Shown: positions 1-64,000 of the stretch, piece by piece
Layout: each line of letters starts with the position of its first letter
How positions within the stretch are numbered: the first letter of the stretch is position 1
Origin: Candidatus Omnitrophota bacterium
GTDB taxonomy: Bacteria; Omnitrophota; Gorgyraeia; Gygaellales; Profunditerraquicolaceae
NCBI GenBank assembly: GCA_025453395.1
Contig: JALOQK010000002.1
Location: forward strand, 85,625 to 149,624
Reading direction: 5' to 3'
Length of the DNA: 64,000 nt
The notes under the pieces: model-generated
The model's input: the letters and a program-made list of their open reading frames with translations, nothing else
What the model was told of the DNA's origin: nothing
Database searches by the model: none
Made by a program: the position numbers and the translations under genes

Positions 1-731
1 GCGGGCCATTGGTAAATTTAAAGGGCGAAGTTGTGGGAATTAATGTGGCGATCTTTTCAACCAGTGGCGGCTATCAGGGCATAGGATTTGCTGTTGCTTC
101 TAACAAGGCGCAGAAAATACTTGCCCGGTTGATTGAGGGCAAGAAAATAGTTTACGGTTGGCTGGGGATAAGCGTGCAGGATTTAAAAGAGGATTTGGTG
201 ACGCATTTTGGTTTGCCTGACGCAAACGGCGCATTAGTCGCTAAGGTCATGGAAAACGCCCCAGCGGAAAAAGCCGGGCTTAAGGCAGGGGATGTGATTA
301 AGGCTGTAGCCGGCAAGCCGGTGAATAATGTGCGGGTCTTGCTTGATGTGGCCGGCGCGCTTGAGCCGGGCAAGACAGTAAAATTAGAGCTTATTCGCGA
401 CAAGAAACCGATGTCTCTTGATGTTGTGGTAGGCGAGCGCCCTATTTTGGATAAAGAAGAGCAAGCGCAAGAGGCAGTTCCCGCAGAAGAGGAAAAATGG
501 CGCGGGATTTCAGTCCAGCAGGATAAAGAAAAAAAGGATGTGGTTATCGTTAATATCCAGCCGGGCTCCCCGGCAGATCAGGCAGATCTTATCCCCGGGG
601 ATGTAATCTTGGAAATAAATAAACTGCCTATAAAAAATCTGGAAGATTACCATAAAGTGGTAAAAGATTTAAAGGGCGATTGTTTAGTGCGCACCAATAG
701 GGGATTCTTTGTCCTGAAAGAAAACAATTAG
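1..731 (+). CDS. DegP/HtrA-family periplasmic serine protease, C-terminal part with PDZ domains (5' partial; start upstream of window)
   Basis: ORF 9..731 is open to the window edge; the protease-domain tail and PDZ-like segments (GDVIKAVAGKPV, GDVILEINKLPI) are typical of HtrA. Confidence 0.7.
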   Translation, partial: GPLVNLKGEVVGINVAIFSTSGGYQGIGFAVASNKAQKILARLIEGKKIVYGWLGISVQDLKEDLVTHFGLPDANGALVAKVMENAPAEKAGLKAGDVIKAVAGKPVNNVRVLLDVAGALEPGKTVKLELIRDKKPMSLDVVVGERPILDKEEQAQEAVPAEEEKWRGISVQQDKEKKDVVIVNIQPGSPADQADLIPGDVILEINKLPIKNLEDYHKVVKDLKGDCLVRTNRGFFVLKENN

Positions 732-732
732 A

Positions 733-1194
733 GTGGCAGTGCATAAAGCGGATAAGTTAAATAAAAACGAAAAAGCAAAGAAGTACGCGCTTTTTCTGTT
801 GAAGTTTTCACCGCGCACCAGGCTTGAAATGGTCCGCCGCTTAGAGGCAAAAGGCTTTGCAGCAGATGAAATAAAAGAGGCGCTCAACTTCTTAGAGTCC
901 GGCCAGTATGTAGACGATGCAAAATTTATCCGCTTGTATCTGGGGCAAAAAATAGACAAGCCGGTGCCGTTTGAGAAGATAAGAGAAGCCATTCTTTTAA
1001 AAGGCGTAGAGGAATCTTTTCTTGAAGAAGAATTAAAGAGTAATCCTGTGCCTGCCGAAGAAGAAAGAATATTTAATCTGGCGCAATGGAAATTAGAGAA
1101 AACCCCGGCTTTACAAAAAGAAAGATTAAAAGATTATTTTTTAAGGCAGGGCTTTGATGAATTGGATGTTGACAGGGCAATGGAAAGATTATGA
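733..1194 (+). CDS. recX: RecX-like regulatory protein (GTG start)
   Basis: 153 aa helical-repeat protein; it overlaps the alaS start by 4 nt, and recX-alaS adjacency is a classical synteny. Confidence 0.5.
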   Translation: MAVHKADKLNKNEKAKKYALFLLKFSPRTRLEMVRRLEAKGFAADEIKEALNFLESGQYVDDAKFIRLYLGQKIDKPVPFEKIREAILLKGVEESFLEEELKSNPVPAEEERIFNLAQWKLEKTPALQKERLKDYFLRQGFDELDVDRAMERL

Positions 1195-3824
1195 AAGCGG
1201 ATATTTTAAGAGAAAAATATTTGGATTTTTTTAAATCCAAAAAGCATAAGGTTGTCTTAAGCGATTCTTTGATTCCTGTTGATGACCCTACGGTTTTATT
1301 TACTCCTGCCGGGATGAACCAATTTAAAAAACAATTTATGGGGTTTAACGCAGGTTTTACCCGCGCGGTAAGTTCTCAGCGTTGCCTGCGCACTGATGAC
1401 CTGGATAAAGTGGGGAAAACCGCCGTGCATCATACTTTCTTTGAGATGCTGGGTAATTTTTCTTTTGGCGATTATTTTAAAGATGAGGCGATACAGTGGG
1501 CGTGGGAATTCTTAATTGAAGAATTAAAGATCCCCCAAGAAAGGCTTTGGGTTTCAGTTTACCAAGAGGATAGCGAAGCATATTTAATTTGGAAGGATAA
1601 AGTCGGTATCCCTAAAGAGAGAATTGTGAAGTTAGGCGATCATGATAATTTCTGGCCGGCAGATGCCAAAGAAAAAGGCCCCAACGGCCCCTGCGGCCCC
1701 TGTTCAGAAATATTTTATGACTTTGGAGAAGATGTTGGCTGTGGTGAGAAAGTTTGTGATCCGTCTTGTTCCTGCGGCAGATTTGCCGAGATTTGGAATT
1801 TAGTTTTTACCCAGTATAACCGCAAAGACGGCGGTATCTTGGAACCGTTGCCAAAGAAAAATATTGATACCGGTATGGGCTTGGAGCGCTTGACTGCGGT
1901 AATGCAGGGCGTGAAAAATAATTTCCAGACTGAATTGTTTCAGCCGATTGTTAAAGAAATAGAGGACAGAGGACAGAGGACAGAGGACAGAGAAAAAGAG
2001 AACCTGCTTTACGCGGTAAGCGACCATATTCGTGCTGTAGTTTTCTCAATTTATGACGGGGTTATTCCTTCTAATGAGGCAAGAGGCTATGTAATAAGGA
2101 AAATTATCCGTAAGAGCCTGATGCATCTTAGGGCACTTGAAGTGAAGTTGCCGTTTTTATATAAATTAGTCCCGGTTGTATCGCAGGTAATGCTTAAGCC
2201 TTATCCAGAATTAAGAGAGCGTCAGGAAAATATCACCCAGATAATCTTAAGCGAGGAAAAGGCTTTCATTGCCACTCTTGAAACCAGCGATAAAATATTG
2301 TCCGATAAGTTCTCGGATAAGAAAAACTCCCAAGAAGATATATTAGGTGTTTTGGCCTTTGAGCTTTATGACACAAACGGAGTTCCTTTTGAAATTACTA
2401 AAGATTGGTTGTCTAAAAATAAATTTAGTTTCAAAGAAGAGAAGTTAGAAACTTGTTTTTCTTCCTGTATGGAAGAACAAAAGGCCCGCTCTAAACAAAA
2501 AAGCGCGATGAAGGGAGACGTCTTTGGTTTATCGCACGCGCATTTAGCAGTAAAGAAGACAAACTTTTTGGGGTATAAGAGTTTTTCAGGAACAGCCAAG
2601 TTGCTTAAGATTTTAACTGGCAAAAGCCAAGGAAAGAAAATAAAAGAGGGCGAAGAGGCGGTAGTAATTCTTGATAAGACTTGCTTTTATCCTGAATCTG
2701 GCGGCCAAGTCGGCGACACAGGGCTTATTATTAAGGGTAAGAATATTTTTGAAGTTTTAAGTACGCAAAAAGTGGACAAGGTAATTTTGCATCACGGTAG
2801 AGTTAAAAAGGGAAGTTTCAAGCTTCTTGATCAGGTAACCGCAGAGGTAGACCAGAAGAGGCGTATGGATATTGCCCGTAATCATACTACTACTCATCTT
2901 TTGCAAGCAGCATTAAGAAAAGTGCTGGGTGAGCATATTCGTCAGCAGGGATCTTTAGTTTCAGAAGAAAAATTGCGTTTTGACTTTAGCCACTTTAAAG
3001 CTATAACCGGTGAAGAACTTTCACGCATTGAAGAAGAAGTGAATAAAAATATTCTGGAGGCAGTTTCTTTAGAAGTTAAGGAAATGCCAATTGCTATGGC
3101 CAAGAAAAAAGGGGCATTGGCGTTTTTTGGCGAGAAATATGAGGATAAAGTGCGCATGGTTAGTGTCGCCGATGTGTCGCGCGAGCTTTGCGGCGGGACG
3201 CATCTAGACAATACTGCGCAAGCTGGAAGCTTTAAAATTATCCATGAAAGTTCTGTAGCAAGCGGGGTTAGAAGAATTGAGGCAGTGACTGGTTTAGCTT
3301 CCTATAAGGCTTTTAAGAAAGAGGAAGAGCTTCTTGGAGATCTGGCTCAAACTTTTAATGTGAATCAAGAAAGTTTAAAAATAGCCGCCCAGAAAAGTTT
3401 AGCCCGGGTCAAGGAACTGGAAAAAGAATTAAGCGCTAATAAAATGACTAATCTTAAATCCGGTATTGACCAGATTATAAATAGTGCATGCGAGATAAAT
3501 GGCGTAAAATTTATTGGCGCATCTTTAGATAATCTTGACATACAGCTATTGCGTAAGAATATGGATTTGGTTAAGGAGAAAACCAATAACGCGGTTGTGG
3601 CCTTGGCATCAGCAACAGCCGGTAAAGTATTTTTGGTTATTGGGGTGACCTCGGATATTGCTGGAACAAAATTTGACGCTAATATGATCATTAAACAGGT
3701 GGGGCAATTTATCGGTGGTTCAGGCGGGGGAAGAGCGGATTTTGCCCAAGCAGGCGGCACAAAGCCAGAGAATATAGATTTAGTCTTTGACCAGATTAAG
3801 AAAATAATGGGGAATTTACAATGA
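1191..3824 (+). CDS. alaS: alanine--tRNA ligase
   Basis: 877 aa with class II AlaRS motifs, the editing-domain HxxxH/CGGTH zinc motif and a C-terminal DHHA1 domain; contains an in-frame heptamer repeat insertion at 1963-1990. Confidence 0.95.
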   Translation: MKADILREKYLDFFKSKKHKVVLSDSLIPVDDPTVLFTPAGMNQFKKQFMGFNAGFTRAVSSQRCLRTDDLDKVGKTAVHHTFFEMLGNFSFGDYFKDEAIQWAWEFLIEELKIPQERLWVSVYQEDSEAYLIWKDKVGIPKERIVKLGDHDNFWPADAKEKGPNGPCGPCSEIFYDFGEDVGCGEKVCDPSCSCGRFAEIWNLVFTQYNRKDGGILEPLPKKNIDTGMGLERLTAVMQGVKNNFQTELFQPIVKEIEDRGQRTEDREKENLLYAVSDHIRAVVFSIYDGVIPSNEARGYVIRKIIRKSLMHLRALEVKLPFLYKLVPVVSQVMLKPYPELRERQENITQIILSEEKAFIATLETSDKILSDKFSDKKNSQEDILGVLAFELYDTNGVPFEITKDWLSKNKFSFKEEKLETCFSSCMEEQKARSKQKSAMKGDVFGLSHAHLAVKKTNFLGYKSFSGTAKLLKILTGKSQGKKIKEGEEAVVILDKTCFYPESGGQVGDTGLIIKGKNIFEVLSTQKVDKVILHHGRVKKGSFKLLDQVTAEVDQKRRMDIARNHTTTHLLQAALRKVLGEHIRQQGSLVSEEKLRFDFSHFKAITGEELSRIEEEVNKNILEAVSLEVKEMPIAMAKKKGALAFFGEKYEDKVRMVSVADVSRELCGGTHLDNTAQAGSFKIIHESSVASGVRRIEAVTGLASYKAFKKEEELLGDLAQTFNVNQESLKIAAQKSLARVKELEKELSANKMTNLKSGIDQIINSACEINGVKFIGASLDNLDIQLLRKNMDLVKEKTNNAVVALASATAGKVFLVIGVTSDIAGTKFDANMIIKQVGQFIGGSGGGRADFAQAGGTKPENIDLVFDQIKKIMGNLQ
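1963..1990 (+). repeat. heptanucleotide microsatellite (GAGGACA)x4, in-frame inside alaS (encodes EDRGQRTEDR)
   Basis: Four perfect tandem heptamers read directly from the sequence. Confidence 0.9.
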
Positions 3825-5050
3825 AGATCATCCGTCCTACAGGCAAGCAATTAGAGAAAATATGCCAGCGCGCCTCTTGGCGTTCCAAGCGCGTGGAAGA
3901 AAAGGTCAAGAAAATAATTGAGGATGTGCGCCTTTTTGGCGATGAGGCCGTGCTTAAATATACCCGTAAGTTTGACGGGGTGCGTATGCCAGCGCGGCAG
4001 CTGCGCGTTTCACAGATAGAAATTAGCGGCGCCTATCAGAACATCACCCCTAATTTTATTCCCACTTTGAAGATGGTCATGGAAAATGTGAATAGATTTT
4101 ATCGTAAGACCATCAAGAAATCATGGAGGATAAAAGACGCGGACGGGATATCTTTGGGCGAGAATTATACTGCCTTAGAAAGAGTGGGGATTTATATCCC
4201 TGCCGGGACCGCGCCGTTGGTTTCTACGGTTTACATGACAGTTTTGCCTGCCAGGATCGCCGGGGTGAAGAAAATTGTGTTGGCCAGCCCTCCGGACAAA
4301 AATGGTTTTATTAACCCGCATATTCTGGTTATGGCGGATTTATTAAAGGTAGATGAGATCTATCGCGTGGGCGGAGCGCAGGCCATTGCGGCTTTAGCTT
4401 ATGGTACAAAGACTATTGCCCGGGTTGATAAAATTGTCGGGCCGGGGAATGTGTACGTAAGCGAAGCCAAGCGGCAGGTTTTTGGCAAGGTGGATATTGA
4501 TATGATTGCCGGGCCAACGGAGTTGGTAGTTATTGCTAACCGTTTGACTGATCCGGACTTTATTGTTTCGGACCTTAAGGCGCAGGCCGAACATAGCGCG
4601 GGATTGGCGATTTTAATTACCAATTCTAAATCTTTGGCCAAAGAAATAAACAGCCGTTGTTCCGAAGACAACGGGTATATTATTTTGGTCAAGAATTTAG
4701 AGCAGGCAGTTGAGATTTCAAATCAGATTGCTCCGGAGCATCTGGAAATTCTGGTGAATAACCCGAACCGTTTGGTAAAATTAGTGAAAAATGCGGGAGC
4801 AGTTTTCTTAGGGCCTTATAGCCCGGCGGCAGTCGGAGATTATGTGGCCGGCCCCAGCCACGTTTTGCCCACATCCGGCACAGCCAGATTTTTCTCCGGG
4901 CTTTGCGCAACAGACTTTATCAAAAGTATCCATGTTATCGGTTATTCCAAAAAAGCCCTTGAGAAAGTAAAAGAGCCTTTAGAGAAAATAGCCGGTATTG
5001 AGGGTTTGTTGCGGCACGTGGATTCGGTAAAAGCAAGGTTTAATAAATAG
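3821..5050 (+). CDS. hisD: histidinol dehydrogenase
   Basis: 409 aa with conserved HisD motifs (GPGNVYV, AEHSAG); ATGA overlap with alaS. Confidence 0.93.
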   Translation: MKIIRPTGKQLEKICQRASWRSKRVEEKVKKIIEDVRLFGDEAVLKYTRKFDGVRMPARQLRVSQIEISGAYQNITPNFIPTLKMVMENVNRFYRKTIKKSWRIKDADGISLGENYTALERVGIYIPAGTAPLVSTVYMTVLPARIAGVKKIVLASPPDKNGFINPHILVMADLLKVDEIYRVGGAQAIAALAYGTKTIARVDKIVGPGNVYVSEAKRQVFGKVDIDMIAGPTELVVIANRLTDPDFIVSDLKAQAEHSAGLAILITNSKSLAKEINSRCSEDNGYIILVKNLEQAVEISNQIAPEHLEILVNNPNRLVKLVKNAGAVFLGPYSPAAVGDYVAGPSHVLPTSGTARFFSGLCATDFIKSIHVIGYSKKALEKVKEPLEKIAGIEGLLRHVDSVKARFNK

Positions 5051-5057
5051 CTGGAGA

Positions 5058-5675
5058 TTGAATATGAAAAAAAGAAATGCTAGTGTAAAAAGAAGTTCGC
5101 GGGAGACGCAGATAGATATTAAGTTGGTGCTTGATGGCGATGGAAATTCCAAGATTGACACCGGCATTGGCTTGTTGGATCACATGCTGGAGTTATTTGC
5201 TTTTCACGGTTTTTTTGATTTGACGATTAAAGCAAAGGGTGATCTTAAAGTGGACATCCATCACACCAACGAAGATATCGGCATTGTTTTGGGGGATGCT
5301 TTTAAAAAAGCCCTGGGCGATAAGAAGGCCTTGCGCAGGTTTGGATCGTCGTCTGTGCCGATGGAAGATGTAGTCTCGCAGGTGGTGGTAGATATAAGCG
5401 GCAGAGGATTCTTTAATGGTATAGAGGGTAAAATTACGCAGGACGCTAAATTAAAAAATACCCAAGGTTATTCCTTTGAGTATGCAAATCATTTTTTTGA
5501 AGCCTTTGCAAAAAGGTTGGGGGTAAATTTAAGTATTAAGCTTTCAAGCGATAATGTGGATTTACACACTAACTTAGAGCCTGTGTTTAAAGCATTCGGC
5601 ATTGCCCTTGACATGGCCACTCAAATTGAGCCGCGCAGAAAAGGCGTCCCTTCCACAAAAGGAATTATTGACTAA
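5058..5675 (+). CDS. hisB: imidazoleglycerol-phosphate dehydratase
   Basis: 205 aa; IDTGIGLLDHML and histidine-rich metal-binding motifs. Confidence 0.93.
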   Translation: MNMKKRNASVKRSSRETQIDIKLVLDGDGNSKIDTGIGLLDHMLELFAFHGFFDLTIKAKGDLKVDIHHTNEDIGIVLGDAFKKALGDKKALRRFGSSSVPMEDVVSQVVVDISGRGFFNGIEGKITQDAKLKNTQGYSFEYANHFFEAFAKRLGVNLSIKLSSDNVDLHTNLEPVFKAFGIALDMATQIEPRRKGVPSTKGIID

Positions 5676-6284
5676 ATGATCGGGATTATTGATTATAATA
5701 TGGGCAATATCCATAGCGTGAATAAAGCTATTCAGGCTATGGGCGAGGATACTTTTGTCGCCGTAACTGCTGAAGGGCTTGACAGGTGTTCTAAGATTAT
5801 TCTGCCTGGAGTGGGCGCTTTTGATGACGCCATGGAGGAATTAAATAAAAAAGGTTTCACTAATCCGATAAAAGATCTGATTGCCAAGGGAAAGATTTTC
5901 TTGGGGATTTGTTTAGGCATGCAGCTTTTATTGGAAAAAAGCCAAGAGGCAAAAAAGAACAAAGGAATTGGCGTTATCAAGGGAGAGGTGAAGAAATTTT
6001 CTCCCTCTTTAGGCTTAAAGGTCCCGCATATGGGGTGGAATAATCTTAAGCCATTACAAAACGTCTGCCCCCTGTTTAAAGGCTTAGACCATAAGGCCCA
6101 GGTCTATTTTTGCCATTCTTACTATGCCTGCCCTGATGATAAAAAAGTAGTTGCTTCTACTACTGATTATGGAGTGGATTTTGCCTCGGTTATCTGGAAG
6201 GATAATATTTTTGGCGTGCAGTTTCACCCGGAAAAAAGCCAGGAGGCAGGTTTAATCATCTTGAAGAACTTTATAAGTTTATAG
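5676..6284 (+). CDS. hisH: imidazole glycerol phosphate synthase, glutamine amidotransferase subunit
   Basis: 202 aa class-I glutamine amidotransferase with GICLGMQ catalytic Cys and C-terminal HPE. Confidence 0.93.
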   Translation: MIGIIDYNMGNIHSVNKAIQAMGEDTFVAVTAEGLDRCSKIILPGVGAFDDAMEELNKKGFTNPIKDLIAKGKIFLGICLGMQLLLEKSQEAKKNKGIGVIKGEVKKFSPSLGLKVPHMGWNNLKPLQNVCPLFKGLDHKAQVYFCHSYYACPDDKKVVASTTDYGVDFASVIWKDNIFGVQFHPEKSQEAGLIILKNFISL

Positions 6285-6488
6285 AAATAGTTTTAAGTAG
6301 TATAGTAATATATCATTTAGCTAAAAACCATAATTAAAAATTCAAAGTTTTAAATTTTACGCTGTGATTTTACGTTTTGCACTTTTAGCTTTACATTATA
6401 CAATGTATTTTTAATTTTACGCTATAGTTTTACGCTTTTCGCTTTACGCTTTTAGCTTATAACTTATAGCTTACAGCTTACAGCTAAT
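6285..6488. repeat. intergenic repeat element, copy A of the ~66 bp unit family (TTTTAATTTTACGCTATAGTTTTACGCTTTTCGCTTT..CAATGTATTTTTA), about two units plus an AGCTTACA octamer tail
   Basis: Near-identical units are also present at 8942-9136 and 10949-11070. Confidence 0.85.
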
Positions 6489-7211
6489 ATGCTAATTATC
6501 CCAGCAATAGACATTAAAGACGGCGCGGTAGTCAGGCTCTTGCAGGGCAAGTTTGACAAGAAGACTGTTTATTCTAAAGATCCGCTTAAAACCGCGAAGC
6601 ATTGGCAAAAACAGGGCGCCAGCGTCATTCATATTGTTGACCTTGACGGAGCAAACAGCGGGCAGTCTGTAAATTTGCCGATTGTCAAAGAGATTGTGAA
6701 AAATACAGAAGTAAAGATAGAGTTTGGCGGAGGTTTGCGCAGCCTAAGGGCGATAGAAGCAATTCTTGATGCTGGAATTTGGCGGGTGGTTTTGGGGACT
6801 CGCGCTGCCGAGGATAAAGAATTCCTTAAAGGCGCCTTTTCTAATTTTAAAGATAAGGTTATTGTCAGTGTTGATGCTAAAGACGGCGAAGTCTTAACCC
6901 GCGGCTGGGAAAAGCACAGCGGAATTACAGTCTTGGATTTTGTTGCCCAGTTAAAGGCAATAGGTTTTAAAAATTTAATCTTTACGGATACCTCTAAAGA
7001 CGGTATGCTAAAGGGGCCTAATCTTAAGGCGGTCAAAGAGCTTCTTAAAAAAAGCGGGCTAAAGATTGTGGCTTCCGGAGGCATAACCGCGCTTTCGGAT
7101 CTGGTGAAATTGCGCGCCCTAGAAAAAGACGGCGTGGAAGCTGTTATTATTGGCAAGGCCTTGTATGAGGGGAAGTTTACATTACAACAAGCGTTAAGAA
7201 GTCAAAAGTAA
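6489..7211 (+). CDS. hisA: 1-(5-phosphoribosyl)-5-[(5-phosphoribosylamino)methylideneamino]imidazole-4-carboxamide isomerase
   Basis: 240 aa (beta/alpha)8 HisA protein, N-terminus MLIIPAIDIKDG; its last codons lie in the AAGTCAAAAGTAAA repeat array. Confidence 0.92.
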   Translation: MLIIPAIDIKDGAVVRLLQGKFDKKTVYSKDPLKTAKHWQKQGASVIHIVDLDGANSGQSVNLPIVKEIVKNTEVKIEFGGGLRSLRAIEAILDAGIWRVVLGTRAAEDKEFLKGAFSNFKDKVIVSVDAKDGEVLTRGWEKHSGITVLDFVAQLKAIGFKNLIFTDTSKDGMLKGPNLKAVKELLKKSGLKIVASGGITALSDLVKLRALEKDGVEAVIIGKALYEGKFTLQQALRSQK

Positions 7212-7253
7212 AAAGTCAAAAGTAAAAAGGTAAAAGTAAAAAGTAAAAGACAA
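7197..7253 (+). repeat. tandem array of 14-mer (AAGTCAAAAGTAAA-like, 2x7) x4, overlapping the hisA stop codon
   Basis: Read directly from the sequence; the same AAGTCA-type heptamer recurs inside hisF. Confidence 0.85.
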
Positions 7254-7300
7254 AAAAAATAAATCGTGAAAATAAAACTCTACAAAAAGGAGAGGGGAAT

Positions 7301-7768
7301 ATGAGAAAAGTTTTAGGTTTGGGGTTAGCATTAGTGGGTGTTTTAGCTTTAAGCGGCTGTTCCACAGTCTGCAGAAAACAAGTTAATCAGATAAATGAGC
7401 TAAAAAGCCAGGTGTCTTCGCTAAAATCAGAAATACAGTATAAGGATGATCAGATAACCCAGCTGCGTTATTCTGTTAGTCAGGCGCCGAGTGAAAAGTT
7501 TGTTGCGTCGCAAGCCGCGGTTTCTATGGGGGCAGCTATTCCTGAAGTGAAATCCCGCCCTAAGGCAAAGCAGATACAGGCTGCCTTGAAGAATGCTGGC
7601 TATTATAACGGGCCCGTTGATGGGAAAATCGGCAAAAGGACAAGAAAAGCTATCCGCAACTTTCAGAAAGATAATGGCCTGCAGGTGGATGGCAAAGTCG
7701 GCAAGGATACTTGGGCAAAGCTAAAGAATGCTCCGGAAAAGAAAGTAAGCGAGCAGAAAGTAAAATAA
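7301..7768 (+). CDS. lipoprotein with C-terminal peptidoglycan-binding (PG_binding_1-like) domain
   Basis: Signal peptide plus lipobox LSGC, a coiled-coil middle, and a C-terminal segment (YNGPVDGKIGKRTRKAIRNFQKDNGLQVDGKVGKDT) typical of PG-binding domain 1. Confidence 0.7.
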   Translation: MRKVLGLGLALVGVLALSGCSTVCRKQVNQINELKSQVSSLKSEIQYKDDQITQLRYSVSQAPSEKFVASQAAVSMGAAIPEVKSRPKAKQIQAALKNAGYYNGPVDGKIGKRTRKAIRNFQKDNGLQVDGKVGKDTWAKLKNAPEKKVSEQKVK

Positions 7769-7795
7769 GAGTTCAGCTTTCAGTCGTCAGCCTTC

Positions 7796-7836
7796 AGCTG
7801 ATAGCTGATAGCTGATAGCTGATAGCTGATAGCTGA
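7796..7836 (+). repeat. heptanucleotide microsatellite (AGCTGAT)x5 plus a partial unit, intergenic
   Basis: Perfect tandem heptamers read directly from the sequence. Confidence 0.95.
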
Positions 7837-7841
7837 AAAAC

Positions 7842-8615
7842 ATGTTAACTAAACGTATTATTCCCTGTTTAGACATCAAAGACGGCAGGGTAGTCAAGGG
7901 CGTGCGTTTTTTGGGGCTTCGCGATGCCGGGGATCCTGTGGAAGTGGCCCAGGCCTACGATAAACAGGGCGCGGATGAATTAGTATTTCTGGATATTACC
8001 GCGAGTTTTGAGAATCGCAAGACGCTGGTTTCTCTGGTAGAGAAAATCGCGCAAAATATCTATATGCCTTTTACTGTTGGAGGCGGGATAAGAAGCATTG
8101 AGGATATACGCGATCTTTTAAATGCCGGCGCAGATAAGGTGTCCATAAATACTGCGGCAGTAAAATTTCCTGATCTAGTTAGCGATTCGGCCAGGCGTTT
8201 TGGCAGCCAGTGTATAGTAGTAGCGATAGACGCGAAGTCAGAAGTCAGAAGTCAGAAGTCAGAGGTTAGAAAGTGGGAAGTGTATATAAACGGGGGAAGA
8301 ACTCCCACCGGCATTGACGCGGTAGAATGGGCAAAAAAAGTAGAAGAAGCAGGCGCCGGAGAAATACTTCTAACCAGTATGGATTATGACGGCACAAAAG
8401 ACGGCTATGATCTAAAGCTGACAAAGGCGGTCACAGGCGCAGTTAATATTCCGCTAATTGCTTCAGGAGGCGCGGGTACTTGTGAGCATATAAGCGATGT
8501 TTTTTTAAAGGCTGGCGCGGATGCCGCTTTAGCAGCTTCTGTTTTTCATTATCAGGAATTAACCGTGAAACAAGTTAAGCAATATTTAAGAACGAAAGGC
8601 GTAGCAGTAAGATGA
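7842..8615 (+). CDS. hisF: imidazole glycerol phosphate synthase cyclase subunit
   Basis: 257 aa HisF; carries a repeat-encoded insertion [13 protein letters not shown] in the loop before WEVY. Confidence 0.93.
8235..8269 (+). repeat. heptanucleotide microsatellite (GAAGTCA)x4 plus a degenerate unit, in-frame inside hisF
   Basis: Read directly from the sequence. Confidence 0.9.
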
Positions 8616-8941
8616 ATAAAAAATTGTACTTGAAAGATCTGAAATTTGATGATAAGGGTTTGATTCCGGCGATTGTGCAGGATTATAAGACTAATGAAGT
8701 CTTGATGGTGGCTTATATGAATTTGGAGTCTGTAAAAAGAACACTAAAGTCCGGCAAGACTTGCTTCTGGTCGCGTTCGCGTAAAGAATACTGGGTCAAA
8801 GGCATGACTTCCGGGCATTTCCAATTTGTAAAATCCGTTTGGTATGATTGCGATATGGATGCGCTTTTGGTAAAGGTGCGCCAGGTGGGCGCTGCCTGCC
8901 ATACAGGGAACAGGTCGTGTTTTTATAGGAGAATCAAGTAA
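8612..8941 (+). CDS. hisI: phosphoribosyl-AMP cyclohydrolase
   Basis: 109 aa with the CHTGxxSCF zinc motif. Confidence 0.9.
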
Positions 8942-9136
8942 GCGAAAAGCGTAAAGCGAAAAACGCAAAACCATAATTTAAAATTCAAAATTTTTAATTT
9001 TACGCTATAGTTTTACACTTTTCGCTTTTAGCTTTACACTCTGCAATGTATTTTTAGTTTTTAATTTTGCACTGTAGTTTTACGTTTTTCGCCTTTAGCT
9101 TTACACTCTGCAATGTATTTTTAGTACTCTTAAGAT
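8942..9136. repeat. intergenic repeat element copy B: GCGAAAAGCG-rich arm, AAAATTCAAAATT motif, then two tandem ~66 bp units
   Basis: Units at about 8993-9058 and 9059-9124 are near-identical; the upstream arm is a reverse-complement match to the TTTTCGCTTTACGC cores. Confidence 0.85.
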
Positions 9137-10642
9137 ATGTATTCTCTCACATTCAAAGAATTCTTAAAGCTGTCGCGCCGGGGAAACGTTATTCCTATAT
9201 ATAAGGAAATAAACGCTGACCTTGATACGCCTGTTTCTGCCTATTTAAAGATTGCAAGCGGGGATTTTTCTTTTCTTCTTGAATCTGTAGAAGGCCAGGA
9301 GAAAATAGCGCGTTATTCTTTCTTGGGGGCCAACCCTGCGCTTGTCCTGCGGGCCTATGGCAAAAAGATCCAGATTATTGATAAGGGCAGGGCATCTTCT
9401 AAAAGATTTACCGCTTCTAAAGACCCCCTTGATGAAATACGCCAGATCATGCAAACTTTTAAGCCGGTGGCTATAAAAGAACTGCCGCGTTTTTCCGGGG
9501 GGATGGTCGGTTTCATGGGTTATGATATGGGCAGGTTCTTTGAGAATATACCGGATAAAAATCCTGATAAGTTAAATCTTCCCGACATGGTATTTATGCT
9601 TACCGATACCATTCTTATTTTTGACCACGTTCGGCATACGATTAAGATTGTGGCGAATGTGATTTTGCCGGACAAGAAAAATCCTAAAGCCAGGTTAACC
9701 AAGCTTTATAAGAATGCGCTTAATAACATTACGCAGATGCATAAGCGTTTGAATCAACCGCTTGCTGGCAAAGAAATGGAATTCTTGAATTGCGCAAAGA
9801 AAGTCAAAGTTTCTTCTAATTATAAAAAGAGCGAATTCCAGGATATGGTTAGAAAAGCCAAAAAATATATTCGCGCCGGAGATATTATTCAGGTGGCTTT
9901 ATCTCAAAGGTTCAGCCTTGCCTTGTCCGGGCAGGCATTTGATGTCTACCGCAGGCTGCGCGGGATCAATCCTTCGCCGTATATGTTTTTTTTGAAATTA
10001 GATGATATTTCTTTGGTGGGCGCTTCTCCGGAACTTTTAGTGCGTTGCGAAGACGCAATTATACAGACCCGCCCCATTGCCGGGACAAGGCCAAGAGGCA
10101 AGAACGAAGAAGAAGACAAAAAGCTGGAAGAAGAATTGCTTAATGACGCCAAGGAAAAAGCCGAACATATTATGCTGGTAGATTTAGGAAGAAACGATCT
10201 GGGCCGTGTGGCAAAATCCGGCAAAGTCCAGGTCAGTCAGCTTATGAAGGTGGAGCGTTATTCGCATGTGATGCATATTGTTTCTGAAGTAAAGGCCTTG
10301 TTGGATGAGAAATTTGACGCCTATAGCGCCCTGCGGGCCTGTTTCCCCGCCGGGACAGTTTCCGGCAGCCCCAAGGTAAGAGCCATGGAAATTATTGATG
10401 AACTTGAAAACACCCGCCGCGGGCCCTATGCAGGCTGCGTGGGGTATTTTGGGTTTTCCCAGAATATGGATACCTGCATCACTATACGCACTATTGTAAT
10501 TAAGCAAAGAACATGCTATATTCAGGCAGGCGCCGGGATCGTAGCGGATTCCCGGCCTGAAAAAGAGTATTATGAAACTGTAAATAAGGCTAAAGCTTTG
10601 ATTGAAGCAATTAGTGTAGTCACTTGCCAGAGGCAAGTGTGA
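9137..10642 (+). CDS. anthranilate synthase component I family enzyme (TrpE/PabB-type chorismate-utilising)
   Basis: 501 aa with the conserved C-terminal chorismate-binding domain (GAGIVADS, PYAGCVGYF). Confidence 0.85.
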   Translation: MYSLTFKEFLKLSRRGNVIPIYKEINADLDTPVSAYLKIASGDFSFLLESVEGQEKIARYSFLGANPALVLRAYGKKIQIIDKGRASSKRFTASKDPLDEIRQIMQTFKPVAIKELPRFSGGMVGFMGYDMGRFFENIPDKNPDKLNLPDMVFMLTDTILIFDHVRHTIKIVANVILPDKKNPKARLTKLYKNALNNITQMHKRLNQPLAGKEMEFLNCAKKVKVSSNYKKSEFQDMVRKAKKYIRAGDIIQVALSQRFSLALSGQAFDVYRRLRGINPSPYMFFLKLDDISLVGASPELLVRCEDAIIQTRPIAGTRPRGKNEEEDKKLEEELLNDAKEKAEHIMLVDLGRNDLGRVAKSGKVQVSQLMKVERYSHVMHIVSEVKALLDEKFDAYSALRACFPAGTVSGSPKVRAMEIIDELENTRRGPYAGCVGYFGFSQNMDTCITIRTIVIKQRTCYIQAGAGIVADSRPEKEYYETVNKAKALIEAISVVTCQRQV

Positions 10643-10683
10643 ATCAGGCATAAACGCCAGAGGCCTGCCTGATTCAAAAAAAG
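10641..10683 (+). other. 10 bp perfect stem-loop (GAATCAGGCA..TGCCTGATTC) followed by an A7 tract immediately 3' of trpE-family gene
   Basis: Seen in sequence; it has no U-tract on the + strand, so it is not a canonical + strand terminator. Confidence 0.4.
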
Positions 10684-10696
10684 GAGGAAAAAAGAA

Positions 10697-10948
10697 ATGG
10701 CAGTTAATGTAAGGTTAAGAAGAATAGGAAAAAGGCCCAAGAACCGGGCGCATTTTAGAATTGGCGTTTATGACCAGAGAAGAGGCAGAGATGACCGGCC
10801 TATCGAAGAAATAGGTTTTTATAATCCCGGATCCGGGCAGATCAAGATTGATCTTGAGCGTTTAGGGTATTGGGTGAAAAACGGCGCTCAGCTTTCTAAT
10901 ACGGTCGCCAGCATTTTTAAAAAACAATCAAAAGCAGTTAAAGCATAG
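10697..10948 (+). CDS. rpsP: 30S ribosomal protein S16
   Basis: 83 aa with a typical S16 N-terminus (MAVNVRLRRIGKR). Confidence 0.93.
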   Translation: MAVNVRLRRIGKRPKNRAHFRIGVYDQRRGRDDRPIEEIGFYNPGSGQIKIDLERLGYWVKNGAQLSNTVASIFKKQSKAVKA

Positions 10949-11070
10949 AAGCGCAAAACGCAAAGCGAAAAATTTAAAACTATAATTCAAAATTAAAAAG
11001 TTTTTAATTTTACGCTATAGTTTTACGCTTTTCGCTTTTAGTTTTACGCTAACGTTAAGGAGGATGTTAA
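10949..11070. repeat. intergenic repeat element copy C (GCAAAACGCAAAGCGAAAA arm, AAAATTCAAAATT motif, one truncated ~66 bp unit)
   Basis: Shares a unit of 50 bp or more with copies A and B. Confidence 0.85.
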
Positions 11071-11071
11071 T

Positions 11072-11368
11072 ATGCCTACAGGCGCCCAAGCAAGCCCATT
11101 GATGCAATTTATTCCGCTGGCTATGATTTTTGTTATTTTCTATTTTCTGATCATCAGGCCTCAGAAAAAAAGCCAGCAGGAACACAAGGCGATGATAGAA
11201 AACCTTTCCAGGAATGATGATGTGGTTACTTCTTCAGGCATCCATGGAACGATTGTAAACATCAAAGATAAGACAGTTATCTTAAGGATAGATGACAATA
11301 CCAAGATTGAAATAGAGAAAAGCTGTATTGCTTCCTTAAAGAAACAGCCTGCTGCTGCGGCCAAATAA
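11072..11368 (+). CDS. yajC: preprotein translocase subunit YajC
   Basis: 98 aa with a single transmembrane segment and the YajC core; precedes secDF. Confidence 0.85.
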   Translation: MPTGAQASPLMQFIPLAMIFVIFYFLIIRPQKKSQQEHKAMIENLSRNDDVVTSSGIHGTIVNIKDKTVILRIDDNTKIEIEKSCIASLKKQPAAAAK

Positions 11369-11392
11369 AATAAGAAAGGTAGAGAAAAGGTT

Positions 11393-13594
11393 ATGGAAAG
11401 AAAGCTTCTTTTTAAGGCGTTTTTTGTGCTTTTGGTTATGGGATTATTCGCGTATTTTGCTTTTCCTTTGGATAAACGCATTAATTTAGGCCTTGACCTA
11501 AAAGGCGGGATGCATTTATTGTTAAAGGTGGACACTCAAAATCTTCCTGAAAAAGAAAAGCAGGATGCCTGTGACCGCGCCTTGGAAGTTATCCGTAACC
11601 GTATTGATGCTTTTGGCGTGCGCGAGCCGTCTATTCAGAAACAGGGATTAGATGAAATTGTGGTTCAGCTTCCCGGAGTTACCGATCGTGACCGTGCCTT
11701 GGAATTGCTTGGTAAGACCGCTTTATTGGAATTTAAAATCGTGGAAAATGACCCGGTAAAAGTAAAAGACGCTATTTCCGGCACTCCGGCCGCAGATGTT
11801 GAGGTAAAAACCCTGGAAGAGAGCAAGGAGCAGATTGTCCTTAAAAAAGATTCGGTTTTAACCGGAGGCGCTCTTACTAACGCCAGCGTTAGATTTGACC
11901 AGAGTTCTTTTAATGAGCCGTTGGTCGCCATAGAGTTTAATGCCGAGGGAGCAAAGAAATTCGCTGATATTACCAGTCAAAATATAGGAAAACGGCTGGC
12001 TATTGTTTTGGATGGCAAGGTGCAGTCGGCTCCTATGATCAAAGAGGCTATCCCTTCCGGACAAGCGGTAATTACCGGAAGATTTACCCCTGAAGAAGCC
12101 CAGGACCTGGCGATTATCTTAAGGGTCGGCGCCTTGCCGGCTCCGATGTATGTGGAAGAAGAAAGGACTATCGGCCCGTTATTAGGGCAGGATTCTATTA
12201 ATGCCGGCATCAAGGCCAGTTTAATCGGCGGCGCGTGCATTTTACTTTTTATGCTTATCTATTATTTAATCGCTGGCGTAGTTGCTAATATCGCGCTTGC
12301 TTTGAATATGCTTATTATCTTAGGCGGCTTGGGGATGTTGCCAGTTTTATTCCCGGGGATCTCCGCGACTTTAACTTTGCCGGGTATTGCTGGTATTGCT
12401 TTATCTTTAGGCATGGCAGTTGACGCCAATGTTTTAATTAACGAGAGGATCCGCGAGGAACTCGCCGCAGGCAAGACCTTGCGCAATGCTATTTCTAATG
12501 GTTATTCGCGCGCCTTTAGCGCCATATTTGATTCTAACCTTACTACCCTTGTGGCGGCATTTTTGCTTTTTCAGTTTGGCACCGGGCCCATCAGAGGTTT
12601 TGCGGTAACCTTGACCATAGGTTTGATCGCCAGCATGTTTACCGCGATTTTTGTCAGCCGGGTTATTTTTGAAGTTTTGGTATCGTTAAAGATCATTAAG
12701 TCTCTTCCTATGCTGCAGTTTATCAAGGAAACCAAAATTGATTTTATCAGTAAAAGATTTATCTGTTATACCTTGTCAGCTCTTGTAATAGGGGCGGGGC
12801 TTTTCTATTTCTTTAAGAACGGCAAGGCAAGTTACGGCATAGATTTCTCCGGAGGCCAGGTACAGGAGTATAGTTTTAAGAATCATGTTCCGGTAGATAA
12901 AATAAGGGTTCTTTTAAAAGAATCCGGTTATCAGGATGTTTCTATTCAGCAATTTAAGGATAATCCCAGAGTAGTTTTAATTAAAACTACTTCTGAAAAA
13001 AGCGATATTATCGCTAATAAGCTTAAAGAACAATTTCCTCAAGAAGATGTGCAGATTATGCGCATAGAAAAAGTTGGCCCCATAGCCGGAAAGCATCTGC
13101 AAACTAAGGCCATACAGGCGGTCCTCTGGTCGTTTGTCGGGATCTTGGTCTATGTGGGATTAAGGTTTAGGCATTTTGATTTTGCTATTGCCGGAGTTTT
13201 AGCTTTGGTGCATGACGTATTGGTGGCTTTAGGTCTTATGGCTATGACTGGCAGGCAAATTGATCTGTTAAGCGTAACTGCCTTTTTAACTATCGCTGGT
13301 TATTCTATTAATGACACAATTGTTATTTACGACCGGGTGCGCGAGAATATGCGCTTGGGTAAACGTATGAGTTTATATGAAGTGATAAACTTAAGCGTTA
13401 ACCAGACCTTGGCCAGGACTATCCTTACTTCAGGGGTTACCTTGTTTGTGGTCGCGGCTATTCTTTTCTACGGAGGAGAGGTTTTAAGTAATTTTGCTTT
13501 CGCGCTTTTTGTCGGGTTTATTAGCGGAGTCTATTCTACGGTTTATATAGCTTCGCCGTTGGTTTTATTCTTTAGCGGCAAAAAAGCCAAGTAA
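11393..13594 (+). CDS. secDF: fused protein-export membrane protein SecDF
   Basis: 733 aa; the SecD N-terminal region and periplasmic domain are followed by a SecF-type second half (IDFSGGQVQEY..). Confidence 0.9.
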   Translation: MERKLLFKAFFVLLVMGLFAYFAFPLDKRINLGLDLKGGMHLLLKVDTQNLPEKEKQDACDRALEVIRNRIDAFGVREPSIQKQGLDEIVVQLPGVTDRDRALELLGKTALLEFKIVENDPVKVKDAISGTPAADVEVKTLEESKEQIVLKKDSVLTGGALTNASVRFDQSSFNEPLVAIEFNAEGAKKFADITSQNIGKRLAIVLDGKVQSAPMIKEAIPSGQAVITGRFTPEEAQDLAIILRVGALPAPMYVEEERTIGPLLGQDSINAGIKASLIGGACILLFMLIYYLIAGVVANIALALNMLIILGGLGMLPVLFPGISATLTLPGIAGIALSLGMAVDANVLINERIREELAAGKTLRNAISNGYSRAFSAIFDSNLTTLVAAFLLFQFGTGPIRGFAVTLTIGLIASMFTAIFVSRVIFEVLVSLKIIKSLPMLQFIKETKIDFISKRFICYTLSALVIGAGLFYFFKNGKASYGIDFSGGQVQEYSFKNHVPVDKIRVLLKESGYQDVSIQQFKDNPRVVLIKTTSEKSDIIANKLKEQFPQEDVQIMRIEKVGPIAGKHLQTKAIQAVLWSFVGILVYVGLRFRHFDFAIAGVLALVHDVLVALGLMAMTGRQIDLLSVTAFLTIAGYSINDTIVIYDRVRENMRLGKRMSLYEVINLSVNQTLARTILTSGVTLFVVAAILFYGGEVLSNFAFALFVGFISGVYSTVYIASPLVLFFSGKKAK

Positions 13595-13600
13595 GTTTTA

Positions 13601-13939
13601 ATGAAAATAATAACAGAAACATTATCTTTGGGGCAACTCAAGCAAATAGCCGAAGCTGGTTTTGGCAATTTGGTAAAGGCCGTCGTGGACATCCAGAGAG
13701 AATTGGTTGCGCTTGATGCTGAGCTGCATTCAGATTTAGAGGCGCTGCTTTTAGAAGACGGCTCAAAACAAAAGGACCTCTGGGGCATCAATCTATACCC
13801 TGAAATGCGGGGCGATGATTTTATTGAATTTGATTCAATGATCAACATGCGCCCTTCGCAGGGCAATAGAAGCCGCACTGTAGACGATAAGGCAATCCGC
13901 GAGAAGATCAGGGAAATAGTTTTAAGAAGGGTTAACTGA
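13601..13939 (+). CDS. small conserved hypothetical protein (112 aa)
   Basis: ORF with good coding periodicity, tightly packed after secDF; no family assignment possible from sequence alone. Confidence 0.5.
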   Translation: MKIITETLSLGQLKQIAEAGFGNLVKAVVDIQRELVALDAELHSDLEALLLEDGSKQKDLWGINLYPEMRGDDFIEFDSMINMRPSQGNRSRTVDDKAIREKIREIVLRRVN

Positions 13940-14271
13940 TGCATTATCAGCATAAAAATCTTGCCGCCGGGAATTGGAGTAAACTATCATTTTTAGAGCA
14001 GATGGCCAATATTGGCAGCGAAGTAGAGCGCGCGCTTAATTGGCGGATAAAGAGAAATGCCGATTACTCCAAGAAAGCTTCTGAACGAGCCTTAGAATTA
14101 ATAGATTTGACCTTAGATACTGATAAGAATTATGCTCACTTGAAAGAACTTGCCCGCACCAGAGAAGCGATTGTTGATTATTTCTTTGGGGCAAACGAGT
14201 TTTTATCGTCTGAAAGCTCTTGGCGCAATTACTTCCTGCCTTTTTTGTATGCATCGGGCAGAAATCACTAA
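13939..14271 (+). CDS. small hypothetical protein (110 aa), translationally coupled (TGATG overlap) to the preceding ORF
   Basis: ORF plus 1 nt overlap coupling. Confidence 0.45.
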   Translation: MHYQHKNLAAGNWSKLSFLEQMANIGSEVERALNWRIKRNADYSKKASERALELIDLTLDTDKNYAHLKELARTREAIVDYFFGANEFLSSESSWRNYFLPFLYASGRNH

Positions 14272-14312
14272 CCGCGCGTTATCTTTAAGTCTTAGGGAAG
14301 ATATATTAGCTT

Positions 14313-16229
14313 GTGTTTAAATCTTTAAAACTTTACAAAGAAGCAGGAATTTCTCTTGACCAGGCTTGCCAGAAATTGGTTGAACTTGGTTATGCCCGTC
14401 AGGAAAGAGTATCCGAAGAAGGCGATTTTTCCCGCCGCGGCGGGATCCTGGATATCTTTGCTTTTTCTTTTGAGCTTCCTATCCGCATTGAATTCCAAGA
14501 CGAGAAGATCCTTTTTATCCGCACCTTTAATCCTGTTTCCGGGGATTATTTGTGGGAACATACCATGGTTATTGTTCTTGCCTTTAGCCGCGCGCAAACC
14601 TTTAAGTCGCTTCCTTTGTACGAAGAATTTCCTCTTGATAATTTTGTAGATTTAAAGATCGGCGATTATGTAGTGCACAACAAGCAGGGGGTGGGCAGAT
14701 TTTTAGGGATCCAGAAAATAAAAGTTAAAGACAAAACAAGCGACCATCTGGTTGTTGAATACGACCGGCAGGAAAAATTATTAGTTCCTGTGGCCGAAAT
14801 GAACCTGGTGCATAAATACCTGGCCTTTGAAGCTAAAAGGCCTAAGCTGTGCCGTTTAGGCTCTAAAAACTGGCTGGCGACTAAACAAAGGGTGCAAAAG
14901 GGGGTGCAGAAGTTAGCCTGGGAGCTTATTTCTCTTCAGGCAATGCGGCTTTCTTTGGCAGGATTTTCCTTCGCTGTTGATGATGATTGGCAGAAGAAAT
15001 TTGATGATGGCTTTATTTATGAAGAAACTGCTGATCAGATAAAGGCGGTAGAGGAAGTCAAGCGCGATATGCAGAAAGCTCTGCCCATGGACAGGCTTTT
15101 GTGCGGAGATGTGGGATATGGAAAGACTGAAGTTGCTATGCGCGCCAGCTTCACGGCGGTAACGAACAGCAAGCAGGTTGCTATTTTAGCCCCTACGACA
15201 ATCTTAGCGCAGCAGCATTATCAGAATTTTCTTTTTCGCTTTCAGGGTTTTCCGGTTGTTATCGCCTGCCTGTCTCGTTTTTCTTCAGCATCCCAGCAGA
15301 AGAAAATAGTCCAAAGAATAGCCTCTGGGCAGGTGGATATAGTTATCGGCACGCACCGGCTTTTATCAAAGGATGTTTGTTTTAAGGATTTAGGATTAGT
15401 GATCATCGATGAAGAACAGCGTTTTGGAGTGCGCGCCAAAGAAAAGATGAAATCATTCCGGCTTATCGCGGATGTCTTGACCTTAACCGCTACTCCTATC
15501 CCGCGCACCCTTTATATGGGCTTAATGGGGGCAAGGGATCTTTCTGTGATTAATACCCCGCCTGAAAATCGTTTACCTATCCGAAGCGTTGTGGTAGAAT
15601 ATGACGAAGACCTGATCCGTCAGGCGGTTGTAAAAGAGGCGGCCCGCAGAGGACAGGTGTTTTTCTTGCATAACCGGGTTGAGGATATAGAAAAGGTTAA
15701 AGAAAAACTTGCGCGTATTTTGCCGGATAATATCAGAATTGCCACGGGGCACGGACAAATGCCGGCTCTGTTTCTAGAAAAGGTGATGTCTGATTTCTTA
15801 AGGGGCAAGATTGATGTTTTAGTCTGTACGATGATCATTCAATCCGGCATCGATATCCCGAATGCCAATACCCTTATTGTGAATAACGCGCATAGGTTTG
15901 GCTTGGCAGATTTACATCAGCTGCGCGGGCGGGTAGGCAGGCTTGACAGGCCCGCCTTTGCCTATTTTTTTATTCCTAAGAATGCGGCTATGGATTCACA
16001 GGCCCAAAGAAGGCTTGCGGCCATTCAGGATTATTCTGGCTTGGGCTCGGGTTTTAAGATCGCCATGGAGGATTTGCAATTAAGAGGAGCGGGCAATATA
16101 TTAGGAGACAGGCAGCATGGGTTTATATCGGCAGTGGGTTTTGATTTATACTGCCGGCTTTTAAGAGAGACAATCGGGAATCTAAAAAAGACAGGGTTAT
16201 ATAAGGATGAATATGAGAAACTTAATTAA
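14313..16229 (+). CDS. mfd: transcription-repair coupling factor (Mfd) short form: D3-like, CarD_TRCF (RNAP-interacting) and SF2 translocase domains, lacking the N-terminal UvrB-homology module and the C-terminal D7
   Basis: GTG start. GDYVVHNKQGVGRFLGI..LVVEYDRQEKLLVPV matches the CarD/TRCF domain. Helicase motifs GYGKTEVAMRA, DEEQRFGV and RGRVGR are present. The protein ends about 30 aa after FDLYCRLL. Confidence 0.8.
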   Translation: MFKSLKLYKEAGISLDQACQKLVELGYARQERVSEEGDFSRRGGILDIFAFSFELPIRIEFQDEKILFIRTFNPVSGDYLWEHTMVIVLAFSRAQTFKSLPLYEEFPLDNFVDLKIGDYVVHNKQGVGRFLGIQKIKVKDKTSDHLVVEYDRQEKLLVPVAEMNLVHKYLAFEAKRPKLCRLGSKNWLATKQRVQKGVQKLAWELISLQAMRLSLAGFSFAVDDDWQKKFDDGFIYEETADQIKAVEEVKRDMQKALPMDRLLCGDVGYGKTEVAMRASFTAVTNSKQVAILAPTTILAQQHYQNFLFRFQGFPVVIACLSRFSSASQQKKIVQRIASGQVDIVIGTHRLLSKDVCFKDLGLVIIDEEQRFGVRAKEKMKSFRLIADVLTLTATPIPRTLYMGLMGARDLSVINTPPENRLPIRSVVVEYDEDLIRQAVVKEAARRGQVFFLHNRVEDIEKVKEKLARILPDNIRIATGHGQMPALFLEKVMSDFLRGKIDVLVCTMIIQSGIDIPNANTLIVNNAHRFGLADLHQLRGRVGRLDRPAFAYFFIPKNAAMDSQAQRRLAAIQDYSGLGSGFKIAMEDLQLRGAGNILGDRQHGFISAVGFDLYCRLLRETIGNLKKTGLYKDEYEKLN

Positions 16230-17136
16230 ATTCTGTATAGGGGTGTTTTTATTTTTGCTGTCAGCATTTTATCCCTGCTTTTTATGCGCCCAGCAGTATA
16301 AGATCGTGGCGGTAGTCAACCACGATGCTATCACTCAAAAAGACTTGAATGATTTTGTTAATTTCCTGCGCCTGCAATTATCCGAACAATTAAGCGGCAG
16401 ACAGCTTGAGGAAAAAATCCAGGAAATGAAAAAAGATCTATTGGACAGGCTCATTGAAGATAAGCTTATCTTGCAGGAAGCCAAGCATATGGGGATTAAG
16501 CCCGATGAATCCAGGGTTAAGGATAAGATAGCGCAGATCAAGAAAAAGTATCCTTCGGATAAAGACTTTCAGGAGGCCCTGATCAAACAGGGGCTTGCGC
16601 AGGAGGACTTAGAGAATAAGATCCGTGATCAGTATTTAAGTTATATGGCGGTTGAGACAAATATTAAGAATAAAATCCGCATTAACCCGGCGGATGTAAC
16701 TGATTTCTATCAAAAGAATAAGGATCAATTTATTATCCCTGAAACAAGGCAGATTCAGTCTTTGGCTGTTTCTGATTCAGGCAAGGTTCAGGAAATCTTG
16801 TCTCAGGCGAAAGAGGGGGCGTCTTTTAAAGACCTGTCATCCAAGTATGCTATTACTGCCGACAGGATGTCTGTTGGCGGTAAAGGAAAATTATCCGAAG
16901 AAATAGAAAAGGTGATATTTGATTTAAAAGAAAATGAAATCTCCAAGCCGGTCTGGCTTGCCGGGACTTATTATATTTTCAAGCTTGACAAAATAATCCC
17001 TTCCCAGAAAGAGGATTTTGAAGCCGTAAAAGGCGCCATCTACGATTATCTTTTTAACCTGAAGATGGAAGAGGGCATGTCTTCATGGCTTGCCGATATG
17101 AAAAAAAATTCCTATATCAGTATTGTCAATGATTAA
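16207..17136 (+). CDS. SurA/PrsA-like periplasmic chaperone with PpiC-type PPIase domain
   Basis: Signal peptide, SurA N-terminal-like domain and a parvulin-like segment; surA-pdxA-rsmA synteny as in E. coli. Confidence 0.6.
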   Translation: MNMRNLIKFCIGVFLFLLSAFYPCFLCAQQYKIVAVVNHDAITQKDLNDFVNFLRLQLSEQLSGRQLEEKIQEMKKDLLDRLIEDKLILQEAKHMGIKPDESRVKDKIAQIKKKYPSDKDFQEALIKQGLAQEDLENKIRDQYLSYMAVETNIKNKIRINPADVTDFYQKNKDQFIIPETRQIQSLAVSDSGKVQEILSQAKEGASFKDLSSKYAITADRMSVGGKGKLSEEIEKVIFDLKENEISKPVWLAGTYYIFKLDKIIPSQKEDFEAVKGAIYDYLFNLKMEEGMSSWLADMKKNSYISIVND

Positions 17137-18088
17137 AAAACCAAGAATTGCTATTACTATGGGGGATCCTTCCGGGATCGGCCCTGAAATTATTGCCAAA
17201 TCTTTGAATAAAATTAAAGGCTTGGCAGATTTTACAATTATTGGCGATGCCTTTGTTTTAGAAAAGTCCGGGTGCGACTTTAGAAAGAACAAAGTAAGGC
17301 TTGTGGATTTGAATAATGTTTCGCCCGGGGATTTTTGTTTTGGAAAGACCAGGGCTTCTTATGGCAGGGCCTGTGTTGATTATCTTGATGTTTGCGTGAG
17401 AATGGCAGCAAACAACCAAGTTGACTGCATAGTTACTTCTCCTGTATCCAAAGAGGCGCTAAGCATGGCAGGATTTAATATTGTCGGGCATAGTGAATAT
17501 TTCAAGAAGGCTTTTGGCGTTAAGAACATCGTAATGATGCTTCTAAACAAAAGTTTACGTTTCGCGCTTTTGACCAGGCATATACCCTTAAAAGATGTTT
17601 CCGGCAGTATTAATGCCAGCGGCCTAAAGCAGACATTTTGCCTTACCGTGGAATCGCTTAACAAGATGTTTTCCATTAAAACTCCGCGGCTTGTTATCTG
17701 CGCGCTTAATCCGCATGCTTCAGATAATGGCACGATAGGGGATGAAGAAAATAAAATCATTAAGCCGTTTTTGGCCGCAATAGGCAAAAATAAAGGTTAT
17801 TCGGTAAAACTTCTTCCGGCAGATGTGGCAATAAAAAAGATGGACCAGAAATTATTTGATTGCGCGCTTGCCTTGTATCATGATCAGGCGCTTATCCCCT
17901 TGAAATTGTCCGGGGATGATACAGGGGTAAATATCACCCTGGGGCTGCCATTGGTACGCACGTCGGCTTTACACGGGGTCGGTTTTGATATAGCCGGCAA
18001 GAATCTGGCGCGCCCCGATTCATTCATTACCGCAGTAAAACAAGCGGTATCTTGTTTCAAAAACAGCAAATATGCGCGTAATCGCTAA
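17123..18088 (+). CDS. pdxA: 4-hydroxythreonine-4-phosphate dehydrogenase
   Basis: 321 aa with N-terminal IAITMGDPSGIGPEI and the conserved metal-binding histidines. Confidence 0.9.
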   Translation: MSMIKKPRIAITMGDPSGIGPEIIAKSLNKIKGLADFTIIGDAFVLEKSGCDFRKNKVRLVDLNNVSPGDFCFGKTRASYGRACVDYLDVCVRMAANNQVDCIVTSPVSKEALSMAGFNIVGHSEYFKKAFGVKNIVMMLLNKSLRFALLTRHIPLKDVSGSINASGLKQTFCLTVESLNKMFSIKTPRLVICALNPHASDNGTIGDEENKIIKPFLAAIGKNKGYSVKLLPADVAIKKMDQKLFDCALALYHDQALIPLKLSGDDTGVNITLGLPLVRTSALHGVGFDIAGKNLARPDSFITAVKQAVSCFKNSKYARNR

Positions 18089-18872
18089 GAAAAGATTGGG
18101 CCAGAATTTCCTTGCCGATAAAAACATGCAGGGAAAGATCATTGCTTCTTTTGGGGCAAAAGAAAAAGACCGCGTGCTTGAGATTGGCCCCGGGGAAGGG
18201 GCTTTGACTGGCGGGCTTCTTGAAAAGCGGTTGAATGTCACTGCCATAGAGTTAGATAACAGGCTTTTTAAGCTTTTAGCAGATAAATTTTCAGGATATC
18301 CTAATTTAACCCTGCTTAATCAGGATATTCTGAAAACCGATATCAGGCCTTTAGCGGCAGGGCAGAAGATAAAAGTAATCGGCAACATTCCTTACTATAT
18401 AACTACCCCGATCATCGAACATCTGTTTAATTCCAGGGAAGTTATTTCCGATGTATATCTTACGGTGCAGAAAGAATTCGCGCAAAGGGTAACTGCTTCA
18501 AGCGGCACAAAAAAGTTTGGAGCATTGAGTTGCTTTGTGCAGTATTATTCCGAACCTAAAATCTTATTTTTTATTAAAAAAGATTGTTTCTGCCCAATCC
18601 CAAAAGTGGATTCGGCATTTTTGCATTTAAAGATACTGGATAAGCCCAAGGTAGAAGTTGCCGATGAAGCATTATTTTTTAAGCTGGTGCGCACCTGTTT
18701 TCAGCAGCGTAGGAAGGTTTTATCCAATACCCTAAAAAGCCTTATCCCCAAAGAGGATATTTCTTATTTCTGCCGAGAAAACGCCTTAAAGCCAAACGTG
18801 CGAGCGGAGGAACTTTCCCTGGATATTTTCGCCAAACTTGCCAATCATAAATTTTTTCAAAAAAAAGGTTGA
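18072..18872 (+). CDS. rsmA: 16S rRNA (adenine1518/1519-N6)-dimethyltransferase
   Basis: 266 aa; LGQNFL motif, SAM-binding LEIGPGxGALT and NIPYYITTPI. Confidence 0.92.
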   Translation: MRVIAKKRLGQNFLADKNMQGKIIASFGAKEKDRVLEIGPGEGALTGGLLEKRLNVTAIELDNRLFKLLADKFSGYPNLTLLNQDILKTDIRPLAAGQKIKVIGNIPYYITTPIIEHLFNSREVISDVYLTVQKEFAQRVTASSGTKKFGALSCFVQYYSEPKILFFIKKDCFCPIPKVDSAFLHLKILDKPKVEVADEALFFKLVRTCFQQRRKVLSNTLKSLIPKEDISYFCRENALKPNVRAEELSLDIFAKLANHKFFQKKG

Positions 18873-18896
18873 CAATCAACTTTTTTAATATATACT
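18869..18896 (+). promoter_or_regulatory. sigma70-like promoter TTGACA-16-TATACT upstream of the tRNA-Thr/rpmG/secE/nusG cluster
   Basis: Perfect -35 and 5/6 -10 with 16 nt spacing, read from the sequence. Confidence 0.55.
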
Positions 18897-19015
18897 CTAT
18901 GGTCTAAATCAATCCCCCAAATTTTTCGCAAGATTTATAGAAAAATAAAGAATTTTTATAAATTCTTTCATTGGGTGGGTTTTTATGTGTTCAAAACCCC
19001 GTGGTTTACGTTTTT

Positions 19016-19088
19016 GCTGGAGTAGCTCAGTTGGTAGAGCACGTCCTTGGTAAGGACGGGGTCACGGGTTCAATTCCCGTCTCCAGCT
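19016..19088 (+). tRNA. tRNA-Thr (anticodon GGT)
   Basis: Cloverleaf drawn by hand: acceptor GCTGGAG/CTCCAGC, anticodon loop TTGGTAA, T-loop GGTTCAATTCC; CCA not encoded. Confidence 0.85.
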
Positions 19089-19142
19089 TATGATAAGCTG
19101 TAAACTGCGGGAATAGGCTTAAAAATAAGGGCTAAGAAAAAC

Positions 19143-19292
19143 ATGAGAGAAATAATCACCCTGGAATGCACAGTTTGTAAAAACAGAAATTATACTGACA
19201 CCAAGAACAAGAAACAGCATCAGGATAAATTAGAAACCTCTAAGTATTGTAAATTTTGTCATAAGCATACGTCGCATAAAGAAATCAAGTAG
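19143..19292 (+). CDS. rpmG: 50S ribosomal protein L33
   Basis: 49 aa [38 protein letters not shown] with four zinc-ribbon cysteines; too short for the ORF track. Confidence 0.85.
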
Positions 19293-19306
19293 GGTTGTGG
19301 CTTTAT

Positions 19307-19377
19307 AGGAGCGTCGGTTAATGGTAAACCAACGGTCTCCAAAACCGTGACTGTAGGTTCAAGTCCTGCCGCTCCTG
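19307..19377 (+). tRNA. tRNA-Trp (anticodon CCA)
   Basis: Acceptor AGGAGCG/CGCTCCT, anticodon loop CTCCAAA, T-loop TTCAAGT; the classical tRNA-Trp-secE-nusG arrangement. Confidence 0.8.
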
Positions 19378-19396
19378 CTTTAAAAAAGAGAAGAAA

Positions 19397-19588
19397 ATGA
19401 ATATTATCGCAAAGCCGGTTCAATTTGTTCAAGAAGTAAGACAGGAATTAACTAAGGTCTCGTGGTCAACCCGCCAGGAATTAATCGGTTCTACCATCGC
19501 GGTTATCGTGGTGACGCTGATTATGGCATTTTATATTTTTGTCATTGATAGCGGCCTGTCTAAAATATTAAGCGTGGTGTTCAAGTAA
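19397..19588 (+). CDS. secE: preprotein translocase subunit SecE
   Basis: 63 aa single-TM SecE core immediately upstream of nusG. Confidence 0.88.
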   Translation: MNIIAKPVQFVQEVRQELTKVSWSTRQELIGSTIAVIVVTLIMAFYIFVIDSGLSKILSVVFK

Positions 19589-20115
19589 TGAAAAACTGGT
19601 ATATTGTCCATACCCAAACAGGCCTAGAGGAAAAAGCCAAGAAGCTTCTTGAGAAAAGAATTTCGGCCTCAAGCGTTTCAGAATCTTTTTCGCAAGTGGT
19701 CATTCCCACCGAGCAGGTCTCTGAAATCCGTTCTGGCAAGAAAAGGATTTCCCAGCGTAAATTCTTTCCCGGTTACATTCTTATTGAGATGGAGTTAAAT
19801 GACGAAACTTATATGTTGGTTAAAACTACCGCGGGGGTTACCGGTTTTATCGGCCTTGGCAGAAAACCGATGCCGCTTCCGGCTGCTGAAGTGGATACGA
19901 TACTCAAGAAAACTCAAGAAACCCAAGCCAAGCCCAGCCCTAAAACCATCTTTGAAAAGGGCGAGCAGGTCAGGGTTACTGAAGGCCCCTTTGTTAATTT
20001 TAACGGGACCATAGATGAGATACATCCGGAAAAAGGAAAATTAAAAGCAAGTGTCTCCATATTCGGCAGGGCCACTCCGGTAGAATTAGAATATTGGCAG
20101 GTAGAGAAAATTTAA
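19588..20115 (+). CDS. nusG: transcription termination/antitermination factor NusG
   Basis: 175 aa with an NGN domain (WYIVHTQTG) and a KOW domain. Confidence 0.93.
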   Translation: MKNWYIVHTQTGLEEKAKKLLEKRISASSVSESFSQVVIPTEQVSEIRSGKKRISQRKFFPGYILIEMELNDETYMLVKTTAGVTGFIGLGRKPMPLPAAEVDTILKKTQETQAKPSPKTIFEKGEQVRVTEGPFVNFNGTIDEIHPEKGKLKASVSIFGRATPVELEYWQVEKI

Positions 20116-20132
20116 GAAAAGGTTGGTAAAAA

Positions 20133-20561
20133 ATGGCTAAGAAAATAACCGCTCAAATTAAACTGCATGTTCCCGCAGGCCAGGCAAATCCGGCGCCGCC
20201 AGTAGGGCCGGCATTGGGCCAGCACGGGGTTAACATCATGCAATTCTGTAAGCAATTTAATGATCAGACTAAAGGAAAAGGCGATGGCTTGATCTTTCCG
20301 GTTGTCATAAGTGTTTACGAAGACCGTTCCTTTACCTTTATTATTAAAAGCCCGCCGTCATCGGTGCTTTTAAAAAGGTCGGCTAATCTGGCAAAGGCTT
20401 CCGGTACCGCCGGGAAGGAAATAATCGGCAAGGTTACCAGAAAACAGGCGGAAGAGATCGCCAAGCAGAAGATGAAAGATATCAATACCTCCGATATGGA
20501 CGCGGCGGTAAAAATCATTCAAGGCACAGCCCGCAGTATGGGTATTGTGATAGAGGGATAG
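20133..20561 (+). CDS. rplK: 50S ribosomal protein L11
   Basis: 142 aa with the conserved [16 protein letters not shown]. Confidence 0.95.
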
Positions 20562-20566
20562 ATAAA

Positions 20567-21247
20567 ATGAAAAAACGCAGCAAAAGATACCAACAGGTAG
20601 AAAAGTCAGTTGATAGCGAAAAAGAGGTTTCTCTTAAAGAAGCGGTAGCCGCTTTAAAGAAATTACCTCAGCCGAAGTTTGACGCTTCTGTTGACCTGCA
20701 TTTTAGCCTTAACGTGGATTCCAAAAAGTCCGACCAGATGGTCCGCGGCACGGTAATCCTGCCGCATGGAACAGGCAAAAAAGTGCGCGTGGCTGTCTTT
20801 TGCAAGGGCGAACATGACCGTCAGGCGCGTGATTGCGGGGCCGATTTTGTGGGGTCAAACGAGCTTATTGATAAAGTTTCCGGTGGATTCCTGGATTTTG
20901 ATGTTGCCATCGCTACTCCTGAAATGATGAAAGATTTAAGCAAATTAGGCAAGGTTTTAGGCCCCAGGGGATTGATGCCCAGCCCCAAGACCGGCACTGT
21001 CACTAATGATATTACCAAGGCCATTGAAGACGTAAAGCGCGGCAAGGTGGAATATCGCGTGGATAAACAGGGCGGCATTCATTTATCCGTGGGGAAGTTT
21101 TCTTTTAGTGAAGATAAAATATATGAGAACGCCTTAAAGGTGGTCGATGCTATTAATGAAGCCAAGCCTTCAAGCGTTAAAGGAAAGTTTGTTAAGACGG
21201 CAGCTATTTCTACTACCATGAATCCAGCCGTAAGGATAAGCGTATGA
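20567..21247 (+). CDS. rplA: 50S ribosomal protein L1
   Basis: 226 aa L1. Confidence 0.93.
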   Translation: MKKRSKRYQQVEKSVDSEKEVSLKEAVAALKKLPQPKFDASVDLHFSLNVDSKKSDQMVRGTVILPHGTGKKVRVAVFCKGEHDRQARDCGADFVGSNELIDKVSGGFLDFDVAIATPEMMKDLSKLGKVLGPRGLMPSPKTGTVTNDITKAIEDVKRGKVEYRVDKQGGIHLSVGKFSFSEDKIYENALKVVDAINEAKPSSVKGKFVKTAAISTTMNPAVRISV

Positions 21248-21771
21248 AAAAAATCGGATTAGAAGTCAAGGAAATCTCCGGCACTAGGATTAAGAAATAC
21301 ATCAAGGAGTCGGAAAGTGTTTTTGTGGTTAAGTATTCCGGTTTGTCAAGCCCGGATATCTGCTCTCTAAGGCAGGCCCTAAGAGATGTGAAGGTGGGGA
21401 TGTTTGTGGTAAAAAATACCGTTGCCCGCCGCGCGCTCAAAGACGCAGGATTTGAAGAAACCTCCAAGAAAATAGAGGGCCCATGCGGGCTTGTTTTTAT
21501 AAAAGAAGAATCCGCTGCTGCCTCTAAGGTGATCTGCAATTTTGCCAAAGATCATGAGAAGCTTCAGGTGCAAGGCGGATTTCTCAATGAGAAGCTTTTA
21601 GAAAGAAAAGACATTGAGGCGTTAGCAAAGCTTCCTTCAAAAGATGTATTAAGGGCGCAGGTCGTATGCACCTTAAAGTCGCCTATAAATAATTTGGTTT
21701 TTGTTCTAAACGGGACACTAAAGAAATTTGCGGTTTGTCTTGAGCAGATTAAACAAAAAAAGGCATCATAA
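21244..21771 (+). CDS. rplJ: 50S ribosomal protein L10
   Basis: 175 aa L10; position between rplA and rplL. Confidence 0.9.
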   Translation: MKKIGLEVKEISGTRIKKYIKESESVFVVKYSGLSSPDICSLRQALRDVKVGMFVVKNTVARRALKDAGFEETSKKIEGPCGLVFIKEESAAASKVICNFAKDHEKLQVQGGFLNEKLLERKDIEALAKLPSKDVLRAQVVCTLKSPINNLVFVLNGTLKKFAVCLEQIKQKKAS

Positions 21772-21790
21772 ACAATAATAAGGAGGAAAC

Positions 21791-22180
21791 ATGTCGAACG
21801 TGAAAATGGATGAAATGATCAAATCGATTGAAGAGATGACAGTGCTAGAGCTGTCGGATCTGGTCAAGGCGCTTGAAGATAAATTCGGAGTCCAGGCAAA
21901 TATGCCGATGATGGCTATGCCCGCAGCGGCAGCTGGAGCAGCTGGCGCAGCGCCTGCCGCCGAAGAAAAGAGCGCCTTTACGGTAGTTTTAGCCAGTGCC
22001 GGGGCCAACAAGATCGCTGTTATCAAGGAAGTCCGCACAATCACAAACTTAGGCCTTAAAGAAGCAAAGGATTTAGTCGACGCAGCTCCCAAGCCCGTCA
22101 AAGAAGGCGCCAATAAAGAAGAAGCTGAAGAAATGAAGAAAAAGCTTGAGGCGGCTGGCGCTACCGTTGAATTAAAATAA
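21791..22180 (+). CDS. rplL: 50S ribosomal protein L7/L12
   Basis: 129 aa with an Ala/Pro-rich hinge and the conserved C-terminal domain ([10 protein letters not shown]). Confidence 0.95.
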
Positions 22181-22229
22181 TCCTATTCTTTCATAGTTTT
22201 TCATTACAGGTTTCGCGGAGAAAATCAAA

Positions 22230-25200
22230 ATGGTAAAACGTAAGAGCTTTGCAAGGCTTAAGCAAGTCCATGAACTGCCGCATCTTTTGGATATACAGAC
22301 CGAGTCTTATCATGATTTCCTTCAGACGGATTTGCCTGTTGCCCAGAGGCAGCGTGTGGGGCTGCAGGAGGTATTTGAAGAGATTTTCCCTATTGAGAAT
22401 AACGACCGTTCGGTAAAGATAGAATTCTTGAGTTATTCTTTGGGTAAACCTAAATATACGATTTCCGAATCCAAGAAGCGCTCTATTTCTTACGCCGCCG
22501 CTTTAAAAGTCAAGTTCAGGATCACCACCCCTATCGAAACTAAAGAGCAAGATGCCTATTTCGGGGAAATCCCCTTGATGACTGACACCGGCACCTTTAT
22601 TATAAACGGCGACGAGCGCGTGGTAGTAAGCCAATTGCAGCGTTCTCCGGGAGTTTCTTTTGAGGAAGAGGACCACCCCACAGGCAAGAAAATATTTTAC
22701 GGCAGGATCATCCCTTACCGCGGGGCATGGCTTGAGTTTAAATACGACCTTTCGGAAAACATCCTGGCTTACGTTGACAGGCGCAGGAACTTCCCCGCAA
22801 CTCAAATATTAAGGATCTTAGGCTTCTCTACCGATCAGGACATCCAGAGGGTTTTTAGCAAAGACTACCCGGAAATCTCCAACACCTTAAAAAAAGACAC
22901 CACTAAAAATAAAGAAGAAGCGTACTTAGATTTTTACCGCAAGATGCGCCCGACTGAACCGGTGACCAAAGAGGCGGCAGAGAATTTATTTTACAGGCTG
23001 TTTTTTGATCCGGCAAGATATGATTTAGAGAGAGTCGGAAGATTTATCTTAAACAGAAAACTTGATTTAAATGTATCGCTTGAAAAAAGAATCCTTGATT
23101 CAGAGACCGTGATAAGAGTTATTGAGTATCTTATCCGCCTGAAAGACGGGACAGGCAAGATCGACGATATTGACCATTTAGGCAACCGCCGTATCAAAAG
23201 CGTTGGAGAACTTGTCCAGAATCAAATGCGTATTGGTTTGGCCAGAGTTGAGCGTTCTATCCGCGAGAGGTTAAGCCTGGTCAGTGATTTTACTAATTTA
23301 AGCGTGCATTATCTTATCAATTCAAAACTTCTCTCCAATTCTATCCGCGATTTCTTTGCCAGAAGCCAACTTTCGCAATTTATGGACCAAGTTAATCCTT
23401 TGGCCGAGATGACCCACAAGCGGCGTTTAAGCGCGTTAGGCCCTGGAGGGCTTTCTCGCGAAAGAGCGGGTTTTGAAGTAAGGGATATCCACCCCTCGCA
23501 TTATGGAAGGATTTGCCCTATTGAAACCCCGGAAGGCCCGAATATCGGCTTGATCGCCTCTTTAAGCACCTTCGCGCGCGTAAATAAACTGGGGCTGATT
23601 GAAACTCCTTATCGCAAGGTTGAAGACGGAAGAGTTACTAAAAAGATTGAGTATTTAACCGCTGACGTTGAAGAAGGAAAGATCGTGGCCCAGGCGAATA
23701 TGCCTTTGAATGATGACGGGACTTTTGCCGAAAAAGAAGTATCCTGCCGCTTTAAAGGTGATTTTCCCAAGGTCGCTCCCAAGCAGGTAGAGTATATGGA
23801 TGTGTCTCCTAAGCAGCTTGTCTCAGTAGCCGCGTCTTTGATTCCTTTCTTGGAGCATGATGACGCTAACCGCGCATTGATGGGCTCAAACATGCAGCGC
23901 CAGGCAGTGCCTTTGATGATCCCGGAAGCCCCGGTTGTGGGTACCGGCATGGAAGCAAAAGTTGCCAAAGACACAGGGGTAGTTGTAGTCGCTGAAGATT
24001 CCGGAAAAGTTACTGCGGTTGATGTTGCCTCTATTACCGTGGGTAAGAAAACATACCATATGAAGAAGTTCCAGCGCACCAACGCTGATACTTGTTTGAA
24101 TCAGCGTCCGATAGTTAAGCTGGGCGAATATGTAGAAAAGGGGCAGGTCATCGCCGACGGCTCAAGCACTAAAAATGGAGAATTGGCCTTAGGAAGAAAT
24201 GTCTTATGCGCTTTTATGCCCTGGCGCGGGTATAATTTTGAAGACGCCATTCTTTTAAGCGATAAATTAGTCAGGGAAGATGTTTTTACTTCCATTCATA
24301 TTGAAGAGTTTGAGATTGAGGCTACGGAAACGCGTTTAGGCAATGAAGAAATCACCCGCGATATTCCCAATGTCAGCGAAGACTCTTTAAAGAATCTTGA
24401 CGAAACCGGGATCATCCGCATTGGAGCGGAAGTCACCCCAGGGGATATCCTGGTAGGCAAAGTCACTCCCAAAACTGAATCTGAGCTTTCTCCTGAAGAG
24501 CGCCTGTTAAGGGCTATTTTCGGGGAAAAAGCCGGGGATGTGCGCGATACATCTTTGACTGTGCCTCCGGGAGTTGAAGGCGTAGTTGTGGATGTGCATG
24601 TTTTTCAGCGTAAAGACCGCGGCCGGAAATCCAAAGAAGAAAAATCCAAAGAGCTTGTCAAGATCCGCGAACTAAAAGTTTACTATAAACAGGAAATAGA
24701 GTTTATGGAGACGGAAAAGATCGCCCGCTTAGCGCAGGTTTTAGGGGTAGATAAGAAAAAAGTTGAGAAGCTGGATATAAGTGATAATGAAGAGGCGCGC
24801 ATTGTGGCGGCTTCTTTTGATGAGCAGATCCAGGAATTAATATTAGAGCAGCAGCAGGAAATTGAAAAAGTCCGTCGCGGCGATGAGCTGCCTCCGGGAG
24901 TTTTAAAAAGGGTGGTAGTTTATATCGCTACCAAGCGCAAGGTTTCCGAAGGCGATAAGCTTGCCGGACGCCACGGAAATAAAGGTGTCGTGGCAAGGAT
25001 ACTGCCTGAAGAGGATATGCCTTTTATGCCGGATGGCACCCCTGTGGAAGTAGTGCTTAATCCACTGGGCGTTCCTTCGCGTATGAACGTGGGGCAGATA
25101 TTAGAAACACATTTAGGCTGGGCCGCTAAGATGTTAGGCCTTAATATTGAAAGCCACGTTTTTGATGGGGCAAGCGAGGAAGAAATAAAAGAGATGCTCA

Positions 25201-25634
25201 AAAAAGCCAATCTTCCCGAAGACGGAAAAATTACTCTTACCGATGGTTTTACCGGGAACAAATTTGACCAGAAAGTTACCGTCGGCTACATCTATATAAT
25301 GAAACTTATCCACCTAGTTGACGAGAAGATACACGCCCGTTCCATCGGGCCGTATTCATTGGTCACTCAGCAGCCGCTTGGCGGCAAGGCGCAATTCGGC
25401 GGACAGCGCTTAGGGGAAATGGAAGTTTGGGCATTAGAAGCCTACGGAGCGGCTTTCACCCTGCAGGAGATGTTGACTGTAAAAAGCGATGATGTTGCCG
25501 GGCGTACGCGTATTTATGAAGCCATAGTAAAAGGCGAACAGCGCTTAACCCACGGCACTCCGGAATCTTTCAATGTTTTGATAAAAGAATTGCAAGGCTT
25601 GTGTCTTGATATCAAGACAGAAAAGGGCAAATAA
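22230..25634 (+). CDS. rpoB: DNA-directed RNA polymerase subunit beta
   Basis: 1134 aa with all conserved beta-subunit blocks. Confidence 0.97.
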
Positions 25635-29684
<4,050 letters not shown>

Positions 29685-29688
29685 TGGC

Positions 29689-30087
29689 ATGCCCACAATC
29701 TCGCAATTAATCAGGACTGGAAGGATTTCCAAGCGCAAGAAAACTAAATCACCGGCATTAAAGGCCTGTCCGCAGAGGCGGGGGGTTTGTCTTCAGGTGC
29801 GCACCATGACACCCAAGAAGCCTAACTCCGCGCTGCGTAAGATCGCCAGGGTGCGGCTTACTACCGGCATTGAAGTGACTTCTTATATTCCCGGTGAAGG
29901 GCACAATCTTCAGGAGCATTCTATCGTGCTTGTAAGAGGCGGCAGGGTAAAAGATCTGCCTGGGGTAAGGTATCATATTGTCCGCGGGACATTGGATTCA
30001 GTTGGTGTCAACCAAAGAAGGCAGTCGCGTTCAAAGTACGGTGCTAAAAGGCCTAAAGAAGCTGCTGCGCCACAAGCGAAAAAATAA
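29689..30087 (+). CDS. rpsL: 30S ribosomal protein S12
   Basis: True start is [12 protein letters not shown] at 29689; the ORF track's longer 29626 start is a lysine-rich read-through from the rpoC 3' end. Confidence 0.93.
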
Positions 30088-30106
30088 TAAGGAGTAATAA
30101 AAAGAC

Positions 30107-30577
30107 ATGAGAAGAAGAAAGGCACAAGAAAAACAGATCCTGGCGGACCCCAAATACAACAGCAAGATCATAGGTAAATTCATTAACATGATGATGCTCG
30201 ACGGTAAGAAATCAACTGCTGAAAATATCATCTATGAGGCCTTTGAGATTGTGCAAAAACAGCTTAATGATACCGACGCGGTAAAGATTTTTTACAAGGC
30301 TATAGAGAATGCACGTCCCCGCCTTGAAGTTAAGCCCCGCCGAGTAGGGGGGGCTACTTATCAGGTGCCTATTGAAGTTAAGCAGGAAAGGGGCACTTCC
30401 ATCGCCCTTCGTTGGATCAGGGATTTTGCCCGCAATAAAAAAGGCAAACCCATGCAGGAAAAATTAGCCGAAGAGATCATCGCTGCTTACAAGAACGAAG
30501 GCTCCTCAATCAAGAAGCGCGACGATACTCATAAAATGGCTGAATCCAACAAGGCCTTCGCGCATTTTAGATGGTAA
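30107..30577 (+). CDS. rpsG: 30S ribosomal protein S7
   Basis: 156 aa S7. Confidence 0.95.
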   Translation: MRRRKAQEKQILADPKYNSKIIGKFINMMMLDGKKSTAENIIYEAFEIVQKQLNDTDAVKIFYKAIENARPRLEVKPRRVGGATYQVPIEVKQERGTSIALRWIRDFARNKKGKPMQEKLAEEIIAAYKNEGSSIKKRDDTHKMAESNKAFAHFRW

Positions 30578-30605
30578 TTAATTTCTAATTAATATACGAT
30601 TTTAC

Positions 30606-30633
30606 TGGACAAATCGATATTTTTGTGTATAAT
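30606..30633 (+). promoter_or_regulatory. candidate internal promoter TGGACA-16-TATAAT in the rpsG-fusA spacer
   Basis: Perfect -10 (with TG dinucleotide immediately upstream) and 5/6 -35 read from the sequence. Confidence 0.5.
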
Positions 30634-30634
30634 A

Positions 30635-30664
30635 TTTGTCTCTGCCATATAGGGCAGAGACACG
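30635..30664 (+). other. 5'UTR stem-loop (stem of 9 or more bp: GTCTCTGCC / GGCAGAGAC, loop ATATAG) immediately upstream of the fusA RBS
   Basis: Perfect inverted repeat seen in sequence. Confidence 0.6.
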
Positions 30665-30672
30665 GAGAAAAA

Positions 30673-32766
30673 ATGGCACGCAAGGTCGCATTAGAAAAAA
30701 TAAGGAACATCGGCATCATCGCCCATATTGACGCTGGTAAGACCACGACTACCGAGCGCATCCTTTTTTACACAGGGAAAAATTATAAGTTAGGCGAGGT
30801 TCACGACGGCACTGCTACTATGGACTGGATGGTTCAGGAGCAGGAGCGCGGTATTACTATTACCGCGGCGGCTACTACCTGCCAATGGAAAGATTGTTCT
30901 ATTAATATTATAGATACTCCCGGCCACGTTGATTTTACGGTTGAGGTTGAGCGCTCTTTAAAGGTCTTAGACGGGGCGGTAGTTGTTTTCTGCGGCGTCG
31001 GCGGAGTTGAGCCGCAGTCCGAAACTGTTTGGAGACAAGCGGACCGTTATGGCGTTCCCAGGATTGCCTATGTAAATAAAATGGACAGGACCGGAAGCAA
31101 TTTTTTTGAGGTTATTGATCAGATGCATAAGCGTTTAGGCGCTAACGCTGCGGCCATTCAGGTCCCGTATGGCGACCAGGAAAATTTTAAAGGCATTATT
31201 GATATTGTGGATGATAAATTGCATTTTTATAAAGATGATCTAGGCAAAGAGGTAGAAACCAAGCAGATCCCCGAAGAATTTAAAGCCGAAGTAGCAAAAT
31301 ACCGCGCGATTTTAATCGAGCGGCTTGCTGAAGCGGATGATGAGATACTTGATAAATTTCTGCACAATAAAGAAGTAACCAGAGAGGACCTGCATAAAAA
31401 AATCCGTGAAACCGTTGTTGCCAATAAATTTGTCCCGGTTCTATGCGGCTCATCTTTTAAGAATAAAGGCATTCAGTTTGTATTGGATGCGGTTTGCGAT
31501 TATTTACCTTCCCCCAGCGATGTCCCCTCAATAAAAGGCACTAATCCCGAAACAGGCGAATTTGAAGAAATAGATACTTCTGACAAGGCTCCGTTTTGCG
31601 CGCTTTGTTTTAAGGTTGCTACCGACCCGTATGTGGGAAGGCTTAATTATGTCAGAGTTTATTCCGGGACCTTGAATCAGGGAATTTATATCCATAACGC
31701 CACTAAGCATGTGCGCGAAAGAGTGACTAAGCTGGTGCGGATGCACGCTAATCGCCAGGAAATCGTGGAGAGTATCTCTACCGGAGATATCGCTGCGGTA
31801 GTAGGTTTAAAAGAAACCAAAACCGGGGATACCATCTGCTCTGAAAATACCCATATCGTAATTGAAGCCATGCGTTTTCCGGAACCAGTTATCCAGCAGG
31901 CCATTGAAACCGCGAATAAAGATGACCAGGAAAAACTGGGGTTAGCGCTTCATAAGTTAGGCGATGAAGATCCATCCTTTAAGATCCATTACAATCATGA
32001 AACAGGCCAAACTATTATTTCCGGCATGGGCCAGCTTCATCTTGAAATTATTGTCGATAGGCTTTTAAGAGAATTTAATGTTCCGGTGCAGGTTGGTTTT
32101 CCTCAGGTTGCTTATCGGGAGACGATCACTAAGGCGGTTAACGCCACCGGCAAATTTATCCAGCAGTCCGGCGGCCGCGGCCAATACGGCCATGTAGTTA
32201 TTGAGCTTGGCCCCCAAGAAACTCCCGGCACAGGGATTACTTTTGAAAATAAGATTAAGGGAGGGGCAATACCTCAAGAATTTATCCCCGCAGTTAAACA
32301 AGGCATTATGGAAACTTCTAAGAGCGGTGTTTTAGCAGGGTATCCGGTTACAGATATAAAAGTAGTTTTGGTGGACGGGTCATTCCACGATGTAGATTCT
32401 TCAGAAATGGCCTTTAAAATGGCCGCAGGGATAGCTCTTACTGACGGCATGCGAAAAGCTGGCGCGGTCCTGATGGAGCCGATCATGGATATGGAAGTTG
32501 TTACTCCAGAAGAATTCATGGGAGCGGTTATCGGAGACTTAAGCTCGCGCAGGGCGAAAATAAACGCGATCAATTCCCGCGCTAATGTGCGCGCGATAAG
32601 GGCGTTTATTCCGTTGGCGGAAATCTTTAATTACGCCACGGTTGTCCGTTCTATTACTCAAGGCAGAGCTTCCTATACAATGGAGCCCTCATATTATACC
32701 GAGGTGCCTTCACATATAGCGGAAAAGATTATCGCTGGGTTTGCTTCAGCAGGGACAAGAAAATAA
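30673..32766 (+). CDS. fusA: elongation factor G
   Basis: Start is [25 protein letters not shown] at 30673; the ORF track's 30625 start is an upstream in-frame ATG. Confidence 0.96.
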
Positions 32767-32811
32767 AGGTTTTTAAAACAGGAATAATAAATTAAATAGG
32801 GAGGTGTACTA

Positions 32812-34014
32812 ATGGCTAAGGAAAAATTTGTAAGGTCAAAGCCACACGTTAACATCGGCACCATCGGGCACATCGATCATGGTAAGACCACTTTGACGGC
32901 AGCGATCACGCACGTTTTAGCAAAGATGGGAAAAGCCCAGGAACGCCAGTATGCCGATATTGCCAAGGGCGGCACCGTAAGAGATGAAACAAAGGTTGTT
33001 ACTATCTCTGTTGCCCACGTTGAATATGAAACTGACAACCGTCATTACGCGCATATTGACTGCCCCGGCCACGCTGATTACATCAAGAACATGATTACCG
33101 GCGCAGCCCAAATGGATGGCGCAATCTTAGTAGTTTCTGCTTCTGACGGCCCCATGCCTCAGACAAGAGAGCATATTCTTTTAGCGCGCCAGGTTAACGT
33201 TCCCAATATCGTAGTATTTTTAAATAAGGTTGACACGGTTTCCGATAAAGAATTAATTGATTTGGTTGAAATGGAAGTAAGAGACCTTTTGACCAAATAT
33301 GGTTTCCCCGGGGATAAAACTCCCATCATCAAGGGAAGCGCCCTTAAGGCATTACAGGTAGCTGATGCCAACGCTCCGGAAGCTTCCTGTATCCATGAGC
33401 TGATGAAGGCATGCGATGAGTTTATTACGCTGCCTCCGCGCGAACTTGACAAGCCATTATTGATGGCGGTTGAGGACGTTTTCACTATTGAAGGCCGCGG
33501 GACAGTGGGAACTGGGAGGATTGAAAGAGGAAAAGTAAAAGTCAACGAGGAAGTTGAAATAGTGGGCTTGCGCCCGGAAGTAAAAAAGACAGTTGTTACC
33601 GGTATTGAAATGTTCCGCAAGCTTTTGGATGAGGGGCAAGCTGGAGACAACGTCGGGCTTTTATTAAGAGGCGTGGATAAAAATGATATTGAGCGCGGTA
33701 TGGTCATCGCCGCTCCAAAATCAATTACTCCGCACACAAAGTTTAAAGCGCAGATATATATCTTAAGCAAAGAAGAGGGCGGAAGGCATACCCCATTCTT
33801 CGCGGGTTATCGTCCGCAGTTCTATTTCAGGACTACCGACGTTACCGGTTCAGTAAAATTACCTACGGGCACAGAAATGGTTATGCCCGGAGATAACGCG
33901 AATTTAGAAGTTGAATTAATCACGCCCATCGCCATGGAAAAAGAATCGCGTTTCGCTATCCGCGAAGGCGGCCATACAGTAGGCGCAGGGGTAGTCACCG
34001 AGATAATTGCATAA
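32812..34014 (+). CDS. tuf: elongation factor Tu
   Basis: 400 aa with GHVDHGKTTL and DCPGHADY. Confidence 0.97.
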
Positions 34015-34018
34015 AAAT

Positions 34019-34321
34019 ATGTCACAGAAAATAAGAATCAAATTAAAAGCTTATGACCACCGCCTGTTAGACCAGGCAGTAACAGAGATTGTGGAAACCG
34101 TGAAAAGGAACGGGGCTATAATTTCCGGCCCCGTGCCTCTTCCCACAAAAAAGGAGATCTATACGGTATTACGCTCTCCGGTGATTGATAAGAAATCCCG
34201 GGAGCAGTTTGATTTGTCCGTGCACAAAAGGCTGATAGATATTTTTGAGCCTACCTCAAAAACTATCGATTCCTTGAGGAAACTGAATCTGCCTGCCGGA
34301 GTGGATGTAGAAATAAAATAA
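34019..34321 (+). CDS. rpsJ: 30S ribosomal protein S10
   Basis: [18 protein letters not shown]; start chosen downstream of the tuf stop (34014), and the ORF track's 34007 start overlaps tuf. Confidence 0.93.
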
Positions 34322-34333
34322 CCCAAAACGATA

Positions 34334-34957
34334 ATGAAAGCCTTGATAGGAAAGAAAATAGGGATGACGCATGTTTTTGACGCTAAAGGAGCGTTTGCCG
34401 CAGTTACCGCTTTAGAGGTGGGGCCGTGCTTTGTTTTAGCAGTCGGCGATAAAAATGTCCAGCTGGGTTTTGGGCAGGTTAAACAGAAGCACTTAAAGAA
34501 GCCGCAAGCAGGGATGTTCAAGAAGATAAATGTCAGCCCTTGTAAATTTATCCGCGAAGTGGAAAAAGAAGCGGGGCAGGAATATAAAATCGGCGATCAG
34601 GCTAAGGTGGATCTTTTTAAGGAAGGCGACTTTGTGGATGTGGCAGGGATTTCACTGGGCAAAGGTTTTCAGGGCGGCATGAAAAGATGGCATTGGCAAG
34701 GCGGCCCTAAGACGCACGGTTCAACATCGCATCGGCGTATCGGTTCAATTGGTTCAAGCACTACTCCCGGCAGAGTCTGGAAAGGGCATCATTTGCCCGG
34801 CCACATGGGAGCGGTCAGGGTTACTTCTGAGAATTTGAAGATTATCAAGGTGGACGCGGAAAAAAATATTATGCTGGTTAATGGTTCTGTGCCCGGCCAC
34901 AAAGACAGCCTTATTGTGATAAGAAAAGCGAAAAAGAAAGTTCAAAAGGTTAAATAA
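34334..34957 (+). CDS. rplC: 50S ribosomal protein L3
   Basis: 207 aa L3. Confidence 0.95.
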   Translation: MKALIGKKIGMTHVFDAKGAFAAVTALEVGPCFVLAVGDKNVQLGFGQVKQKHLKKPQAGMFKKINVSPCKFIREVEKEAGQEYKIGDQAKVDLFKEGDFVDVAGISLGKGFQGGMKRWHWQGGPKTHGSTSHRRIGSIGSSTTPGRVWKGHHLPGHMGAVRVTSENLKIIKVDAEKNIMLVNGSVPGHKDSLIVIRKAKKKVQKVK

Positions 34958-35595
34958 TGGAAGCTTTAAGTTTGCTTAATATTGAAGGAAAAGAAATAGA
35001 TTCCATCAAGCTTGATAAAAGTGTCTTTGATGGCGTGGTTAATAAGGATGTCATTTATCAGGCAATGGTTGCCTATAGGGCTAATCAAAGAACAGGATTA
35101 GCCGCTACTAAAACCCGCGGTGAAGTTTCCGGAGGCGGTAAAAAGCCCTGGAAACAAAAGGGCACCGGGCGCGCCCGTCACGGTTCTACTCGTTCTCCGA
35201 TATGGAGGCACGGCGGAGTTACTTTTGGGCCGCATCCGCGCGATTACAGCTATGTCTTGCCGCAGAAAATAAAAACCGCGGCTCTTAAATCCGCGCTTAA
35301 TCTTAAGGTTCAGGAAAATAGCATTATTCTGTTAGACCAGGCCAAGCTGGCTAATCCTAAGACAAAACAGCTTTGCGGGATATTTGATAAACTAAAATTT
35401 GTGGATAAGAAAAATAAGAACCGTTTGTTTTTGATTGAGAAGATGGATAAAGATATTAAAGTTGCTTCCCGTAATATTCAGGGCCTGAACTTGTCTTTAT
35501 CTTCAGATACGAATGCGTATGAAGTTTTAACTGCCCGTAAAATATTAATTACTAAGGCCGCGCTTGACGCGTTAGTGAAAAGATTGAAAAAATGA
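34957..35595 (+). CDS. rplD: 50S ribosomal protein L4
   Basis: 212 aa L4. Confidence 0.93.
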   Translation: MEALSLLNIEGKEIDSIKLDKSVFDGVVNKDVIYQAMVAYRANQRTGLAATKTRGEVSGGGKKPWKQKGTGRARHGSTRSPIWRHGGVTFGPHPRDYSYVLPQKIKTAALKSALNLKVQENSIILLDQAKLANPKTKQLCGIFDKLKFVDKKNKNRLFLIEKMDKDIKVASRNIQGLNLSLSSDTNAYEVLTARKILITKAALDALVKRLKK

Positions 35596-35873
35596 ACTCA
35601 TTTACCGTCATAAAAAGCTTAATCAGGACCGAGAAATCAACTTATCTTAACGAACCCCAAGGCAAGTACTTGTTTTTGGTGGATAAAACCGCCAACAAGA
35701 TTCAGGTGAAACGCGCCGTGGAAGAGATTTATAAGGTAAAAGTAGTTTCGGTTAATACATCTATTGTTCCCGGCAAACAGAAACGCGTAAGATCTCAAAT
35801 CGGCAAAACCCCGGATACGAAAAAGGCGATAGTCAGCCTTAAAGAGGGGCAAAAAATAGAAGAGAAGGCATAA
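35592..35873 (+). CDS. rplW: 50S ribosomal protein L23
   Basis: 93 aa L23. Confidence 0.92.
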
Positions 35874-35874
35874 A

Positions 35875-36708
35875 ATGGGTATAAAAAAATTCAGGCCCAC
35901 AAGTCCGTCACGGCGCTGGATCACTGGTCCGGATTTTACTGAGATTACTAAGGATTATCCCGAGAAGTCGCTTGTAACTGTTTTAAAGAGGACAGGCGGC
36001 AGAAATTCAAGCGGCCGTTTGACTGTCAGGCACCAGGGTGGCGGGCACAAACGTAAATTGCGCTTGATTGATTTTAAGCGCGATCTTTTGGATAAGCCGG
36101 CAAAAGTCCTTGCTATTGAGTACGATCCGAATCGTTCGGCAAGGCTGGCTTTAGTTGAATACCAGCCAAACCAGAAAAGATATATCATCGCTCCTCTAGG
36201 ATTAAATGTGGGAGATCAGATTGTTTCTTCAAATGACAAAGAAACAGAAATCAAGGTTGGCAATTGTTTGGTTTTGCGTTATATCCCTTCAGGCACGCTC
36301 ATTCATAATATTGAAATCCGCCCGGGCAAAGGCGCGCAGATTGTAAGAAGCGCTGGTTCAAGCGCGCAGATTATGGCCAAAGAAGGCGATTACGCGCATG
36401 TGCGTTTGCCTTCAGGCGAAGTGCGCTTAATAAGTTTAGACTGCCATGCGGTTATTGGGCAGGTGGGCAATGTTGAGCATGAAGCCATTTCTGTTGGCAA
36501 GGCCGGCCGTTCCCGTTGGATGGGTATTCGCCCGACAGTAAGAGGATTAGCCATGAATCCGGTTGACCATCCGCATGGCGGAGGCGAAGGAAAATCAGGG
36601 CAGGGTAATCCTCATCCAGTGTCCCCATGGGGCCAGCCGACTAAGGGTTACAAAACCAGGAAACCAAAGCGATATTCTAATAAATTTATAGTTAAAAGAA
36701 GAAAGTAA
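35875..36708 (+). CDS. rplB: 50S ribosomal protein L2
   Basis: 277 aa L2 with the conserved C-terminal block ([14 protein letters not shown]). Confidence 0.96.
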
Positions 36709-36711
36709 TTT

Positions 36712-36800
36712 AAAATTAAAAATGAAAAATCTAAAATTAAAATCTTTAGGAAATGGTTTTAAGGTAAATTTTGAATTTTTACTTTTTAATTTTGAATTTC
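36712..36800. mobile_element. ~89 bp AT-rich miniature inverted-repeat element (MITE-like): left arm AAAATTAAAAATGAAAAATCTAAAATTAAAAT, right arm reverse complement GAAATTCAAAATTAAAAAGTAAAAATTCAAAATTTAC, no cargo
   Basis: Imperfect ~30 bp terminal inverted repeats read from the sequence; sits in a 135 bp rplB-rpsS spacer of the S10 operon. Confidence 0.45.
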
Positions 36801-36843
36801 AACGAGCGTCTTTTAGTTTAATAAGTGTAAAAGCGAGGAAGAC

Positions 36844-37131
36844 ATGCCGCGTTCATTAAAGAAGGGCCCGTATATTGACGAGAAATTATTAAAGAAAGTT
36901 GACCGCGCGCGCCGCTCGGGGCAGCGCACCGCGATAAAGACCTGGGCAAGGCGTTGCACGATCACCCCGGATTTTGTGGGCCTGACTTTTGCTGTGCATG
37001 ACGGCCACAGGCATTTACCGGTTTTTGTCACCGAGAATATGGTAGGGCATAAATTAGGGGAATTCGCTCCCACCCGCGTATTTCGTAAGCATGGCGGGGT
37101 TAAAGCCAAAAAAGCAGCGGAAAAGACTTAA
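36844..37131 (+). CDS. rpsS: 30S ribosomal protein S19
   Basis: 95 aa S19. Confidence 0.95.
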
Positions 37132-37154
37132 AAATAATATAAAAGGATAAAAAC

Positions 37155-37493
37155 GTGTTAGCTAAAGCAGAATTAAAATTCATCAGGATGTCGCCGCGCA
37201 AAATCCGGCAGGTGATTGACTTGATCCGCCGTAAGGATGTCCTTGAGGCCCAGGCGATACTTGTCAATATTGATAAGCGCTCAAAGGAATTTTTAAGCAA
37301 GCTTTTAAAATCCGCTATTGCCAATGCCAAGGTCAAAGGTTTTAGCGCTAATCAACTTTACGTATCGCGTATTACCTGTAACGCGGGGCCGATGTGGAAG
37401 AGATTTAAGGCGGCAGCGTTTGGCAGGGCGGCACCGATTGTCAGAAGAACCTCGCATATTAGAATAGAATTAGATTTAAAATCAGGAGTGTAG
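37155..37493 (+). CDS. rplV: 50S ribosomal protein L22
   Basis: 112 aa L22. Confidence 0.92.
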   Translation: MLAKAELKFIRMSPRKIRQVIDLIRRKDVLEAQAILVNIDKRSKEFLSKLLKSAIANAKVKGFSANQLYVSRITCNAGPMWKRFKAAAFGRAAPIVRRTSHIRIELDLKSGV

Positions 37494-37497
37494 ATTA

Positions 37498-38226
37498 ATG
37501 GGACAAAAGGTAAATCCGTTTGTAATGAGAATTGGGATTTCGCGCACTTGGCATTCCCGTTGGTTTGCCAAGAATAAGGATTACAAAGTCCTCATCGCGC
37601 AGGATTACAAGATCCGCAAACACATAGCTAGTAAATTTAAGCACGCGGCAATCGCGGATGTGATCATTGAGAGGCTGACCCAGTCGGTAAGAATAAAGAT
37701 CCTGACCGCCAAGCCGGGTATCATTATCGGCCGCCACGGAGCGGATATTGAAAAACTGCGTGAAGATTTAAACGCGATCATCAAGCAGGAAGTTTCCATA
37801 GATATCGTTGAGGTAAAGAATCCAAGCACAAACGCCAATCTTTTAGCCCAGAATGTCGCCGGACAAATCGAAAAACGCGTTGCCTTCAGAAGAGCGGTAA
37901 AGCGTTCCATGGAGCAGGCGTTTAATGCTGGAGCCAAGGGGGTTAAGATTATCTGTTCGGGCCGTTTAAACGGAGCGGAAATCGCGCGTACCGAAAGTTA
38001 CCGCCAGGGCAAAATTCCGCTTCATACTTTAAGAGCGGACATCGATTACGGTTTCGCGGAAAGTTTTACTACCTACGGCTTGATTGGAATAAAAGTTTGG
38101 ATCTATAAAGGCGACATCCTTGATAAGATGTTTGCCTATAATACGCATGAAACTGAAGTTGAATCTAAGCAGCAAAAGGAAAACCGGAGTTTTAAGCCGC
38201 ATAAGGCGCCGGTTCCAGCAGAATAA
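37498..38226 (+). CDS. rpsC: 30S ribosomal protein S3
   Basis: 242 aa with KH and S3 C-terminal domains. Confidence 0.95.
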   Translation: MGQKVNPFVMRIGISRTWHSRWFAKNKDYKVLIAQDYKIRKHIASKFKHAAIADVIIERLTQSVRIKILTAKPGIIIGRHGADIEKLREDLNAIIKQEVSIDIVEVKNPSTNANLLAQNVAGQIEKRVAFRRAVKRSMEQAFNAGAKGVKIICSGRLNGAEIARTESYRQGKIPLHTLRADIDYGFAESFTTYGLIGIKVWIYKGDILDKMFAYNTHETEVESKQQKENRSFKPHKAPVPAE

Positions 38227-38252
38227 AGAAGAAAGCTTGAGGATTTAAAGTT

Positions 38253-38669
38253 ATGCCATTGATGCCTAAAAGAGTAAAATACCGCAACCTTCAAAAAGGG
38301 CAAAGAAGGGGCGTTGCTACTACCGGAGCAGAACTTGCTTTTGGGGAATTCGGGTTAAAAGTCTTGGATAACGGCTGGATTAAGAATTCCCAGATTGAGG
38401 CGGTGCGCGTTATTTTGGCGCGCCAGTTGAATAAGGGCGGCAAGATGTGGATACGCATGTTTCCGGATAAATCTATTACCAAAAAACCCGCGGAAGTGCG
38501 TATGGGTAAAGGAAAGGGCGATTTGGACCATTGGGTAGCAGTAGTTAAAAGGGGAAAGGTTTTATTTGAATTGGGAGGCATCCCCGAAGAGTATGCCCGG
38601 CATTGTTTCCGTATGGTAGCCTATAAGCTGCCTTTAAGAGTAAAATTCGTAACCCGCATACATAAATAG
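38253..38669 (+). CDS. rplP: 50S ribosomal protein L16
   Basis: 138 aa L16. Confidence 0.95.
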   Translation: MPLMPKRVKYRNLQKGQRRGVATTGAELAFGEFGLKVLDNGWIKNSQIEAVRVILARQLNKGGKMWIRMFPDKSITKKPAEVRMGKGKGDLDHWVAVVKRGKVLFELGGIPEEYARHCFRMVAYKLPLRVKFVTRIHK

Positions 38670-38685
38670 AAACGGCAGAGATAAG

Positions 38686-38889
38686 ATGAAAATCAAAGAA
38701 TTGCGCGCTTTATCAAATGAAGAATTGAAGCAAAAGGCGAGAGAGATTTCCCAGCAGCTTTTTAAAGCTAACCAGGGCCGTTATACTTCAAGGGTGGACA
38801 AGCCGCACGTATTCTCTATGTATAAAAAAGATATCGCCCGGATCAATACTTTGCTAAATGAAAAGAAAGAGAAGAAAAATGGGAAGTAA
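38686..38889 (+). CDS. rpmC: 50S ribosomal protein L29
   Basis: 67 aa L29. Confidence 0.9.
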   Translation: MKIKELRALSNEELKQKAREISQQLFKANQGRYTSRVDKPHVFSMYKKDIARINTLLNEKKEKKNGK

Positions 38890-39184
38890 GAGAAGGTTTC
38901 AAGGGACAGTTGTAAGCGATAAGATGACCAAGACCCGCGTAGTTAAGGTCTTGCAGTCTTTTAAGCATCCCAAATACGGCAAGATCGTGAAGACTTACAC
39001 TAAATTCAAGGCGCATGATGAAAAGCCAATATCGCATACCGGGGATTTGGTAATAATTGAAGAGACCCGTCCTCTTTCCAAGGATAAACGTTTCCGCGTT
39101 GTTTCCGTGGTCAAGAAATCGGCATCGCTTATTCAAATAAAAGATGAAACAGTTGAAATAAAGGTAAAGGATCAGCTAAAATGA
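38879..39184 (+). CDS. rpsQ: 30S ribosomal protein S17
   Basis: Start chosen at [16 protein letters not shown] (38879); the ORF track's 38858 start is an upstream in-frame ATG inside rpmC. Confidence 0.9.
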
Positions 39185-39549
39185 TACAGATCCGCTCAAT
39201 TCTAGACGTAGCAGATAATACCGGAGCAAAAAGAGTATCTTTTATCGGTGTTTTAGGCAAGAAAAACTGCTCTTTTGCGGTTATTGGGGATATCATCAAT
39301 GTTAATGTCAAAGAATCTTCCCCCGATGCAACAGTAAAAAAGGGCGAAGTGGGCAAAGCAGTAGTTGTGCGCACCAGGCATCCGATCAGAAGGGCGGATG
39401 GATCCATCCTTCGCTTTGACAAAAACGCGGTGGTTTTTGTTGACGCCCAGCTTAACCCCAAAGGCACGCGCGTGTTCGGGCCGGTAGCCAGAGAATTAAG
39501 GGACAGGAATTTCTCAAAAATAATTTCTTTAGCCCCAGAGGTAATATAA
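39181..39549 (+). CDS. rplN: 50S ribosomal protein L14
   Basis: 122 aa L14 ([17 protein letters not shown]). Confidence 0.96.
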
Positions 39550-39861
39550 ATGTTTAAAATAAAAAAAGGCGATATCATTCAGGTTACCAAAGGCAAAGAC
39601 AAAGGCAAAAAAGGCAAAGTCTTAGAGGTCTTAGCGCAAAACAAGCGCGCCATCGTAGAGGGTATTAATCAGGTTAAGAAGCACAAGCGTAAGACCAAGC
39701 AGGAACAGCAGGCCGGCATAGTAAGCGTAGAAGTGCCTATCAGCACAAGCAATATCATGTTAGTTTGCAAGCAATGCGGCAAGGCTTCGCGCGTAGGATT
39801 TAAGGCCGCCGAAGGAAAAGAAAAAACGCGTTTTTGTAAATCTTGCAAGGAAACATTCTAA
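39550..39861 (+). CDS. rplX: 50S ribosomal protein L24
   Basis: 103 aa with a KOW motif. Confidence 0.92.
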   Translation: MFKIKKGDIIQVTKGKDKGKKGKVLEVLAQNKRAIVEGINQVKKHKRKTKQEQQAGIVSVEVPISTSNIMLVCKQCGKASRVGFKAAEGKEKTRFCKSCKETF

Positions 39862-39875
39862 AAAGGTAAAATATA

Positions 39876-40439
39876 ATGGCTAAACCAGCTCCCAGATTAT
39901 TAGAAAGATACAGAAAAGAAATCATCCCGAAAATGATGGAGAAATTCTCGCTTGATAATTCCATGAGCGTGCCGCGCGTAGAGAAGGTTGTGGTAAATAT
40001 GGGCGTGGGTGAAGCATTGCAGGATGTCAAGGCCTTAGATAAGGCGATGGAAGAATTAGCTACCATCACCGGGCAGAAGCCTTTAATGAGAAGGGCCAAG
40101 AAAGCCATTTCTAATTTCAAGGTAAAAGAAAATGCTCCCGTGGGTTGCAAGGTTACCCTTCGCAGAAGGCATATGTATGAATTTATGGACCGGCTTATTA
40201 ATGTGGCGATGCCGCGTATCCGCGACTTCAGAGGCGTCAAGATGGACGCTTTTGACCGGGCGGGTAATTATACCCTCGGCTTAAACGAACAACATATATT
40301 TCCGGAGCTTGACGTGGACAGGATCACCCGAGCTCAAGGCATGGACATAACATTTGTAATTAAGAACTCCAAGAGCAAAGAGCAATCCAGGGAATTACTG
40401 AAACTTTTTGGTATTCCTTTTAAAGAGGCAAAAGACTAA
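39876..40439 (+). CDS. rplE: 50S ribosomal protein L5
   Basis: 187 aa L5. Confidence 0.95.
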   Translation: MAKPAPRLLERYRKEIIPKMMEKFSLDNSMSVPRVEKVVVNMGVGEALQDVKALDKAMEELATITGQKPLMRRAKKAISNFKVKENAPVGCKVTLRRRHMYEFMDRLINVAMPRIRDFRGVKMDAFDRAGNYTLGLNEQHIFPELDVDRITRAQGMDITFVIKNSKSKEQSRELLKLFGIPFKEAKD

Positions 40440-40460
40440 TAAACAGGAGTAATAAGGCTT

Positions 40461-40646
40461 ATGGCCAAGAAATCGCAAATCAACAGATGGAAAAAACTGC
40501 CGAAATTCTCTACGCGTAAATATAACCGTTGTTCTATCTGCGGGCGTTCTGGCGGATATTTGAGAAGGTTCGGTTTATGCAGGATTTGTTTCCGGGAATT
40601 GGCCTGGAAGGGCATGATCCCAGGAATAAGAAAAGCAAGCTGGTAA
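40461..40646 (+). CDS. rpsZ: 30S ribosomal protein S14, type Z (zinc-binding)
   Basis: 61 aa with a CxxC..CxxC zinc ribbon ([16 protein letters not shown]). Confidence 0.92.
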
Positions 40647-40660
40647 GGAGATAGATAAAT

Positions 40661-41056
40661 ATGTCAAGGACGGATTTAATTTCTGACGCGCTTACGATCA
40701 TAAGAAATGCCACTATGGCGCATAAAGAAAATGTGGATGTGCCTGCTTCAAATATCCTTAAAAAGATGTTTGATATCATGGTAGCAAATAAATATCTTGA
40801 TGCCGTAAAGCCCATTGAAGACAAGAAGCAGGGCATTTTACGTGTTTATATTAGATACACCGGCGGCAAGTGCGCTATCCGCAAGATCCGCCGCATTTCA
40901 CGTCCAGGCATGAGGATTTATGTGGACAAAACCAAGATTCCGCTAGTTTTAAGAGGAAAAGGTATGGCCATTCTTTCAACCCCCAAAGGAATTTTAACTG
41001 ACAGCCAGGCCCGCAAAGAAGCAGTTGGCGGGGAAGTTTTGGCTTACGTCTGGTAA
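40661..41056 (+). CDS. rpsH: 30S ribosomal protein S8
   Basis: 131 aa S8. Confidence 0.95.
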   Translation: MSRTDLISDALTIIRNATMAHKENVDVPASNILKKMFDIMVANKYLDAVKPIEDKKQGILRVYIRYTGGKCAIRKIRRISRPGMRIYVDKTKIPLVLRGKGMAILSTPKGILTDSQARKEAVGGEVLAYVW

Positions 41057-41066
41057 GAGGAAAAAT

Positions 41067-41612
41067 ATGTCAAGGATAGGCAAGAAACCCATAAGCATCC
41101 CTAATCAAGTAAAAGTAGAAGTTAAAGACAGCTGTGTTTTTGTGGAAGGGCCTAAGGGGAAATTAAACCGCAAGATCTCTGACCGCATCAAAGCGGATTT
41201 AAAAGATAATACCCTGATTTTAACGCGCGCCACCGACAGCAAGATTGATAAATCGCTGCACGGGCTTTACCGCGCGCTTATCTTAGGCATGATCAAAGGC
41301 GTTACTGAGGGTTATAAGAAAGAAATGGAGATTATCGGAGTTGGTTTCAAGGCCCAGGTACAGGGAAAAGTTCTAAATATGAGTCTGGGTTTTTCCCATC
41401 CGGTTAATATCGCTATTCCCGAGGGCATAAAAATAGAGGCTCCCAAGCCGACTAATTTAGTGGTAACCGGGATTGACAAGGAATTAGTGGGGAGGATCTC
41501 AACTGAAATAAGAAAGGTCTATCCTCCGGAACCCTATAAAGGCAAAGGTATCCGTTTCGTCGGGCAATACGTGAAAAAGAAGGTTGGCAAAGCGCAAGCA
41601 ACGGGTAAATAA
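41067..41612 (+). CDS. rplF: 50S ribosomal protein L6
   Basis: Start at MSRIGKKPISIP (41067); the ORF track's 41025 start is an upstream in-frame ATG inside rpsH. Confidence 0.93.
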   Translation: MSRIGKKPISIPNQVKVEVKDSCVFVEGPKGKLNRKISDRIKADLKDNTLILTRATDSKIDKSLHGLYRALILGMIKGVTEGYKKEMEIIGVGFKAQVQGKVLNMSLGFSHPVNIAIPEGIKIEAPKPTNLVVTGIDKELVGRISTEIRKVYPPEPYKGKGIRFVGQYVKKKVGKAQATGK

Positions 41613-41629
41613 TCCATAAAGGTAAACAT

Positions 41630-41989
41630 ATGAATAAAAAAGAAGTCTTAAGGTTAAAAAGGCACAAACGCATCCGTCAGAGAGTTTCCGGCACCAAAGA
41701 AATGCCAAGGCTGGTGGTGCGCCGCAGTTTAAATAATTTATCGGCGCAGGCCATCGACGACGTGAATAACCGGGTGTTGGCGGCATGTTCCACTTCAGAT
41801 AAAGATTTGAAAGCCAAGATCCCTTCCGGGGGCAATATTAAAGCTTCCAATGTATTGGGCGAAACCTTATCGGCTGAATTAAAAAGCAAAGGCATTGAGA
41901 GAATAGTTTTTGACCGCGCCGGTTATTTGTATCACGGCAGGATCAAGGCGTTCGCCGATAGTTTAAGAAAAGGGGGAATAAAGTTCTAA
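41630..41989 (+). CDS. rplR: 50S ribosomal protein L18
   Basis: 119 aa L18. Confidence 0.93.
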
Positions 41990-42468
41990 TGCGCCAGATA
42001 AATATTGAACAGCAGTCAGAATTCATAGAAAAAGTCATTGCCATAAACCGCGTCACTAAGGTTACCAAAGGCGGCAAGAAAATGCATTTTAGCGCCCTTG
42101 TGGTTGTCGGCGATACAAAAGGAAGAGTAGGGTTTGCCCTGGAAAAAGCCAATGAAGTAGCCGATGCCATAAGAAAGAGCCTGTCCAAGGCCAAGAAAAG
42201 CTTGATTAGAATCCCCATGGAAGGCACAAGTATTCCCCATGAGATTATCGGAGAATTCGGCGCGGCAAAAGTTTTATTGATGCCTGCTTCTGAAGGAACC
42301 GGCGTTATCGCGTCGGGCGCGGTGCGCGCGGTCTGTGAATCAGCCGGCATAAAAGATATCCTGACTAAATCATTAAGATCAAACAATCCTATTAACGTTA
42401 TTAAAGCCACTGTAAAAGGCTTAACTCAATTAAAGGCAGAAAGTAATGGACAAGAAAACACCGATTAA
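41989..42468 (+). CDS. rpsE: 30S ribosomal protein S5
   Basis: 159 aa S5. Confidence 0.95.
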
Positions 42469-43024
42469 GAAAAAACAAATGATTCCTGCGCAGGAGAAAA
42501 AAGCGGCTAAGCAAGTCAAAAAGCCTGCAGTGAGAAAGCCAAAGGCCAAAGCCAAAGCTGCTGCGGCAGTTTTAACTTTTGGTTTGCATAATCTAAAAGC
42601 CCCCTTTGGGTCTAATCACAGAAAAAAAATCTTAGGGCGCGGCCCCAGTTCCGGCCATGGTAAGACTTCTACCCGCGGCAGCAAAGGGCAGACTTCCAGG
42701 ACAGGCCGTGATTTTTATTTGGGGTTTGAAGGCGGGCAGACGCCTTTGATCCGCAGGTTCCCTAAACGCGGATTTACCAATATTTTCAAAAAAGAATTCC
42801 AGATCGTGAATCTGGAATCTTTAGCCAAGATTAATCAGGATATTATCACCCCTGAACTCTTAGAAGAAAAGGGTTTGATCAAGAATAAAGAAAAATTAGT
42901 TAAGATACTAGGCTTAGGAGAGCTGAAAAAAGCCATGACCGTCAAGGCCAGCGCTTTTTCCAAGCAGGCAGCAGACAAGATTATAGCCGCAGGCGGCAAA
43001 GCGCAAGTTATCCCGGTTCCTTAA
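42446..43024 (+). CDS. rplO: 50S ribosomal protein L15 with ~45 aa Lys/Ala-rich N-terminal extension (start uncertain; alternative ATG at 42479); no L30 gene between rpsE and rplO
   Basis: Core [41 protein letters not shown] is canonical L15. Confidence 0.88.
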
Positions 43025-43050
43025 TAGATTAATAAACGCTACATTAAATA

Positions 43051-44421
43051 ATGATAGCTAATACCTTTAACTTCAGCCCATTAATCAACAGCTTTCGCAT
43101 TCCGGATCTAAAAAAGCGCCTTTGGGTTACTCTGGGCCTTTTGGCTGTTTATCGCATGGGTTGTTATTTGCCTATTCCCGGGATTGACGGGATAGCGTTA
43201 GCGGAATTTATCAGTCAAATCTCCAAGTCTTCTGGTGGAGCGCTCTTTGGCATTATTAATATGTTTTCCGGCGGCGCCATGGAGAGGCTGACCATTTTTG
43301 CTTTGGGGATCATGCCGTATATCTCCAGCTCCATTATTTTGCAGCTTTTGACTGCGGTTATCCCGGCATTAGAAAAGCTGGCCAAAGAAGGAAAAGCCGG
43401 TTATCAAAAAATAAATCAGTTTACCCGTTATGGAACGGTAGTCTTGGCAGTTATACAATCATTTTTTATCGCCAAGTGGCTTGAGGGTTTGGGCAGGACC
43501 ATGCAGGATATGCCCAAGATTGTTTTAGCTCCGGGCTTGGGTTTTGAACTTTTAACAGTTTTAACTCTTACTACCGGAACGATTTTCTTGATGTGGCTGG
43601 GCGAGCAGATACAGGAGCGCGGCATCGGTAACGGCATATCGCTTGTTATTACAGCCGGTATTGTCTCGCGTATCCCGGCTGCCTTTCATCAGCTTTTTGT
43701 TTTATTGTCGCCCTTTAATCCCACTCGGCGGCAGCTGCAGCCGGCGGTATTACTGCTGATGGTTTTTCTTTTAGCGGCGGTAGTTTTCGCGGTTATACTT
43801 GTTACCCAGGGGCAGAGAAGGATCCCTGTGCAGTATGCCCGAAGAGTAGTAGGGCGAAAGGTTTTCGGAGGGCAGAGCACCTATATCCCCCTTAAGGTAG
43901 ACACATCAGGGGTTATCGCGATCATTTTTGCGCAGTCCATAATACTTTTTCCGGCGACTCTGGCATCATTCATACCGAATCCTGCGTTTCAGGGTTTTGC
44001 GCATGCTTTAACCCGCGGCAATGTCGGGTATTCTATAGTTTACGCTCTTTTAATTATATTCTTCTGCTATTTTTACACCGCGGTTGTTTTTAATCCGGTG
44101 GACTTAGCCGATAACATGAAAAAATACGGCGGGTTTATTCCGGGTATCCGCCCGGGAGTTTCAACCGCGGAATTCTTAGATTACACCATGACCCGTATTA
44201 CTTTGGCAGGCGCGCTATTTATCGCCTTTGTGGCGATATTCCCTGACGCGTTAATGGCATGGCTAAAGGTGCCGTATCTTGTCGCGTCATTTTTCGGCGG
44301 CACAGGCGTTCTTATTATCGTGGGGGTTATGCTGGATACGATCAAACAGCTTGAATCGCATTTGATGATGCATCACTACGAGGGTTTTATCAAAGGCGCA
44401 AGGATTAAGGGAAGAAGATAA
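43051..44421 (+). CDS. secY: preprotein translocase subunit SecY
   Basis: 456 aa with 10 TM segments and conserved SecY blocks. Confidence 0.96.
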   Translation: MIANTFNFSPLINSFRIPDLKKRLWVTLGLLAVYRMGCYLPIPGIDGIALAEFISQISKSSGGALFGIINMFSGGAMERLTIFALGIMPYISSSIILQLLTAVIPALEKLAKEGKAGYQKINQFTRYGTVVLAVIQSFFIAKWLEGLGRTMQDMPKIVLAPGLGFELLTVLTLTTGTIFLMWLGEQIQERGIGNGISLVITAGIVSRIPAAFHQLFVLLSPFNPTRRQLQPAVLLLMVFLLAAVVFAVILVTQGQRRIPVQYARRVVGRKVFGGQSTYIPLKVDTSGVIAIIFAQSIILFPATLASFIPNPAFQGFAHALTRGNVGYSIVYALLIIFFCYFYTAVVFNPVDLADNMKKYGGFIPGIRPGVSTAEFLDYTMTRITLAGALFIAFVAIFPDALMAWLKVPYLVASFFGGTGVLIIVGVMLDTIKQLESHLMMHHYEGFIKGARIKGRR

Positions 44422-44741
44422 AAATTAAAAATTCAAAATTAAAAATTAAGAAATAAAAGCAAAAAGATAAAAGCAAAAAGATAAAAGCAAAAAATATAGT
44501 AGTAAAAAAATTTAGTTATTTGCTCATTGGTAAATCAAATTTTCTTTTAAAGCTCAATAATTATTTATTTTTTATATTCTTAGGTTTTTAAATTTGAGAT
44601 TTTAGGTTTTTGTTTTAATTTTTTATTTTAAATTTTAAATTAACAACAGTGTTTTTTTTGATTTTAATGTTTTCTAATTTTGTTTTTATGTTTTTAATTT
44701 TGCATTTTTCATTTTAAACTTTAAATTAAAGAGGGTTTCTT
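44422..44741. repeat. 320 bp AT-rich noncoding element: left end AAAATTAAAAATTCAAAATTAAAAATT, a 14-mer tandem (ATAAAAGCAAAAAG)x3, right end reverse complement AATTTAAAGTTTAAAATGAAAAATGCAAAATTAAAA
   Basis: Seen in sequence; the ends resemble the terminal inverted repeats of the 36712-36800 element. Confidence 0.45.
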
Positions 44742-45407
44742 GTGAGAATGATATTGATGGGGCCCCCCGGAGCCGGCAAAGGCACTCAAGCTAAAGTCTT
44801 AGCTAAGCAGTTATCTTTGGCGCATATTTCAACAGGGGATCTTTTACGCCAGAATGTCGCCGATGGCAGCGAATTAGGCAAGAAGGCCAAGGAATATATG
44901 GATGCCGGAGCCCTTGTTCCGGATGAGCTTGTAACCGAAATGCTTATTTCGCGTTTTTCAAGATCTGATATAGCAAAAGGTTTTATTTTAGACGGTTATC
45001 CGCGCACCATTAATCAGGCGCAAAGCTTGGATGAAGTTTTGAAATCCAAGAATATGCCGATAGATTTAGTTGTGGATTTAAATACCAGCGAAAGAATGAT
45101 CGTGCAGAGGCTTTCCGGCAGGCTTGTATGCAGGAAATGCGCAGCTAATTTTCACAAGACGAATATGCCTCCAAAGAAACCGATGATCTGTGACAATTGC
45201 AATGGAGAACTTTATCAGCGCCCGGATGATAACGAGGCAACCATTATGAACCGCTTGGCGGTATACCGCAAAGATAGCGCGCCTCTTATAAAATATTACG
45301 CCGATAAAGGCAAGCTGCAGAGCGTCCCCGCTGACGGAGCGGCAAATGATGTTTTAAACATTGTGGTTGGAGTAGTCAAGAAATACAATGATTCCCATAA
45401 AGTCTGA
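44742..45407 (+). CDS. adk: adenylate kinase (zinc-lid type)
   Basis: 221 aa with a GPPGAGKGTQ P-loop and a CRKC..CDNC lid. Confidence 0.95.
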   Translation: MRMILMGPPGAGKGTQAKVLAKQLSLAHISTGDLLRQNVADGSELGKKAKEYMDAGALVPDELVTEMLISRFSRSDIAKGFILDGYPRTINQAQSLDEVLKSKNMPIDLVVDLNTSERMIVQRLSGRLVCRKCAANFHKTNMPPKKPMICDNCNGELYQRPDDNEATIMNRLAVYRKDSAPLIKYYADKGKLQSVPADGAANDVLNIVVGVVKKYNDSHKV

Positions 45408-46131
45408 AGCCCAGTTAGAGGCCTTAAGGCAGGCGGGAAAGATTTTAGCGCAGATCATAGAAGTTTTACGGCACGAAACACGCGTCGGGGTCACAACCGC
45501 GCAACTTGATAGATTAGCAGAAGACTTGGTCCTTGAAAAAAAAGCGCTTCCGGCATTTAAGGGGTATAAAGGTTTCCCCTGTGTTATCTGCGCTTCGGTA
45601 AACGAAGAAATAGTGCATGGCATTCCTTCAGAGCGGGTACTTCAGGAAGGCGATATCTTAAGCCTTGATATAGGGCTTCAATACCGCGGGTATTTTTCTG
45701 ATTCGGCAATTACCATCGGCATTGGTAAAATCTCCGCCAGCAGGAAAAAGCTTATTCAGATAACCCGCAATGCCTTGTCTGAAGGGATAAAAAAGGCTAA
45801 AGTCGGAGCGTATTTATTTGATATTTCTTATGCCATTCAGAATTACGTAGAGCGTAATGGATTTTCCGTGGTCAGGCAATTTGTGGGTCACGGGATCGGC
45901 AAGGATTTACACGAAGACCCGGAGGTGCCGAATTTCGGGCTGCCAAAAAGAGGGCCGGTTTTGAAAAACGGAATGGTCTTGGCGATTGAGCCGATGGTAA
46001 ACGCAGGAACTTGGGAATGCCGGATATTGGATAACGGATGGACGGCGGTGACCAAAGACGGAAAAGATTCAGCGCATTTTGAGCACACCGTGGCGATTAC
46101 CGAAAACGGACCGCAGATTCTAACAATATAA
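45388..46131 (+). CDS. map: type I methionine aminopeptidase
   Basis: 247 aa with a pita-bread fold and conserved metal ligands. Confidence 0.93.
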
Positions 46132-46135
46132 AAAT

Positions 46136-46354
46136 ATGGCCAAAGAAGAACTTATTGAGACAGAAGGCACCGTAGTTGAGACGCTTCCCAACGCGATGTT
46201 CAGAGTCAAGCTTGAGAACGGCCACATAGTTTTGGCGCATGTGTCCGGAAAAATGAGGATGCATTTTATCAGGATACTGCCCGGAGATAAAGTAAAGCTT
46301 GAGCTTACTCCCTATGATTTATCCAGGGGAAGAATCACTTTTAGGTCAAAATAA
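46136..46354 (+). CDS. infA: translation initiation factor IF-1
   Basis: 72 aa S1-like OB fold ([23 protein letters not shown]). Confidence 0.95.
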
Positions 46355-46379
46355 CCTTTTAGAACGAAAGAAGAATAAA

Positions 46380-46493
46380 ATGAAAGTCAAAGCTTCAGTA
46401 AAAAAGATTTGCGATAAATGTAAAATTATTAAACGAAGAGGCGTGGTCAGGGTCATCTGTTTTAATACCAAGCACAAGCAAAGACAGGGATAA
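46380..46493 (+). CDS. rpmJ: 50S ribosomal protein L36
   Basis: [37 protein letters not shown]; the ORF track's longer 46299 start overlaps infA. Confidence 0.9.
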
Positions 46494-46523
46494 GCCTGTA
46501 ATATCAAGAGGAGTAAAAATAAA

Positions 46524-46922
46524 ATGCCGAGAATTTTAGGTGTAGACCTTCCAAAAGAAAAAAGGATTGATGTGTCGCTGACTTATTTATACGGCGTGGG
46601 CAAATATGTGGCAGGTCTTTTGCTGAAAGATGCCAATATCCCCCCTGAGAAAAGGGCCAAAGATTTGACTGAAGAAGAGGTTGGCCGTTTATTAAACGCC
46701 ATTCAGAAAAGTAAATACAAGGTGGAAGGTGATTTACGCCGGGATATTTCACAGGACATCAAACGCTTAATGGATATCGGTTCGTGGAGAGGTTTAAGGC
46801 ACAAAAGAGGGCTTCCGGTGCGCGGGCAAAGAACCCGCACTAATGCCCGCACAAGAAAAGGCCCGCGCAAAGGCGGATTGGCAGTAATCAAGAAGCCAGA
46901 CGCGGCGCCAGCTAAGAAATAA
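46524..46922 (+). CDS. rpsM: 30S ribosomal protein S13
   Basis: 132 aa S13. Confidence 0.95.
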
Positions 46923-46943
46923 TTTTAGAGGAGGATAGTTTTA

Positions 46944-47333
46944 ATGGCCAATAAAGAAAAGGTCAAGAAGAAGAAACTTGCCAAAGGCATCACAACCGGT
47001 ACCGCGCACATTCAGGCAAGTTTTAACAATACCATAATTTCCATTACCGATAAACAGGGTAATGTTTTGGTTTGGTCAACCCCCGGCATCGTCGGTTACG
47101 GCGGGTCAAAAAAGGCTACTCCTTTTGCCGCTCAAGTTGCCGCCGCTGACGCGGCCAAAAAGGCCAAAGAAATCGGCCTTAAGGAAGTTGACGTTTGCGT
47201 CAAGGGTCCGGGATTCGGAAGGGAATCAGCCATCCGCGCTATTCAGGCTTCGGGATTGGTTGTTACTTGTATTAAGGATACAACTCCTATTCCGCACAAC
47301 GGATGCCGTCCGAAAAAGAAAAGGAGAATATAA
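46944..47333 (+). CDS. rpsK: 30S ribosomal protein S11
   Basis: 129 aa S11. Confidence 0.95.
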
Positions 47334-47336
47334 ACA

Positions 47337-47963
47337 ATGGCTCGTTATACAGAGGCAGTCTGCCGTTTATGCCGTAGAAGTTCCGAGAAGCTTTTCTTAA
47401 AAGGCAATAAGTGTTTTTCAGAAAAATGCACGCTTACTAAAAGGGCTTTTCCCCCGGGAGACCACGGGCAGAATAGGCTGAAGCTTTCCAATTACGGCAC
47501 ACAGATGAAGGAAAAGCAAAAAGTCAAATGGATGTATGGGATGATGGAAGGGCAGTTCCGCCGTTATTTCCAGATTGCCTCGCATACTAAAGGCGTTACC
47601 GGCCGCGTTCTTTTGCAATTGCTGGAGAGAAGGCTGGATAATGTTATTTTTCGTTTAGGCCTTGCTTCATCAAGGCCCCAGGCCCGTCAGGTCGTGCGTC
47701 ATAACGCGGTATATGTGAATTCCAAAAGAGTGAATATTCCGTCTTATCTGGTGGAACAGGATGATGTGATTGAAATTAAGGTTAAGGAAGGTTTCCAGAA
47801 AGGCATCAAAGATACCCTTGAGCTTAATAAAAACAGAAGCGTCCCCACATGGCTTGATTTTGATGCCAGCAGTCTTAAGGCAAAAGTTAACCGGCTTCCG
47901 GAGAAAAACGATATTCCAGCAACAATACAGGAACAGTTGATCGTAGAATTATATTCCAAATAA
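47337..47963 (+). CDS. rpsD: 30S ribosomal protein S4
   Basis: 208 aa with a zinc-finger-like N-terminus (CRLCRR..C..C) and an S4 domain. Confidence 0.95.
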   Translation: MARYTEAVCRLCRRSSEKLFLKGNKCFSEKCTLTKRAFPPGDHGQNRLKLSNYGTQMKEKQKVKWMYGMMEGQFRRYFQIASHTKGVTGRVLLQLLERRLDNVIFRLGLASSRPQARQVVRHNAVYVNSKRVNIPSYLVEQDDVIEIKVKEGFQKGIKDTLELNKNRSVPTWLDFDASSLKAKVNRLPEKNDIPATIQEQLIVELYSK

Positions 47964-47978
47964 GAAGGAGTCAAATAC

Positions 47979-48971
47979 ATGGGAATTAAATGGAGAGATT
48001 TTCAACTACCAAACCGTTTAGAGTGTGATGAAGCCACTTACACAAATACCTACGGAAAGTTTTCTGCCGCTCCTTTTGAAAGAGGATACGGAGTAACTCT
48101 TGGTAATTCTTTAAGAAGGGTGCTTTTGTCTTCCATAGAAGGAAGCGCGGTTACTTCTATAAGGATCAATGGGGTACAGCATGAATTTTCAACTATCCCG
48201 TCAGTAATGGAGGATACTACTGAAATAGTGCTGAACCTGAAGAACCTGATCATTAATTCTCATTCCAAGATACCGAAAACCATCTATATCCGCAAAGATT
48301 CCAAGGGCGTGATCAAGGCAAGGGATATTGAGTCGGATGAAACCGTGGAGATCATCAATCCGGAATTGCATATCGCCACCCTTACTAAAGACGCGAAATT
48401 CCAGATGGAGATGGAAGTTGCCCGCGGCAGGGGTTATATGCCGGCAGAGATGAACAAAAAGGAAGATCATCCCGTAGGGACAATCGCGATTGATTCTATT
48501 TTCAGCCCGGTCAGGAAAGTAAACTATTCCATTGAGAATACCCGCGTGGGGCAGAGGACGGATTACGATAAACTGATCATCGAGATTTTTACCAACGGAT
48601 CAATTACTCCAAAAGATGCGCTTCTCTACGCCTCTAATATTTTACAGCGGCACATGGACATCTTTGTTAATTTCGGCCAGCTTCCCGAAGAGGATGATGA
48701 GCCAGAGGTAGAGATGAGCAAAGAGGAAACCGCCATTTATGAGAAACTGCGCCTTCCCATATCCGAGCTTGAATTGTCAGTAAGAAGCTCAAACTGCCTG
48801 CGTGAGGCCAATATCAAGATTATCGCGGACTTGGTCAAGCGCGGCGAAGATGAGATGTTAGGTTTTAAGAACTTCGGTAAAAAATCATTAACCGAGATCA
48901 AGGAACTTCTTGCAGGGATGGGCTTGAGTTTAGGTATGCAGATTGATTCCAAAAAATTAAAGAAGGCGTAA
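47979..48971 (+). CDS. rpoA: DNA-directed RNA polymerase subunit alpha
   Basis: 330 aa with alpha N-terminal domain and C-terminal domain. Confidence 0.95.
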   Translation: MGIKWRDFQLPNRLECDEATYTNTYGKFSAAPFERGYGVTLGNSLRRVLLSSIEGSAVTSIRINGVQHEFSTIPSVMEDTTEIVLNLKNLIINSHSKIPKTIYIRKDSKGVIKARDIESDETVEIINPELHIATLTKDAKFQMEMEVARGRGYMPAEMNKKEDHPVGTIAIDSIFSPVRKVNYSIENTRVGQRTDYDKLIIEIFTNGSITPKDALLYASNILQRHMDIFVNFGQLPEEDDEPEVEMSKEETAIYEKLRLPISELELSVRSSNCLREANIKIIADLVKRGEDEMLGFKNFGKKSLTEIKELLAGMGLSLGMQIDSKKLKKA

Positions 48972-48977
48972 ACACAC

Positions 48978-49547
48978 ATGAGACATAAGAAAGCAAAAAA
49001 TAGGTTGAACCGTTTTACCAGCTGGAGAAAAGCCACTTTAAAAAGCATGGCGCGTAACCTTTTTATCTATCAGACCATGACTACAACTTTAGCCAAGGCA
49101 AAGGCAGCCCGGCCGGTCGTGGAAAAGCTGATCACGCTTGCTAAAGAAGATACTCTATCCGCAAGAAGAAAAGCTTACGCGGTACTTTGTGATCACGCGT
49201 TAGTGAAAGTGCTTTTTGATGATATCGGCAAGCGTTTTGCCGATAGGACCGGAGGATACATCCGTATTCTGCACCTTGGCAAGCGCCGCGGGGATAATGC
49301 CCAGATGGCCATCTTTGAGCTTACCGAAATCAAGAAGAAAGAAGTAAAAAAAGTCAAGAAAGAGAAAGAGCAAAAAGCTGTTGAAGCCGATAAGAAGCAT
49401 GAACAAGGCCAGGTAATTGATACTGTTGCTGTTCAGCCACCCGTTAAGCCCAAACATGAGGAAAAGCCGGTATTGGAAAAGAAACCTCAAAAGAAATTCC
49501 TGGGCGGGATAAAGAATATATTTAAAAAAGAGCGCGATTCGCTATAA
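48978..49547 (+). CDS. rplQ: 50S ribosomal protein L17 with ~65 aa Lys/Glu-rich C-terminal extension
   Basis: N-terminal 120 aa is canonical L17; the tail is low-complexity and rich in K, E and P. Confidence 0.9.
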   Translation: MRHKKAKNRLNRFTSWRKATLKSMARNLFIYQTMTTTLAKAKAARPVVEKLITLAKEDTLSARRKAYAVLCDHALVKVLFDDIGKRFADRTGGYIRILHLGKRRGDNAQMAIFELTEIKKKEVKKVKKEKEQKAVEADKKHEQGQVIDTVAVQPPVKPKHEEKPVLEKKPQKKFLGGIKNIFKKERDSL

Positions 49548-49557
49548 ATTATATAGT

Positions 49558-50733
49558 ATGCGCATAGACACAAGATTAGCCGCTCGCATGGAGAAGATTA
49601 ATCCTTCTTCAACCTTGGCGATCACTTCGGCTGCTAAGAAACTTAAAAGCCAGGGGGCTGATGTTGTGACATTGGCCGCTGGAGAACCGGATTTTGACAC
49701 GCCGGATTTTATCAAGCAGGAGGCAATCCGCGCGATAGAATCCGGCTTTACCAAATATACTCCCACCACAGGCATCCCGGAATTAAAGTCCGCCATCTGC
49801 GATAAATTCAAAAAAGACAATAATCTAGAATATGCCCCTGAGCAAATAGTTGTTTCCTGCGGGGCAAAGCACAGTATCTTTAACGCTATTTTTGTTTTAG
49901 CCGAAGAAAAAGATGAAGTTCTAATACCTGTTCCTTATTGGGTCAGCTACCCGGAAATGGCCAGATTAGCTGGCGGCTCTGTGCGGTTTATTCCATCCTT
50001 ACCGGAGAATGATTTTAAACTTAAGCCCAAGGAAATAGAAAAATATATTACTTCTAAGGCCAAGGTTTTGATTTTAAACAGCCCCTCTAATCCTTCGGGC
50101 TGCGTCTATACCAAAGAAGAGTTAAAAGATATCGCCCGCGTTTGCGTGGAGAATAAAATATTTGTTATCTCTGATGAAATATATGAAAAGATAATTTTTG
50201 ACGGGGCCAGCCACTCTTCTATTGGTTCTTTTGGAGCTGATATATATAATCTTACCATCACCGTGAATGGATTTTCCAAAAGCCATTCCATGACCGGATG
50301 GCGCGTAGGGTATTTAGGAGCGCCCCTTGATGTGGCAAATGCCATTTCCAAACTGCAGGATCACACCACCTCCAATGTAAGTTCCATAAGCCAAAAAGCC
50401 GCCCTTGCCGCGGTTAAGGCCGACGATAAATTCTCAAAAGAAATGTGCGCTCAATATCAACAGCGCAGGGATTATTGTATGTCGCGTTTATCCGGCATGA
50501 AAAAAATAAGTTTTGTTAAGCCCCAGGGCGCCTTTTACATTTTCTGCAATATCTCTAAAAGCAAAATGGATTCTGTAACTTTTGCCCAGAAGATCCTTAA
50601 CGAAGAAAAAGTAGCTTTGATCCCCGGAGACGGTTTTGGCAAAGACGACTGCATCCGCATTAGTTTTGCCACAAGTATTGAACAACTAACCAAAGGGCTT
50701 AACCGGCTTGAGGCTTTCTTAAACCGAATATAA
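49558..50733 (+). CDS. class I pyridoxal-phosphate-dependent aminotransferase (aspartate/aromatic/alpha-aminoadipate type)
   Basis: 391 aa with a PLP-lysine region (GFSKSHSMTGWRVGY). Confidence 0.85.
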   Translation: MRIDTRLAARMEKINPSSTLAITSAAKKLKSQGADVVTLAAGEPDFDTPDFIKQEAIRAIESGFTKYTPTTGIPELKSAICDKFKKDNNLEYAPEQIVVSCGAKHSIFNAIFVLAEEKDEVLIPVPYWVSYPEMARLAGGSVRFIPSLPENDFKLKPKEIEKYITSKAKVLILNSPSNPSGCVYTKEELKDIARVCVENKIFVISDEIYEKIIFDGASHSSIGSFGADIYNLTITVNGFSKSHSMTGWRVGYLGAPLDVANAISKLQDHTTSNVSSISQKAALAAVKADDKFSKEMCAQYQQRRDYCMSRLSGMKKISFVKPQGAFYIFCNISKSKMDSVTFAQKILNEEKVALIPGDGFGKDDCIRISFATSIEQLTKGLNRLEAFLNRI

Positions 50734-50736
50734 AAT

Positions 50737-51990
50737 ATGCCGAAGACTGTCGCCGAGAAAATATTATCCAGCCATTGCGGTAAAGACGTTAAGGCGGGTG
50801 ATTTCGCGCTTTGCAATATTGATTTTACCTTTGGGCAGGATGGCACCTCTTCTATTATTATTGACCGGGTCAGGCAGATGGGTTTGTCTGAGTTAAAAAC
50901 AAAGTTTTGCATGGTCATTGATCATAGCGCGCCATCTCCCAGCGAAGGGGTATCGCGCGTGCATAAAAAGATGCGCGAATTTTCCTCAGAATTTAAGGCC
51001 TTTCTTTATGATATAGGATGCGGTGTCTGCCATCAGGTGATTCCCGAATCAGGCGAAATTCTCCCCGGAGACCTGGTTTTCGGAGCGGATTCGCATACCT
51101 GCACCTATGGCGCTCTGGGGGCCTTTGCTACGGGTGTCGGTTCCACAGATTTGGCCATTGCCTTAGCTACGGGGAAAAACTGGCTTAAGGTTCCCCAAAC
51201 CATAAAAATATCCGTAAAAGGGAAATTTCCAAAAGGCGTATTTGCAAAAGACCTGATTTTGCGTATAATAACAGATATAGGAGCTGACGGGGCTACTTAT
51301 CGCGCGGTTGAATTCTGCGGCAGCGCCATTGACAGCTTAAGCATGGACGCCAGGTTTACCATTTGCAATATGGCAGTAGAGATGGGGGCTAAAGCAGGCT
51401 TTATGCCTGTGGATGAGAAAACTGTTTCCTGGCTTAAGGCAAGATTAAAAGGCAAAAGAAAAATCCAGAAGATTGCCGCCGACCCAGGGGCAATCTACGA
51501 AAAAGTTTTGGAATATGATGTTTCAAGATTGAAACCCCAAGTATCGCGTCCGCACACCGTGGACACGGCTTTAGATATCACTAAATTCAAGAACGTTAAA
51601 ATTAACCAGGCATTTTTAGGCACATGCACAAACGGAAGATTAGAAGATTTAACAGTTGCCGCTAAGATTTTAAAAGGAAGAAAAGTTTCCAGCGGCGTGC
51701 GTTTGATAATCGCGCCAAGCTCAAGAGATGTTTTAGAAAAAGCTTTAAAAGAAAAAGTAGTGGATGTTTTTGTTAAATCAGGCGCGATCATCGTGGCGCC
51801 CGGTTGCGGGCCTTGCGTGGGTACTCACAATGGCGTGCCCGCAGACGGGGAAGTAGTCATCTCAACGGCAAACAGGAATTTTAAAGGGCGCATGGGAAAT
51901 CCAGCTGCCTTTATTTATCTGGGGTCAGCGGCAACGGTAGCAGCTTCGGCGGTTGAAGGCAAGATCGCTGATTGCCGAAAATATTTATAG
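50737..51990 (+). CDS. aconitase-superfamily dehydratase large subunit, LeuC/HacA (3-isopropylmalate dehydratase / homoaconitase) type
   Basis: 417 aa type-2 LeuC-like protein with cluster-ligand cysteines. Confidence 0.85.
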   Translation: MPKTVAEKILSSHCGKDVKAGDFALCNIDFTFGQDGTSSIIIDRVRQMGLSELKTKFCMVIDHSAPSPSEGVSRVHKKMREFSSEFKAFLYDIGCGVCHQVIPESGEILPGDLVFGADSHTCTYGALGAFATGVGSTDLAIALATGKNWLKVPQTIKISVKGKFPKGVFAKDLILRIITDIGADGATYRAVEFCGSAIDSLSMDARFTICNMAVEMGAKAGFMPVDEKTVSWLKARLKGKRKIQKIAADPGAIYEKVLEYDVSRLKPQVSRPHTVDTALDITKFKNVKINQAFLGTCTNGRLEDLTVAAKILKGRKVSSGVRLIIAPSSRDVLEKALKEKVVDVFVKSGAIIVAPGCGPCVGTHNGVPADGEVVISTANRNFKGRMGNPAAFIYLGSAATVAASAVEGKIADCRKYL

Positions 51991-51991
51991 A

Positions 51992-52062
51992 CACCCGGCG
52001 CAATTTGATGCGCCGGTGCGCAATTATCAGGCAACACCCGGCGCAATTTGATGCGCCGGTGT
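51992..52062 (+). other. two tandem copies (43 bp period) of a GC-rich hairpin CACCCGGCGCA-ATTTGA-TGCGCCGGTG between the dehydratase large-subunit gene and pilT
   Basis: 8 bp perfect stems with 6 nt loops read from the sequence; the second is followed by a pyrimidine-rich stretch. Confidence 0.55.
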
Positions 52063-52086
52063 GCCCTTTCTGGGCAAGGAGGACTA

Positions 52087-53133
52087 ATGGAAATTAGGGA
52101 TCTTTTATTGCAGTGTATTGAAACCAAATCATCAGATCTGCACTTGACTGAAAATGAGCCTCCGCTTTTACGTATTGACGGACGCATCAATCGCACCAAA
52201 AGTAGTATTCTGGGCAGAGACGATCTTAAGAAAATGATCTATAGTATTTTGACCAGCGCCCAGAAAGAAGTGTTTGAGCGCGACCTGGAGCTGGATTTAT
52301 CATTGGCGCTTCCCGGATTAGACAGGTTCCGGGTGAATGTGCATTTGCAGAAGGGTTCTGTGGAAGCAGCCTTTCGCCGTGTGCCTCTGGATATCCCCAG
52401 TATTCAGGATTTGGGCCTGCCGCCAATAGTTTTTGATCTGGCGCGCAAACCCAACGGTTTATTTTTAGTTACCGGGCCAACCGGAGTAGGTAAGACCACA
52501 ACTTTAGCCGCGATAATTGATTTGATCAATTCCGAGCGCGAATGTTTGATGATGACCATAGAAGACCCGATAGAATTTATCCACGCGAATAAGAAAAGCG
52601 TGATCAAGCAGAGGGAAGTTTACGCGGATACGCGTTCTTTTGCCGAAGCGCTTAAGCATACATTGCGCCAGGACCCTAATGTTATTGTGGTTGGCGAAAT
52701 GCGCGATCTGGAAACTATCTCTACAACTTTGACTGCCGCGGAAACAGGGCACTTGGTATTGGCAACTTTACATACCCCTGATGCTCCGCAGACCATTCAA
52801 AGAATTATAGACGTATTCCCTCCGCATCAACAGCAACAGGTTAAATTACAGCTTGCCGACTGTTTGCAAGGAGTTGTCTCGCAGTTATTGCTGCCCAAAG
52901 CTGACGGGCACGGAAGAGTGCTTGCCACAGAGATAATGGTTGCCACCGCTGGTATCCGTAATCTTATCCGCGAGCAGGAAGTTGAGCAGGTCCCGACACT
53001 TATTCAGACCGGGAGCCAATTCGGGATGAAGACCATGGATAAATGTCTGAAAGAATTATTCCAGCAGGGGCTTATTTCTTTGGACACTGCCATGTCTAAA
53101 GTCAAGAACGTGGAAGAATTCAAGCATCTTTAA
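52087..53133 (+). CDS. pilT: type IV pilus retraction (twitching motility) ATPase PilT
   Basis: 348 aa; start MEIRDLL is preceded by an AAGGAGG RBS. Walker A GPTGVGKTTT, Asp box VGEMRD and His box ATLHT are present. The ORF track's 52048 start is upstream and in-frame. Confidence 0.88.
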   Translation: MEIRDLLLQCIETKSSDLHLTENEPPLLRIDGRINRTKSSILGRDDLKKMIYSILTSAQKEVFERDLELDLSLALPGLDRFRVNVHLQKGSVEAAFRRVPLDIPSIQDLGLPPIVFDLARKPNGLFLVTGPTGVGKTTTLAAIIDLINSERECLMMTIEDPIEFIHANKKSVIKQREVYADTRSFAEALKHTLRQDPNVIVVGEMRDLETISTTLTAAETGHLVLATLHTPDAPQTIQRIIDVFPPHQQQQVKLQLADCLQGVVSQLLLPKADGHGRVLATEIMVATAGIRNLIREQEVEQVPTLIQTGSQFGMKTMDKCLKELFQQGLISLDTAMSKVKNVEEFKHL

Positions 53134-53147
53134 AAAGGAGAGTTTCT

Positions 53148-53648
53148 TTGCGTTTAGAAGGAAAGGCCATAAAGTTAGGCGATGATATCAACACGGATTT
53201 TATTATTTCCGGCCGCTACAAATTCGCCATTACCGATATGAAAGAATTGGCCAAGCATATTATGGAAGATATCGACCCAGCATTCCCATCCAAGATTACG
53301 CCCGGTCAATCTATCCTGGTTGCTGGAAGAAATTTCGGCATGGGCTCATCGCGCGAGCAGGCGCCATTGGTAATAAAAGAATCCGGAATAATTGCTGTGG
53401 TTGCTAAATCTTTTGCCAGGATATTTTATCGTAACGCTTTTAATATAGGATTAGCCCTGGTGGAATTGGATACTGATAAAATAAAAGAAGGCGACGCCTT
53501 AGATATTGATTTAGATAAAGGCGCTGCCAGGAATGTTTCATCCGGCGTTGATTTTAAAATCTCCCCCTTGCCGGAATTCATGCAAGCTCTTTTACGCGAA
53601 GGCGGAGTGGTAAATTACGTTAAAAAGTATGGCGAGTTAGAAATTTAG
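53148..53648 (+). CDS. aconitase-superfamily dehydratase small subunit, LeuD/HacB type
   Basis: 166 aa type-2 LeuD-like protein (swivel domain). Confidence 0.85.
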   Translation: MRLEGKAIKLGDDINTDFIISGRYKFAITDMKELAKHIMEDIDPAFPSKITPGQSILVAGRNFGMGSSREQAPLVIKESGIIAVVAKSFARIFYRNAFNIGLALVELDTDKIKEGDALDIDLDKGAARNVSSGVDFKISPLPEFMQALLREGGVVNYVKKYGELEI

Positions 53649-53695
53649 AATTAAAAAATAAAAATTCAAAATTAAAATACAAAATGCTGGTATAA

Positions 53696-54076
53696 TTGCT
53701 AATGGAAAATAAAGGGGCAAGTTTTCAGAGTAATTATGATATAAAAAACAGGACCTACGCTTTCTCGGTTAGTATTGTTAATTTTGTTTCTGATTTACCA
53801 AAAGATAACGCAACTCACATTATTTCTAATCAATTGTTGGCTAGTGCTACAAGTGTAGGTGCTAATGTTATTGAAGCGCAAGCATCAAGTTCACGCAAAG
53901 ATTTTACAAATTTCTTGAATCATTCTTTGAAATCAGGAAATGAGACAAAATATTGGCTATGTTTGTTACGGGATACTGGCAGAGCCGAATATCCTAAAGT
54001 CAGCAAGCTTATTAATGAAGTAACTGAAATTAATAATATACTTGGAAAAAGCATTATTACTTTACGTAATAAGTAG
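53696..54076 (+). CDS. four-helix-bundle protein (TIGR02436-like; '23S rRNA intervening-sequence protein' family)
   Basis: 126 aa; the segment SNQLLASATSVGANVIEAQASSSRKDFTNFLNHSLKSGNETKYWLCLLRD matches the family's hallmark. Confidence 0.75.
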   Translation: MLMENKGASFQSNYDIKNRTYAFSVSIVNFVSDLPKDNATHIISNQLLASATSVGANVIEAQASSSRKDFTNFLNHSLKSGNETKYWLCLLRDTGRAEYPKVSKLINEVTEINNILGKSIITLRNK

Positions 54077-54124
54077 CATTTATGTTTTTAATTTCTAATT
54101 TTTAATTTTTCATTTTTAATTCCT

Positions 54125-55216
54125 ATGCCCTACACCATTACTCTTATCCCAGGCGACGGAATTGGCCCGGAAGTAGCCAGGGCCGCGCAAGCTTGTATTG
54201 ACGCAACCGGTGTTAAGATAAGCTGGGATCAGGCGCAAGCCGGCCAAGACGCCTTAGAGCAATGCGGGGAACTTCTTCCTGAAGCCACCCTTTCATCTAT
54301 CAAAAAAAATAAAATTGCATTAAAAGGTCCGATCACCACTCCTATTGGAAAAGGTTTCCGCTCGGTGAATGTGGCTATTCGTCAGGCTTTGGATCTTTAC
54401 GCCTGCGTGCGTCCGGCAAAATCGTATCCGGGGGTAAAAAGCCTGTATAAAGATATCAATCTGGTGATTGTGCGCGAGAACAGCGAAGACCTTTACGCCG
54501 GTATTGAATTTGAGCAGGGCAAGCCCGAGACCGAAGAGCTTATCAAAAAAATAGATTCCTATAGTGTTAAGAAAATCCGCCCTGATTCAGGCATTTCCAT
54601 TAAACCCATTTCGCTTTATGCCGCCGAAAGGATCGTAAAGTTTGCTTTTGAATACGCCTTGGCAAATAACCGCAAGAAAGTCACCTGTGTGACTAAAGCC
54701 AATATCATGAAATATACCGACGGGCTTTTTCTGGCGGCGGCAAAGGGGGTTGCTCAAAGCTATGAAGGCAGGGTATTATTTGAAGAGGCCCTGGTGGATA
54801 ATATGGCAATGCAGCTTGTGCAAAGGCCGCACTATTATGATGTGCTGGTGCTTCCTAATCTTTATGGGGATATTCTTTCGGATCTTTGCGCTGGATTAAT
54901 CGGAGGTTTAGGAATTGCTCCGGGAGCCAATATCGGAGAAAAGATAGCGGTATTTGAGGCAGTGCACGGCTCTGCTCCTAAATACGCTGGTTTGAATAAA
55001 GTCAACCCTAGCGCGATGATCTTGTCCGGGGTTTTGATGTTGCGCCATCTTGGAGAAAATGAAGCTGCCAACCGCTTGGAACACGCCTTAAGCGCAGTAC
55101 TTAAAGAAGGCAGATTTGTTACCTATGATTTAAAACCGCATCGCGATGACCCTTCGGCAGTGGGCACAAAACAAATGGCAGAAGCGGTAATAAGAAAGTT
55201 ACATGAGGTTACGTGA
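54125..55216 (+). CDS. beta-decarboxylating dehydrogenase of the isocitrate/homoisocitrate/isopropylmalate family; substrate-site motif [18 protein letters not shown] resembles the isocitrate/homoisocitrate type more than LeuB
   Basis: 363 aa with [10 protein letters not shown] and a Ser-containing substrate loop. Confidence 0.8.
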
Positions 55217-55222
55217 GGTTAA

Positions 55223-55660
55223 GTGATGTTACATCAGGTTGCTAAAAGCACAGTATCAAAAACAGCGCCTTATGAAAAACTCAAGTTTTATCAGGATATT
55301 TGCCAGATTCGCAAGTTAACCTATCAAATAACAGAGAATATTGTTCGTTCACATATGCGTTTAGCTTCTCAGATGAGAGATGCCGCGCGTTCTGCTAAGC
55401 AAAATCTAAGAGAAGGATATCGCAAAGGCACATTAGGAGAATTTATACATAGCATAAAGATAAGTCAGGGGTCTTTAGCAGAGTTAAGTGGCGACATGGA
55501 AGATTGCTTGGAAGACGGTATTATTCAGAAAACTGATTTTGATATTTTTATGAAGCTTTATCGTAGTGCAGACTATATGTCAAATAGGTATTTAATTTCG
55601 TTATATAAGATAGAAAAAGAAGGCACATGGCGCACTTTCGCTAAGCGTAGTGCTAAATAG
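55223..55660 (+). CDS. four-helix-bundle protein (TIGR02436-like), second paralog
   Basis: 145 aa (YEKLKFYQ.., GSLAEL..) of the same family as 53696-54076. Confidence 0.7.
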   Translation: MMLHQVAKSTVSKTAPYEKLKFYQDICQIRKLTYQITENIVRSHMRLASQMRDAARSAKQNLREGYRKGTLGEFIHSIKISQGSLAELSGDMEDCLEDGIIQKTDFDIFMKLYRSADYMSNRYLISLYKIEKEGTWRTFAKRSAK

Positions 55661-55664
55661 TCTT

Positions 55665-55828
55665 CCTGATTGTTGAATATTGTTTTTGCTCTTTGTTTCT
55701 AAGCAACCTCATTTAACATTATGTAACTTTATGCAACCTCATTTAACCTGATTGTTGAATATTGTTTTTGCTCTTTGTTTCTAAGCAACCTCATTTAACA
55801 TCATGTAACTTTATGCAACCTCATTTAA
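55665..55828 (+). repeat. 82 bp direct tandem duplication (2 copies, 1 mismatch) plus a partial third start; each unit contains two GCAACCTCATTTAAC sub-repeats
   Basis: Read directly from the sequence. Confidence 0.95.
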
Positions 55829-55839
55829 CCTGATTTTCT

Positions 55840-56757
55840 ATGAAGATCTCTATTATCGGCGCTGGTAACGTTGGCGGCACCGCAGCTCTTCGCTTAGCGC
55901 AAGAAAATATCGGCGATATTTTCTTGTTTGATATCGCCGAGAACTTAGCCCGCGCCAAGGCCTATGATTTAGCTGACGCGCGGCAGGCCTTGGGCATGGA
56001 TTATCATGTTACCGGCACATCTGATTTTGAACAGCTTAAGAATTCTGATATCGTGGTTATTACTGCAGGCCTTGCGCGCAAACCCGGGATGACCCGTGAG
56101 GACCTAGCCAGTAAAAACGCTTCTATTTTAAAACAAGTTTGCCATAATATCCGTCAGTATTGCCAGCGCGCGGTTGTTGTAGTGGTGACTAATCCATTGG
56201 ATTTAATGACCCGTGTTTGCATAAATTCGCTTAATTTTAAAAAAACAAGTGTGTTAGGCATGGGGTTAACTTTGGATGCTTCGCGTTTTGCAAATCTAAT
56301 CGCCGAGCAATTTAATGTCCCGGTGTCCAAGGTTGTGCCTTGTGTTATCGGAAGCCACGGTGAGGGCATGATGCCGTTAGCAAGATTTACTTTTGTTAAC
56401 GGCACCTGCCTGAAGCAACTGCTTCCTGAAGAGGAAGTAAACCAGCTTATCAGCCGTACCATTGGCCGCGGGGCAGAGATTGTTTCTTTGTATGGTACGG
56501 GAAGCGCTTATTACGCTCCCTCGGCGGCGATAGCAGAGTTGGTCAAGGCTATAGCGCAGGATAAAAGATGCGTTTTGGGAGTATCTTGTTATCTTAACGG
56601 GCAGTATGGGGTAAAGGATGTTTGCGCAGGGCTGCCTTGTGTTATCGGCAAGAATGGCATTGAAGAGATTGTTCAGCTTGATCTTGATCAGAATGAAAAA
56701 GAATCTTTCCTTAAGGCTTGTCAGGGCATAAAAGAGCAGTTTTCTAGAATTCAATAA
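55840..56757 (+). CDS. mdh: malate dehydrogenase (LDH-like MDH family)
   Basis: 305 aa with a GAGNVGG Rossmann motif; Arg in the GLARKPGMTR substrate loop indicates MDH rather than LDH. Confidence 0.82.
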   Translation: MKISIIGAGNVGGTAALRLAQENIGDIFLFDIAENLARAKAYDLADARQALGMDYHVTGTSDFEQLKNSDIVVITAGLARKPGMTREDLASKNASILKQVCHNIRQYCQRAVVVVVTNPLDLMTRVCINSLNFKKTSVLGMGLTLDASRFANLIAEQFNVPVSKVVPCVIGSHGEGMMPLARFTFVNGTCLKQLLPEEEVNQLISRTIGRGAEIVSLYGTGSAYYAPSAAIAELVKAIAQDKRCVLGVSCYLNGQYGVKDVCAGLPCVIGKNGIEEIVQLDLDQNEKESFLKACQGIKEQFSRIQ

Positions 56758-56763
56758 TTCTCT

Positions 56764-58017
56764 ATGGACTATGATTTAATTATTATCGGCGCCGGTTGGG
56801 CGGGATTGACCGCTGCTAAAAAGGCTGTCAAGTCCGGGATGAAAGTCTGCCTGATTGAGAAGGATAAAACAGGCGGTGTCTGCCTTAACCGCGGGTGTAT
56901 TCCTACCAAGGCTTTAATACATTGGGCTAAAATAAATTCTCTTAATTCTAAACCCGTAGATTTTTCCCTTGCCCAGGCGAAAAAGAATAAAATTGTTTCT
57001 CAGCTTGCCGCGGGAGTGCAATTTTCTTTAAAAGGCGTAGACGTTTTAGCTGCTACGGCAAAATTAACCGGCCCCAATAAAGTCCTAGCCGGCGATAAAG
57101 AAATTAGCGCTAAATTCATTCTTGTTTCAACCGGTTCGCTGCCTTTTGAATTGCCGGATTTAAAATTTGCTGCGCCTAAGATTATTTCCAGTGATCAACT
57201 ATTGCAATTGGAGAAGCTGCCCCCGGAAATACTAATTGTGGGAGCCGGGGTGATCGGATGCGAGTTTGCTTCGTTATTCAATCAATTAGGGGTAAAAGTC
57301 ACCCTCGCGGAGAAAATGCCGTTTATCTTGCCTGGGCAGGACGCGCAGATCCAGAAGAAAATAGAAACAACTTTTAAGAAAAAAGGGATCAATGTTTTGA
57401 TTGATGCTGATGTAAAAAGTATGAATTTGGACGGCTATTCTTTGATAGCTGTCTGCGTGGGTAGAGTTGCTAATGTTTCCCTCCAGGGCGCTCAAGAGGT
57501 CGGATTAAAGATCCAGAAGCAGGGATTCGCAGTGGATGAATATTTACGCACGACTGTGCCCAATATTTTTGCCGCTGGAGACTGCACCGGAAAGATTATG
57601 CTTGCGCATTATGCTTCTTATCAGGCAGAAGTGGCAGTGGATAATATGCTGGGGGCTAATAGAAAAGCCGATAATCCTTATGTGCCCAATTGCATTTTTA
57701 CCGATCCTTTGATTGCGAGCGTTGGCTTAACTGAAGAAGAGGCGATGAAGCGGGCAGTGGATACGGTTATGCACAAGTTTGATTTTATGGCTTCGGGCAT
57801 GGCCAGAGTGATGGATGCCGCCGAAGGTTTTATAAAGATTATTTCTGATAAAGCAAGTGGCAAGATCTTAGGCGCCAGCATGATCGGGCCGGAAGTTACC
57901 GAGCTTATATCTGTTATTACTGTGGCAGCTTCCAACGGTTTGACCGTAAAACAGCTTAAGGAAACTATTTTTGCTCATCCGACTTTGAGTGAATCTATCC
58001 GCGAGGCGTTAGAATAA
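56764..58017 (+). CDS. lpdA: dihydrolipoyl dehydrogenase (E3) / pyridine nucleotide-disulfide oxidoreductase
   Basis: 417 aa with the redox-active CLNRGC site and a C-terminal HPTLSE dimerisation motif. Confidence 0.8.
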   Translation: MDYDLIIIGAGWAGLTAAKKAVKSGMKVCLIEKDKTGGVCLNRGCIPTKALIHWAKINSLNSKPVDFSLAQAKKNKIVSQLAAGVQFSLKGVDVLAATAKLTGPNKVLAGDKEISAKFILVSTGSLPFELPDLKFAAPKIISSDQLLQLEKLPPEILIVGAGVIGCEFASLFNQLGVKVTLAEKMPFILPGQDAQIQKKIETTFKKKGINVLIDADVKSMNLDGYSLIAVCVGRVANVSLQGAQEVGLKIQKQGFAVDEYLRTTVPNIFAAGDCTGKIMLAHYASYQAEVAVDNMLGANRKADNPYVPNCIFTDPLIASVGLTEEEAMKRAVDTVMHKFDFMASGMARVMDAAEGFIKIISDKASGKILGASMIGPEVTELISVITVAASNGLTVKQLKETIFAHPTLSESIREALE

Positions 58018-58034
58018 GAGAGAGAGGACTTGTT

Positions 58035-58265
58035 ATGATTGAAGTTAAACTTCCAGAGTTGGGCGAGGGGATCAAGCAGGCTACAGTTTCTTACTGGTTT
58101 TTTCAGGAAGGGCAAGCTGTAAAAGAAAAAGAAGAATTAGTTGAACTTACTACCGACAAAGCCACTTTTAATCTTCCCAGTCCGGCAAGCGGAGTATTAA
58201 AACAGGTGCTTATTAAGGAAGGCGAAACCATCGCCATCGGCACCGTCTTGGCAATAATATCGTAG
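58035..58265 (+). CDS. free-standing lipoyl/biotinyl attachment domain protein (resembles an E2 N-terminal lipoyl domain; possibly a truncated E2)
   Basis: 76 aa with the lipoyl-lysine motif TDKAT; the stop codon lies inside the left terminal inverted repeat of the downstream element. Confidence 0.7.
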   Translation: MIEVKLPELGEGIKQATVSYWFFQEGQAVKEKEELVELTTDKATFNLPSPASGVLKQVLIKEGETIAIGTVLAIIS

Positions 58266-58506
58266 ACGCTTTAGCTAACCCCATGTAGCACAATAACTTA
58301 TGAAACAAATACGCCATAGAAAAGGGGCACTTTGCCTTTCTGCCCCGAAAGGGCGCACTTGGCATTCATTTTTGCCAAGGTGCAATAGGCAAAGGTGCGT
58401 CCCAGTAATTAGCGTACTTTGCCTTCCTGTGATTTTAGTTTTTTAAACCCTACCCATATTTGTTTTGTAATCTTTTGTGTGGCATAGTATTAGCTAAAGC
58501 GTCTAC
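58263..58506. mobile_element. 244 bp element bounded by perfect 17 bp inverted repeats (GTAGACGCTTTAGCTAA / TTAGCTAAAGCGTCTAC) with an internal ~80 nt GC-rich extended hairpin (58324-58403); MITE or structured ncRNA
   Basis: Inverted repeats and nested complementary blocks (GGGGCACTTTGCC..GGCAAAGGTGCGTCCC; GCGCACTTGGCA..TGCCAAGGTGCA) read from the sequence. Confidence 0.55.
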
Positions 58507-58521
58507 AATGAATTATTTTAC

Positions 58522-58550
58522 TTGACAAGGGATTATTTGTTTGGTATATG
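58522..58550 (+). promoter_or_regulatory. sigma70-like promoter TTGACA-17-(TGg)TATATG upstream of the HTH/ACP/reductase genes
   Basis: Perfect -35 and an extended -10 read from the sequence. Confidence 0.5.
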
Positions 58551-58580
58551 TAGGATTAGTTAAGATATGTTAAAAGAGGT

Positions 58581-58817
58581 GTGGATATGAAAGAGAAGAA
58601 AAGCAAAGAAATTATGACCGCAAAAGATGTGGCAGATTATCTGGGATTGCATCCTTTGACTGTGCACCGTTACGCCCGCCAGGGTAAAATTCCCGCGTTT
58701 AAGATCGGCACTGATTGGAGATTTCACCGTAAGTATATTGAGCGCTGGATCAAGGAAAAGTTGACTTGTCAGGCTAGGGCCCAAGTTGTACTCAACACAG
58801 AAAAACCGCAATCATAA
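58581..58817 (+). CDS. excisionase-family helix-turn-helix DNA-binding protein (likely ATG start at 58587)
   Basis: TAKDVADYLGLHPLTVHRYARQGKIPAFKIGTDWRF matches the Xis/MerR-like HTH_17 pattern. Confidence 0.7.
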   Translation: MDMKEKKSKEIMTAKDVADYLGLHPLTVHRYARQGKIPAFKIGTDWRFHRKYIERWIKEKLTCQARAQVVLNTEKPQS

Positions 58818-58842
58818 TTATATTTTTTAAGGAGGCTTATGC

Positions 58843-59094
58843 ATGGCAAAAAACATTGAAGAAATAAAGAAGGAAACGAGGAAGCTGGTAGCTGAAATAA
58901 CCGAGCGGCCGGAGGATGAGCTTAAAGACGAAAGCCGCTTTGTGGAAGATTTAGGCATAGACAGTATGATGGCCCTTGAGATTGTGGCAAGCCTTGAGAA
59001 AAAATATAAAATCGTTATCCCCGAAGAAGAAATCCCAAACGTGCGTTCCCTTGTCAACGTCTTTGCCATGCTGGAGAAGTTAATCAAAGCGTGA
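58843..59094 (+). CDS. acyl carrier protein
   Basis: 83 aa with the phosphopantetheine attachment motif LGIDSMMALEI. Confidence 0.85.
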   Translation: MAKNIEEIKKETRKLVAEITERPEDELKDESRFVEDLGIDSMMALEIVASLEKKYKIVIPEEEIPNVRSLVNVFAMLEKLIKA

Positions 59095-60134
59095 TGAAGA
59101 AAAAAGTTTTCCTTACCGGCGCAACCGGGCTTGTCGGCTCATACCTTGCCAAAATTCTTCTTTCCGAAGGCCATAAAATCATCGCTTTGGCCCGCTTCGC
59201 TTCAAATAAAAATCCCCCACAGAGAGTAAAAGAAGCTTTAAATTTATGGGGACAAATTGCCCTTGATAATCTTGAAGTTTTAGAAGGGGATATCTGCCTT
59301 GCGGATTTAGGATTAGACAAAAAATCCCGCGCGCGTTTAGATAAAATTCAGGAAATCTTCCACTGTGCGGCAATTACCGATTTAAATCTTCCCATAGAGA
59401 AACTGCGTCAAACCAATGTCACCGGCACAAAAAACATTCTGGAGTTGTCTTTATCGCTTAAGAAAAAATCCAAGCTTGAAAGAACCAGCCACATAAGTAC
59501 CGCCTATGTCTATGGAAATTATGCTGGCACCTTTACCGAGAAAGATTTAGATAAAGGCCAAAGTTTTCCCACCAATTACGAAAAATCCAAATTTGAAGCT
59601 GAGATTTTAGCCTATGATTACCGCAGGCAGGGCCTTTGGGTTGATATTTACCGGCCATCCATGGTTATCGGAGATTCCACAACCGGCCGCATTTTTGAAT
59701 CCAAACATATGTATCAGCTCTTGAAACTTTGTTCGCTTGAGATTTTTCCAGAGTTTCCCCTGAAAAATTCCTGGGCAAGCCTTGTCCCGGTAGATCTAAC
59801 CTGTCAGGCGATTTATATTTTATGGTCGCGCCACCAAAAACCAAATTGCACATTTCACCCGTTTCCGGCGCGCTTGGTGTCAATAGAGCAGATGCTTGAT
59901 ATCGCGGGAGAGATCATGGGTTTTAAGCCTCCTAAAGTTGTAAGTTTAGAGCAATTTAAGCCGGTTAATCTTACTCCGGCACAGCGCAAAATATTGCAGG
60001 AAACCATCTTTAACATAAATTTCCACACCGGCCTGGATTCAACTTACACCAATAATCTTCTTCAAGGTTACGGTTTTACCATGCCGGAAGTGGATGAAAA
60101 GATGCTTCGCGTGATCTTAGCGAAGAGCGCTTGA
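59091..60134 (+). CDS. NAD(P)-dependent epimerase/dehydratase-family (extended SDR; thioester-reductase-like) protein, ATGA-coupled to the ACP gene
   Basis: 347 aa with TGATGLVGSYL Rossmann and YxxxK catalytic motifs. Confidence 0.75.
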   Translation: MMKKKVFLTGATGLVGSYLAKILLSEGHKIIALARFASNKNPPQRVKEALNLWGQIALDNLEVLEGDICLADLGLDKKSRARLDKIQEIFHCAAITDLNLPIEKLRQTNVTGTKNILELSLSLKKKSKLERTSHISTAYVYGNYAGTFTEKDLDKGQSFPTNYEKSKFEAEILAYDYRRQGLWVDIYRPSMVIGDSTTGRIFESKHMYQLLKLCSLEIFPEFPLKNSWASLVPVDLTCQAIYILWSRHQKPNCTFHPFPARLVSIEQMLDIAGEIMGFKPPKVVSLEQFKPVNLTPAQRKILQETIFNINFHTGLDSTYTNNLLQGYGFTMPEVDEKMLRVILAKSA

Positions 60135-60195
60135 CAAAATAACAGCAGGAATATATAATTAACATTAATGTTAACAATGTATCCCCAGCTATATT

Positions 60196-60783
60196 ATGCA
60201 TTATTTACAGCTTAGCAAGTTAAATAAGAAGCCTTATTTTGATATAGGCCAAATAGCCGATACCTTAGGGATTACGAAGCCTTCGGCGCGGGTTATTGCC
60301 AGCCGTTATGTAAAACAAGGGATACTAATTAGGCTCAAAAACAATTGTTATGTTACTTCCGAGCGCTGGCAGGCGCTTGATTCAATGGCTTTGTTTTCTC
60401 TTGCCAATATCCTGCAGGTGCCTTCGTATATATCATTTCTTTCTGCTTTAGGCTTTCATGAAATATCTACCCAGGTTGCGCGTGGCGTTATTGAAAGTGT
60501 TTCTCTTAAGCGTTCCCGTTCTATCCGTGTAAAAGAGCAAGAATTTGTTTATTATAAACTTAGGAAAAAACATTATTTCGGTTTTCATAAGAAAGATGGT
60601 ATTTTTATGGCAACTGCCGAAAAGGCGCTTGCCGACGCTTGTTATCTTTATTCATTAAACCGTTATGCGCTTGATTTTTCCGCGCTTAACCTTTCCCGTT
60701 TAAATAAGCGCGAATTATCAGGTGTCATCAGGCATTACCCAAAACGTACGCAGCAGATAGTGAAAAAAATATGCAAGATTTAA
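60196..60783 (+). CDS. AbiEi-like antitoxin/transcriptional regulator (type IV TA / abortive infection)
   Basis: 195 aa with an N-terminal wHTH-like region; overlaps the downstream AbiEii-family gene by 13 nt. Confidence 0.5.
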   Translation: MHYLQLSKLNKKPYFDIGQIADTLGITKPSARVIASRYVKQGILIRLKNNCYVTSERWQALDSMALFSLANILQVPSYISFLSALGFHEISTQVARGVIESVSLKRSRSIRVKEQEFVYYKLRKKHYFGFHKKDGIFMATAEKALADACYLYSLNRYALDFSALNLSRLNKRELSGVIRHYPKRTQQIVKKICKI

Positions 60784-61439
60784 TTAAGCAGGAACAATTT
60801 GAGTTAGAGGTATTGGATAAGTTAAATACCGCGCGCCTGTTGAATAAACTTATTTTCTGCGGCGGCACGATGCTTAGGCTTTGTTATGGGCTCCAGAGAT
60901 TTTCTGTAGATCTTGATTTTTGGCTGGCGCGCAAGGTCTCCCACGCGAAACTTTTTAAAGAATTAAAAGATATTCTATCCGCTTCCTATACAATAAGAGA
61001 TAGTGCTAATAAATTTCACACTATTCTTTTTGAAATTAAATCAAGCCGTTATCCGCGCGCGCTAAAGATCGAAGTGCGAAAACAGGCAAGAAAGGTAAAA
61101 GCCGATACTGCCATTGCCTATAGCCAATATTCTAATACTCAAGTATTTCTTAAAGTTCTGTCTTTGCAAGATATGATGCGCAATAAGGCAGAAGCTTTCC
61201 TAAGCCGTAAAGAAGCCCGGGATATCTTTGATATGGAGTTTTTGTTTAAGAAGGGGATTTTGTTGGGGATCCCTAAGAAGGATATCGGCAAGATACTTTC
61301 TACCCTTGATGCGTTGACAAAGAAAGATTATCAGGTAAAATTAGGTGCGCTACTTTTGCCCGAACAGCGCGCCTATTACACAAAAGAAAATTTTAAGATT
61401 TTAAGAATGGCGTTAGAGGAGCGTATTTCTTCCATATAA
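60771..61439 (+). CDS. nucleotidyltransferase AbiEii/AbiGii toxin family protein
   Basis: 222 aa; CGGTMLRLCYGLQRFSVDLDFW matches the family's GG..DxD nucleotidyltransferase signature. Confidence 0.72.
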   Translation: MQDLIKQEQFELEVLDKLNTARLLNKLIFCGGTMLRLCYGLQRFSVDLDFWLARKVSHAKLFKELKDILSASYTIRDSANKFHTILFEIKSSRYPRALKIEVRKQARKVKADTAIAYSQYSNTQVFLKVLSLQDMMRNKAEAFLSRKEARDIFDMEFLFKKGILLGIPKKDIGKILSTLDALTKKDYQVKLGALLLPEQRAYYTKENFKILRMALEERISSI

Positions 61440-61440
61440 T

Positions 61441-62043
61441 ATGCAAAATACATTTTCCGAACAGCTTCTAGATTTGATTAAACAGCGCGCCAGTATCCGC
61501 CGCTACCAAGATAAGCCTGTGCCTAAGGAGATTTTGGATAAAATTATTGAGGCAGGCATTTGGGGGCCGTCTTTGATGGCTCCGGGATTTCAGCCGTGGA
61601 AATTTGTAGTTATACAGGATGCCGGCAAGATCAAGAAATTATCCGAGATTATGTTTGTCAAATCCAAACAATTAGGCGCTGGAGCAAATGTTATTACACG
61701 AATAAGCGCAGAAACAATTGCAAGTGCTAAAGTATTGGTGGTAATTTATAATTGTTCTGCAGTTGTTTCTTTTGTTAAAAGAATTAACGAGGATTATATG
61801 AAAATGGCTAGACAAGCTGAAATTGCAGCTATTTCAGCAGTTATACAAAATATGATTCTAGTCGCAGAAGGATTTGGCTTGGGTTCTTGTTGGCTTGATA
61901 CGCCTTTATTTTGTAAAGATGGAATAAATGAATTTGTTAAGCCTGAGGGTGAACTTGTGGCAATGCTTACTTTGGGTTATCCGGCAGAAAAAGGTAAAAG
62001 ATGCAAAAGAAAGCCGCTAAGTGAGTCAGTCATCTATGAGTAA
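61441..62043 (+). CDS. nitroreductase family protein
   Basis: 200 aa with a nitroreductase fold (RRYQDKPVPKEIL.., GLGSCW); base composition shifts within the gene at ~61680. Confidence 0.8.
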   Translation: MQNTFSEQLLDLIKQRASIRRYQDKPVPKEILDKIIEAGIWGPSLMAPGFQPWKFVVIQDAGKIKKLSEIMFVKSKQLGAGANVITRISAETIASAKVLVVIYNCSAVVSFVKRINEDYMKMARQAEIAAISAVIQNMILVAEGFGLGSCWLDTPLFCKDGINEFVKPEGELVAMLTLGYPAEKGKRCKRKPLSESVIYE

Positions 62044-62061
62044 GAAAGAGAGTCTTTTGAA

Positions 62062-63516
62062 ATGAACGAAAAATATGATGTAGTGATTATTGGGGCTGGG
62101 ATTGGGGGGCTTGTCTGCGGATGCTATCTGGCTAAAGCAGGGTTAAAGGTTATGATTGTAGAGCAGCATGATAAGCCGGGGGGCTATTGTACTTCTTTCC
62201 AGAGAAAAGGCTACACTTTTGATGCTGGAGGACATTATTTGGGTGGCATTAGAAATGGCATGCTTGGGAAAGTATTAACTGAAATAGGTGTTATGGACGT
62301 TATGAAGTTTAATCAGTTTAATCCGGTTGACACAATTATTTTTCCCGATTCCTCTGTTCATATTTATGCTGATATTGAAGATACAATAATGGATATGCAA
62401 AAAGTTTTTCCAAAAGAAAAGAATAATATTACTAATTTTTTTAAGTTTATACTCGACAAAGATTTTCTTTCGATTTACAAAAAGATTAAGAGGTTAAGTT
62501 TTCAATTAGTTTTAGATGAATACTTTGAAGATAATAGATTAAAAGCTAAGTTTGAAGTTTTGCTAGGGGGGCTAGGCTTACCTTCTGATAAAGTGTCTGC
62601 TGTTAGTGCGACACTTCTTTTCAGGGAAACAGTATGTGATCCAGGTTGGTATCCTAAGAAAGGATTGCAATCATTTCCTGATTTGCTATCCGATATCATA
62701 AGAAGCAATGGTGGTAAGATTATTTTCGGTAAGAAAGTTGCTAAAATATTATGTGAGAACAATGAGGCAAAAGGAGTTGTCTTAAATGATGGCGTTAAAT
62801 TCTTATCCAATGCTGTTATTTCAAACGCTGATGCGATACAAACTTTTACTAAGCTTATTGATTTGGAGAGTAAAGAAAAACAACTAGGAATAGATTACAT
62901 TATTTCTCCTTCTGCTTTTTTTGTTTATCTGGGCTTAAAAGATGGGGTTGAGAAAATAATAAAATCTCCTTCTAATATGCTGATTTTCTCGGATTATGAC
63001 TTAAAGAAGTATTACTGTAATTTTGATCATTTTGCAATAGATAATGAATTAATAAAATATGTTGTTTGTATTTTCTCATCTTTGCATTCGGGAGATAATA
63101 AAATAAAACGTGCTATGGAATTGTTCACAATAGTTCCGTTTAAGAGTGATGATTTCTGGAAAAGACACAGAGTATCTTTTATGGATGGCATGCTTGATTT
63201 TACTATTCGCAACATAGCTGGTTTAAGAGATTATATAGATATTAAGTTTAATGCCACACCAAGCACTTTTCATAAATATACTTTAAATAGTGATGGAGCT
63301 GCTTATGGTTGGGCTTCTACTCCTAATTTGATTACAAAGCCAATTTTTATGAGTCGTAGTTCTATAAGGAAACTATATTTAGCTGGACATTGGTGTAATG
63401 GTGGCTTGTGTCAAGGTGGAGTTCCGCAAGTAGCTGTTATGGGAAGGACAACAGCGCGCTCTGTAATTGAGGATGCTGGATTAAAATGGCAGTATAAATA
63501 TAATTTACTAATCTAA
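62062..63516 (+). CDS. FAD-dependent oxidoreductase of the phytoene desaturase (CrtI)/amine-oxidase family
   Basis: 484 aa with an N-terminal VVIIGAGIGGL..E..GG dinucleotide-binding motif; AT-rich. Confidence 0.75.
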   Translation: MNEKYDVVIIGAGIGGLVCGCYLAKAGLKVMIVEQHDKPGGYCTSFQRKGYTFDAGGHYLGGIRNGMLGKVLTEIGVMDVMKFNQFNPVDTIIFPDSSVHIYADIEDTIMDMQKVFPKEKNNITNFFKFILDKDFLSIYKKIKRLSFQLVLDEYFEDNRLKAKFEVLLGGLGLPSDKVSAVSATLLFRETVCDPGWYPKKGLQSFPDLLSDIIRSNGGKIIFGKKVAKILCENNEAKGVVLNDGVKFLSNAVISNADAIQTFTKLIDLESKEKQLGIDYIISPSAFFVYLGLKDGVEKIIKSPSNMLIFSDYDLKKYYCNFDHFAIDNELIKYVVCIFSSLHSGDNKIKRAMELFTIVPFKSDDFWKRHRVSFMDGMLDFTIRNIAGLRDYIDIKFNATPSTFHKYTLNSDGAAYGWASTPNLITKPIFMSRSSIRKLYLAGHWCNGGLCQGGVPQVAVMGRTTARSVIEDAGLKWQYKYNLLI

Positions 63517-63517
63517 T

Positions 63518-64000
63518 ATGAATATTTTCGGTATATCCGGTTTATTAGTCTTTATATCCGCCTTTTTAATAGGAGTTATCGCTTTTTCTAAAAGCAAGAG
63601 AACTAATGTCATTCTTGTTTTCAGTTCTTATGCTTTTTCTGTAGCTATTTGGGGGTTAGGTGCATATAAAATATCTACAATTAAGAATCCCGAAGATGCT
63701 TTTTGGTGGTGGAGATTAGTTTATATCATTGTCATCCTTATCCCCGTAGTGCATTATCATTTTATTTATGCTTTTTTAAAACTTCAAAATAAGGTCCACA
63801 AATATTTGTTACGTTTGTCATATATAACAGGCATTATTTTTATTGCTATAAACTTATGTTCTAGACCTCTATTTTTAGGTGGGGTGCGGTATGTTTTTAA
63901 TTCGTTCTATTACGTTGACTGGTTTATTTCTAAAAGTTGGATTTATTTAGCCTTTTATATTGGGTTTTATTGGATTCTTTTGGGGTATGTTTTTTGGCTT
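63518..64000 (+). CDS. polytopic integral membrane protein (3' partial; runs off window)
   Basis: ATG one nt after the preceding stop; the frame stays open to the window end and is dominated by hydrophobic/aromatic TM-like segments. Confidence 0.55.
   Translation, partial: MNIFGISGLLVFISAFLIGVIAFSKSKRTNVILVFSSYAFSVAIWGLGAYKISTIKNPEDAFWWWRLVYIIVILIPVVHYHFIYAFLKLQNKVHKYLLRLSYITGIIFIAINLCSRPLFLGGVRYVFNSFYYVDWFISKSWIYLAFYIGFYWILLGYVFWL

Follow-up and report, generated by a model that had tools for sequence, protein, structure and literature searches.

Heptad-array elements in operon spacers of a Candidatus Omnitrophica genome as probable ORF-less relatives of IVS-like cassettes

The spacers that follow hisH, hisI and rpsP in a Candidatus Omnitrophica MAG carry related repeats, and the question raised by this locus is what kind of element they represent. 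The stretch of DNA analysed, designated the window, is 64,000 nucleotides long, and the three spacers are designated locus A (6285-6488), locus B (8942-9136) and locus C (10949-11070). A three-locus repeat family had been proposed here from the sequence alone (the sequence-only reading), and it proved to be real and correctly placed. The names given to the upstream genes were also right: the ORFs at 5676-6284, 8612-8941 and 10697-10948 encode a class-I glutamine amidotransferase (hisH-like), PRA-CH (hisI) and ribosomal protein S16 (rpsP), respectively. The family unit is a T-rich arm (T-arm) of about 50 nt, in which degenerate 7-nt units surround a conserved 26-nt core. It follows an inverted A-rich arm in loci B and C, and in loci A and B it is tandemly doubled as a unit of about 67 nt. 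The parts of the three loci are as follows.

6319..6347, no strand assigned: locus A, partial A-rich arm core (AGCTAAAAACCATAATTAAAAATTCAAAG), from inverted-arm and motif searches; GCG-type outer heptads absent
6348..6407, + strand: locus A, T-arm unit 1 (family D2; nhmmer E=7e-12)
6408..6488, + strand: locus A, T-arm unit 2 (tandem and direct repeats; nhmmer E=2.5e-12), continuing into GCTTATA/GCTTACA heptads that stop at the hisA start codon
8941..8990, no strand assigned: locus B, A-rich arm that begins with the hisI stop codon; complementarity of 76% to each of the two T-arm units and a weak reverse-strand T-arm match
8991..9057, + strand: locus B, 67-nt unit 1, T-arm plus 26-nt extension (tandem and direct repeats, nhmmer)
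9058..9125, + strand: locus B, 67-nt unit 2 (tandem repeats)
10950..10999, no strand assigned: locus C, A-rich arm, one base past the rpsP stop codon (inverted arms, fold)
11001..11050, + strand: locus C, T-arm (inverted arms, fold; nhmmer E=1.4e-12), followed by an SD sequence and then the yajC start

A direct-repeat search placed the copies at 6348, 6408, 8991, 9058 and 11001 in one family (D2) of 74-90% identity, and Tandem Repeats Finder reported the 67-nt unit x2.0 at 8991-9125 with 91% matches. A 30-mer of the unit occurred three times at <=3 mismatches, compared to 0 in 100 shuffles. The 26-nt motif (AAAACCATAATT...) that had been read as common to all three loci was recovered at loci A and B (<=3 mismatches; 0 in shuffles), but at locus C it has diverged to AAAACTATAATTCAAAATTAAAAAG. 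The phasing into heptads held throughout: period 7 was the top autocorrelation period in all three spacers (0.51-0.56), and Tandem Repeats Finder gave period-7 rows in each, with degenerate units (TTTTACG, TTTTCGC, TTTTAGC). The units are contiguous, with start-to-start distances of 60-67 nt that equal the unit length and no unique spacers, in agreement with the earlier exclusion of CRISPR.

Inverted symmetry had been claimed to let each locus fold as a long hairpin. This was the case for loci B and C, in which 50-nt inverted arms, 76% and 80% complementary, lie 0-1 nt apart and provide the long stem from terminal inverted repeats that is typical of an IVS. Plus-strand RNA of loci B and C folded at -24.5 and -33 kcal/mol (z -4.0 and -4.6), and minus-strand RNA at -39.3 and -41 kcal/mol (z -5.9 and -6.5). 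The left arm of locus A is partial, and neither locus A nor the second tandem unit of locus B folded better than shuffles. Many copies consist of the T-arm alone (unit 2 of loci A and B, and loci L002, L005, L008, L018, L021 and L030) and therefore cannot form a hairpin.

The same architecture occurs elsewhere in the window. Period 7 was the top period in nine spacers, including loci A-C, and in total the 64 kb contain five T-arm copies in three loci and about six other heptad elements. The additional elements, including two that enclose a gene of the PF05635 family (the small "23S rRNA intervening-sequence protein", IVP/S23p, also "four helix bundle protein"), are listed below.

7195..7260, no strand assigned: A-type heptad array TAAAAAG/TCAAAAG that overlaps the hisA stop codon (tandem repeats, period); inverted partner absent
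7772..7837, no strand assigned: heptad hairpin TTCAGCT... / AGCTGAT x5.9 that fills the spacer before hisF (tandem and inverted repeats); RNA fold -37 kcal/mol, z -5.7
36707..36798, no strand assigned: AT-only heptad hairpin in the rplB-rpsS spacer (84% complementarity of the arms; family D6; fold)
44415..44727, no strand assigned: composite heptad element filling the secY-adk spacer (tandem, direct and inverted repeats, period 7), ordered as A-arm, ~75 nt, then an 86-nt T-arm unit x1.9
53638..54125, + strand: full cassette 1 (IVP1) between leuD and leuB (Pfam, inverted arms, period), with heptad A-arm 53638-53688, PF05635 gene 53702-54076 and heptad T-arm 54075-54125
55198..55835, + strand: full cassette 2, after leuB (tandem repeats, PF05635/TIGR02436), with decamer-repeat left arm 55198-55264, PF05635/TIGR02436 gene 55223-55660, and right arm within an 82-nt tandem repeat (x2.1) at 55665-55835

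Both PF05635 genes of the window thus lie between inverted arms of short tandem sub-repeats. Loci A-C have no ORF in the loop, unlike these sister elements at 53638-54125 and 55198-55835. The left arm of the rplB-rpsS hairpin (36704-36743) shares 85% identity with its counterpart in the IVP1 cassette (family D6), and the T-arm of the secY-adk element (44685-44727) shares 81% with the right arm of that cassette (family D1). Every copy sits between protein-coding genes and none in helix 25 or 45 of 23S rRNA; the window contains neither rRNA nor an rnc gene. An in-frame heptad triplet was also observed within hisF. The sequence-only reading overlooked the same architecture in at least six further spacers, the bracketing of the two PF05635 genes, and the homology to cassette arms of other genomes.

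A profile of the T-arm matched arms directly adjoining the IVP genes of other Omnitrophota (L035, E=3e-8; L031, E=1.4e-6; L057, L059 and L061, E=1e-3 to 1e-5). Alignments A2 and A3 placed the arms of loci B and C in one family with Omnitrophota IVP-cassette arms, and homologues of these arms flank IVP genes in L031, L035, L057 and L061. In L061 the IVP gene occupies the leuD-leuB spacer, as IVP1 does in the window, and a hairpin after leuB without an ORF carries arms near-identical to those of this IVP gene 1.1 kb upstream. Nineteen IVP genes were sampled from at least seven phyla (Omnitrophota, Planctomycetota, Patescibacteria, Cyanobacteriota, Bacteroidota, Spirochaetota and Chloroflexota); inverted arrays were present on both sides of all 19, with a period of 7 or 14 in 18, and array scores were mostly well over shuffles. 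Over 50 kb of a Nostoc plasmid both IVP genes were bracketed, compared to 0 of 61 other annotated genes, and the inverted heptamer arrays of Nostoc plasmids enclose an IVP gene in some cases and none in others. The 26-nt core, part of which (ACGCTATGG) is not heptad-like, was found at nine loci in seven GTDB genomes (MAGs), titled Pirellulales, Phycisphaerae, Omnitrophota, Patescibacteria and Saccharibacteria, and in 19 metagenome contigs. Elements typically begin at the stop codon of the upstream gene, end just short of the next start and are better conserved at the centre than at the ends. The canonical T-arm runs with or against the flanking genes about equally often, and IVP genes mostly run in the same direction as their neighbors. 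Because the arms match those that bracket IVP genes in many phyla, loci A-C look like empty copies of this poorly understood cassette. They are probably ORF-less relatives of IVS-like cassettes, with the cyanobacterial STRR hairpins nearby in kind, and would be co-transcribed with the host operon and cut by RNase III.

Among the closest known systems is the intervening sequence (IVS) of bacterial 23S rRNA, with or without an S23p/IVP ORF, in Leptospira, Coxiella and Salmonella, which likewise has long terminal inverted repeats that form a stem and a loop that may hold a PF05635 (S23p/IVP) ORF. The Coxiella IVS carries an S23p ORF after 2-3 tandem heptamers whose number varies between strains, and the first heptamer is the RNase III cut site (PMC4990558). 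The distribution of IVSs is sporadic and has been attributed to horizontal transfer (PMC4990558, PMC11270868). Unlike the rRNA IVS, for which RNase III excision is demonstrated, the present elements are located in mRNA spacers of housekeeping operons, loci A-C lack an ORF, and excision is presumed. The cyanobacterial 7-bp STRR repeats, which form hairpins between hupS and hupL and whose function is unknown (PMC2670836), are similar in their tandem 7-bp units, intercistronic position and hairpin potential. The host here is an Omnitrophica MAG rather than a cyanobacterium, however, and the named STRR consensus heptamers are absent; the heptads follow a degenerate pattern (AAAANNN/NNNTTTT) instead of repeating one heptamer perfectly, and a partly non-heptad 26-nt core is common to several phyla. 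TAACTGA heptamers of Beggiatoaceae, Cyanobacteria and Bacteroidetes also form intergenic arrays immediately before start codons, some of them within ribosomal-protein operons (MacGregor 2015, PMC4679880). Those repeats are nearly all direct (169 direct sets, one indirect), whereas the arms described here are inverted pairs, and that study reports no link to PF05635, the terms 'four helix' and 'intervening sequence' being absent from its text (PMC4679880). Hairpin MITEs that are co-transcribed with genes, such as Neisseria Correia/NEMIS, ERIC and REPINs/BIMEs, are likewise small extragenic hairpin repeats within operons. Neither a transposase, a target-site duplication nor defined termini were seen for the elements examined here. 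They differ from MITEs in lacking sharply ended terminal inverted repeats and a known transposase partner, and their better conserved centre is the reverse of the typical MITE. Correia elements in mRNA are RNase III substrates.

Copy number and sequence both varied among related genomes. The 67-nt unit of locus B is present 2.0 times here and 5.8 times in JGI contig Ga0392394_0000003 of the same strain, which is 100% identical over the other stretches compared; the JGI assembly also differs by 21 nt at the 3' junction of locus B. Short-read contigs end within loci A and C. At one orthologous spacer, strains with 92-95% identity in the flanks carry three alleles that are unrelated to one another, and the element differs between the nearly identical strains of L022 and L027. 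Between the two most diverged orthologues, identity is 90-96% over the element, compared to about 79% over the flanks. Overall, the spacers turn over fast and the copy number of the unit is not stable.

One rival explanation is a functionless by-product of mutation, in which 7-nt units in AT-rich spacers are multiplied by replication slippage, quasi-palindromes are made or corrected by template switching, and neither mobility nor selection is involved. Variable copy number, the in-frame triplet in hisF and arm pairing without strand bias would all fit, and heptanucleotides are the commonest 5-11-nt repeat class in most genomes, which has been ascribed to polymerase slippage (earlier surveys cited in PMC4679880). 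We nevertheless regard this explanation as improbable, since it accounts neither for a specific core that is partly non-heptad (ACGCTATGG) and common to several phyla nor for the near-exclusive bracketing of one gene family. A cis-regulatory platform is somewhat more plausible, though still unlikely: the arrays, as RNA or DNA, would be bound by a protein that reads 7-nt units, and this would adjust how the downstream cistron is translated or how stable it is. The T-arm stops 5-30 nt ahead of the next start codon, a Shine-Dalgarno sequence is not visible before hisA, hisF and trpE, T-arm-only copies keep their sequence without a partner arm, and the most diverged orthologues retain the element better than its flanks. 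The same idea was put forward for the TAACTGA heptamers upstream of start codons, in a study that also mentions the binding of heptamer repeats by CspB of B. subtilis, with one protein on each heptamer (PMC4679880). Candidate readers are the IVP pentamer itself, a cold-shock protein and ribosomal protein S1. About equal use of both T-arm orientations and the normal SD that follows some elements, as at locus C, argue against such a platform, and the L022/L027 difference and spacer replacement look like turnover rather than constraint.

The comparison to REP/BIME elements made by the sequence-only reading holds loosely, as the repeats are extragenic, lie within operons, can form hairpins, recur within the genome and occur singly, as inverted pairs or in tandem; none of the features that define REP/RAYT systems was found. 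The unit is a 50-67-nt heptad array rather than a 20-40-nt palindrome with a conserved 5' tetranucleotide, and the palindrome arises only from two arms together. REP families are generally species-specific, whereas the core here is common to several phyla. The arm homologues surround PF05635 rather than RAYT genes, and no RAYT gene was noticed in the window and the loci examined (Pfam on a few ORFs). Mobilisation in trans by a RAYT (TnpA-REP) transposase is considered very unlikely. Equally little weight is given to transcription signals, whether intrinsic terminators, attenuators or internal promoters. The hairpins are located between genes, and the core resembles a promoter (TTCAAA-N16/17-TATAGT or TATGGT), with consensus matches at 8984-9011 and 10993-11021. 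Promoter-like and terminator-like sites were, however, not above shuffles (12 versus 10.3 and 8 versus 6.1), and the IVP gene splits the two putative promoter halves in full cassettes. No terminator-like site lies inside the elements, and their AU-rich stems of about 50 bp differ from the short GC-rich stem and U-tract of intrinsic terminators. A small or antisense RNA family, also among the earlier suggestions, appears the most remote of these explanations. Loci B and C do fold better as antisense than as sense RNA, but over 19 cassettes strand preference was inconsistent: the sense strand folded better in 11 of 19 (Wilcoxon p=0.72), and G-U pairs numbered 63 versus 60. With no sense-strand preference in arm pairing, selection on RNA structure is not demonstrated. 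The covariation and Rfam checks named by the sequence-only reading gave it no help. Covariation across copies was weak, with double changes in 3 of 22 pairs and most pairs invariant A-U, and loci A-C matched no Rfam family at the gathering threshold, which in the window only two tRNAs passed. The sole hits on the elements were to miRNA-precursor models and lay far under the gathering scores, the best at 32.5 bits against a threshold of 100, as any long hairpin gives. Flanking promoters or terminators were absent, and nothing indicates a free-standing small RNA.

Under the interpretation of loci A-C as ORF-less IVS-like cassettes, a mechanism can be proposed. The family would consist of extragenic palindromes in which an (AAAANNN)n arm and then an (NNNTTTT)n arm enclose a conserved core, and its full form, a PF05635 gene between arms of like kind, would have the architecture of the 23S rRNA IVS. 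The elements would be transcribed by read-through from the host operon, and their arms may pair as an imperfect duplex of about 45-50 bp. Cleavage of this duplex by RNase III, as in rRNA IVS stems, would part the flanking cistrons, so that the host could tolerate the insert. In the DNA itself, slippage would let the arrays expand, contract and duplicate, and whole elements may be quickly gained, lost or replaced. Given such rapid gain, loss and replacement, the family would behave as selfish or near-neutral DNA. It may also modulate mRNA processing, with a possible effect on expression. Several observations count against this interpretation, namely arm pairing that favours neither strand overall and is stronger in antisense RNA at loci B and C, weak covariation, the many copies with a T-arm alone, a centre better conserved than the ends, an unseen transposase, target-site duplication or defined terminus, and the absence of an rnc gene from the window.

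More tentatively, PF05635 (IVP/S23p/Avd-like) genes and inverted heptad arrays might form one widespread cassette, of which the rRNA IVS, the cyanobacterial STRR hairpins and the spacer repeats of Omnitrophota, Planctomycetota and CPR would be states with an ORF, without an ORF or with a single arm. The toroidal IVP could then read or maintain the arms, and might mobilise them. If this doubtful reading were true, it would provide a function both for a family of proteins and for a class of repeats that have lacked an explanation since about 1990.

The three repeat loci described in the sequence-only reading were present, each behind the gene it had named:

5676-6284, class-I glutamine amidotransferase, hisH-like, upstream of locus A (6285-6488)
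8612-8941, PRA-CH, hisI, upstream of locus B (8942-9136)
10697-10948, ribosomal protein S16, rpsP, upstream of locus C (10949-11070)

The genes downstream are hisA (locus A), trpE (locus B) and yajC (locus C). Tandem Repeats Finder reported period-7 rows in all three spacers and a 67-nt unit in 2.0 copies (91% matches) at 8991-9125. A direct-repeat search placed the copies at 6348, 6408, 8991, 9058 and 11001 in a single family with 74-90% identity, and a 30-mer derived from the unit occurred three times at up to 3 mismatches, compared to none in 100 shuffles. The 26-nt leader motif attributed to all three loci was matched only in loci A and B; locus C carries a diverged form.

The unit had been described as present in one to two copies, which holds for locus B in the window but not in JGI contig Ga0392394_0000003 of the same strain (L051, 1880-2266), where it is repeated 5.8 times with 97% matches. 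A 21-nt difference also separates the two sequences at the 3' junction of locus B, and they are 100% identical over the remaining stretches compared; identity throughout was ruled out at locus B by the unit count. Logan short-read contigs stop within locus A, within locus C, and within a repeat 3' of IVP2, a gene of the leu operon. Because locus B differs between assemblies and short-read contigs end inside the repeats, the copy number of the 67-nt unit is assembly- or strain-dependent. The repeats are either assembly breakpoints or real variable-number repeats.

[quoted passage not shown] Each forms a cassette with inverted arms:

53702-54076, IVP1, flanked by heptad arms of 51 nt with 78% complementarity
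55223-55660, IVP2, between 67-nt arms of 10-nt sub-repeats

The right arm of IVP2 is tandemly duplicated (82 nt in 2.1 copies, 98% matches, 55665-55835). Arms of hairpins that lack a gene (ORF-less) were 85% (36704-36743) and 81% (44685-44727) identical to the IVP1 arms in a direct-repeat search. All IVP genes examined in Omnitrophota, Planctomycetota and CPR lay within operons and between inverted heptad arms, as in the following loci.

IVP genes and their neighbours at loci elsewhere
L009, trpF-IVP-trpB
L031, IVP 3' of a gene whose sole match, to Sortilin-Vps10, is faint; next gene on the opposite strand
L032, ksgA-IVP
L035, lepA-IVP-lepB
L037, proS-IVP-mreB
L057, two IVP genes around one epimerase gene
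L059, ShlB-IVP-TPS
L061, leuD-IVP-leuB, as for IVP1 of the window

On the Omnitrophota-like contig L057 the IVP genes lie at 1-258 and 1501-1851, and one also matches the bAvd family PF22296.

The arms of the repeat loci are related to those of the cassettes. A profile built only from the T-arm of the sequence-only reading, a T-rich heptad arm of ~50 nt, matched the cassette arms of L035 (E=3e-8) and L031 (E=1.4e-6, directly 3' of the stop codon) and, more weakly, those of L057, L059 and L061 (E=1e-3 to 1e-5). Alignments A2 and A3 assigned the locus B and locus C arms to one family with cassette arms, and L061 carries, 3' of leuB, an ORF-less hairpin with arms near-identical to those of IVP cassettes. 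Among L001-L030, only one further IVP gene was found beside canonical T-arm copies (L009), ~700 nt off and in a separate cassette.

Relatives of the T-arm were also sought with the pattern TTTTWAATTTTRCRCTRTRRTTTTAC, which covers all five window copies. The scan returned 9 loci in 7 GTDB genomes, by title Pirellulales (3 loci in 2 genomes), Omnitrophota (3 loci in 2 genomes), Phycisphaerae, Patescibacteria and Saccharibacteria, and 19 contigs in JGI metagenomes. Since this core pattern was unmatched in viral contigs, nothing favours a phage origin of the elements. Copies aligned in register have the module TTTTAAATTTTACGCTATGGTTTTAC in common, with heptads after it, and the inverted arm (...GAAAAACCATAATTCAAAAC) precedes most of them. 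At about seven loci the T-arm stands without the inverted arm, and in one Omnitrophota mcsB-clpC spacer at least four T-arm modules form an array. Flanking genes are nearly always co-directional, and the canonical T-arm is found in either orientation relative to them.

The association of IVP genes with heptad arms extended to plasmids. A tblastn search with IVP1 returned 32 plasmid records, mainly from Nostoc, Planktothrix and Anabaena, and in 12 of 12 records sampled (Cyanobacteriota, Bacteroidota, Spirochaetota and Chloroflexota) the gene lay between inverted heptanucleotide arrays, as in Nostoc flagelliforme, where (TAATTCG)x4.7 and (AATTACG)x4.7 surround it. The best local period was 7 or 14 on both sides of 18 of 19 IVP genes, the sole exception being IVP2 of the window, with a period of 10. 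Period matches for the 19 genes were 17-28 of 28 (shuffle mean 12), and inverted-repeat scores were 10-38 (shuffle mean 7.9, maximum 13). Over 50 kb of one Nostoc plasmid, such arrays bracketed each of the two IVP genes and none of 61 other annotated genes; two ORF-less inverted heptamer pairs lie in that region as well. An arm length of five heptads, matching an IVP pentamer, was considered and rejected: arrays of 4.7-4.9 copies are frequent in Nostocales, yet copy numbers span 2-24 overall. On the N. flagelliforme plasmid pNFSY06 (L056), an ORF-less pair at 37400-37534 (AAATTCA x4.7 and AATTTTG x4.6, 70 nt apart) has annotated pieces of a sigma-70 gene on either side and may be an insertion that splits that gene. 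IVP cassettes at six plasmid loci (L044, L045, L046, L047, L049 and L050) interrupt operons for defence or transport; their neighbours are a helicase-related protein and N-6 DNA methylase, DUF1156 and Swt1 HEPN, an RND adaptor and permease, and cas1 and cas2, between or beside which a cassette lies.

Each locus had been proposed to fold into a long hairpin. This was borne out for loci B and C, where 50-nt inverted arms 0-1 nt apart are 76% and 80% complementary, respectively, and folding was well beyond that of shuffles (z -4.0 to -6.5), but not for locus A or the second tandem unit of locus B, which folded no better than shuffles. An Rfam search and a covariation test had both been suggested in the sequence-only reading. 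At gathering thresholds Rfam returned only two tRNAs and no family for the elements, and at E up to 10 only sub-threshold miRNA-precursor matches, as any long hairpin gives. Across 13 ORF-less hairpins, double changes occurred in 3 of 22 pairs with a weak covariation term of +0.62, in a comparison of little power in which most pairs are invariant A-U. Cassette arms showed no strand bias between sense and antisense folding, a test for RNA-level selection. Because the evidence is symmetric, it suggests that arm complementarity arises at the DNA level. Promoter and terminator scans gave counts not above those of shuffles, and intrinsic terminators were rejected by their defining tests. The loci also lack the defining REP/RAYT features that were examined, as well as those of CRISPR arrays, the latter in agreement with the sequence-only reading. 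The closest known systems are rRNA intervening sequences (IVS), cyanobacterial STRR hairpins, TAACTGA heptamer repeats (PMC4679880) and hairpin MITEs.

Turnover of the elements was evident at one spacer, for which strains with 92-95% identical flanks carry three unrelated alleles: one free of the repeat, one holding part of an element, and one with a complete heptad hairpin of 150 nt. These alleles differ between the stop codon and the Shine-Dalgarno sequence that follows it. Conservation relative to flanks across orthologous pairs was mixed: the element is 90-96% identical with flanks at ~79% in L017/L023, the T-arm is 86% identical with flanks at ~100% in L022/L027, and both are similarly conserved in L013/L020/L024.

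The heptad pattern is wider in the window than loci A-C. Nine spacers had a best autocorrelation period of 7, each made up of an A-rich (AAAANNN)n arm and then a T-rich (NNNTTTT)n arm, or of one arm only.

Window spacers of period 7 by autocorrelation
6285-6488
7212-7300
7769-7841
8942-9136
10949-11071
36709-37154 as scored; true end at the rpsS start, 36845
44422-44741
53649-53695
54077-54124

Heptad elements break up operons that are otherwise closely packed (rplB-rpsS, secY-adk, his and leu), and their arms frequently start at the upstream gene's stop codon. Within hisF, an in-frame heptanucleotide repeat at 8234-8271 (three copies of GAAGTCA and further degenerate ones; period 7, 5.4 copies) encodes 12 residues in an apparent variable loop of HisF. 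Coding DNA, too, seems open to the heptad process, where 3 x 7 nt preserves frame. The starts of hisA (6489), hisF (7842) and trpE (9137), directly 3' of heptad elements, have no visible Shine-Dalgarno sequence; one is visible at yajC, rpsP and a PG-binding lipoprotein gene. A missing Shine-Dalgarno pattern was likewise reported for TAACTGA repeats by MacGregor (PMC4679880). Between leuC and leuD lies a T2SSE-family ATPase gene (52048-53133), 5' of which two tandem 43-nt GC-rich repeats (51991-52076, 84% identical) each carry a CCGGCGCA...TGCGCCGG palindrome. The related Omnitrophota locus L061 lacks the T2SSE gene at that site and has an 87-nt spacer with a different GC-rich palindrome.

Stems of rRNA IVS are RNase III substrates, and in Coxiella the first heptamer is the site of the 5' cut; 2-3 tandem heptamers, varying in number among strains, precede the S23p ORF (PMC4990558). 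IVP ORFs also occur in CPR rRNA insertions (PMC11270868), and cyanobacterial 7-bp STRR repeats form hupS-hupL hairpins of no known function (PMC2670836). By analogy with this work, we infer that loci A-C would be transcribed by read-through, that the two arms would pair in the transcript, and that RNase III would cut the paired duplex. The window itself contains no rnc gene.

Bracketing of PF05635 genes outside rRNA by inverted heptamer arrays was not found in the literature searched, and may be described in subscription journals, which lay outside that search. To our knowledge, neither the S23p/IVP family with its rRNA intervening sequences nor the STRR repeats has an accepted function. At a practical level, the elements break short-read assemblies, shift in copy number between assemblies, and lengthen spacers in the otherwise compact S10/spc, his, leu and trp operons. 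A link between IVP genes and heptamer arrays opens RNase III cuts at stems, IVP binding to heptad arrays, and cassette movement to test. If it holds, S23p/IVP-IVS and STRR are the same object, from Omnitrophota and CPR to Nostoc, and the link, if true at scale, could unify separate puzzles.

Follow-up and report, generated by a model that had tools for sequence, protein, structure and literature searches.

Heptanucleotide repeat arrays in spacers and in frame within conserved genes of Candidatus Omnitrophota

Over-representation of heptamers in bacterial genomes is already known from long simple sequence repeats (LSSRs; Mrazek 2007), cyanobacterial STRR, Geobacter, and the TAACTGA repeats of Beggiatoaceae. 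According to the parts of Mrazek, Guo and Shah (2007) relayed in PMC4679880 and PMC4692102, heptanucleotides are the commonest class of long SSRs in bacteria and the dominant non-triplet one, far above chance; the same accounts place them mostly in intergenic regions and propose that slippage has a register linked to the polymerase. Geobacter metallireducens carries elements of four tandem heptanucleotides, with GGGACCG at 49 sites and MTYCTGA at 16 sites (PMC2700814). Like the arrays described here, these consist of about four heptamers and are dispersed in the genome within and between genes, but they have one consensus per family and GC-rich units, and they were interpreted as regulatory (PMC2700814). 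The cyanobacterial STRR and the TAACTGA repeats known from Beggiatoaceae, cyanobacteria, and Bacteroidetes are similar to ours in adjoining start codons with no Shine-Dalgarno sequence, overlapping the stop codons of upstream genes, occurring in ribosomal-protein operons, and having a sporadic distribution among lineages, while they differ in having a fixed unit per family shared between phyla and in being rarely internal to conserved proteins (PMC4679880).

Short palindromic elements offer another parallel. Rickettsia palindromic elements and in-frame MITEs insert palindromic DNA in frame at permissive positions of unrelated metabolic genes and add an extra peptide, but they are about 150 bp long, conserve a family sequence and peptide, and have no tandem 7-nt substructure (PMC10969869). 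REP and REPIN sequences, which are tied to the gene of the Y1 transposase RAYT, are short dispersed hairpin repeats at gene ends that form within-genome families; unlike the arrays reported below, they are extragenic and untranslated, with a conserved core and no heptamer periodicity (PMC3116915). Among the papers searched, none paired Omnitrophota with heptamer or heptanucleotide repeats.

The analyzed 64-kb stretch of DNA (hereafter, the window) belongs to a Candidatus Omnitrophota MAG. An initial annotation had reported four heptamer arrays in it as real, translated, and tolerated; all four were recovered at the same coordinates, and this claim holds. Among perfect arrays of at least three copies with unit lengths of 4–15 nt, only period 7 was represented, with three arrays compared to 0.0 in 20 dinucleotide shuffles. 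They contain 4.3–5.9 copies each and thus correspond to LSSRs, defined as tandem copies of a 5–11-nt unit longer than expected by chance. Dense local autocorrelation in the 64 kb appeared at lags 7 and 14 and at no others, and in true spacers the peaks were at lags 7, 14, and 21. Coding sequence (59 kb) had arrays at period 7 alone, exactly two in number (alaS and hisF); codon shuffles gave 0.0. No period-7 arrays were found in a 50-kb control from the his region of E. coli.

The repeat features of the window are listed in Table 1. One pair of heptamer arms surrounds a gene of the PF05635 family, annotated as "23S rRNA intervening sequence protein." The genes hisA, hisF, and trpE adjoin arrays and have no obvious Shine-Dalgarno sequence, including in the heptamer-rich stretch at the hisA start; MacGregor described the same for genes adjoining TAACTGA repeats. 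In an Rfam search of the window only two tRNAs reached the gathering score, and the spacers matched no RNA family. Promoter-like and terminator-like consensus sites at positions 6000–11500 occurred at chance level, with no terminator-like site at the arrays.

Table 1. Heptamer-periodic and associated repeats in the 64-kb window
Position	Strand	Location	Repeat	Copies	Predicted folding
1961–1992	+	inside alaS (1191–3824)	perfect heptamer array (AGAGGAC)	4.6
6416–6489	+	reaching hisA ATG at 6489	degenerate T-rich heptamers (TTTACGC, TTTTAGC), then (GCTTATA/TAGCTTA)n
7195–7249	+	hisA end; stop at 7209–7211	14-nt (AAGTCAAAAGTAAA) / 7-nt array, 88% matches	4.0 of the 14-mer	no predicted structure
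7769–7841	+	filling the lipoprotein-hisF junction	two-armed heptamer hairpin; left arm (NNTCAGC), right arm (AGCTGAT), perfect, 7796–7836	4 (left), 5.9 (right)	MFE -37 kcal/mol, z = -7.1
8234–8271	+	inside hisF (7842–8615)	heptamer array (GAAGTCA), perfect at 8234–8263, degenerate to 8271	4.3 perfect, 5.4 in total
8936–9045	+	right after hisI stop	two-armed heptamer-periodic hairpin: (GCGAAAA)n, A/T loop, (TTTTCGC/TTTTACG)n		z = -4.8
8991–9125		hisI-trpE spacer	67-nt tandem repeat
10943–11071	+	rpsP-yajC spacer	two-armed heptamer-periodic hairpin		MFE -35.7 kcal/mol, z = -5.4
36700–36812	+	3' of rplB	A/T-rich two-armed heptamer hairpin		z = -2.2
44410–44741	+	secY-adk spacer	A-rich heptamer/14-mer arrays (44419–44493) and T-rich heptamer arrays (44586–44727), inverted
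53637–54124	+	leuD/leuB interval, around PF05635 gene (53696–54076)	A-rich heptamer arm (53637–53695) and T-rich arm (54077–54124)

The hisF array is translated into an 11-residue peptide before the conserved WEVY motif. Directly following the AIDAK motif, a surface beta-hairpin is lengthened at its tip by a net 7 residues, and the alignment with a solved HisF (4evz) shows a 7-residue gap opposite this insert. In the AlphaFold model, residues 135–143 form a low-confidence loop between strands 125–134 and 144–149. Orthologues have other residues at this place, and the repeat origin proposed earlier thus withstands the test set for it. The initial annotation regarded both in-gene arrays as insertions, which is correct for hisF but not for alaS. 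The alaS array encodes the peptide EDRGQRTEDRE in a variable linker; this segment has 41 residues versus 37–42 in most of the 50 aligned orthologues and exceeds that of E. coli AlaRS by only two. An insertion into alaS is ruled out by these alignments, and the array has instead replaced the sequence of a variable linker of normal length. Neither in-gene array, the one in hisF being a single arm, has a predicted structure (z about 0). The alaS arrays of two relatives (L030 and L034) are in register and have the units AGTGTCA and AGTCGCA, differing at the same positions in every unit, which is a concerted change with length unchanged.

At the end of hisA, the array encodes the last four codons of the protein (RSQK) and supplies its stop via AAG TAA. 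As suggested earlier, its unit is related to that of hisF (AAGTCAA versus AAGTCAG). The lipoprotein-hisF junction, only 0–10 nt long in most relatives, is filled by a hairpin whose right arm ends 5 nt before the hisF ATG, and a (TCAGC)n/(GCTGA)n hairpin upstream of hisF was found in three divergent genomes. In one genome (L060), a single AGCTGAAAAG precedes the hisF ATG where the window and two other genomes (L027 and L055) carry arrays of that unit; this one case points to a likely local seed for the array. Arm complementarity is maintained although the units differ between lineages. The spacer hairpins do not resemble intrinsic terminators, which have a short GC-rich stem and then a U tract at the gene's 3' end, their own stems being long, A/T-rich, and periodic, and the scan for terminator-like sites gave chance values. 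The initial annotation did not note that many of the arrays pair with a second arm to form a hairpin.

The census covered 1.28 Mb from 80 related genomes and the window, with 20–64 kb per genome and every locus centered on his genes. It revealed 64 period-7 arrays, compared with 0–6 at each other period from 4 to 12, so that the heptamer process, suggested earlier to be genome-wide, is in fact phylum-wide. Of perfect arrays, 24 had period 7, while periods 4, 5, 6, and 8 had 17, 3, 0, and 5, respectively. The most frequent copy number was about 4–6. Long ORFs contained 37 of the 64 arrays and 27 were intergenic; stop codons were present in 15 of the 27 intergenic units, whereas the coding units were stop-free on the sense strand, which supports a selection filter. 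Arrays with differing units recurred at the same places in conserved proteins: near residue 261 of AlaS (six genomes), residue 125 of HisH (eight), residue 53 of PdxA (six), and residue 173 of TrpE (two), as well as in the HisF loop. Insert lengths step by about 7 residues, i.e., by 21-nt quanta, with classes of 35, 42, 49, 56, and 63 residues for the PdxA segment and of 36 and then 43 residues for that of HisH. An unrelated 20-nt GC-rich palindrome, CCTGCCTGCCGGCAGGCAGG, was also found at the HisH, PdxA, and HisF insert sites. Genomes differ in array density beyond random expectation (over-dispersion, p about 0.001). Of the 80 related loci, 52 are array-free, and many orthologous sites are empty. 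The window units are AGAGGAC, GAAGTCA, AGCTGAT, and AAGTCAA/AAGTAAA, and none of the 64 census units is CCCCAGT, TTGGTCA, CAACAGT, or TAACTGA. The first three of these are cyanobacterial STRR units, reportedly described by Mazel et al. (1990).

The hisF gene is in frame in the window and all 80 relatives (81/81), and the HisF protein lengths peak at 251, 257, 264–265, and 271 residues. Inserts of 75–114 nt in the relatives are two-armed heptamer-periodic hairpins with z from -4 to -10 and belong to several sequence families. Their arms pair better with their own partner than across genomes (-25.6 versus -12.8 kcal/mol), and in 6 of 10 cases no other arm outperformed the own one. HisF loops of 9–13 residues were excluded from the array count, since they are mostly without 7-nt periodicity. 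In a neighbor-joining tree of HisF and HisA (484 columns), poorly resolved and used solely for this purpose, insert-bearing taxa were interspersed among those with a 6-residue HisF loop. The array flanks contain only A-rich lysine codons, with no clear target-site duplication seen. A palindromic in-frame insert at a permissive surface position, similar to the Rickettsia palindromic elements, fits these 75–114-nt inserts but not the hisF and alaS arrays of the window, which are single-armed, 32–38 nt long, and without a family consensus.

Several different units coexist per genome, but within the 20–64 kb per genome they are far more alike within than between genomes. Pairs with at most one mismatch made up 13 of 51 within-genome comparisons versus 53 of 1,433 between-genome ones (odds ratio 8.9, Fisher p = 1e-7), and none of 2,000 label permutations matched the observed sharing. 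An identical 32-nt block occurs in hisF and pdxA of one genome (L034) and an identical 29-nt block in hisH and hisF of another (L050), while the GGACAGA unit was found in three different genes of three genomes. A common consensus of all coding units, RGTCAGA, had a rotation-aligned score of 151 (null mean 139.6, null maximum 148); it was set aside because the stop-free and hydrophilic-codon constraints could explain the score. Comparison of the window with a JGI assembly of the same organism showed no copy-number change in any heptamer array, although the assemblies may share reads; the 67-nt repeat of the hisI-trpE spacer was the sole repeat difference. A metagenome scan for variants with the hisF flanks set apart by a gap of variable length gave no matches in a collection from which the source contig itself is absent.

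Unlike LSSRs, more than half of the Omnitrophota arrays lie in frame inside conserved housekeeping genes, recur at homologous loops throughout the phylum with 21-nt length quanta, share units within genomes, and are often paired into hairpins. Each genome has several units, unlike Geobacter, for which recurrence at orthologous loops, length quantization, and two-armed forms are unreported (PMC2700814). In contrast to STRR and TAACTGA, the units vary widely in sequence, with many being translated as part of an enzyme. The four window arrays are best read as local representatives of heptamer-periodic DNA that extends across the phylum.

We give an even chance to the explanation that copying in a heptamer register renews the arrays while selection spares spacers and permissive loops. 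Replication or repair copying in a 7-nt register would create arrays and renew them repeatedly. One component would be slippage, which inside genes would survive only as three-unit (21-nt) jumps, and the other would be short-patch copying that leaves length unchanged and acts both inside one array and from array to array in the same genome. Selection would purge every harmful array. Those remaining would be found in spacers, in a few surface segments of conserved enzymes that are permissive, and at the ends of genes, where a unit with a stop codon can terminate the reading frame, as in hisA. In the enzyme segments, units without stops would be translated in each of the three phases and fill loops with hydrophilic residues repeating every 7 positions; they would have added 7 residues at the HisF hairpin tip and overwritten the AlaS linker at the same length. 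The arrays would be tolerated passengers rather than adaptations of HisF or AlaS. Two inverted arms would fold into a long hairpin, which at tightly coupled junctions such as lipoprotein-hisF would keep the stop codon spatially near the start codon; the two-armed form may be tolerated there for this reason. The earlier view of tolerated slipped-strand expansions thus stands as regards tolerance, but stepwise slippage is not the whole story, because one-unit intermediates would frameshift essential genes; the steps of about 7 residues, the shared 29–32-nt blocks, and the use of the same loops in many lineages point the same way. Block sharing, renewal at constant length, and paired inverted arms are beyond what slippage by itself can explain.

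Several observations speak against copying with selection. Pure slippage cannot start an array from one or two copies inside an essential gene, the two assemblies of the organism, which may share reads, have the same copy numbers in every heptamer array, the same loops might recur because they are targeted and not because selection filters the arrays, and block sharing fits a mobile element equally well. The arrays and hairpins could indeed be tiny non-autonomous elements of the REPIN, MITE, or Rickettsia palindromic type, copied by a putative trans-acting enzyme, with the in-frame survivors marking permissive loops. Identical 29–32-nt blocks at different genes of one genome, the GGACAGA unit in three genes of three genomes, the strongly folding HisF inserts of several families, the entry of CCTGCCTGCCGGCAGGCAGG into the same HisH, PdxA, and HisF sites, the interspersion of insert-bearing and 6-residue-loop taxa, and the in-frame elements documented in Rickettsia (PMC10969869) all agree with such an origin. 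We nevertheless consider it unlikely, if a serious candidate, since units vary by site and genome with no family-wide consensus, neither terminal inverted repeats nor target-site duplications were clearly seen, the alaS arrays take the place of existing sequence and add no length, contrary to insertion, and the AGCTGA array has a likely native seed. The kept arm complementarity may also mean that the hairpins are selected, i.e., functional. They would then be cis-elements, either RNA hairpins for processing, stability, termination, or translational coupling, or tandem sites for an RNA- or DNA-binding protein coevolving with the genome, and the regulon would include the copies inside genes. This is consistent with positions conserved across the phylum while sequences turn over and units stay similar within a genome, with hairpins located exactly at stop/start junctions and before hisF in three divergent genomes, with the preference of HisF insert arms for their own partner, and with the missing Shine-Dalgarno sequences of hisA, hisF, and trpE, as MacGregor reports for TAACTGA. 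It is made rather improbable by the 52 of 80 array-free loci and many empty orthologous sites, the coexistence of several units in one genome, the unstructured hisF, alaS, and hisA-stop arrays of the window, the absence of Rfam matches at the spacers, the chance level of promoter- and terminator-like motifs, and the lack of obvious common regulation of alaS, his, trp, and pdxA.

Phase-variable genes classically carry a non-triplet unit within the ORF, and heptamer phase variation is known in Haemophilus, so that copy-number slippage might toggle hisF, alaS, and other genes. Contingency loci of host-adapted pathogens are surface or variable genes that are polymorphic and have out-of-frame states. 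Here, the hosts are essential or housekeeping genes (AlaRS, HisF, HisH, PdxA, and TrpE), hisF is in frame throughout, the arrays are identical in two assemblies, and length states differ by about 7 residues with in-frame states only; phase variation is accordingly very improbable. Chance repeats or assembly artefacts are less credible still. Although the MAGs derive from short reads and the 67-nt hisI-trpE repeat differs between the two assemblies, shuffles yield 0.0 arrays, the in-gene arrays are in frame and the same in both assemblies of the organism, and arrays are present in about 28 independent MAGs produced with various assemblers.

One would expect essential genes to be cleared of non-triplet microsatellites, but in these uncultivated nanobacteria such repeats occur in frame, in 21-nt quanta, and at the same loops phylum-wide. 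Their presence sharpens the old question of why the long SSRs of bacteria mostly have 7-nt units. Strain typing gains practical markers from the arrays, and MAG assembly and annotation a caution; the distribution of the arrays also shows, as a natural map, where AlaRS, HisF, HisH, PdxA, and TrpE tolerate insertions. Possibly, although this is doubtful, a dedicated mechanism in Omnitrophota, and perhaps also in cyanobacteria, Geobacter, and Beggiatoaceae, writes or copies tandem-heptamer blocks of about 30 nt, maybe as inverted pairs, into new or existing sites, including essential genes. If so, these blocks would effectively be the smallest mobile or convertible DNA known, and the in-frame arrays of AlaS, HisH, HisF, PdxA, and TrpE would be the footprints of that mechanism.

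The heptamer signal in the window was far above chance. Among unit lengths of 4-15, period 7 alone formed perfect arrays of at least three copies (three versus 0.0 in dinucleotide shuffles), exactly two period-7 arrays lay in coding sequence (0.0 in codon shuffles), and none was found in a 50-kb E. coli his-region control. Dense local self-identity across the 64 kb occurred at lags 7 and 14 only, and the autocorrelation of the true spacers peaked at 7, 14, and 21. Tandem Repeats Finder and our own scans recovered the four arrays at the places listed in the initial annotation, which had interpreted them as slipped-strand expansions; the observation was thus confirmed and the interpretation supported in part. 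The five heptamer arrays of the window that contain G/C all fell in the 6.3-kb alaS-his segment (1957-8271), and the rpoBC and ribosomal-protein regions contained A/T-rich spacer arrays only.

Genes, arrays, hairpins, and recurrent array sites (nucleotide positions are those of the window)
Feature	Position	Strand	Details
alaS	1191-3824	+	
AGAGGAC array	1961-1992		4.6 copies
hisH	5676-6284	+	
hisA	6489-7211	+	
14/7-mer array	7195-7249		4 copies, across hisA stop codon
Peptidoglycan-binding lipoprotein gene	7301-7768	+	
Two-armed hairpin	7769-7841		lipoprotein-hisF junction; MFE -37 kcal/mol, z = -7.1
AGCTGAT array	7796-7836		5.9 copies
hisF	7842-8615	+	
GAAGTCA array	8234-8271		4.3 perfect copies, 5.4 with degenerate copies
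Two-armed hairpin	8936-9045		after hisI; z = -4.8
Two-armed hairpin	10943-11071		after rpsP; z = -5.4
hisD, hisB, hisI, trpE, rpsP, yajC, secDF	same region	+	
A/T-rich two-armed versions	after rplB; in secY-adk spacer		
AlaS array site	~residue 261		six genomes, window included
HisH array site	~residue 125		eight genomes
HisF array site	loop		recurrent
PdxA array site	~residue 53		six genomes
TrpE array site	~residue 173		two genomes

The array in hisF is an insertion, as had been proposed, and adds seven residues. In the window, the loop between AIDA and W comprises 13 residues versus a baseline of 6 (KKEGDH-like) seen in 31 of 76 relatives, and HMMER alignment with the solved HisF-LUCA structure 4evz contained a 7-residue gap. 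The AlphaFold model of HisF (mean pLDDT 85.5) placed a low-confidence loop, residues 135-143, between strands 125-134 and 144-149, a predicted hairpin tip. An insertion had also been suggested for alaS, but the array there is not one: its segment of 41 residues compares with 37-42 in the majority of 50 orthologues and is just 2 residues longer than that of E. coli AlaRS 3hxu. The hisA array starts in the last four codons and supplies the stop codon, and the HisA C-termini of orthologues are similar in length.

Among 80 closest genomic loci, nearly all from Omnitrophota MAGs, and the window (1.28 Mb in total), 64 period-7 arrays were found; counts for the remaining periods between 4 and 12 were 0-6 each, and period 8 ranked second overall. 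Long ORFs contained 37 of the 64. Several genomes shared array sites in the same proteins with differing units. Stops were present in 15 of 27 intergenic units, and coding units were stop-free on the sense strand. No array occurred in 52 of the 80 loci, and array density was over-dispersed among genomes (p ~0.001). Long-loop HisF taxa were intermixed with 6-residue-loop taxa on a neighbor-joining tree, itself weak. Lengths were stepped by about 7 residues, equal to three heptamer units: PdxA segments measured 35, 42, 49, 56, or 63 residues, HisH segments 36, then 43, and HisF proteins peaked at 251, 257, 264-265, and 271 residues, with hisF in frame in all 81 genes. Some HisF-loop inserts in three relatives (L022, L033, L066) were built of octamers (e.g., AACAGGCA), not heptamers. 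At the PdxA hot spot (residues ~50-65) the window's protein (gene 17123-18088) carries 6 extra residues (segment 41 versus 35) with no periodicity left, probably a decayed heptamer-derived insert.

Several lines of evidence suggest that simple slippage is insufficient for the arrays. An intermediate with one unit more or less would presumably put an essential gene out of frame, and one or two copies would presumably be too few for slippage to start an array. Units within one mismatch were shared by 13 of 51 pairs from different sites of the same genome versus 53 of 1433 between genomes (odds ratio 8.9; Fisher p 1e-7; observed count reached in 0 of 2000 label permutations). In the window, AAGTCAA (hisA stop) and AAGTCAG (hisF) are one base apart, as are TAGCTTA (before hisA) and AGCTGAT (before hisF). 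A 32-nt block was identical in hisF and pdxA of locus L034; in L050, hisH and hisF had an identical 29-nt block, its alternating A/G 14-mer pattern included. The alaS arrays leave the length of the segment unchanged. In L030 (AGTGTCA) and L034 (AGTCGCA) they share one register, and each unit of one departs from the other at identical positions, a concerted change without change of length. Conversely, local seeding also occurs: ahead of its hisF ATG, L060 carries one copy of AGCTGAAAAG, in the place occupied by arrays of this unit in the window, L027, and L055.

HisF inserts of at least 75 nt in relatives had two arrays, the second roughly the reverse complement of the first, on either side of an A-rich loop. 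These two-armed inserts had predicted fold z of -4 to -10, and single-arm inserts had no fold. Pairing with the own arm (-25.6 kcal/mol) exceeded that with other-genome arms (-12.8), and in 6 of 10 cases no other arm paired better than the own one. From unit to unit, arm mismatches kept the same position; therefore, each arm was homogenised separately. The lipoprotein-hisF junction, occupied by a hairpin in the window, measures 0-10 nt in most relatives. Between leuD and leuB, a PF05635 "23S rRNA intervening sequence protein" gene (53696-54076) has an A-rich and a T-rich heptamer arm in its flanks (53637-54124); the arms are roughly reverse complements, and the gene thus occupies the loop of a two-armed heptamer hairpin, an arrangement that recalls the rRNA intervening sequences processed by RNase III.

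Other repeats were noticed. A T-rich dispersed element of ~95 nt (6324-6418, 8967-9128, 10977-11071), with heptamer-like substructure (TTTTACG, TTTTCGC, TTTTAGC) and no Rfam match, precedes hisA, trpE (two copies), and yajC. The start codons of hisA, hisF, and trpE adjoin repeat arrays (6470-6489, 7825-7842, 9115-9137) with no obvious Shine-Dalgarno sequence; one is present at the lipoprotein gene (GGAGAGGGG) and yajC (AAGGAGG). A 20-nt GC-rich palindrome, CCTGCCTGCCGGCAGGCAGG, absent from the window, is nearly exact across divergent Omnitrophota genomes (19 sites in 1.28 Mb; L024, L030, L033, L043, L061, L080, and others). It is mostly intergenic but in frame at heptamer hot spots in HisH (L075), PdxA (L044, L080), and HisF (L038), and behaves like REP elements. 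An 82-nt tandem duplication (55665-55828, 99% identical, 10-nt sub-repeats AACCTCATTT) occupies the spacer that precedes the gene at 55840, and a 43-nt GC-rich unit (ACACCCGGCGCAATTTGATGCGCCGGTG...) is tandemly duplicated at 51991-52076, where a spacer meets the next gene.

A JGI contig of the same organism (sample 3300037461; locus L081) was 100% identical over 5842-9125, all heptamer arrays included; no copy-number variation of these arrays was seen between the two assemblies, which may share reads, and a metagenome scan found no hisF flank variants. The hisI-trpE spacer contains a 67-nt tandem repeat (8991-9125; L081 3150-3560) whose copy number was 2 in the window but ~6 in the JGI assembly, where the right junction also differed; either the copies truly vary in number or they were collapsed during assembly.

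Among the long SSRs of bacteria, heptamers are described as the most frequent class and explained by polymerase slippage (Mrazek 2007, as relayed in PMC4679880 and PMC4692102). Because no paper linking Omnitrophota with heptamers was found in the literature searched, the window's arrays were filed as heptanucleotide long simple sequence repeats (LSSRs). Their closest relatives are the 49 Geobacter metallireducens elements of four tandem GGGACCG units, intergenic and intragenic (PMC2700814), the TAACTGA repeats of Beggiatoaceae and cyanobacteria, which adjoin start codons, overlap upstream stops, and occur in ribosomal operons (PMC4679880), and Rickettsia palindromic elements, the classic in-frame selfish DNA (PMC10969869). 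Of the main rival explanations, that the Omnitrophota arrays are miniature mobile elements seems rather unlikely. A role as functional RNA or DNA cis-elements is less probable still; the hisF, alaS, and hisA-stop arrays of the window are single-armed and without predicted structure. What sets the Omnitrophota pattern as a whole apart is that in-frame sites recur, lengths come in 7-residue quanta, blocks are shared, and arms are paired. The best explanation, to which we give an even chance, is a copying process with a 7-nt register, in which slippage acts together with short-patch templated copying and for which we infer both enzyme and direction. Selection would then leave arrays in spacers, gene ends, and permissive loops, and the arrays would be passengers rather than adaptations of HisF or AlaS.

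Follow-up and report, generated by a model that had tools for sequence, protein, structure and literature searches.

What occupies the spacer between rplB and rpsS in this S10 operon, and to which class of elements does it belong? The two genes are normally near-contiguous, whereas in the window (the whole 64-kb stretch of DNA that was analysed) the end of rplB at 36708 and the start of rpsS at 36844 enclose a spacer of 135 bp. The original prediction had placed in this spacer a cargo-less, MITE-like element of about 89 bp with imperfect inverted-repeat arms, and its coordinates and description proved correct, the arms being 32 nt long and 84% complementary. This element, which we call E1, and its neighbours are arranged as follows.

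35875-36708, + strand: rplB (ribosomal protein L2; Pfam Ribosomal_L2_N, L2_C)
36707-36743, + strand: left arm of E1, A-rich, made up of about 5.4 tandem heptamers (AATTTAA/AAAATNN)
36744-36764, + strand: E1 loop or core, without ORF
36765-36802, + strand: right arm of E1, T-rich, made up of about 4.7 tandem heptamers (AATTTTG), TRF period 7
36803-36843, + strand: linker from the hairpin to rpsS, with a new Shine-Dalgarno-like (SD) GAGGAAG at 36835-36841
36844-37131, + strand: rpsS (ribosomal protein S19; Pfam Ribosomal_S19)

The inverted repeat of E1 pairs 36707-36738 with 36767-36798 across a gap of 28 nt, and the hairpin alone folds at -19.5 kcal/mol (z = -3.7), a stability that was equalled by 1 of 200 shuffles. 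The left arm, with a TRF period of 7 in 5.4 copies and a best period of 7 at an autocorrelation of 0.79, shares bases at its start with the rplB stop codon (TAA, 36706-36708), and comparison with relatives indicates that the L2 C-terminus, which ends in KFIVKRRK, is intact. The window is part of a 346-kb metagenome contig of a Candidatus Omnitrophota bacterium, JGI 3300037461 Ga0392394_0000003. E1 is not an assembly artefact, since the spacer is base-for-base the same in the independent assembly Logan SRR12684589. A 45-aa ORF at 36722-36859, overlapping the rpsS start, was discarded as one that the A/T arrays produce incidentally.

The spacer is a derived feature of this lineage. With the L2 protein as query, 80 loci were obtained for comparison; of these, the 13 closest insert-less Omnitrophota relatives (L004-L016) have -1 to 13 bp between rplB and rpsS, and the remaining Omnitrophota-type loci have 0-14 bp (about 20 loci altogether), which bears out the near-contiguity that the original prediction had assumed. 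The comparison with orthologous S10 operons that it had proposed likewise went its way, as the insert is absent from these approximately 20 Omnitrophota loci (-1 to 14 bp overall) and L003 alone has a hairpin; when about 20 Omnitrophota S10 loci were scanned for inverted repeats, none but the window and L003 gave a hairpin, in each case at the rplB-rpsS junction. L003 is the closest relative (L2 79% identical), and its 122-bp spacer holds a heptamer-arm hairpin with A-rich and T-rich, 7-nt periodic arms built on a different unit (AAATCCA/AAATGNC). At the right junction the window and L003 share a conserved sequence (TTTGAATTT.ACGA.CG), and both have a new SD between the hairpin and the rpsS start (GAGGAAG in the window, GGGAGGA in L003), while at empty-site junctions (e.g., L004, L005) the rpsS SD sits within the last rplB codons. 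That L003 too has its hairpin here, with the right boundary preserved, makes a recent insertion improbable. Since the two hairpins are built on different heptamers, either the arms have turned over or each arose by its own insertion; we infer a single old event in the ancestor shared by the window lineage and L003, after which the arm sequence turned over, and independent insertions at a hot spot could account for the pattern as well.

E1 is a member of a dispersed family, as had been proposed. A search of the 64-kb window with a 27-mer consensus of the arms, allowing up to 3 mismatches, gave six matches against 0.00 expected in shuffles, and these six form three inverted pairs (36712/36767, 44421/44696, and 53647/54097), which belong to E1 and to copies in the secY-adk and leuD-leuB spacers. 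These copies and other arm-bearing features of the window are listed here.

44415-44729, + strand: E2, long and ORF-less, occupying the whole secY-adk spacer, its outer arms being 44415-44465 and 44671-44721
53638-54125, + strand: E3, a cargo-bearing copy that exactly fills the leuD-leuB gap, with arms at 53638-53688 and 54075-54125
53702-54076, + strand: IVP1, the E3 cargo, a 124-aa four-helix-bundle protein (PF05635 23S_rRNA_IVP/TIGR02436)
55195-55835, + strand: second cargo cassette, 3' of leuB, with IVP2 and differing arms
55223-55660, + strand: IVP2 gene (PF05635/TIGR02436)
8941-9125, + strand: ORF-less hairpin between hisI and trpE, with arms of a second type, (AAAGCGN)n/(TTTTNGC)n
10950-11050, + strand: ORF-less hairpin of the second arm type, 5' of yajC, with arms of 50 nt, 80% complementary, and a 1-nt loop
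6348-6452, + strand: two solo right arms, again of this second type, between hisH and hisA

The motif noted earlier at 44422-44450 and the secY-adk element are one and the same inverted pair, that of E2, whose neighbours are SecY and ADK and whose outer arms (51 nt, 76% complementary) enclose nested A-rich and T-rich heptamer arrays. The four-helix-bundle gene said to be bracketed by the E1 motif is IVP1, which the E3 arms (51 nt, 78% complementary) surround; it is identical to database protein P0001 and matches Pfam PF05635 (E 6.8e-21), TIGR02436 (E 2.2e-24), and PDB 2rld (E 2.2e-19). E1 is indeed cargo-less, with an ORF-less core where like arms in E3 enclose IVP1, and tblastn with IVP1 detected no remnant of a four-helix-bundle gene in E1 or E2. 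The arms of E1 and E3 match at 35 of 43 positions on the left and 29 of 36 on the right, and E1, E2, and E3 can be aligned only inside the arms, beyond which similarity is gone. As any two (AAAATTN)n arrays share about 71% identity for free, the sequences support homology of E1 to E3 to the level of the shared heptamer unit and cannot prove it beyond that. The claim that the his-region copies (6328.., 8971.., 10977..) share the motif failed: none matches at up to 3 mismatches, they are of the second arm type, in which AAAATTN occurs just two or three times, at the tip of the hairpin. In the hairpin at 8941-9125 the right arm is tandemly duplicated as a 67-bp unit, and no left-arm partner was detected for the solo arms at 6348-6452. 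The second arm type (AAAGCGN) also brackets IVP genes in L205, L206, L210, and L212. A third type, with a period of 10 nt (GTTACRTGAG), flanks IVP2, its left arm lying at 55195-55243 and its right arm being duplicated (55702-55747 and 55784-55829), so that the 64-kb window holds three arm types and only two IVP genes. A short unannotated ORF at about 10698-10947, a putative rpsP, precedes the hairpin at 10950-11050; perfect heptamer arrays are also held by hisF and by an alaS-like ORF that was named from its length.

Elements of the E1 kind behave as discrete, sharply bounded units. The evidence comes from L206 and L212, two copies from the same metagenome that lie at unrelated loci: identity is about 90% in the arms and about 78% in the IVP coding sequences, and the homology breaks off sharply at the outer arm boundaries. 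A scan of the metagenome with a degenerate arm pattern returned at least 120 loci, mostly unrelated AT-rich DNA or solo arrays, and an inverted partner was present in about 19 of the 120 matches listed, which did not include the contig of origin; as a 7-nt tandem of low complexity, the motif over-calls family membership when its matches are taken alone. Compared with non-Omnitrophota S10 loci, the window and the IVP-bearing loci have a several-fold higher density of period-7 arrays. Among the matches with an inverted partner are ORF-less, AT-only (AAAATTN)n hairpins in contigs of 59-62% GC (L102, L142, L145), which excludes an origin by local compositional drift and shows that the hosts differ widely in base composition.

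The association of such arms with PF05635 genes extends to a wide range of hosts. We sampled IVP1 homologues (50-63% identical) in their own contigs, together with the PF05635 genes in the motif-scan loci and the two genes of the window; the named sources of the IVP1 homologues are Omnitrophota or Patescibacteria. Inverted arms bracket 10 of 11 independent PF05635 genes, the exception being L209, and the arm-bracketed genes are IVP1, IVP2, and those of L104, L130, L179, L187, L205, L206, L210, L212, and L214. The autocorrelation maximum is at 7 nt in 16 of 17 arm pairs, with AAAATTN, AAAGCGN, AAGATTA, ATTTACG, and AGGATTT as heptamer units among the period-7 arms. Typically the left arm extends as far as the start codon of IVP, the right arm begins at or within its stop codon, and several of the IVP genes stand between co-oriented operon genes (lepA-IVP-lepB in L206, leuD-IVP-leuB in L212, nuoA-IVP-nuoB in L104). 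L206 shows a possible ATATRAA flank repeat, and L212 and E3 show none. Between L212 and the leuD-IVP-leuB arrangement of the window, identity is 60% for IVP, 52% for LeuD, and 34% for the dehydrogenase, values that would suit vertical inheritance and repeated insertion alike. ORF-less hairpins occur beside cargo-bearing copies: the one at L212:11462-11579 has the same arms as the nearby cargo copy, and that at L214:2019-2209 has an AAAAGTA-type unit, against the AAGATTA-type unit of the L214 cargo copy. A candidate promoter specific to IVP1, TGGTATAAT 5 nt 5' of the ATG, which would suggest a leaderless mRNA, was rejected as it is not conserved in the homologous cassettes.

Several known systems resemble E1 and its relatives in part, and the intervening sequences (IVS) of rRNA are a better reference class than the MITE, since IVSs exist in both ORF-bearing and ORF-less forms. 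The 23S IVS of Coxiella, of 428 nt, has an inverted-repeat stem that is cut by RNase III and a sense S23p (PF05635-family) ORF, and its 5' arm contains the tandem heptamer GACAGAT in 2-3 copies, depending on the strain (PMC4990558). ORF-less IVSs are known, and IVP ORFs have been found in rRNA insertions of CPR bacteria (PMC11270868). IVSs are viewed as selfish and possibly mobile, with no established mechanism (PMC4990558, PMC11270868). As in the 23S IVSs of Coxiella, Leptospira, and Salmonella, the long inverted-repeat stem of the present family (32 nt in E1, 51 nt in E3) encloses either nothing or an optional sense PF05635 ORF, the latter in E3 and around 10 of the 11 PF05635 genes; the ORF-bearing forms measure about 430-490 nt, heptamers occur in the Coxiella 5' arm too, and forms with and without ORF coexist, E1 corresponding to the Salmonella-type IVS in having none. 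Unlike the 23S IVSs, which lie at helix 25/45, the present elements are hosted by the spacers of mRNA operons (S10, secY-adk, leu, his, lepA-lepB, nuoA-nuoB), E1 standing between rplB and rpsS, and putative cleavage by RNase III would here split a polycistronic mRNA, not break up an rRNA. With moderate confidence, we regard E1 as an ORF-less member of a family of IVS-type hairpin cassettes that resides in mRNA operons.

The Correia elements (CREE, nemis) of Neisseria and the ERIC and RU MITEs share with E1 short ORF-less inverted repeats, a location in operon spacers, with which they are co-transcribed as E1 presumably is, and folding into hairpins, but they have defined terminal inverted repeats and a TA target duplication, and they have neither heptamer periodicity nor a PF05635-bearing full form. 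REP/BIME and REPIN sequences are also intergenic palindromes in operons with a possible effect on mRNA processing or stability; REPs, however, are GC-rich stems of 20-40 nt mobilised by RAYT (Y1) transposases, whereas arms of the E1 type are 32-51 nt, AT-rich, and heptamer-periodic, and no RAYT was noticed here. As regards the repeat unit itself, arrays of TAACTGA in 2-6 copies are found 5' of start codons, also in r-protein operons, in Beggiatoaceae, Cyanobacteria, and Bacteroidetes, with a patchy phylogeny that suggests horizontal spread, no proposed mechanism, and no link to PF05635 (PMC4679880). E1 consists of the same kind of 7-nt tandem direct repeats (TRF 5.4 + 4.7 copies), and the arms resemble the cyanobacterial STRR and the TAACTGA arrays in having few copies, in lying 5' of starts or overlapping ORF ends, in occurring in r-protein operons, and in being patchily distributed. 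In contrast, the STRR/TAACTGA repeats are direct arrays with one inverted case (MacGregor, PMC4679880), and those described here are complementary pairs around a gene or core.

The cargo points to a further relationship. The match of the PF05635 cargo to NF033474 (Avd) is weak, and neither a reverse transcriptase nor a template/variable repeat pair was seen beside the cassettes examined. Avd, the homologue in diversity-generating retroelements (DGR), is a nucleic-acid-handling accessory protein. It belongs to the same four-helix-bundle superfamily as the PF05635 cargo (PMC10053308).

How far can E1 be explained without an IVS-type cassette? A classical MITE would be a deletion derivative of a transposase-encoding IS whose terminal inverted repeats allow it to be moved in trans, and the present elements do have terminal inverted repeats, small size, several copies, and an intergenic position; to that extent the non-autonomous, MITE-like character put forward in the original prediction holds, and it fails in that the partner element encodes PF05635, not a known transposase, and that no consistent target-site duplication marks the ends. 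They are not classical MITEs because transposase and consistent target-site duplication are both wanting: no transposase lies in or beside any of the 11 cargo-bearing copies, whose cargo is always PF05635, no transposase-encoding partner with the same terminal inverted repeats occurs in the 64 kb of genome searched, no transposase or recombinase explaining mobility was found, and no consistent target-site duplication is present at the ends of E1, E2, E3, L206, and L212. An apparent similarity of the flanks (rplB end and new SD; secY end and adk SD) was considered as a duplication and set aside, given that purine-rich Lys/Arg codons and SD constraints suffice to produce it. The term MITE is valid only in a loose descriptive sense, and a MITE of the classical kind seems to us very improbable. 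On another view, E1 would be a cis-regulatory RNA structure maintained by selection in the S10 operon, tuning the genes distal to rplB through processing, stability, attenuation, or as a thermosensor. The hairpin has been kept at the junction in the two closest lineages despite differing arm sequence, and a new SD follows it; yet it is missing from about 20 other Omnitrophota, and the same arms recur in unrelated operons and around a selfish-looking gene. At gathering score, an Rfam scan of the window gave only two tRNAs and no rRNA; the spacer matched no family at E <= 10, and nothing better than E 3.7 was obtained for 36600-36900. Nor does the + strand contain a terminator-like site between 36300 and 37200, the stem being AU-rich, with no GC-rich stem and no U tract. 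The stem mismatches of 19 arm pairs comprise 37 G·U and 42 A·C, and this lack of a sense-strand G·U excess means that there is no sign of selection on the structure of the sense RNA. A fourU-like mini-hairpin that would sequester the SD (36808-36843) was no better than shuffles (z = -0.6). We consider this regulatory role distinctly unlikely; the complementarity of the arms may instead be a property of the DNA, either because the termini are recognised at insertion or as a product of fold-back synthesis.

Replication slippage is the main rival, in which the arrays are heptanucleotide microsatellites formed in situ by local slippage, the hairpin is incidental, and no unit was ever inserted. The tandem repeats of the window are dominated by period-7 arrays, among them perfect intragenic ones (AGAGGAC x4.6 at 1961-1992 and GAAGTCA x5.4 in hisF at 8234-8271) and a solo array 5' of a start codon (AGCTGAT x5.9 at 7796-7836), and another, separate heptamer array lies between rpsS and rplV in L003. 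In many prokaryote genomes no long simple repeats are commoner than heptamers, which have been ascribed to slippage, and the TAACTGA arrays extend to r-protein operons (PMC4679880); the heptamer copy number of the Coxiella IVS is strain-variable (PMC4990558). Slippage certainly operates in this genome, as the perfect solo arrays of the window attest, and it probably shapes the arms after insertion. However, it leaves unexplained why complementary arrays are paired around a gene or core with matched length and register, why homology ends sharply at the outer arm ends at unrelated loci, and why AT-only arms lie in hosts of about 60% GC, and as an account of E1 as a whole it is unlikely. It has also to be asked whether the heptamer arrays are putative iterated sites for a ring-forming four-helix-bundle protein, E1-like hairpins being orphan operators through which it would act in trans on transcripts or DNA. 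In keeping with this, the DGR homologue Avd, to which the weak NF033474 match points, handles nucleic acid, the arm units are alike within the window or a metagenome and differ between contigs, and the arrays cluster at about 5-6 units, while the solved structure of the family is a homopentameric toroid (PMC4990558, citing Lin 2006 for it; PDB 2rld, 5 chains). The evidence is purely correlative, though; common descent of arms and gene predicts the same pattern, copy numbers of 2-8 also occur, and the window has three arm types for two IVP genes. We therefore give little credence to a binding-site function.

We return to the reading of E1 as an IVS-type cassette. Full-length cassettes have a left arm of about 5-7 heptamers, a PF05635/TIGR02436 gene whose start follows this arm directly, and a complementary right arm beginning at the stop codon of the gene; ORF-bearing 23S IVSs are built in the same way, but the present cassettes lie in co-oriented operons, where they take up exactly the interval from one gene's stop codon to the start of its neighbour. 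Immediately 3' of the rplB stop codon, E1 would have entered or else shrunk to a bare stem, probably in the common ancestor with the closest sampled relative; as E1 has no detectable gene remnant, derivation by deletion and insertion as a bare stem would fit it equally. E1 is presumably co-transcribed within the S10 polycistron, because the genes around it are all on the + strand and there is neither a terminator nor a convincing promoter near it, the promoter-like matches being at the level expected from AT-richness. Its RNA would fold into an AU-rich stem of about 35 bp. By analogy with IVS stems, and with Correia elements, which are bound and cleaved by RNase III (PMC2649163), this stem would be a plausible RNase III substrate whose cleavage splits the mRNA between rplB and rpsS, and its length, at least 22 bp, appears compatible with RNase III excision. 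Translation of rpsS would now start from the new SD 3' of the stem rather than from one embedded in rplB, and E1 itself is likely to be near-neutral and selfish.

The origin and mobility of rRNA IVSs, the function of S23p/IVP, and the scattered heptanucleotide arrays have, to our knowledge, gone unexplained for about 30 years. E1 connects these three subjects, and the locus suggests that IVSs, the enigmatic PF05635 proteins (S23p/IVP, homologues of Avd), and heptanucleotide arrays are facets of one type of element, which would insert precisely between operon genes, including those of essential ribosomal operons, and decay to bare stems. IVSs and hairpin repeat elements were already known; what is new here is cassettes of IVS design in protein-coding operons. 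It is possible, and we offer it as a tentative extension only, that PF05635 genes are the cargo of widespread mobile hairpin cassettes with heptamer inverted arms, of which the rRNA IVS is the special case found in rRNA, that ORF-less hairpins and perhaps many orphan arrays of the STRR/TAACTGA type are their derivatives or footprints, and that the pentamer recognises arrays of about five units. If true, this would alter the annotation and interpretation of ‘four helix bundle protein’ genes, which are very common in Omnitrophota, Patescibacteria, and other phyla. A full-text search, whose coverage leaves out most subscription journals, returned no report in which hairpin cassettes with heptamer arms carry PF05635 genes as cargo within operons. 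One IVP gene, lying between cmr3 and cmr2, which has been reported as ‘cas-associated’ (PMC3936711), fits the pattern of the cassettes found here.

Right-arm duplication was observed in two cassettes of the window, the IVP2 cassette after leuB (55195-55835), which carries one of the window's two PF05635/TIGR02436 four-helix-bundle genes, and the ORF-less cassette of the hisI-trpE spacer (8941-9125). In each of them the right arm is tandemly duplicated together with its neighbouring sequence, thus giving one left arm and two alternative right arms. The duplicated units are as follows:

55665-55835, duplicated right-arm unit of 82 bp, 2.1 copies, 98% identity
8991-9125, duplicated right-arm unit of 67 bp, 2.0 copies, 91% identity

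Some metagenomic contigs carry the arms around the IVP gene in reversed order, T-rich then A-rich (L104, 892-1414; L179, 4117-5943). The distinction between T-rich-first and A-rich-first arms is a real difference because polarity is independent of strand. Moreover, within the same stretch of L179 (4117-5943) A-rich and T-rich arrays alternate between successive genes, so that arms are common to neighbouring genes.

The leu cluster of the window contains two IVP cassettes, and it also shows an odd break, as a gene for a T2SSE-family ATPase (52048-53133) lies between leuC, encoding the aconitase large subunit, and leuD. The leuD-to-dehydrogenase junction is the site of an IVP gene both in the window (53702-54076) and in the Omnitrophota-like contig L212 (10001-10354), and identity between the two is higher for the IVP (60%) than for the flanking LeuD (52%), and is lowest for the dehydrogenase (34%). 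With regard to the start of IVP1, the presence of an extended -10 box (TGGTATAAT, 53688-53704) 5 nt 5' of the ATG and the absence of an SD ahead of it suggest that the IVP1 transcript is leaderless. This extended -10 box is not kept in the homologous cassettes.

The spacer that separates a biotin-lipoyl gene from an HTH_17 gene holds a separate inverted repeat of 53 nt, 77% complementary, at 58259-58311 and 58457-58509. The 145 nt between its arms are GC-richer, the arms have no heptamer periodicity, and the 58259-58509 stretch has no Rfam match.

Heptamer arrays also occur singly. The his operon is interrupted between hisA and hisF by a PG_binding_1 gene (7301-7768) with a solo array on each side, and the two arrays show no complementarity to one another:

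7195-7248, TAAAAAG, 7.7 copies, 3' of hisA
7796-7836, AGCTGAT, 5.9 copies, perfect, ending just upstream of the hisF start codon

In L003, the closest relative, the rpsS-rplV spacer holds an extra heptamer array (NAGTAGT, 4.4 copies, 5242-5272) immediately 5' of the rplV SD; the same junction in the window measures only 23 bp. Two further arrays lie within coding sequences, namely AGAGGAC (4.6 copies, 100% matches, 1961-1992) in a putatively alaS-like ORF of 877 aa (1191-3824), so read by its length, and GAAGTCA (5.4 copies, 90% matches, 8234-8271) in hisF. These in-gene arrays yield short inserted peptides, such as EDRGQRTEDRE at 1961-1992.

Follow-up and report, generated by a model that had tools for sequence, protein, structure and literature searches.

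S23p-type four-helix-bundle genes bracketed by inverted tandem-repeat arms: candidate IVS-like elements in operon spacers of an Omnitrophota genome

The window analysed here, a stretch of 64,000 nt from the metagenome-assembled genome of a Candidatus Omnitrophota bacterium (assembly GCA_025453395.1, contig JALOQK010000002.1), contains an operon in which two small genes, both on the operon strand, occupy the acnS|icd and icd|mdh junctions, i.e., the spacer between a LeuD-like small subunit gene and an isocitrate/isopropylmalate-type dehydrogenase gene, and the spacer between the latter and mdh. Each gene lies between repeat arms, with which it forms element 1 or element 2:

53626..53700, + strand: 5' arm of element 1, an A-rich array with a period of ~7 nt and its core at 53638-53688
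53702-54076, + strand: gene 1, four-helix-bundle protein of 124 aa, pI 9.3, gene-1 subfamily
54065..54129, + strand: 3' arm of element 1, T-rich and complementary, 14-nt (2x7) units in tandem at 54085-54126
55192..55266, + strand: 5' arm of element 2, five ~10-nt units (GTTACATGAG, GTTACGTGAG, GTTAAGTGAT, GTTACATCAG and GTTGC...)
55226-55660, + strand: gene 2, four-helix-bundle protein of 144 aa, pI 9.5, gene-2 subfamily
55665..55828, + strand: 82-nt tandem duplication, copies 55665-55746 and 55747-55828, 99% identical
55679..55748, + strand: 3' arm of element 2, proximal copy, pairing with the 5' arm over 57 bp (-58.0 kcal/mol, z -7.1)
55761..55840, + strand: 3' arm of element 2, distal copy, 62 bp with the 5' arm, -61.5 kcal/mol, z -8.2

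Genes 1 and 2 (alternative starts: TTG at 53696 and GTG at 55223, respectively) encode four-helix-bundle (S23p) proteins of the PF05635/TIGR02436 family, with scores of 85.7 bits (TIGR02436) and 74.9 bits (PF05635) for gene 1, and 49.1 and 58.4 bits for gene 2, all above the curated cut-offs of 24 and 33.8 bits; the family assignment of the first-pass annotation is therefore correct. The two genes show no detectable pairwise similarity and thus belong to separate subfamilies, which also differ in arm type. By sequence, gene 1 matches 2rld (E = 2e-19), while the predicted structure of gene 2 (pLDDT 89.1) has as its best fold match XCC0516 (2gsc; rmsd 1.5, TM 0.9 to the target), followed by 2rld (BT_0352). 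Solved structures of relatives hold five chains in each PDB entry, and XCC0516 is described as a homopentamer (PMC4990558); the proteins here are basic and probably pentameric. No matches came from PADLOC or PHROGs, from viral contigs searched with the gene-2 profile, or from plasmids searched with gene 2.

The fold is shared with Avd (4dwl and 8ub7 are among the fold matches, at a TM of about 0.8 normalised to the target), the nucleic-acid- and reverse transcriptase-binding adaptor of diversity-generating retroelements (DGRs), which is likewise basic with pentameric relatives; gene 1 has a weak match to the corresponding profile (NF033474, 19.2 bits) and PF05635 genes are common near DGRs (PMC10053308). 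That the two genes are Avd accessory proteins of such a retroelement is nevertheless extremely unlikely: the gene 1 score falls far short of the profile's cut-off (80 bits), gene 2 gives no match, identity to Avd is 8-11%, no reverse transcriptase is called within 10 kb on either side, inverted repeat arrays flank the genes in place of a template/variable repeat (TR/VR) pair, and the contexts are housekeeping operons.

The two spacers measure 476 and 623 nt here, compared with -4 to 36 nt in most relatives, where the genes nearly abut; the junctions are empty in at least 12 relatives, with conserved operon order and tight junctions in loci L003, L004, L007, L008, L028, L044, L046, L173 and L175, and a search within 5 kb of icd in 80 species-representative genomes found no four-helix-bundle gene. 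These near-abutting junctions indicate that genes 1 and 2 are insertions and not native operon members, as the first-pass annotation had suspected; the elements measure about 0.5 kb and 0.65 kb, and each exactly fills the gap between the upstream stop codon and the downstream start codon. One relative carries a gene-2 orthologue at the same icd|mdh junction, and the four closest genomes, which are about equidistant (50-81% identity per gene), do not decide between shared descent and recurrent insertion there. The gene pilT, which also splits the dehydratase subunits, was considered as a third insertion and rejected, being a native operon member conserved at that position across Omnitrophota. 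Rfam recovers two tRNAs in the 64-kb window and no other known family.

The arms reach into the flanking genes. In element 1, the 5' arm takes in the C-terminal codons and the stop codon of the LeuD-like small subunit gene (KYGELEI*), the 3' arm ends at the ATG of the dehydrogenase gene (54125), and the inverted repeat (53638-53688 with 54075-54125) spans 51 nt at 78% complementarity, with a predicted arm-arm RNA duplex of 56 bp (-38.5 kcal/mol, z -5.3) that none of 200 shuffles equalled. In element 2, the 5' arm encodes the C-terminal residues and stop of the dehydrogenase (IRKLHEVT*) as well as the first 14 codons of gene 2, and the inverted repeat (55198-55264 with 55763-55829) spans 67 nt at 73% complementarity. 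Because of the 82-nt duplication the 3' arm of this element is present twice, the distal copy ending at the mdh ATG (55840) and forming a duplex matched by 0 of 200 shuffles. Inverted repeats around each gene, a duplicated 82 bp unit after gene 2 and the overlap of its left flank with the last dehydrogenase codons had all been noticed at first sight, and all hold at this resolution. The minimum-free-energy folds of both elements close over the entire ORF, and stems across the folded elements measure 35-62 bp. Several pairing registers are about equally good in these low-complexity arms, and the complementarity may in part be a by-product of one repeat unit lying in opposite orientations on the two sides. 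A TGGTATAAT box seen by eye at 53688-53696 was dropped, as the promoter scan did not recover it; promoter and terminator sites in 53100-56000 are no more numerous than in shuffles.

The bracket is a property of the family. Among 76 metagenomic four-helix-bundle homologues and 111 control genes in the same loci, strong flank-to-flank inverted repeats (IR score of at least 30) surround 42% of the former and 1% of the latter (MWU p = 2e-25), which makes the repeat brackets noticed at first sight a family-wide rule. Together with the shuffles above and the abundance of the motif AAAATTCAAAATTAAAA in the 64-kb window (36 occurrences, 3.3 expected), this argues strongly against chance AT-richness, which had been named as a possible source of the flank similarity. 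The arms abut the start and stop codons of the ORF and overlap its own start and tail regions. Their periodicity follows the protein: in the gene-1 subfamily the best lag is 7 or 14 in 50 of 52 arms (9 of 52 in shuffles), while all ten gene-2-type loci have ~10-nt GGTTRC decamer units. TRF reports a period of 7, 14 or 21 in 110 of 134 flanks. The arms are tandem arrays of variable length, e.g., a 29-nt length difference between L201 and L204 corresponds to copy-number variation, and the heptamer sequences differ widely, even among orthologous copies.

Cultured carriers show the same arrangement: in Nostoc, Planktothrix, Bernardetia, Treponema and Chlorohelix, annotated four-helix-bundle genes lie between inverted heptamer arrays that are perfect or nearly so; on a Nostoc flagelliforme plasmid, both annotated four-helix-bundle genes within 50 kb are bracketed in this way. 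Seven of the eight best Nostoc arrays have 4.7-4.9 copies. Five units per arm was considered as a general rule and rejected: it is true in Nostoc and in the decamer subfamily and fails for the metagenomic heptamer arrays, whose TRF sub-arrays have a median of 3.6 copies and a broad range.

The ORFs have dN/dS values of 0.1-0.25, i.e., they are under purifying selection. Since arm type tracks protein subfamily and the arms overlap a selected ORF, the gene is best described as the element's own signature gene. The first-pass annotation had treated it as passive cargo of small non-autonomous elements, a description that these same observations contradict and that applies instead to ORF-less hairpins.

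Such hairpins and related arrays occur elsewhere in the window:

6318..6470, + strand: ORF-less element of the gene-1 arm type, 3' arm duplicated
7197..7248, + strand: solitary A-rich heptamer array, AAAAGTC/AAAAGTA units at a gene end, no partner arm
8941..9107, + strand: hairpin without an ORF, gene-1 arm type, 3' arm duplicated, stem of 40 bp (z -3.9)
10950..11050, + strand: hairpin without an ORF, gene-1 arm type, in the spacer that separates rpsP and yajC-like genes, stem of 40 bp (-36 kcal/mol, z -6.1)
36707..36798, + strand: AT-rich heptamer hairpin without an ORF, in the rplB|rpsS spacer, stem of 35 bp (z -3.2)
44415..44721, + strand: unit without an ORF in the secY|adk spacer, A-arm and T-arm around a 205-nt loop, with pairing not above shuffles (z -1.2)

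The hairpin at 8941..9107 matches ORF-bearing elements elsewhere in their arm and initial codons (93% over 41 nt to L118), and a 37-nt exact repeat shared by three spacers is likewise homologous to arms plus first codons. The secY|adk junction, ORF-less in the window, holds the closest gene 1 homologue in a related genome, and filled and decayed sites are reciprocal between the window and L083/L171. A tblastn search with genes 1 and 2 over the whole window, 44466-44670 included, found no ORF remnants, and the ORF-less loops of Nostoc contain none either. The ORF-less hairpins of the window are deletion derivatives of the elements, present in multiple copies in the genome.

ORF-bearing elements also recur in different places. 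A family of 15 members (at least 82% nucleotide identity) is found in at least six unrelated contexts, element contexts including secY|adk, murB|ftsA, larB|larC and drmD|pglX, and two copies (L114 and L139) are 93.7% identical, their similarity starting and stopping at the outer arm termini. Among the 80 related loci and sampled elements none lies in rRNA (Rfam finds only tRNAs). On a more ordinary reading, the genes would be native accessory or regulatory members of the operon, and their inverted repeats generic hairpins that act as stabilisers or terminators between the cistrons of a genome with AT-rich spacers. This would account for the AT-rich hairpins of the same motif that stand without a gene in several other spacers of the window, and for the gene-2 orthologue at the same junction in one relative. 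However, both junctions are empty in most relatives, the element family extends to the unrelated gene pairs just named and others, control genes in the same loci are without such flanks, the ORF-less hairpins carry homology to element arms including first codons, and the terminator-like signal does not exceed background. We consider this reading very unlikely and largely refuted.

The recurrence of the bracketed unit in new contexts upholds the part of the first-pass annotation that spoke of insertion elements, while the transposase and target-site duplication expected of a conventional element were not found: no target-site duplication is visible at the acnS|icd, icd|mdh, L114 and L139 junctions, where low-complexity ends could hide short ones, and no transposase or recombinase recurs in the neighbourhoods, the sole ORF of the element being the four-helix-bundle protein. 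At one locus, a faint Y1_Tnp gene lies 1.6 kb away. In classical DNA transposition, a transposase encoded at another locus would recognise the arms as terminal inverted repeats, with the gene as passenger and the ORF-less hairpins as MITEs. The elements do share with MITE/TIR transposons terminal inverted repeats and discrete ends (L114/L139); the sharp outer boundaries in unrelated contexts, the dispersed multi-copy ORF-less forms and the variable presence at orthologous junctions are all in keeping with it. Besides the lack of target-site duplications at the four comparable junctions and of a recurring transposase, we find this reading unlikely because the termini are variable-length tandem arrays and thus not fixed, because cargo would not be expected to have an arm type matched to its subfamily or to overlap its arms, and because a bias of pairing towards the sense strand would go unexplained.

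Neighbours of related loci are co-directional with the ORF in 86% (upstream) and 76% (downstream) of cases. Arm mismatches are more often of the G.U type than of the A.C type (70 vs 39, p = 0.004), and at 56 of the 76 loci the sense duplex is stabler than the antisense duplex (Wilcoxon p = 1e-6). Among eight further folded elements sense is better in six, including all five gene-2-type loci elsewhere and element 2 of the window; element 1 is a tie (-50.6 vs -50.4) and the L083 element favours the antisense duplex. The strand asymmetry of the G.U pairs and the shared orientation with host transcription suggest arms that act at the RNA level, unlike the terminal inverted repeats of classical transposition, although the G.U excess could in principle stem from a C-to-T bias on the non-template strand instead of selection. 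RNAalifold on 14 related elements predicts the long-range helix, with pairs so nearly invariant that covariation is uninformative.

A different DNA-level reading gives the protein the active part: iteron-like arms would bind the encoded multimer, which promotes copying or recombination into new sites or ORF-less hairpins, RNA pairing being incidental. It draws on the co-variation of unit length and core sequence with protein subfamily, on the ~10-nt period of the gene-2 arms, equal to one DNA helical turn, on the match between about five units (in 7/8 best Nostoc arrays and in gene-2 arms) and five-chain or homopentameric relatives, and on reciprocal filled and ORF-less junctions in two genomes, which fit ORF exchange by recombination between homologous arms; it also agrees with an old proposal of Ralph and McClelland, as cited in PMC4990558. 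Against it stand heptamers that differ widely even in orthologous copies, arguing against sequence-specific recognition of distal units, the broad copy number in the metagenomic set, a fold without known catalytic activity, and a 7-nt period unlike the DNA helical repeat. We regard it as doubtful.

Our preferred reading, to which we assign a probability of roughly 0.55, is that these are selfish elements of the intervening sequence (IVS) type living in operon spacers, where ORF and arms form a self-contained insertion unit like the ORF-bearing IVSs of 23S rRNA. Their plan is a 5' arm of short tandem repeats, an S23p/Avd-like ORF and a reverse-complement 3' arm. By analogy with the Coxiella and Leptospira IVSs, and in line with the strand-asymmetric pairing, the element would be transcribed in sense with the operon; the arms would then pair into an imperfect duplex of 56-62 bp that buries the start region of the ORF, and RNase III might cut this duplex such that the insert leaves the polycistronic RNA and the neighbouring cistrons stay intact. 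Removal of this kind would account for the restriction of tolerated insertions to spacers (or rRNA helices) and for their mostly sense orientation. That the cleavage is harmless is an assumption, as the downstream cistron would gain a new, unprotected 5' end. More speculatively, the basic, probably pentameric protein might recognise the repeat units of its own arms and aid the spread or maintenance of the element.

The closest known parallel is the Coxiella IVS, whose 28-bp terminal inverted-repeat stem, with an S23p ORF in the loop, is cut by RNase III, and whose 5' arm consists of tandem heptamers in strain-variable copy number (PMC4990558). Generally, rRNA IVSs (Coxiella burnetii, Leptospira, Brucella, Xanthomonas; PMC4990558) resemble the elements here in having an S23p/PF05635 ORF in sense, complementary termini that form a long stem enclosing it, 5'-arm tandem heptamers of variable copy number just before the start codon, coexisting ORF-less and ORF-bearing forms, and a sporadic distribution suggestive of horizontal spread; this likeness, tandem heptamers included, lends support to the earlier suggestion that such insertions may explain the scattered distribution of the family. 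In contrast, rRNA IVSs sit in 23S helices 9, 25 or 45 and the present elements in intercistronic spacers of protein operons; the Coxiella ORF is decaying and apparently untranslated while those here are under purifying selection; arms are longer here (35-62 bp vs 28 bp); one subfamily has decamers, unlike the heptameric Coxiella IVS; and the latter is excised by RNase III, without re-ligation, whereas such excision is a prediction for the elements here. REPIN/RAYT systems (PMC3116915) also comprise inverted short repeats forming hairpins, dispersed in intergenic spacers, and a gene of single-copy type flanked by inverted copies of the repeat, the RAYT being the presumed disperser. There the flanked gene encodes a Y1 transposase and the repeat is a single palindromic unit; here the flanked gene encodes a PF05635 four-helix bundle, for which no catalytic activity is known, and tandem arrays form the arms. 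Many different genes of this kind, each with its own arms, can share one genome.

Similar arrays have also been reported on their own. In cyanobacteria, tandem heptamer repeats are known in the literature as STRR, and in cyanobacterial and other genomes such arrays have been an unexplained feature for about 30 years, as long as rRNA IVSs have been regarded as leftovers of some unknown mobile element. Xanthomonas has GGGAATC arrays in about 70 convergent pairs (PMC4692102), and Nostoc PCC 7120 has contiguous heptamers (bioRxiv 10.1101/2022.06.06.494920). Like the arms here, those of cyanobacteria and Xanthomonas are intergenic 7-nt arrays, often in inverted pairs and often beside start codons, and the TTTTGAA/TTCAAAA unit is common to the reported heptamers and this window; however, those reports tie the arrays to no gene family, whereas the arrays here bracket PF05635 genes. 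Gene-less heptamer array pairs look like derivatives of the same elements. No earlier description of such elements was found in the open-access literature searched.

Taken together, these likenesses suggest that PF05635 genes, rRNA IVSs and tandem heptamer arrays are three views of one arm-ORF-arm element class, whose normal habitat would be operon spacers, including those of ribosomal, division, TCA, cas and defence operons. A wider and more tentative reading, which we think possible at clearly less than even odds, is that the S23p protein is the missing partner of bacterial tandem heptamer repeats, its pentamer ring binding the tandem units of its own arms and controlling processing or translation of the element, or driving its copying. 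Inverted heptamer arrays without a gene, of which many phyla have thousands in all, would then be footprints of one element class, and rRNA IVSs the few insertions that landed in rRNA. Reported gene 'associations' with CRISPR-Cas and defence loci would be reframed as hitch-hiking, the arm-ORF-arm arrangement offers annotation pipelines a recognisable unit, and assays of repeat binding and of RNase III processing in cultured Nostoc become direct tests of both the function of the protein and the origin of IVSs.

The two four-helix-bundle genes lie in a long co-directional array of a Candidatus Omnitrophota metagenome-assembled genome (JGI 3300037461, 346-kb contig), in the order rplQ, aminotransferase, acnL, pilT, acnS, gene 1, icd, gene 2, mdh and lpd. 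Both score above the curated TIGR02436 and PF05635 cut-offs, no similarity between them is detectable by BLASTP, and no further copy of either is present in the window. Each is enclosed by two complementary arms, forming elements 1 and 2.

Genes and arms around the two elements (window positions)
50737-51990, acnL, aconitase-type large subunit
52048-53133, pilT
53148-53648, acnS, LeuD-type small subunit
53638-53688, left (5') arm of element 1
53702-54076, gene 1, 124 aa
54075-54125, right (3') arm of element 1
54125-55216, icd, isocitrate/isopropylmalate-type dehydrogenase
55198-55264, left (5') arm of element 2
55226-55660, gene 2, 144 aa
55763-55829, right (3') arm of element 2
55840-56757, mdh

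The closest solved structures are BT_0352 (2rld, E = 2e-19) for gene 1 and XCC0516 (2gsc, E = 6e-6) for gene 2, whose AlphaFold model (pLDDT 89) fits XCC0516 at 1.5 Å and also resembles, at greater distance, Avd, the accessory protein of diversity-generating retroelements. Confidence in the gene 2 model is poor at residues 1-10 and 141-145; residues 1-14 are encoded by the left arm, and the low-confidence N-terminal tail is therefore arm-encoded. The predicted pI is 9.3 for gene 1 and 9.5 for gene 2.

The first-pass annotation had described two repeat-bracketed four-helix-bundle genes within a metabolic operon, and this observation is confirmed. The arms form RNA duplexes of 56 bp (-38.5 kcal/mol) in element 1 and 62 bp (-61.5 kcal/mol) in element 2, matched by 0/200 dinucleotide shuffles in either case, and are other than random AT-rich sequence; full-length RNA folds of both elements close over the whole ORF. 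The repeat unit of element 1 is 7 nt, with 14-nt tandem units on the right side, while element 2 has five units of ~10 nt (GTTACATGAG, GTTACGTGAG, GTTAAGTGAT, GTTACATCAG and GTTGC). As also proposed initially, a tandemly duplicated 82-nt unit to the right of gene 2 is present, and contains its 3' arm, and the left flank of gene 2 overlaps the last codons of the dehydrogenase, supplying even its stop; the right arms end at the ATGs of icd and mdh.

That both genes are insertions is borne out by the empty sites of relatives. The order rplQ-aat-acnL-pilT-acnS-icd-mdh-lpd is kept across Omnitrophota species representatives, so that pilT is native, and the junctions nearly abut: these representatives have -1 to 24 nt at acnS|icd, versus 476 nt in the window, and 12 to 36 nt at icd|mdh, versus 623 nt. 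Two further close relatives have spacers of 0/19 nt, plus a 4-nt ATGA overlap, and at 80 orthologous loci no four-helix-bundle gene occurs within 5 kb of icd. A related contig, Ga0438306_0000937, has a gene 2 orthologue (65-72% identity) also at icd|mdh and flanked, like that of the window, by GGTTAnnTGA decamers, together with a decayed gene-1-type element in its acnS|icd spacer. In its secY|adk spacer, this contig carries the closest homologue of gene 1 (60%); the window has an ORF-less A-arm/T-arm unit exactly there (44415-44721). The four closest genomes are roughly equidistant and fit either shared descent or recurrent insertion at icd|mdh. In other relatives, acnS|icd, icd|mdh and pilT|acnS contain unrelated non-coding fillers, some with inverted repeats of their own (L005 1092-1390; L007 6078-6220; L008 6078-6323; L173 2848-2980; L175 2886-2999), and small elements in general seem to land at these junctions.

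The inverted-repeat bracket characterises the protein family. In the gene-1 subfamily (80 metagenomic loci), a bracket score (best local alignment of the upstream flank with the reverse-complemented downstream flank) had a median of 27.5 and reached at least 30 in 42% of four-helix-bundle genes, versus a median of 16 and 1% for ordinary genes of the same loci (Mann-Whitney p = 2e-25). On the coding strand, the arms are without exception A-rich on the left and T-rich on the right; at 33/49 loci the start codon lies inside the left arm or no more than 15 nt from its inner end, and the median distance from the stop codon to the right arm is 15 nt. The best autocorrelation lag is 7 or 14 in 50/52 arms versus ~9/52 after shuffling, and TRF arrays occur in 134/152 flanks, with a period of 7, 14 or 21 in 82%; the heptamer itself varies by locus (AAAAGTC, AAAGCGT, AAAATGA, AAATCCT and others).

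In the gene-2 subfamily, 10/10 loci examined, from Omnitrophota, WOR-1 and Edwardsbacteria, have about five units of ~10 nt that share a GGTT(A/G/T)C core; the elements lie at murB|ftsA, larB|larC, Iso_dh|asd and other gene pairs, and the arms often encode N- and C-terminal protein tails. Arm type, heptamers versus ~10-nt units, thus co-varies with protein subfamily. In L201-L204 (401-1990), a gene-2-type element lies directly 3' of an Iso_dh-family gene, as in the window, but the operon is another one (leuD-like, Iso_dh, element, asd) and its Iso_dh is only 33% identical to the window dehydrogenase; this recurrence could be coincidence or target preference. In L184-L191 (e.g. L184 4550-5182), a gene-2-type element is followed 1.6 kb downstream by a 210-aa gene whose Y1_Tnp (IS200/RAYT-like) signal is no more than faint; this is the sole transposase-like neighbour seen in any context. 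L205 places a gene-2-type element between an AbiEii pair and a MNT/HepT pair (1-1377 and 2181-2800), and the elements therefore occur among toxin-antitoxin modules too; the window has an AbiEii toxin gene with a 195-aa partner upstream (60196-61439).

Among cultured organisms, tblastn against plasmids recovered annotated four-helix-bundle genes, and inverted heptamer arrays bracket 6/6 of those examined.

Heptamer units bracketing four-helix-bundle genes of cultured organisms
Nostoc flagelliforme, (TAATTCG)x5, perfect 35/35 complement
Nostoc punctiforme PCC 73102, CAATTCG
Planktothrix, AATCCCC / AATCGTA, between drmD and pglX
Bernardetia, GATTAGT
Treponema, GAAAGNG
Chlorohelix, GATGAAT, between helicase and methylase genes

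Along a 50-kb stretch of the N. flagelliforme plasmid (L200), both annotated four-helix-bundle genes lie within inverted period-7 pairs; the other strong period-7 arrays form three further inverted pairs that lack an ORF, plus two single arrays, and the copy number is 4.7-4.9 in 7/8 of the best arrays. Two of the ORF-less pairs (23260-23405 and 34425-34510; also 42405-42500) share the motif AATTTTGAATTAATTAATTC in their loops, a sequence pattern that suggests ORF-less derivatives with a conserved inner sequence.

A family of 15 elements (ORFs at least 82% identical at the nucleotide level) is spread over at least six unrelated contexts. Two members, L114 and L139, are 93.7% identical, the similarity beginning at TTAGAAATCCTAAA and ending at TTAGGATTTAGRATTT, the outer arm ends, with no target-site duplication visible at either. 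Distal arrays vary in unit number and sequence even within one shared context, and one element from two samples (L201 and L204) differs by 29 nt in its left arm. The ORFs have a dN/dS of 0.1-0.25. Besides the long unit in secY|adk, the window holds ORF-less hairpins at 6318-6470, 8941-9107, 10950-11050 and 36707-36798, and three spacers share a 37-nt segment, identical in two of them and with a single mismatch in the third (expected 0). These hairpins match the arms and first codons (MQNxNSKF) of ORF-bearing elements from other metagenomes (86-100% over 21-51 nt) and are therefore internal-deletion derivatives. The 3' arm (T-rich or right-hand) is tandemly duplicated in three independent window elements (6343/6409, spanning 6343-6460; 8991/9058, spanning 8991-9107; and the 82-nt unit by gene 2, 55665-55828), the 5' arm being single. 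A lone A-rich heptamer array without a complementary partner (7197-7248, AAAAGTC/AAAAGTA units) overlaps the 3' end of gene 6489-7211.

Other small repeats and insertions were also noticed. Between acnL and pilT, a tandemly duplicated 43-nt unit (51991-52076), each copy with a GC-rich palindrome CCGGCGCA-ATTTGA-TGCGCCGG, is of REP-like type and distinct from the AT-rich arms. Between a biotin-lipoyl and an HTH_17 gene, a 53-nt inverted repeat (58259-58509; 77% complementary, 145-nt loop) lies in a spacer that folds strongly (294 nt, -95 kcal/mol); relative L173 has a similar TAGCTAACCC motif between pilT and acnS, which suggests that these may be another small repeat family. In L083, from a related genome, a GIY-YIG (T5orf172-like) gene directly upstream of rpmC in the ribosomal-protein operon (1-239) may represent a stand-alone insertion of homing-endonuclease type.

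Among documented systems, the ORF-bearing intervening sequence (IVS) of 23S rRNA comes closest. In Coxiella, an ORF for the PF05635 protein S23p is enclosed by a 28-bp stem of terminal inverted repeats in which RNase III cuts, with two to three tandem heptamers, depending on strain, in the 5' arm (PMC4990558). The window elements share all architectural features of this IVS except location: none lies in rRNA among the 80 relatives, and one adjoins a tRNA. In L147 (1903-2033), the 3' arm of a gene-1-type element stops 16 nt short of a tRNA gene, placing the insertion next to another RNA processed post-transcriptionally. In arm pairing, G.U-type mismatches outnumber A.C-type ones (70 vs 39, p = 0.004), and in 56/76 loci the arms pair more stably in sense than in antisense (p = 1e-6), as they do in 5/5 gene-2-type loci of other genomes and in element 2; element 1 lacks such an asymmetry, and in L083 the antisense duplex is favoured. 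Both results favour pairing within the sense transcript, although a non-template-strand C-to-T mutational bias could contribute to both. Neighbours are co-directional in 86% of cases upstream and 76% downstream. From the IVS parallel, the strand-specific tests and this co-directionality, we infer that the elements would be co-transcribed with the operon, that a long arm-arm stem would form and bury the ORF start region, and that RNase III would take the insert out of the polycistronic RNA, as in rRNA. More speculatively, the tracking of arm type with subfamily, the basic pI and kinship with Avd, an RNA- and RT-binding pentamer, suggest that the four-helix-bundle protein may bind its own repeats.

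The initial proposal of non-autonomous insertion elements with the gene as cargo thus holds for insertion elements linked to IVSs, and not for the gene as cargo or for classical transposition, for which no evidence was found. Heptamer arrays have been reported, without gene association and with an 'unidentified partner', in Nostoc (TTTTGAA among them; bioRxiv 10.1101/2022.06.06.494920) and in Xanthomonas (~70 convergent pairs; PMC4692102). In the open-access literature searched, S23p and heptamers appear together only in the Coxiella paper (PMC4990558), within rRNA only, and no description of a general arm-ORF-arm unit outside rRNA was found. PF05635 has been called functionally uncharacterised (PMC11270868, PMC10053308). 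Zhang et al. found 18 PF05635 genes within cas operons, e.g., between cmr3 and cmr2, and took this location as a functional link (PMC3936711); it fits operon hitch-hiking. The elements appear to represent a so far undescribed class that extends across phyla.
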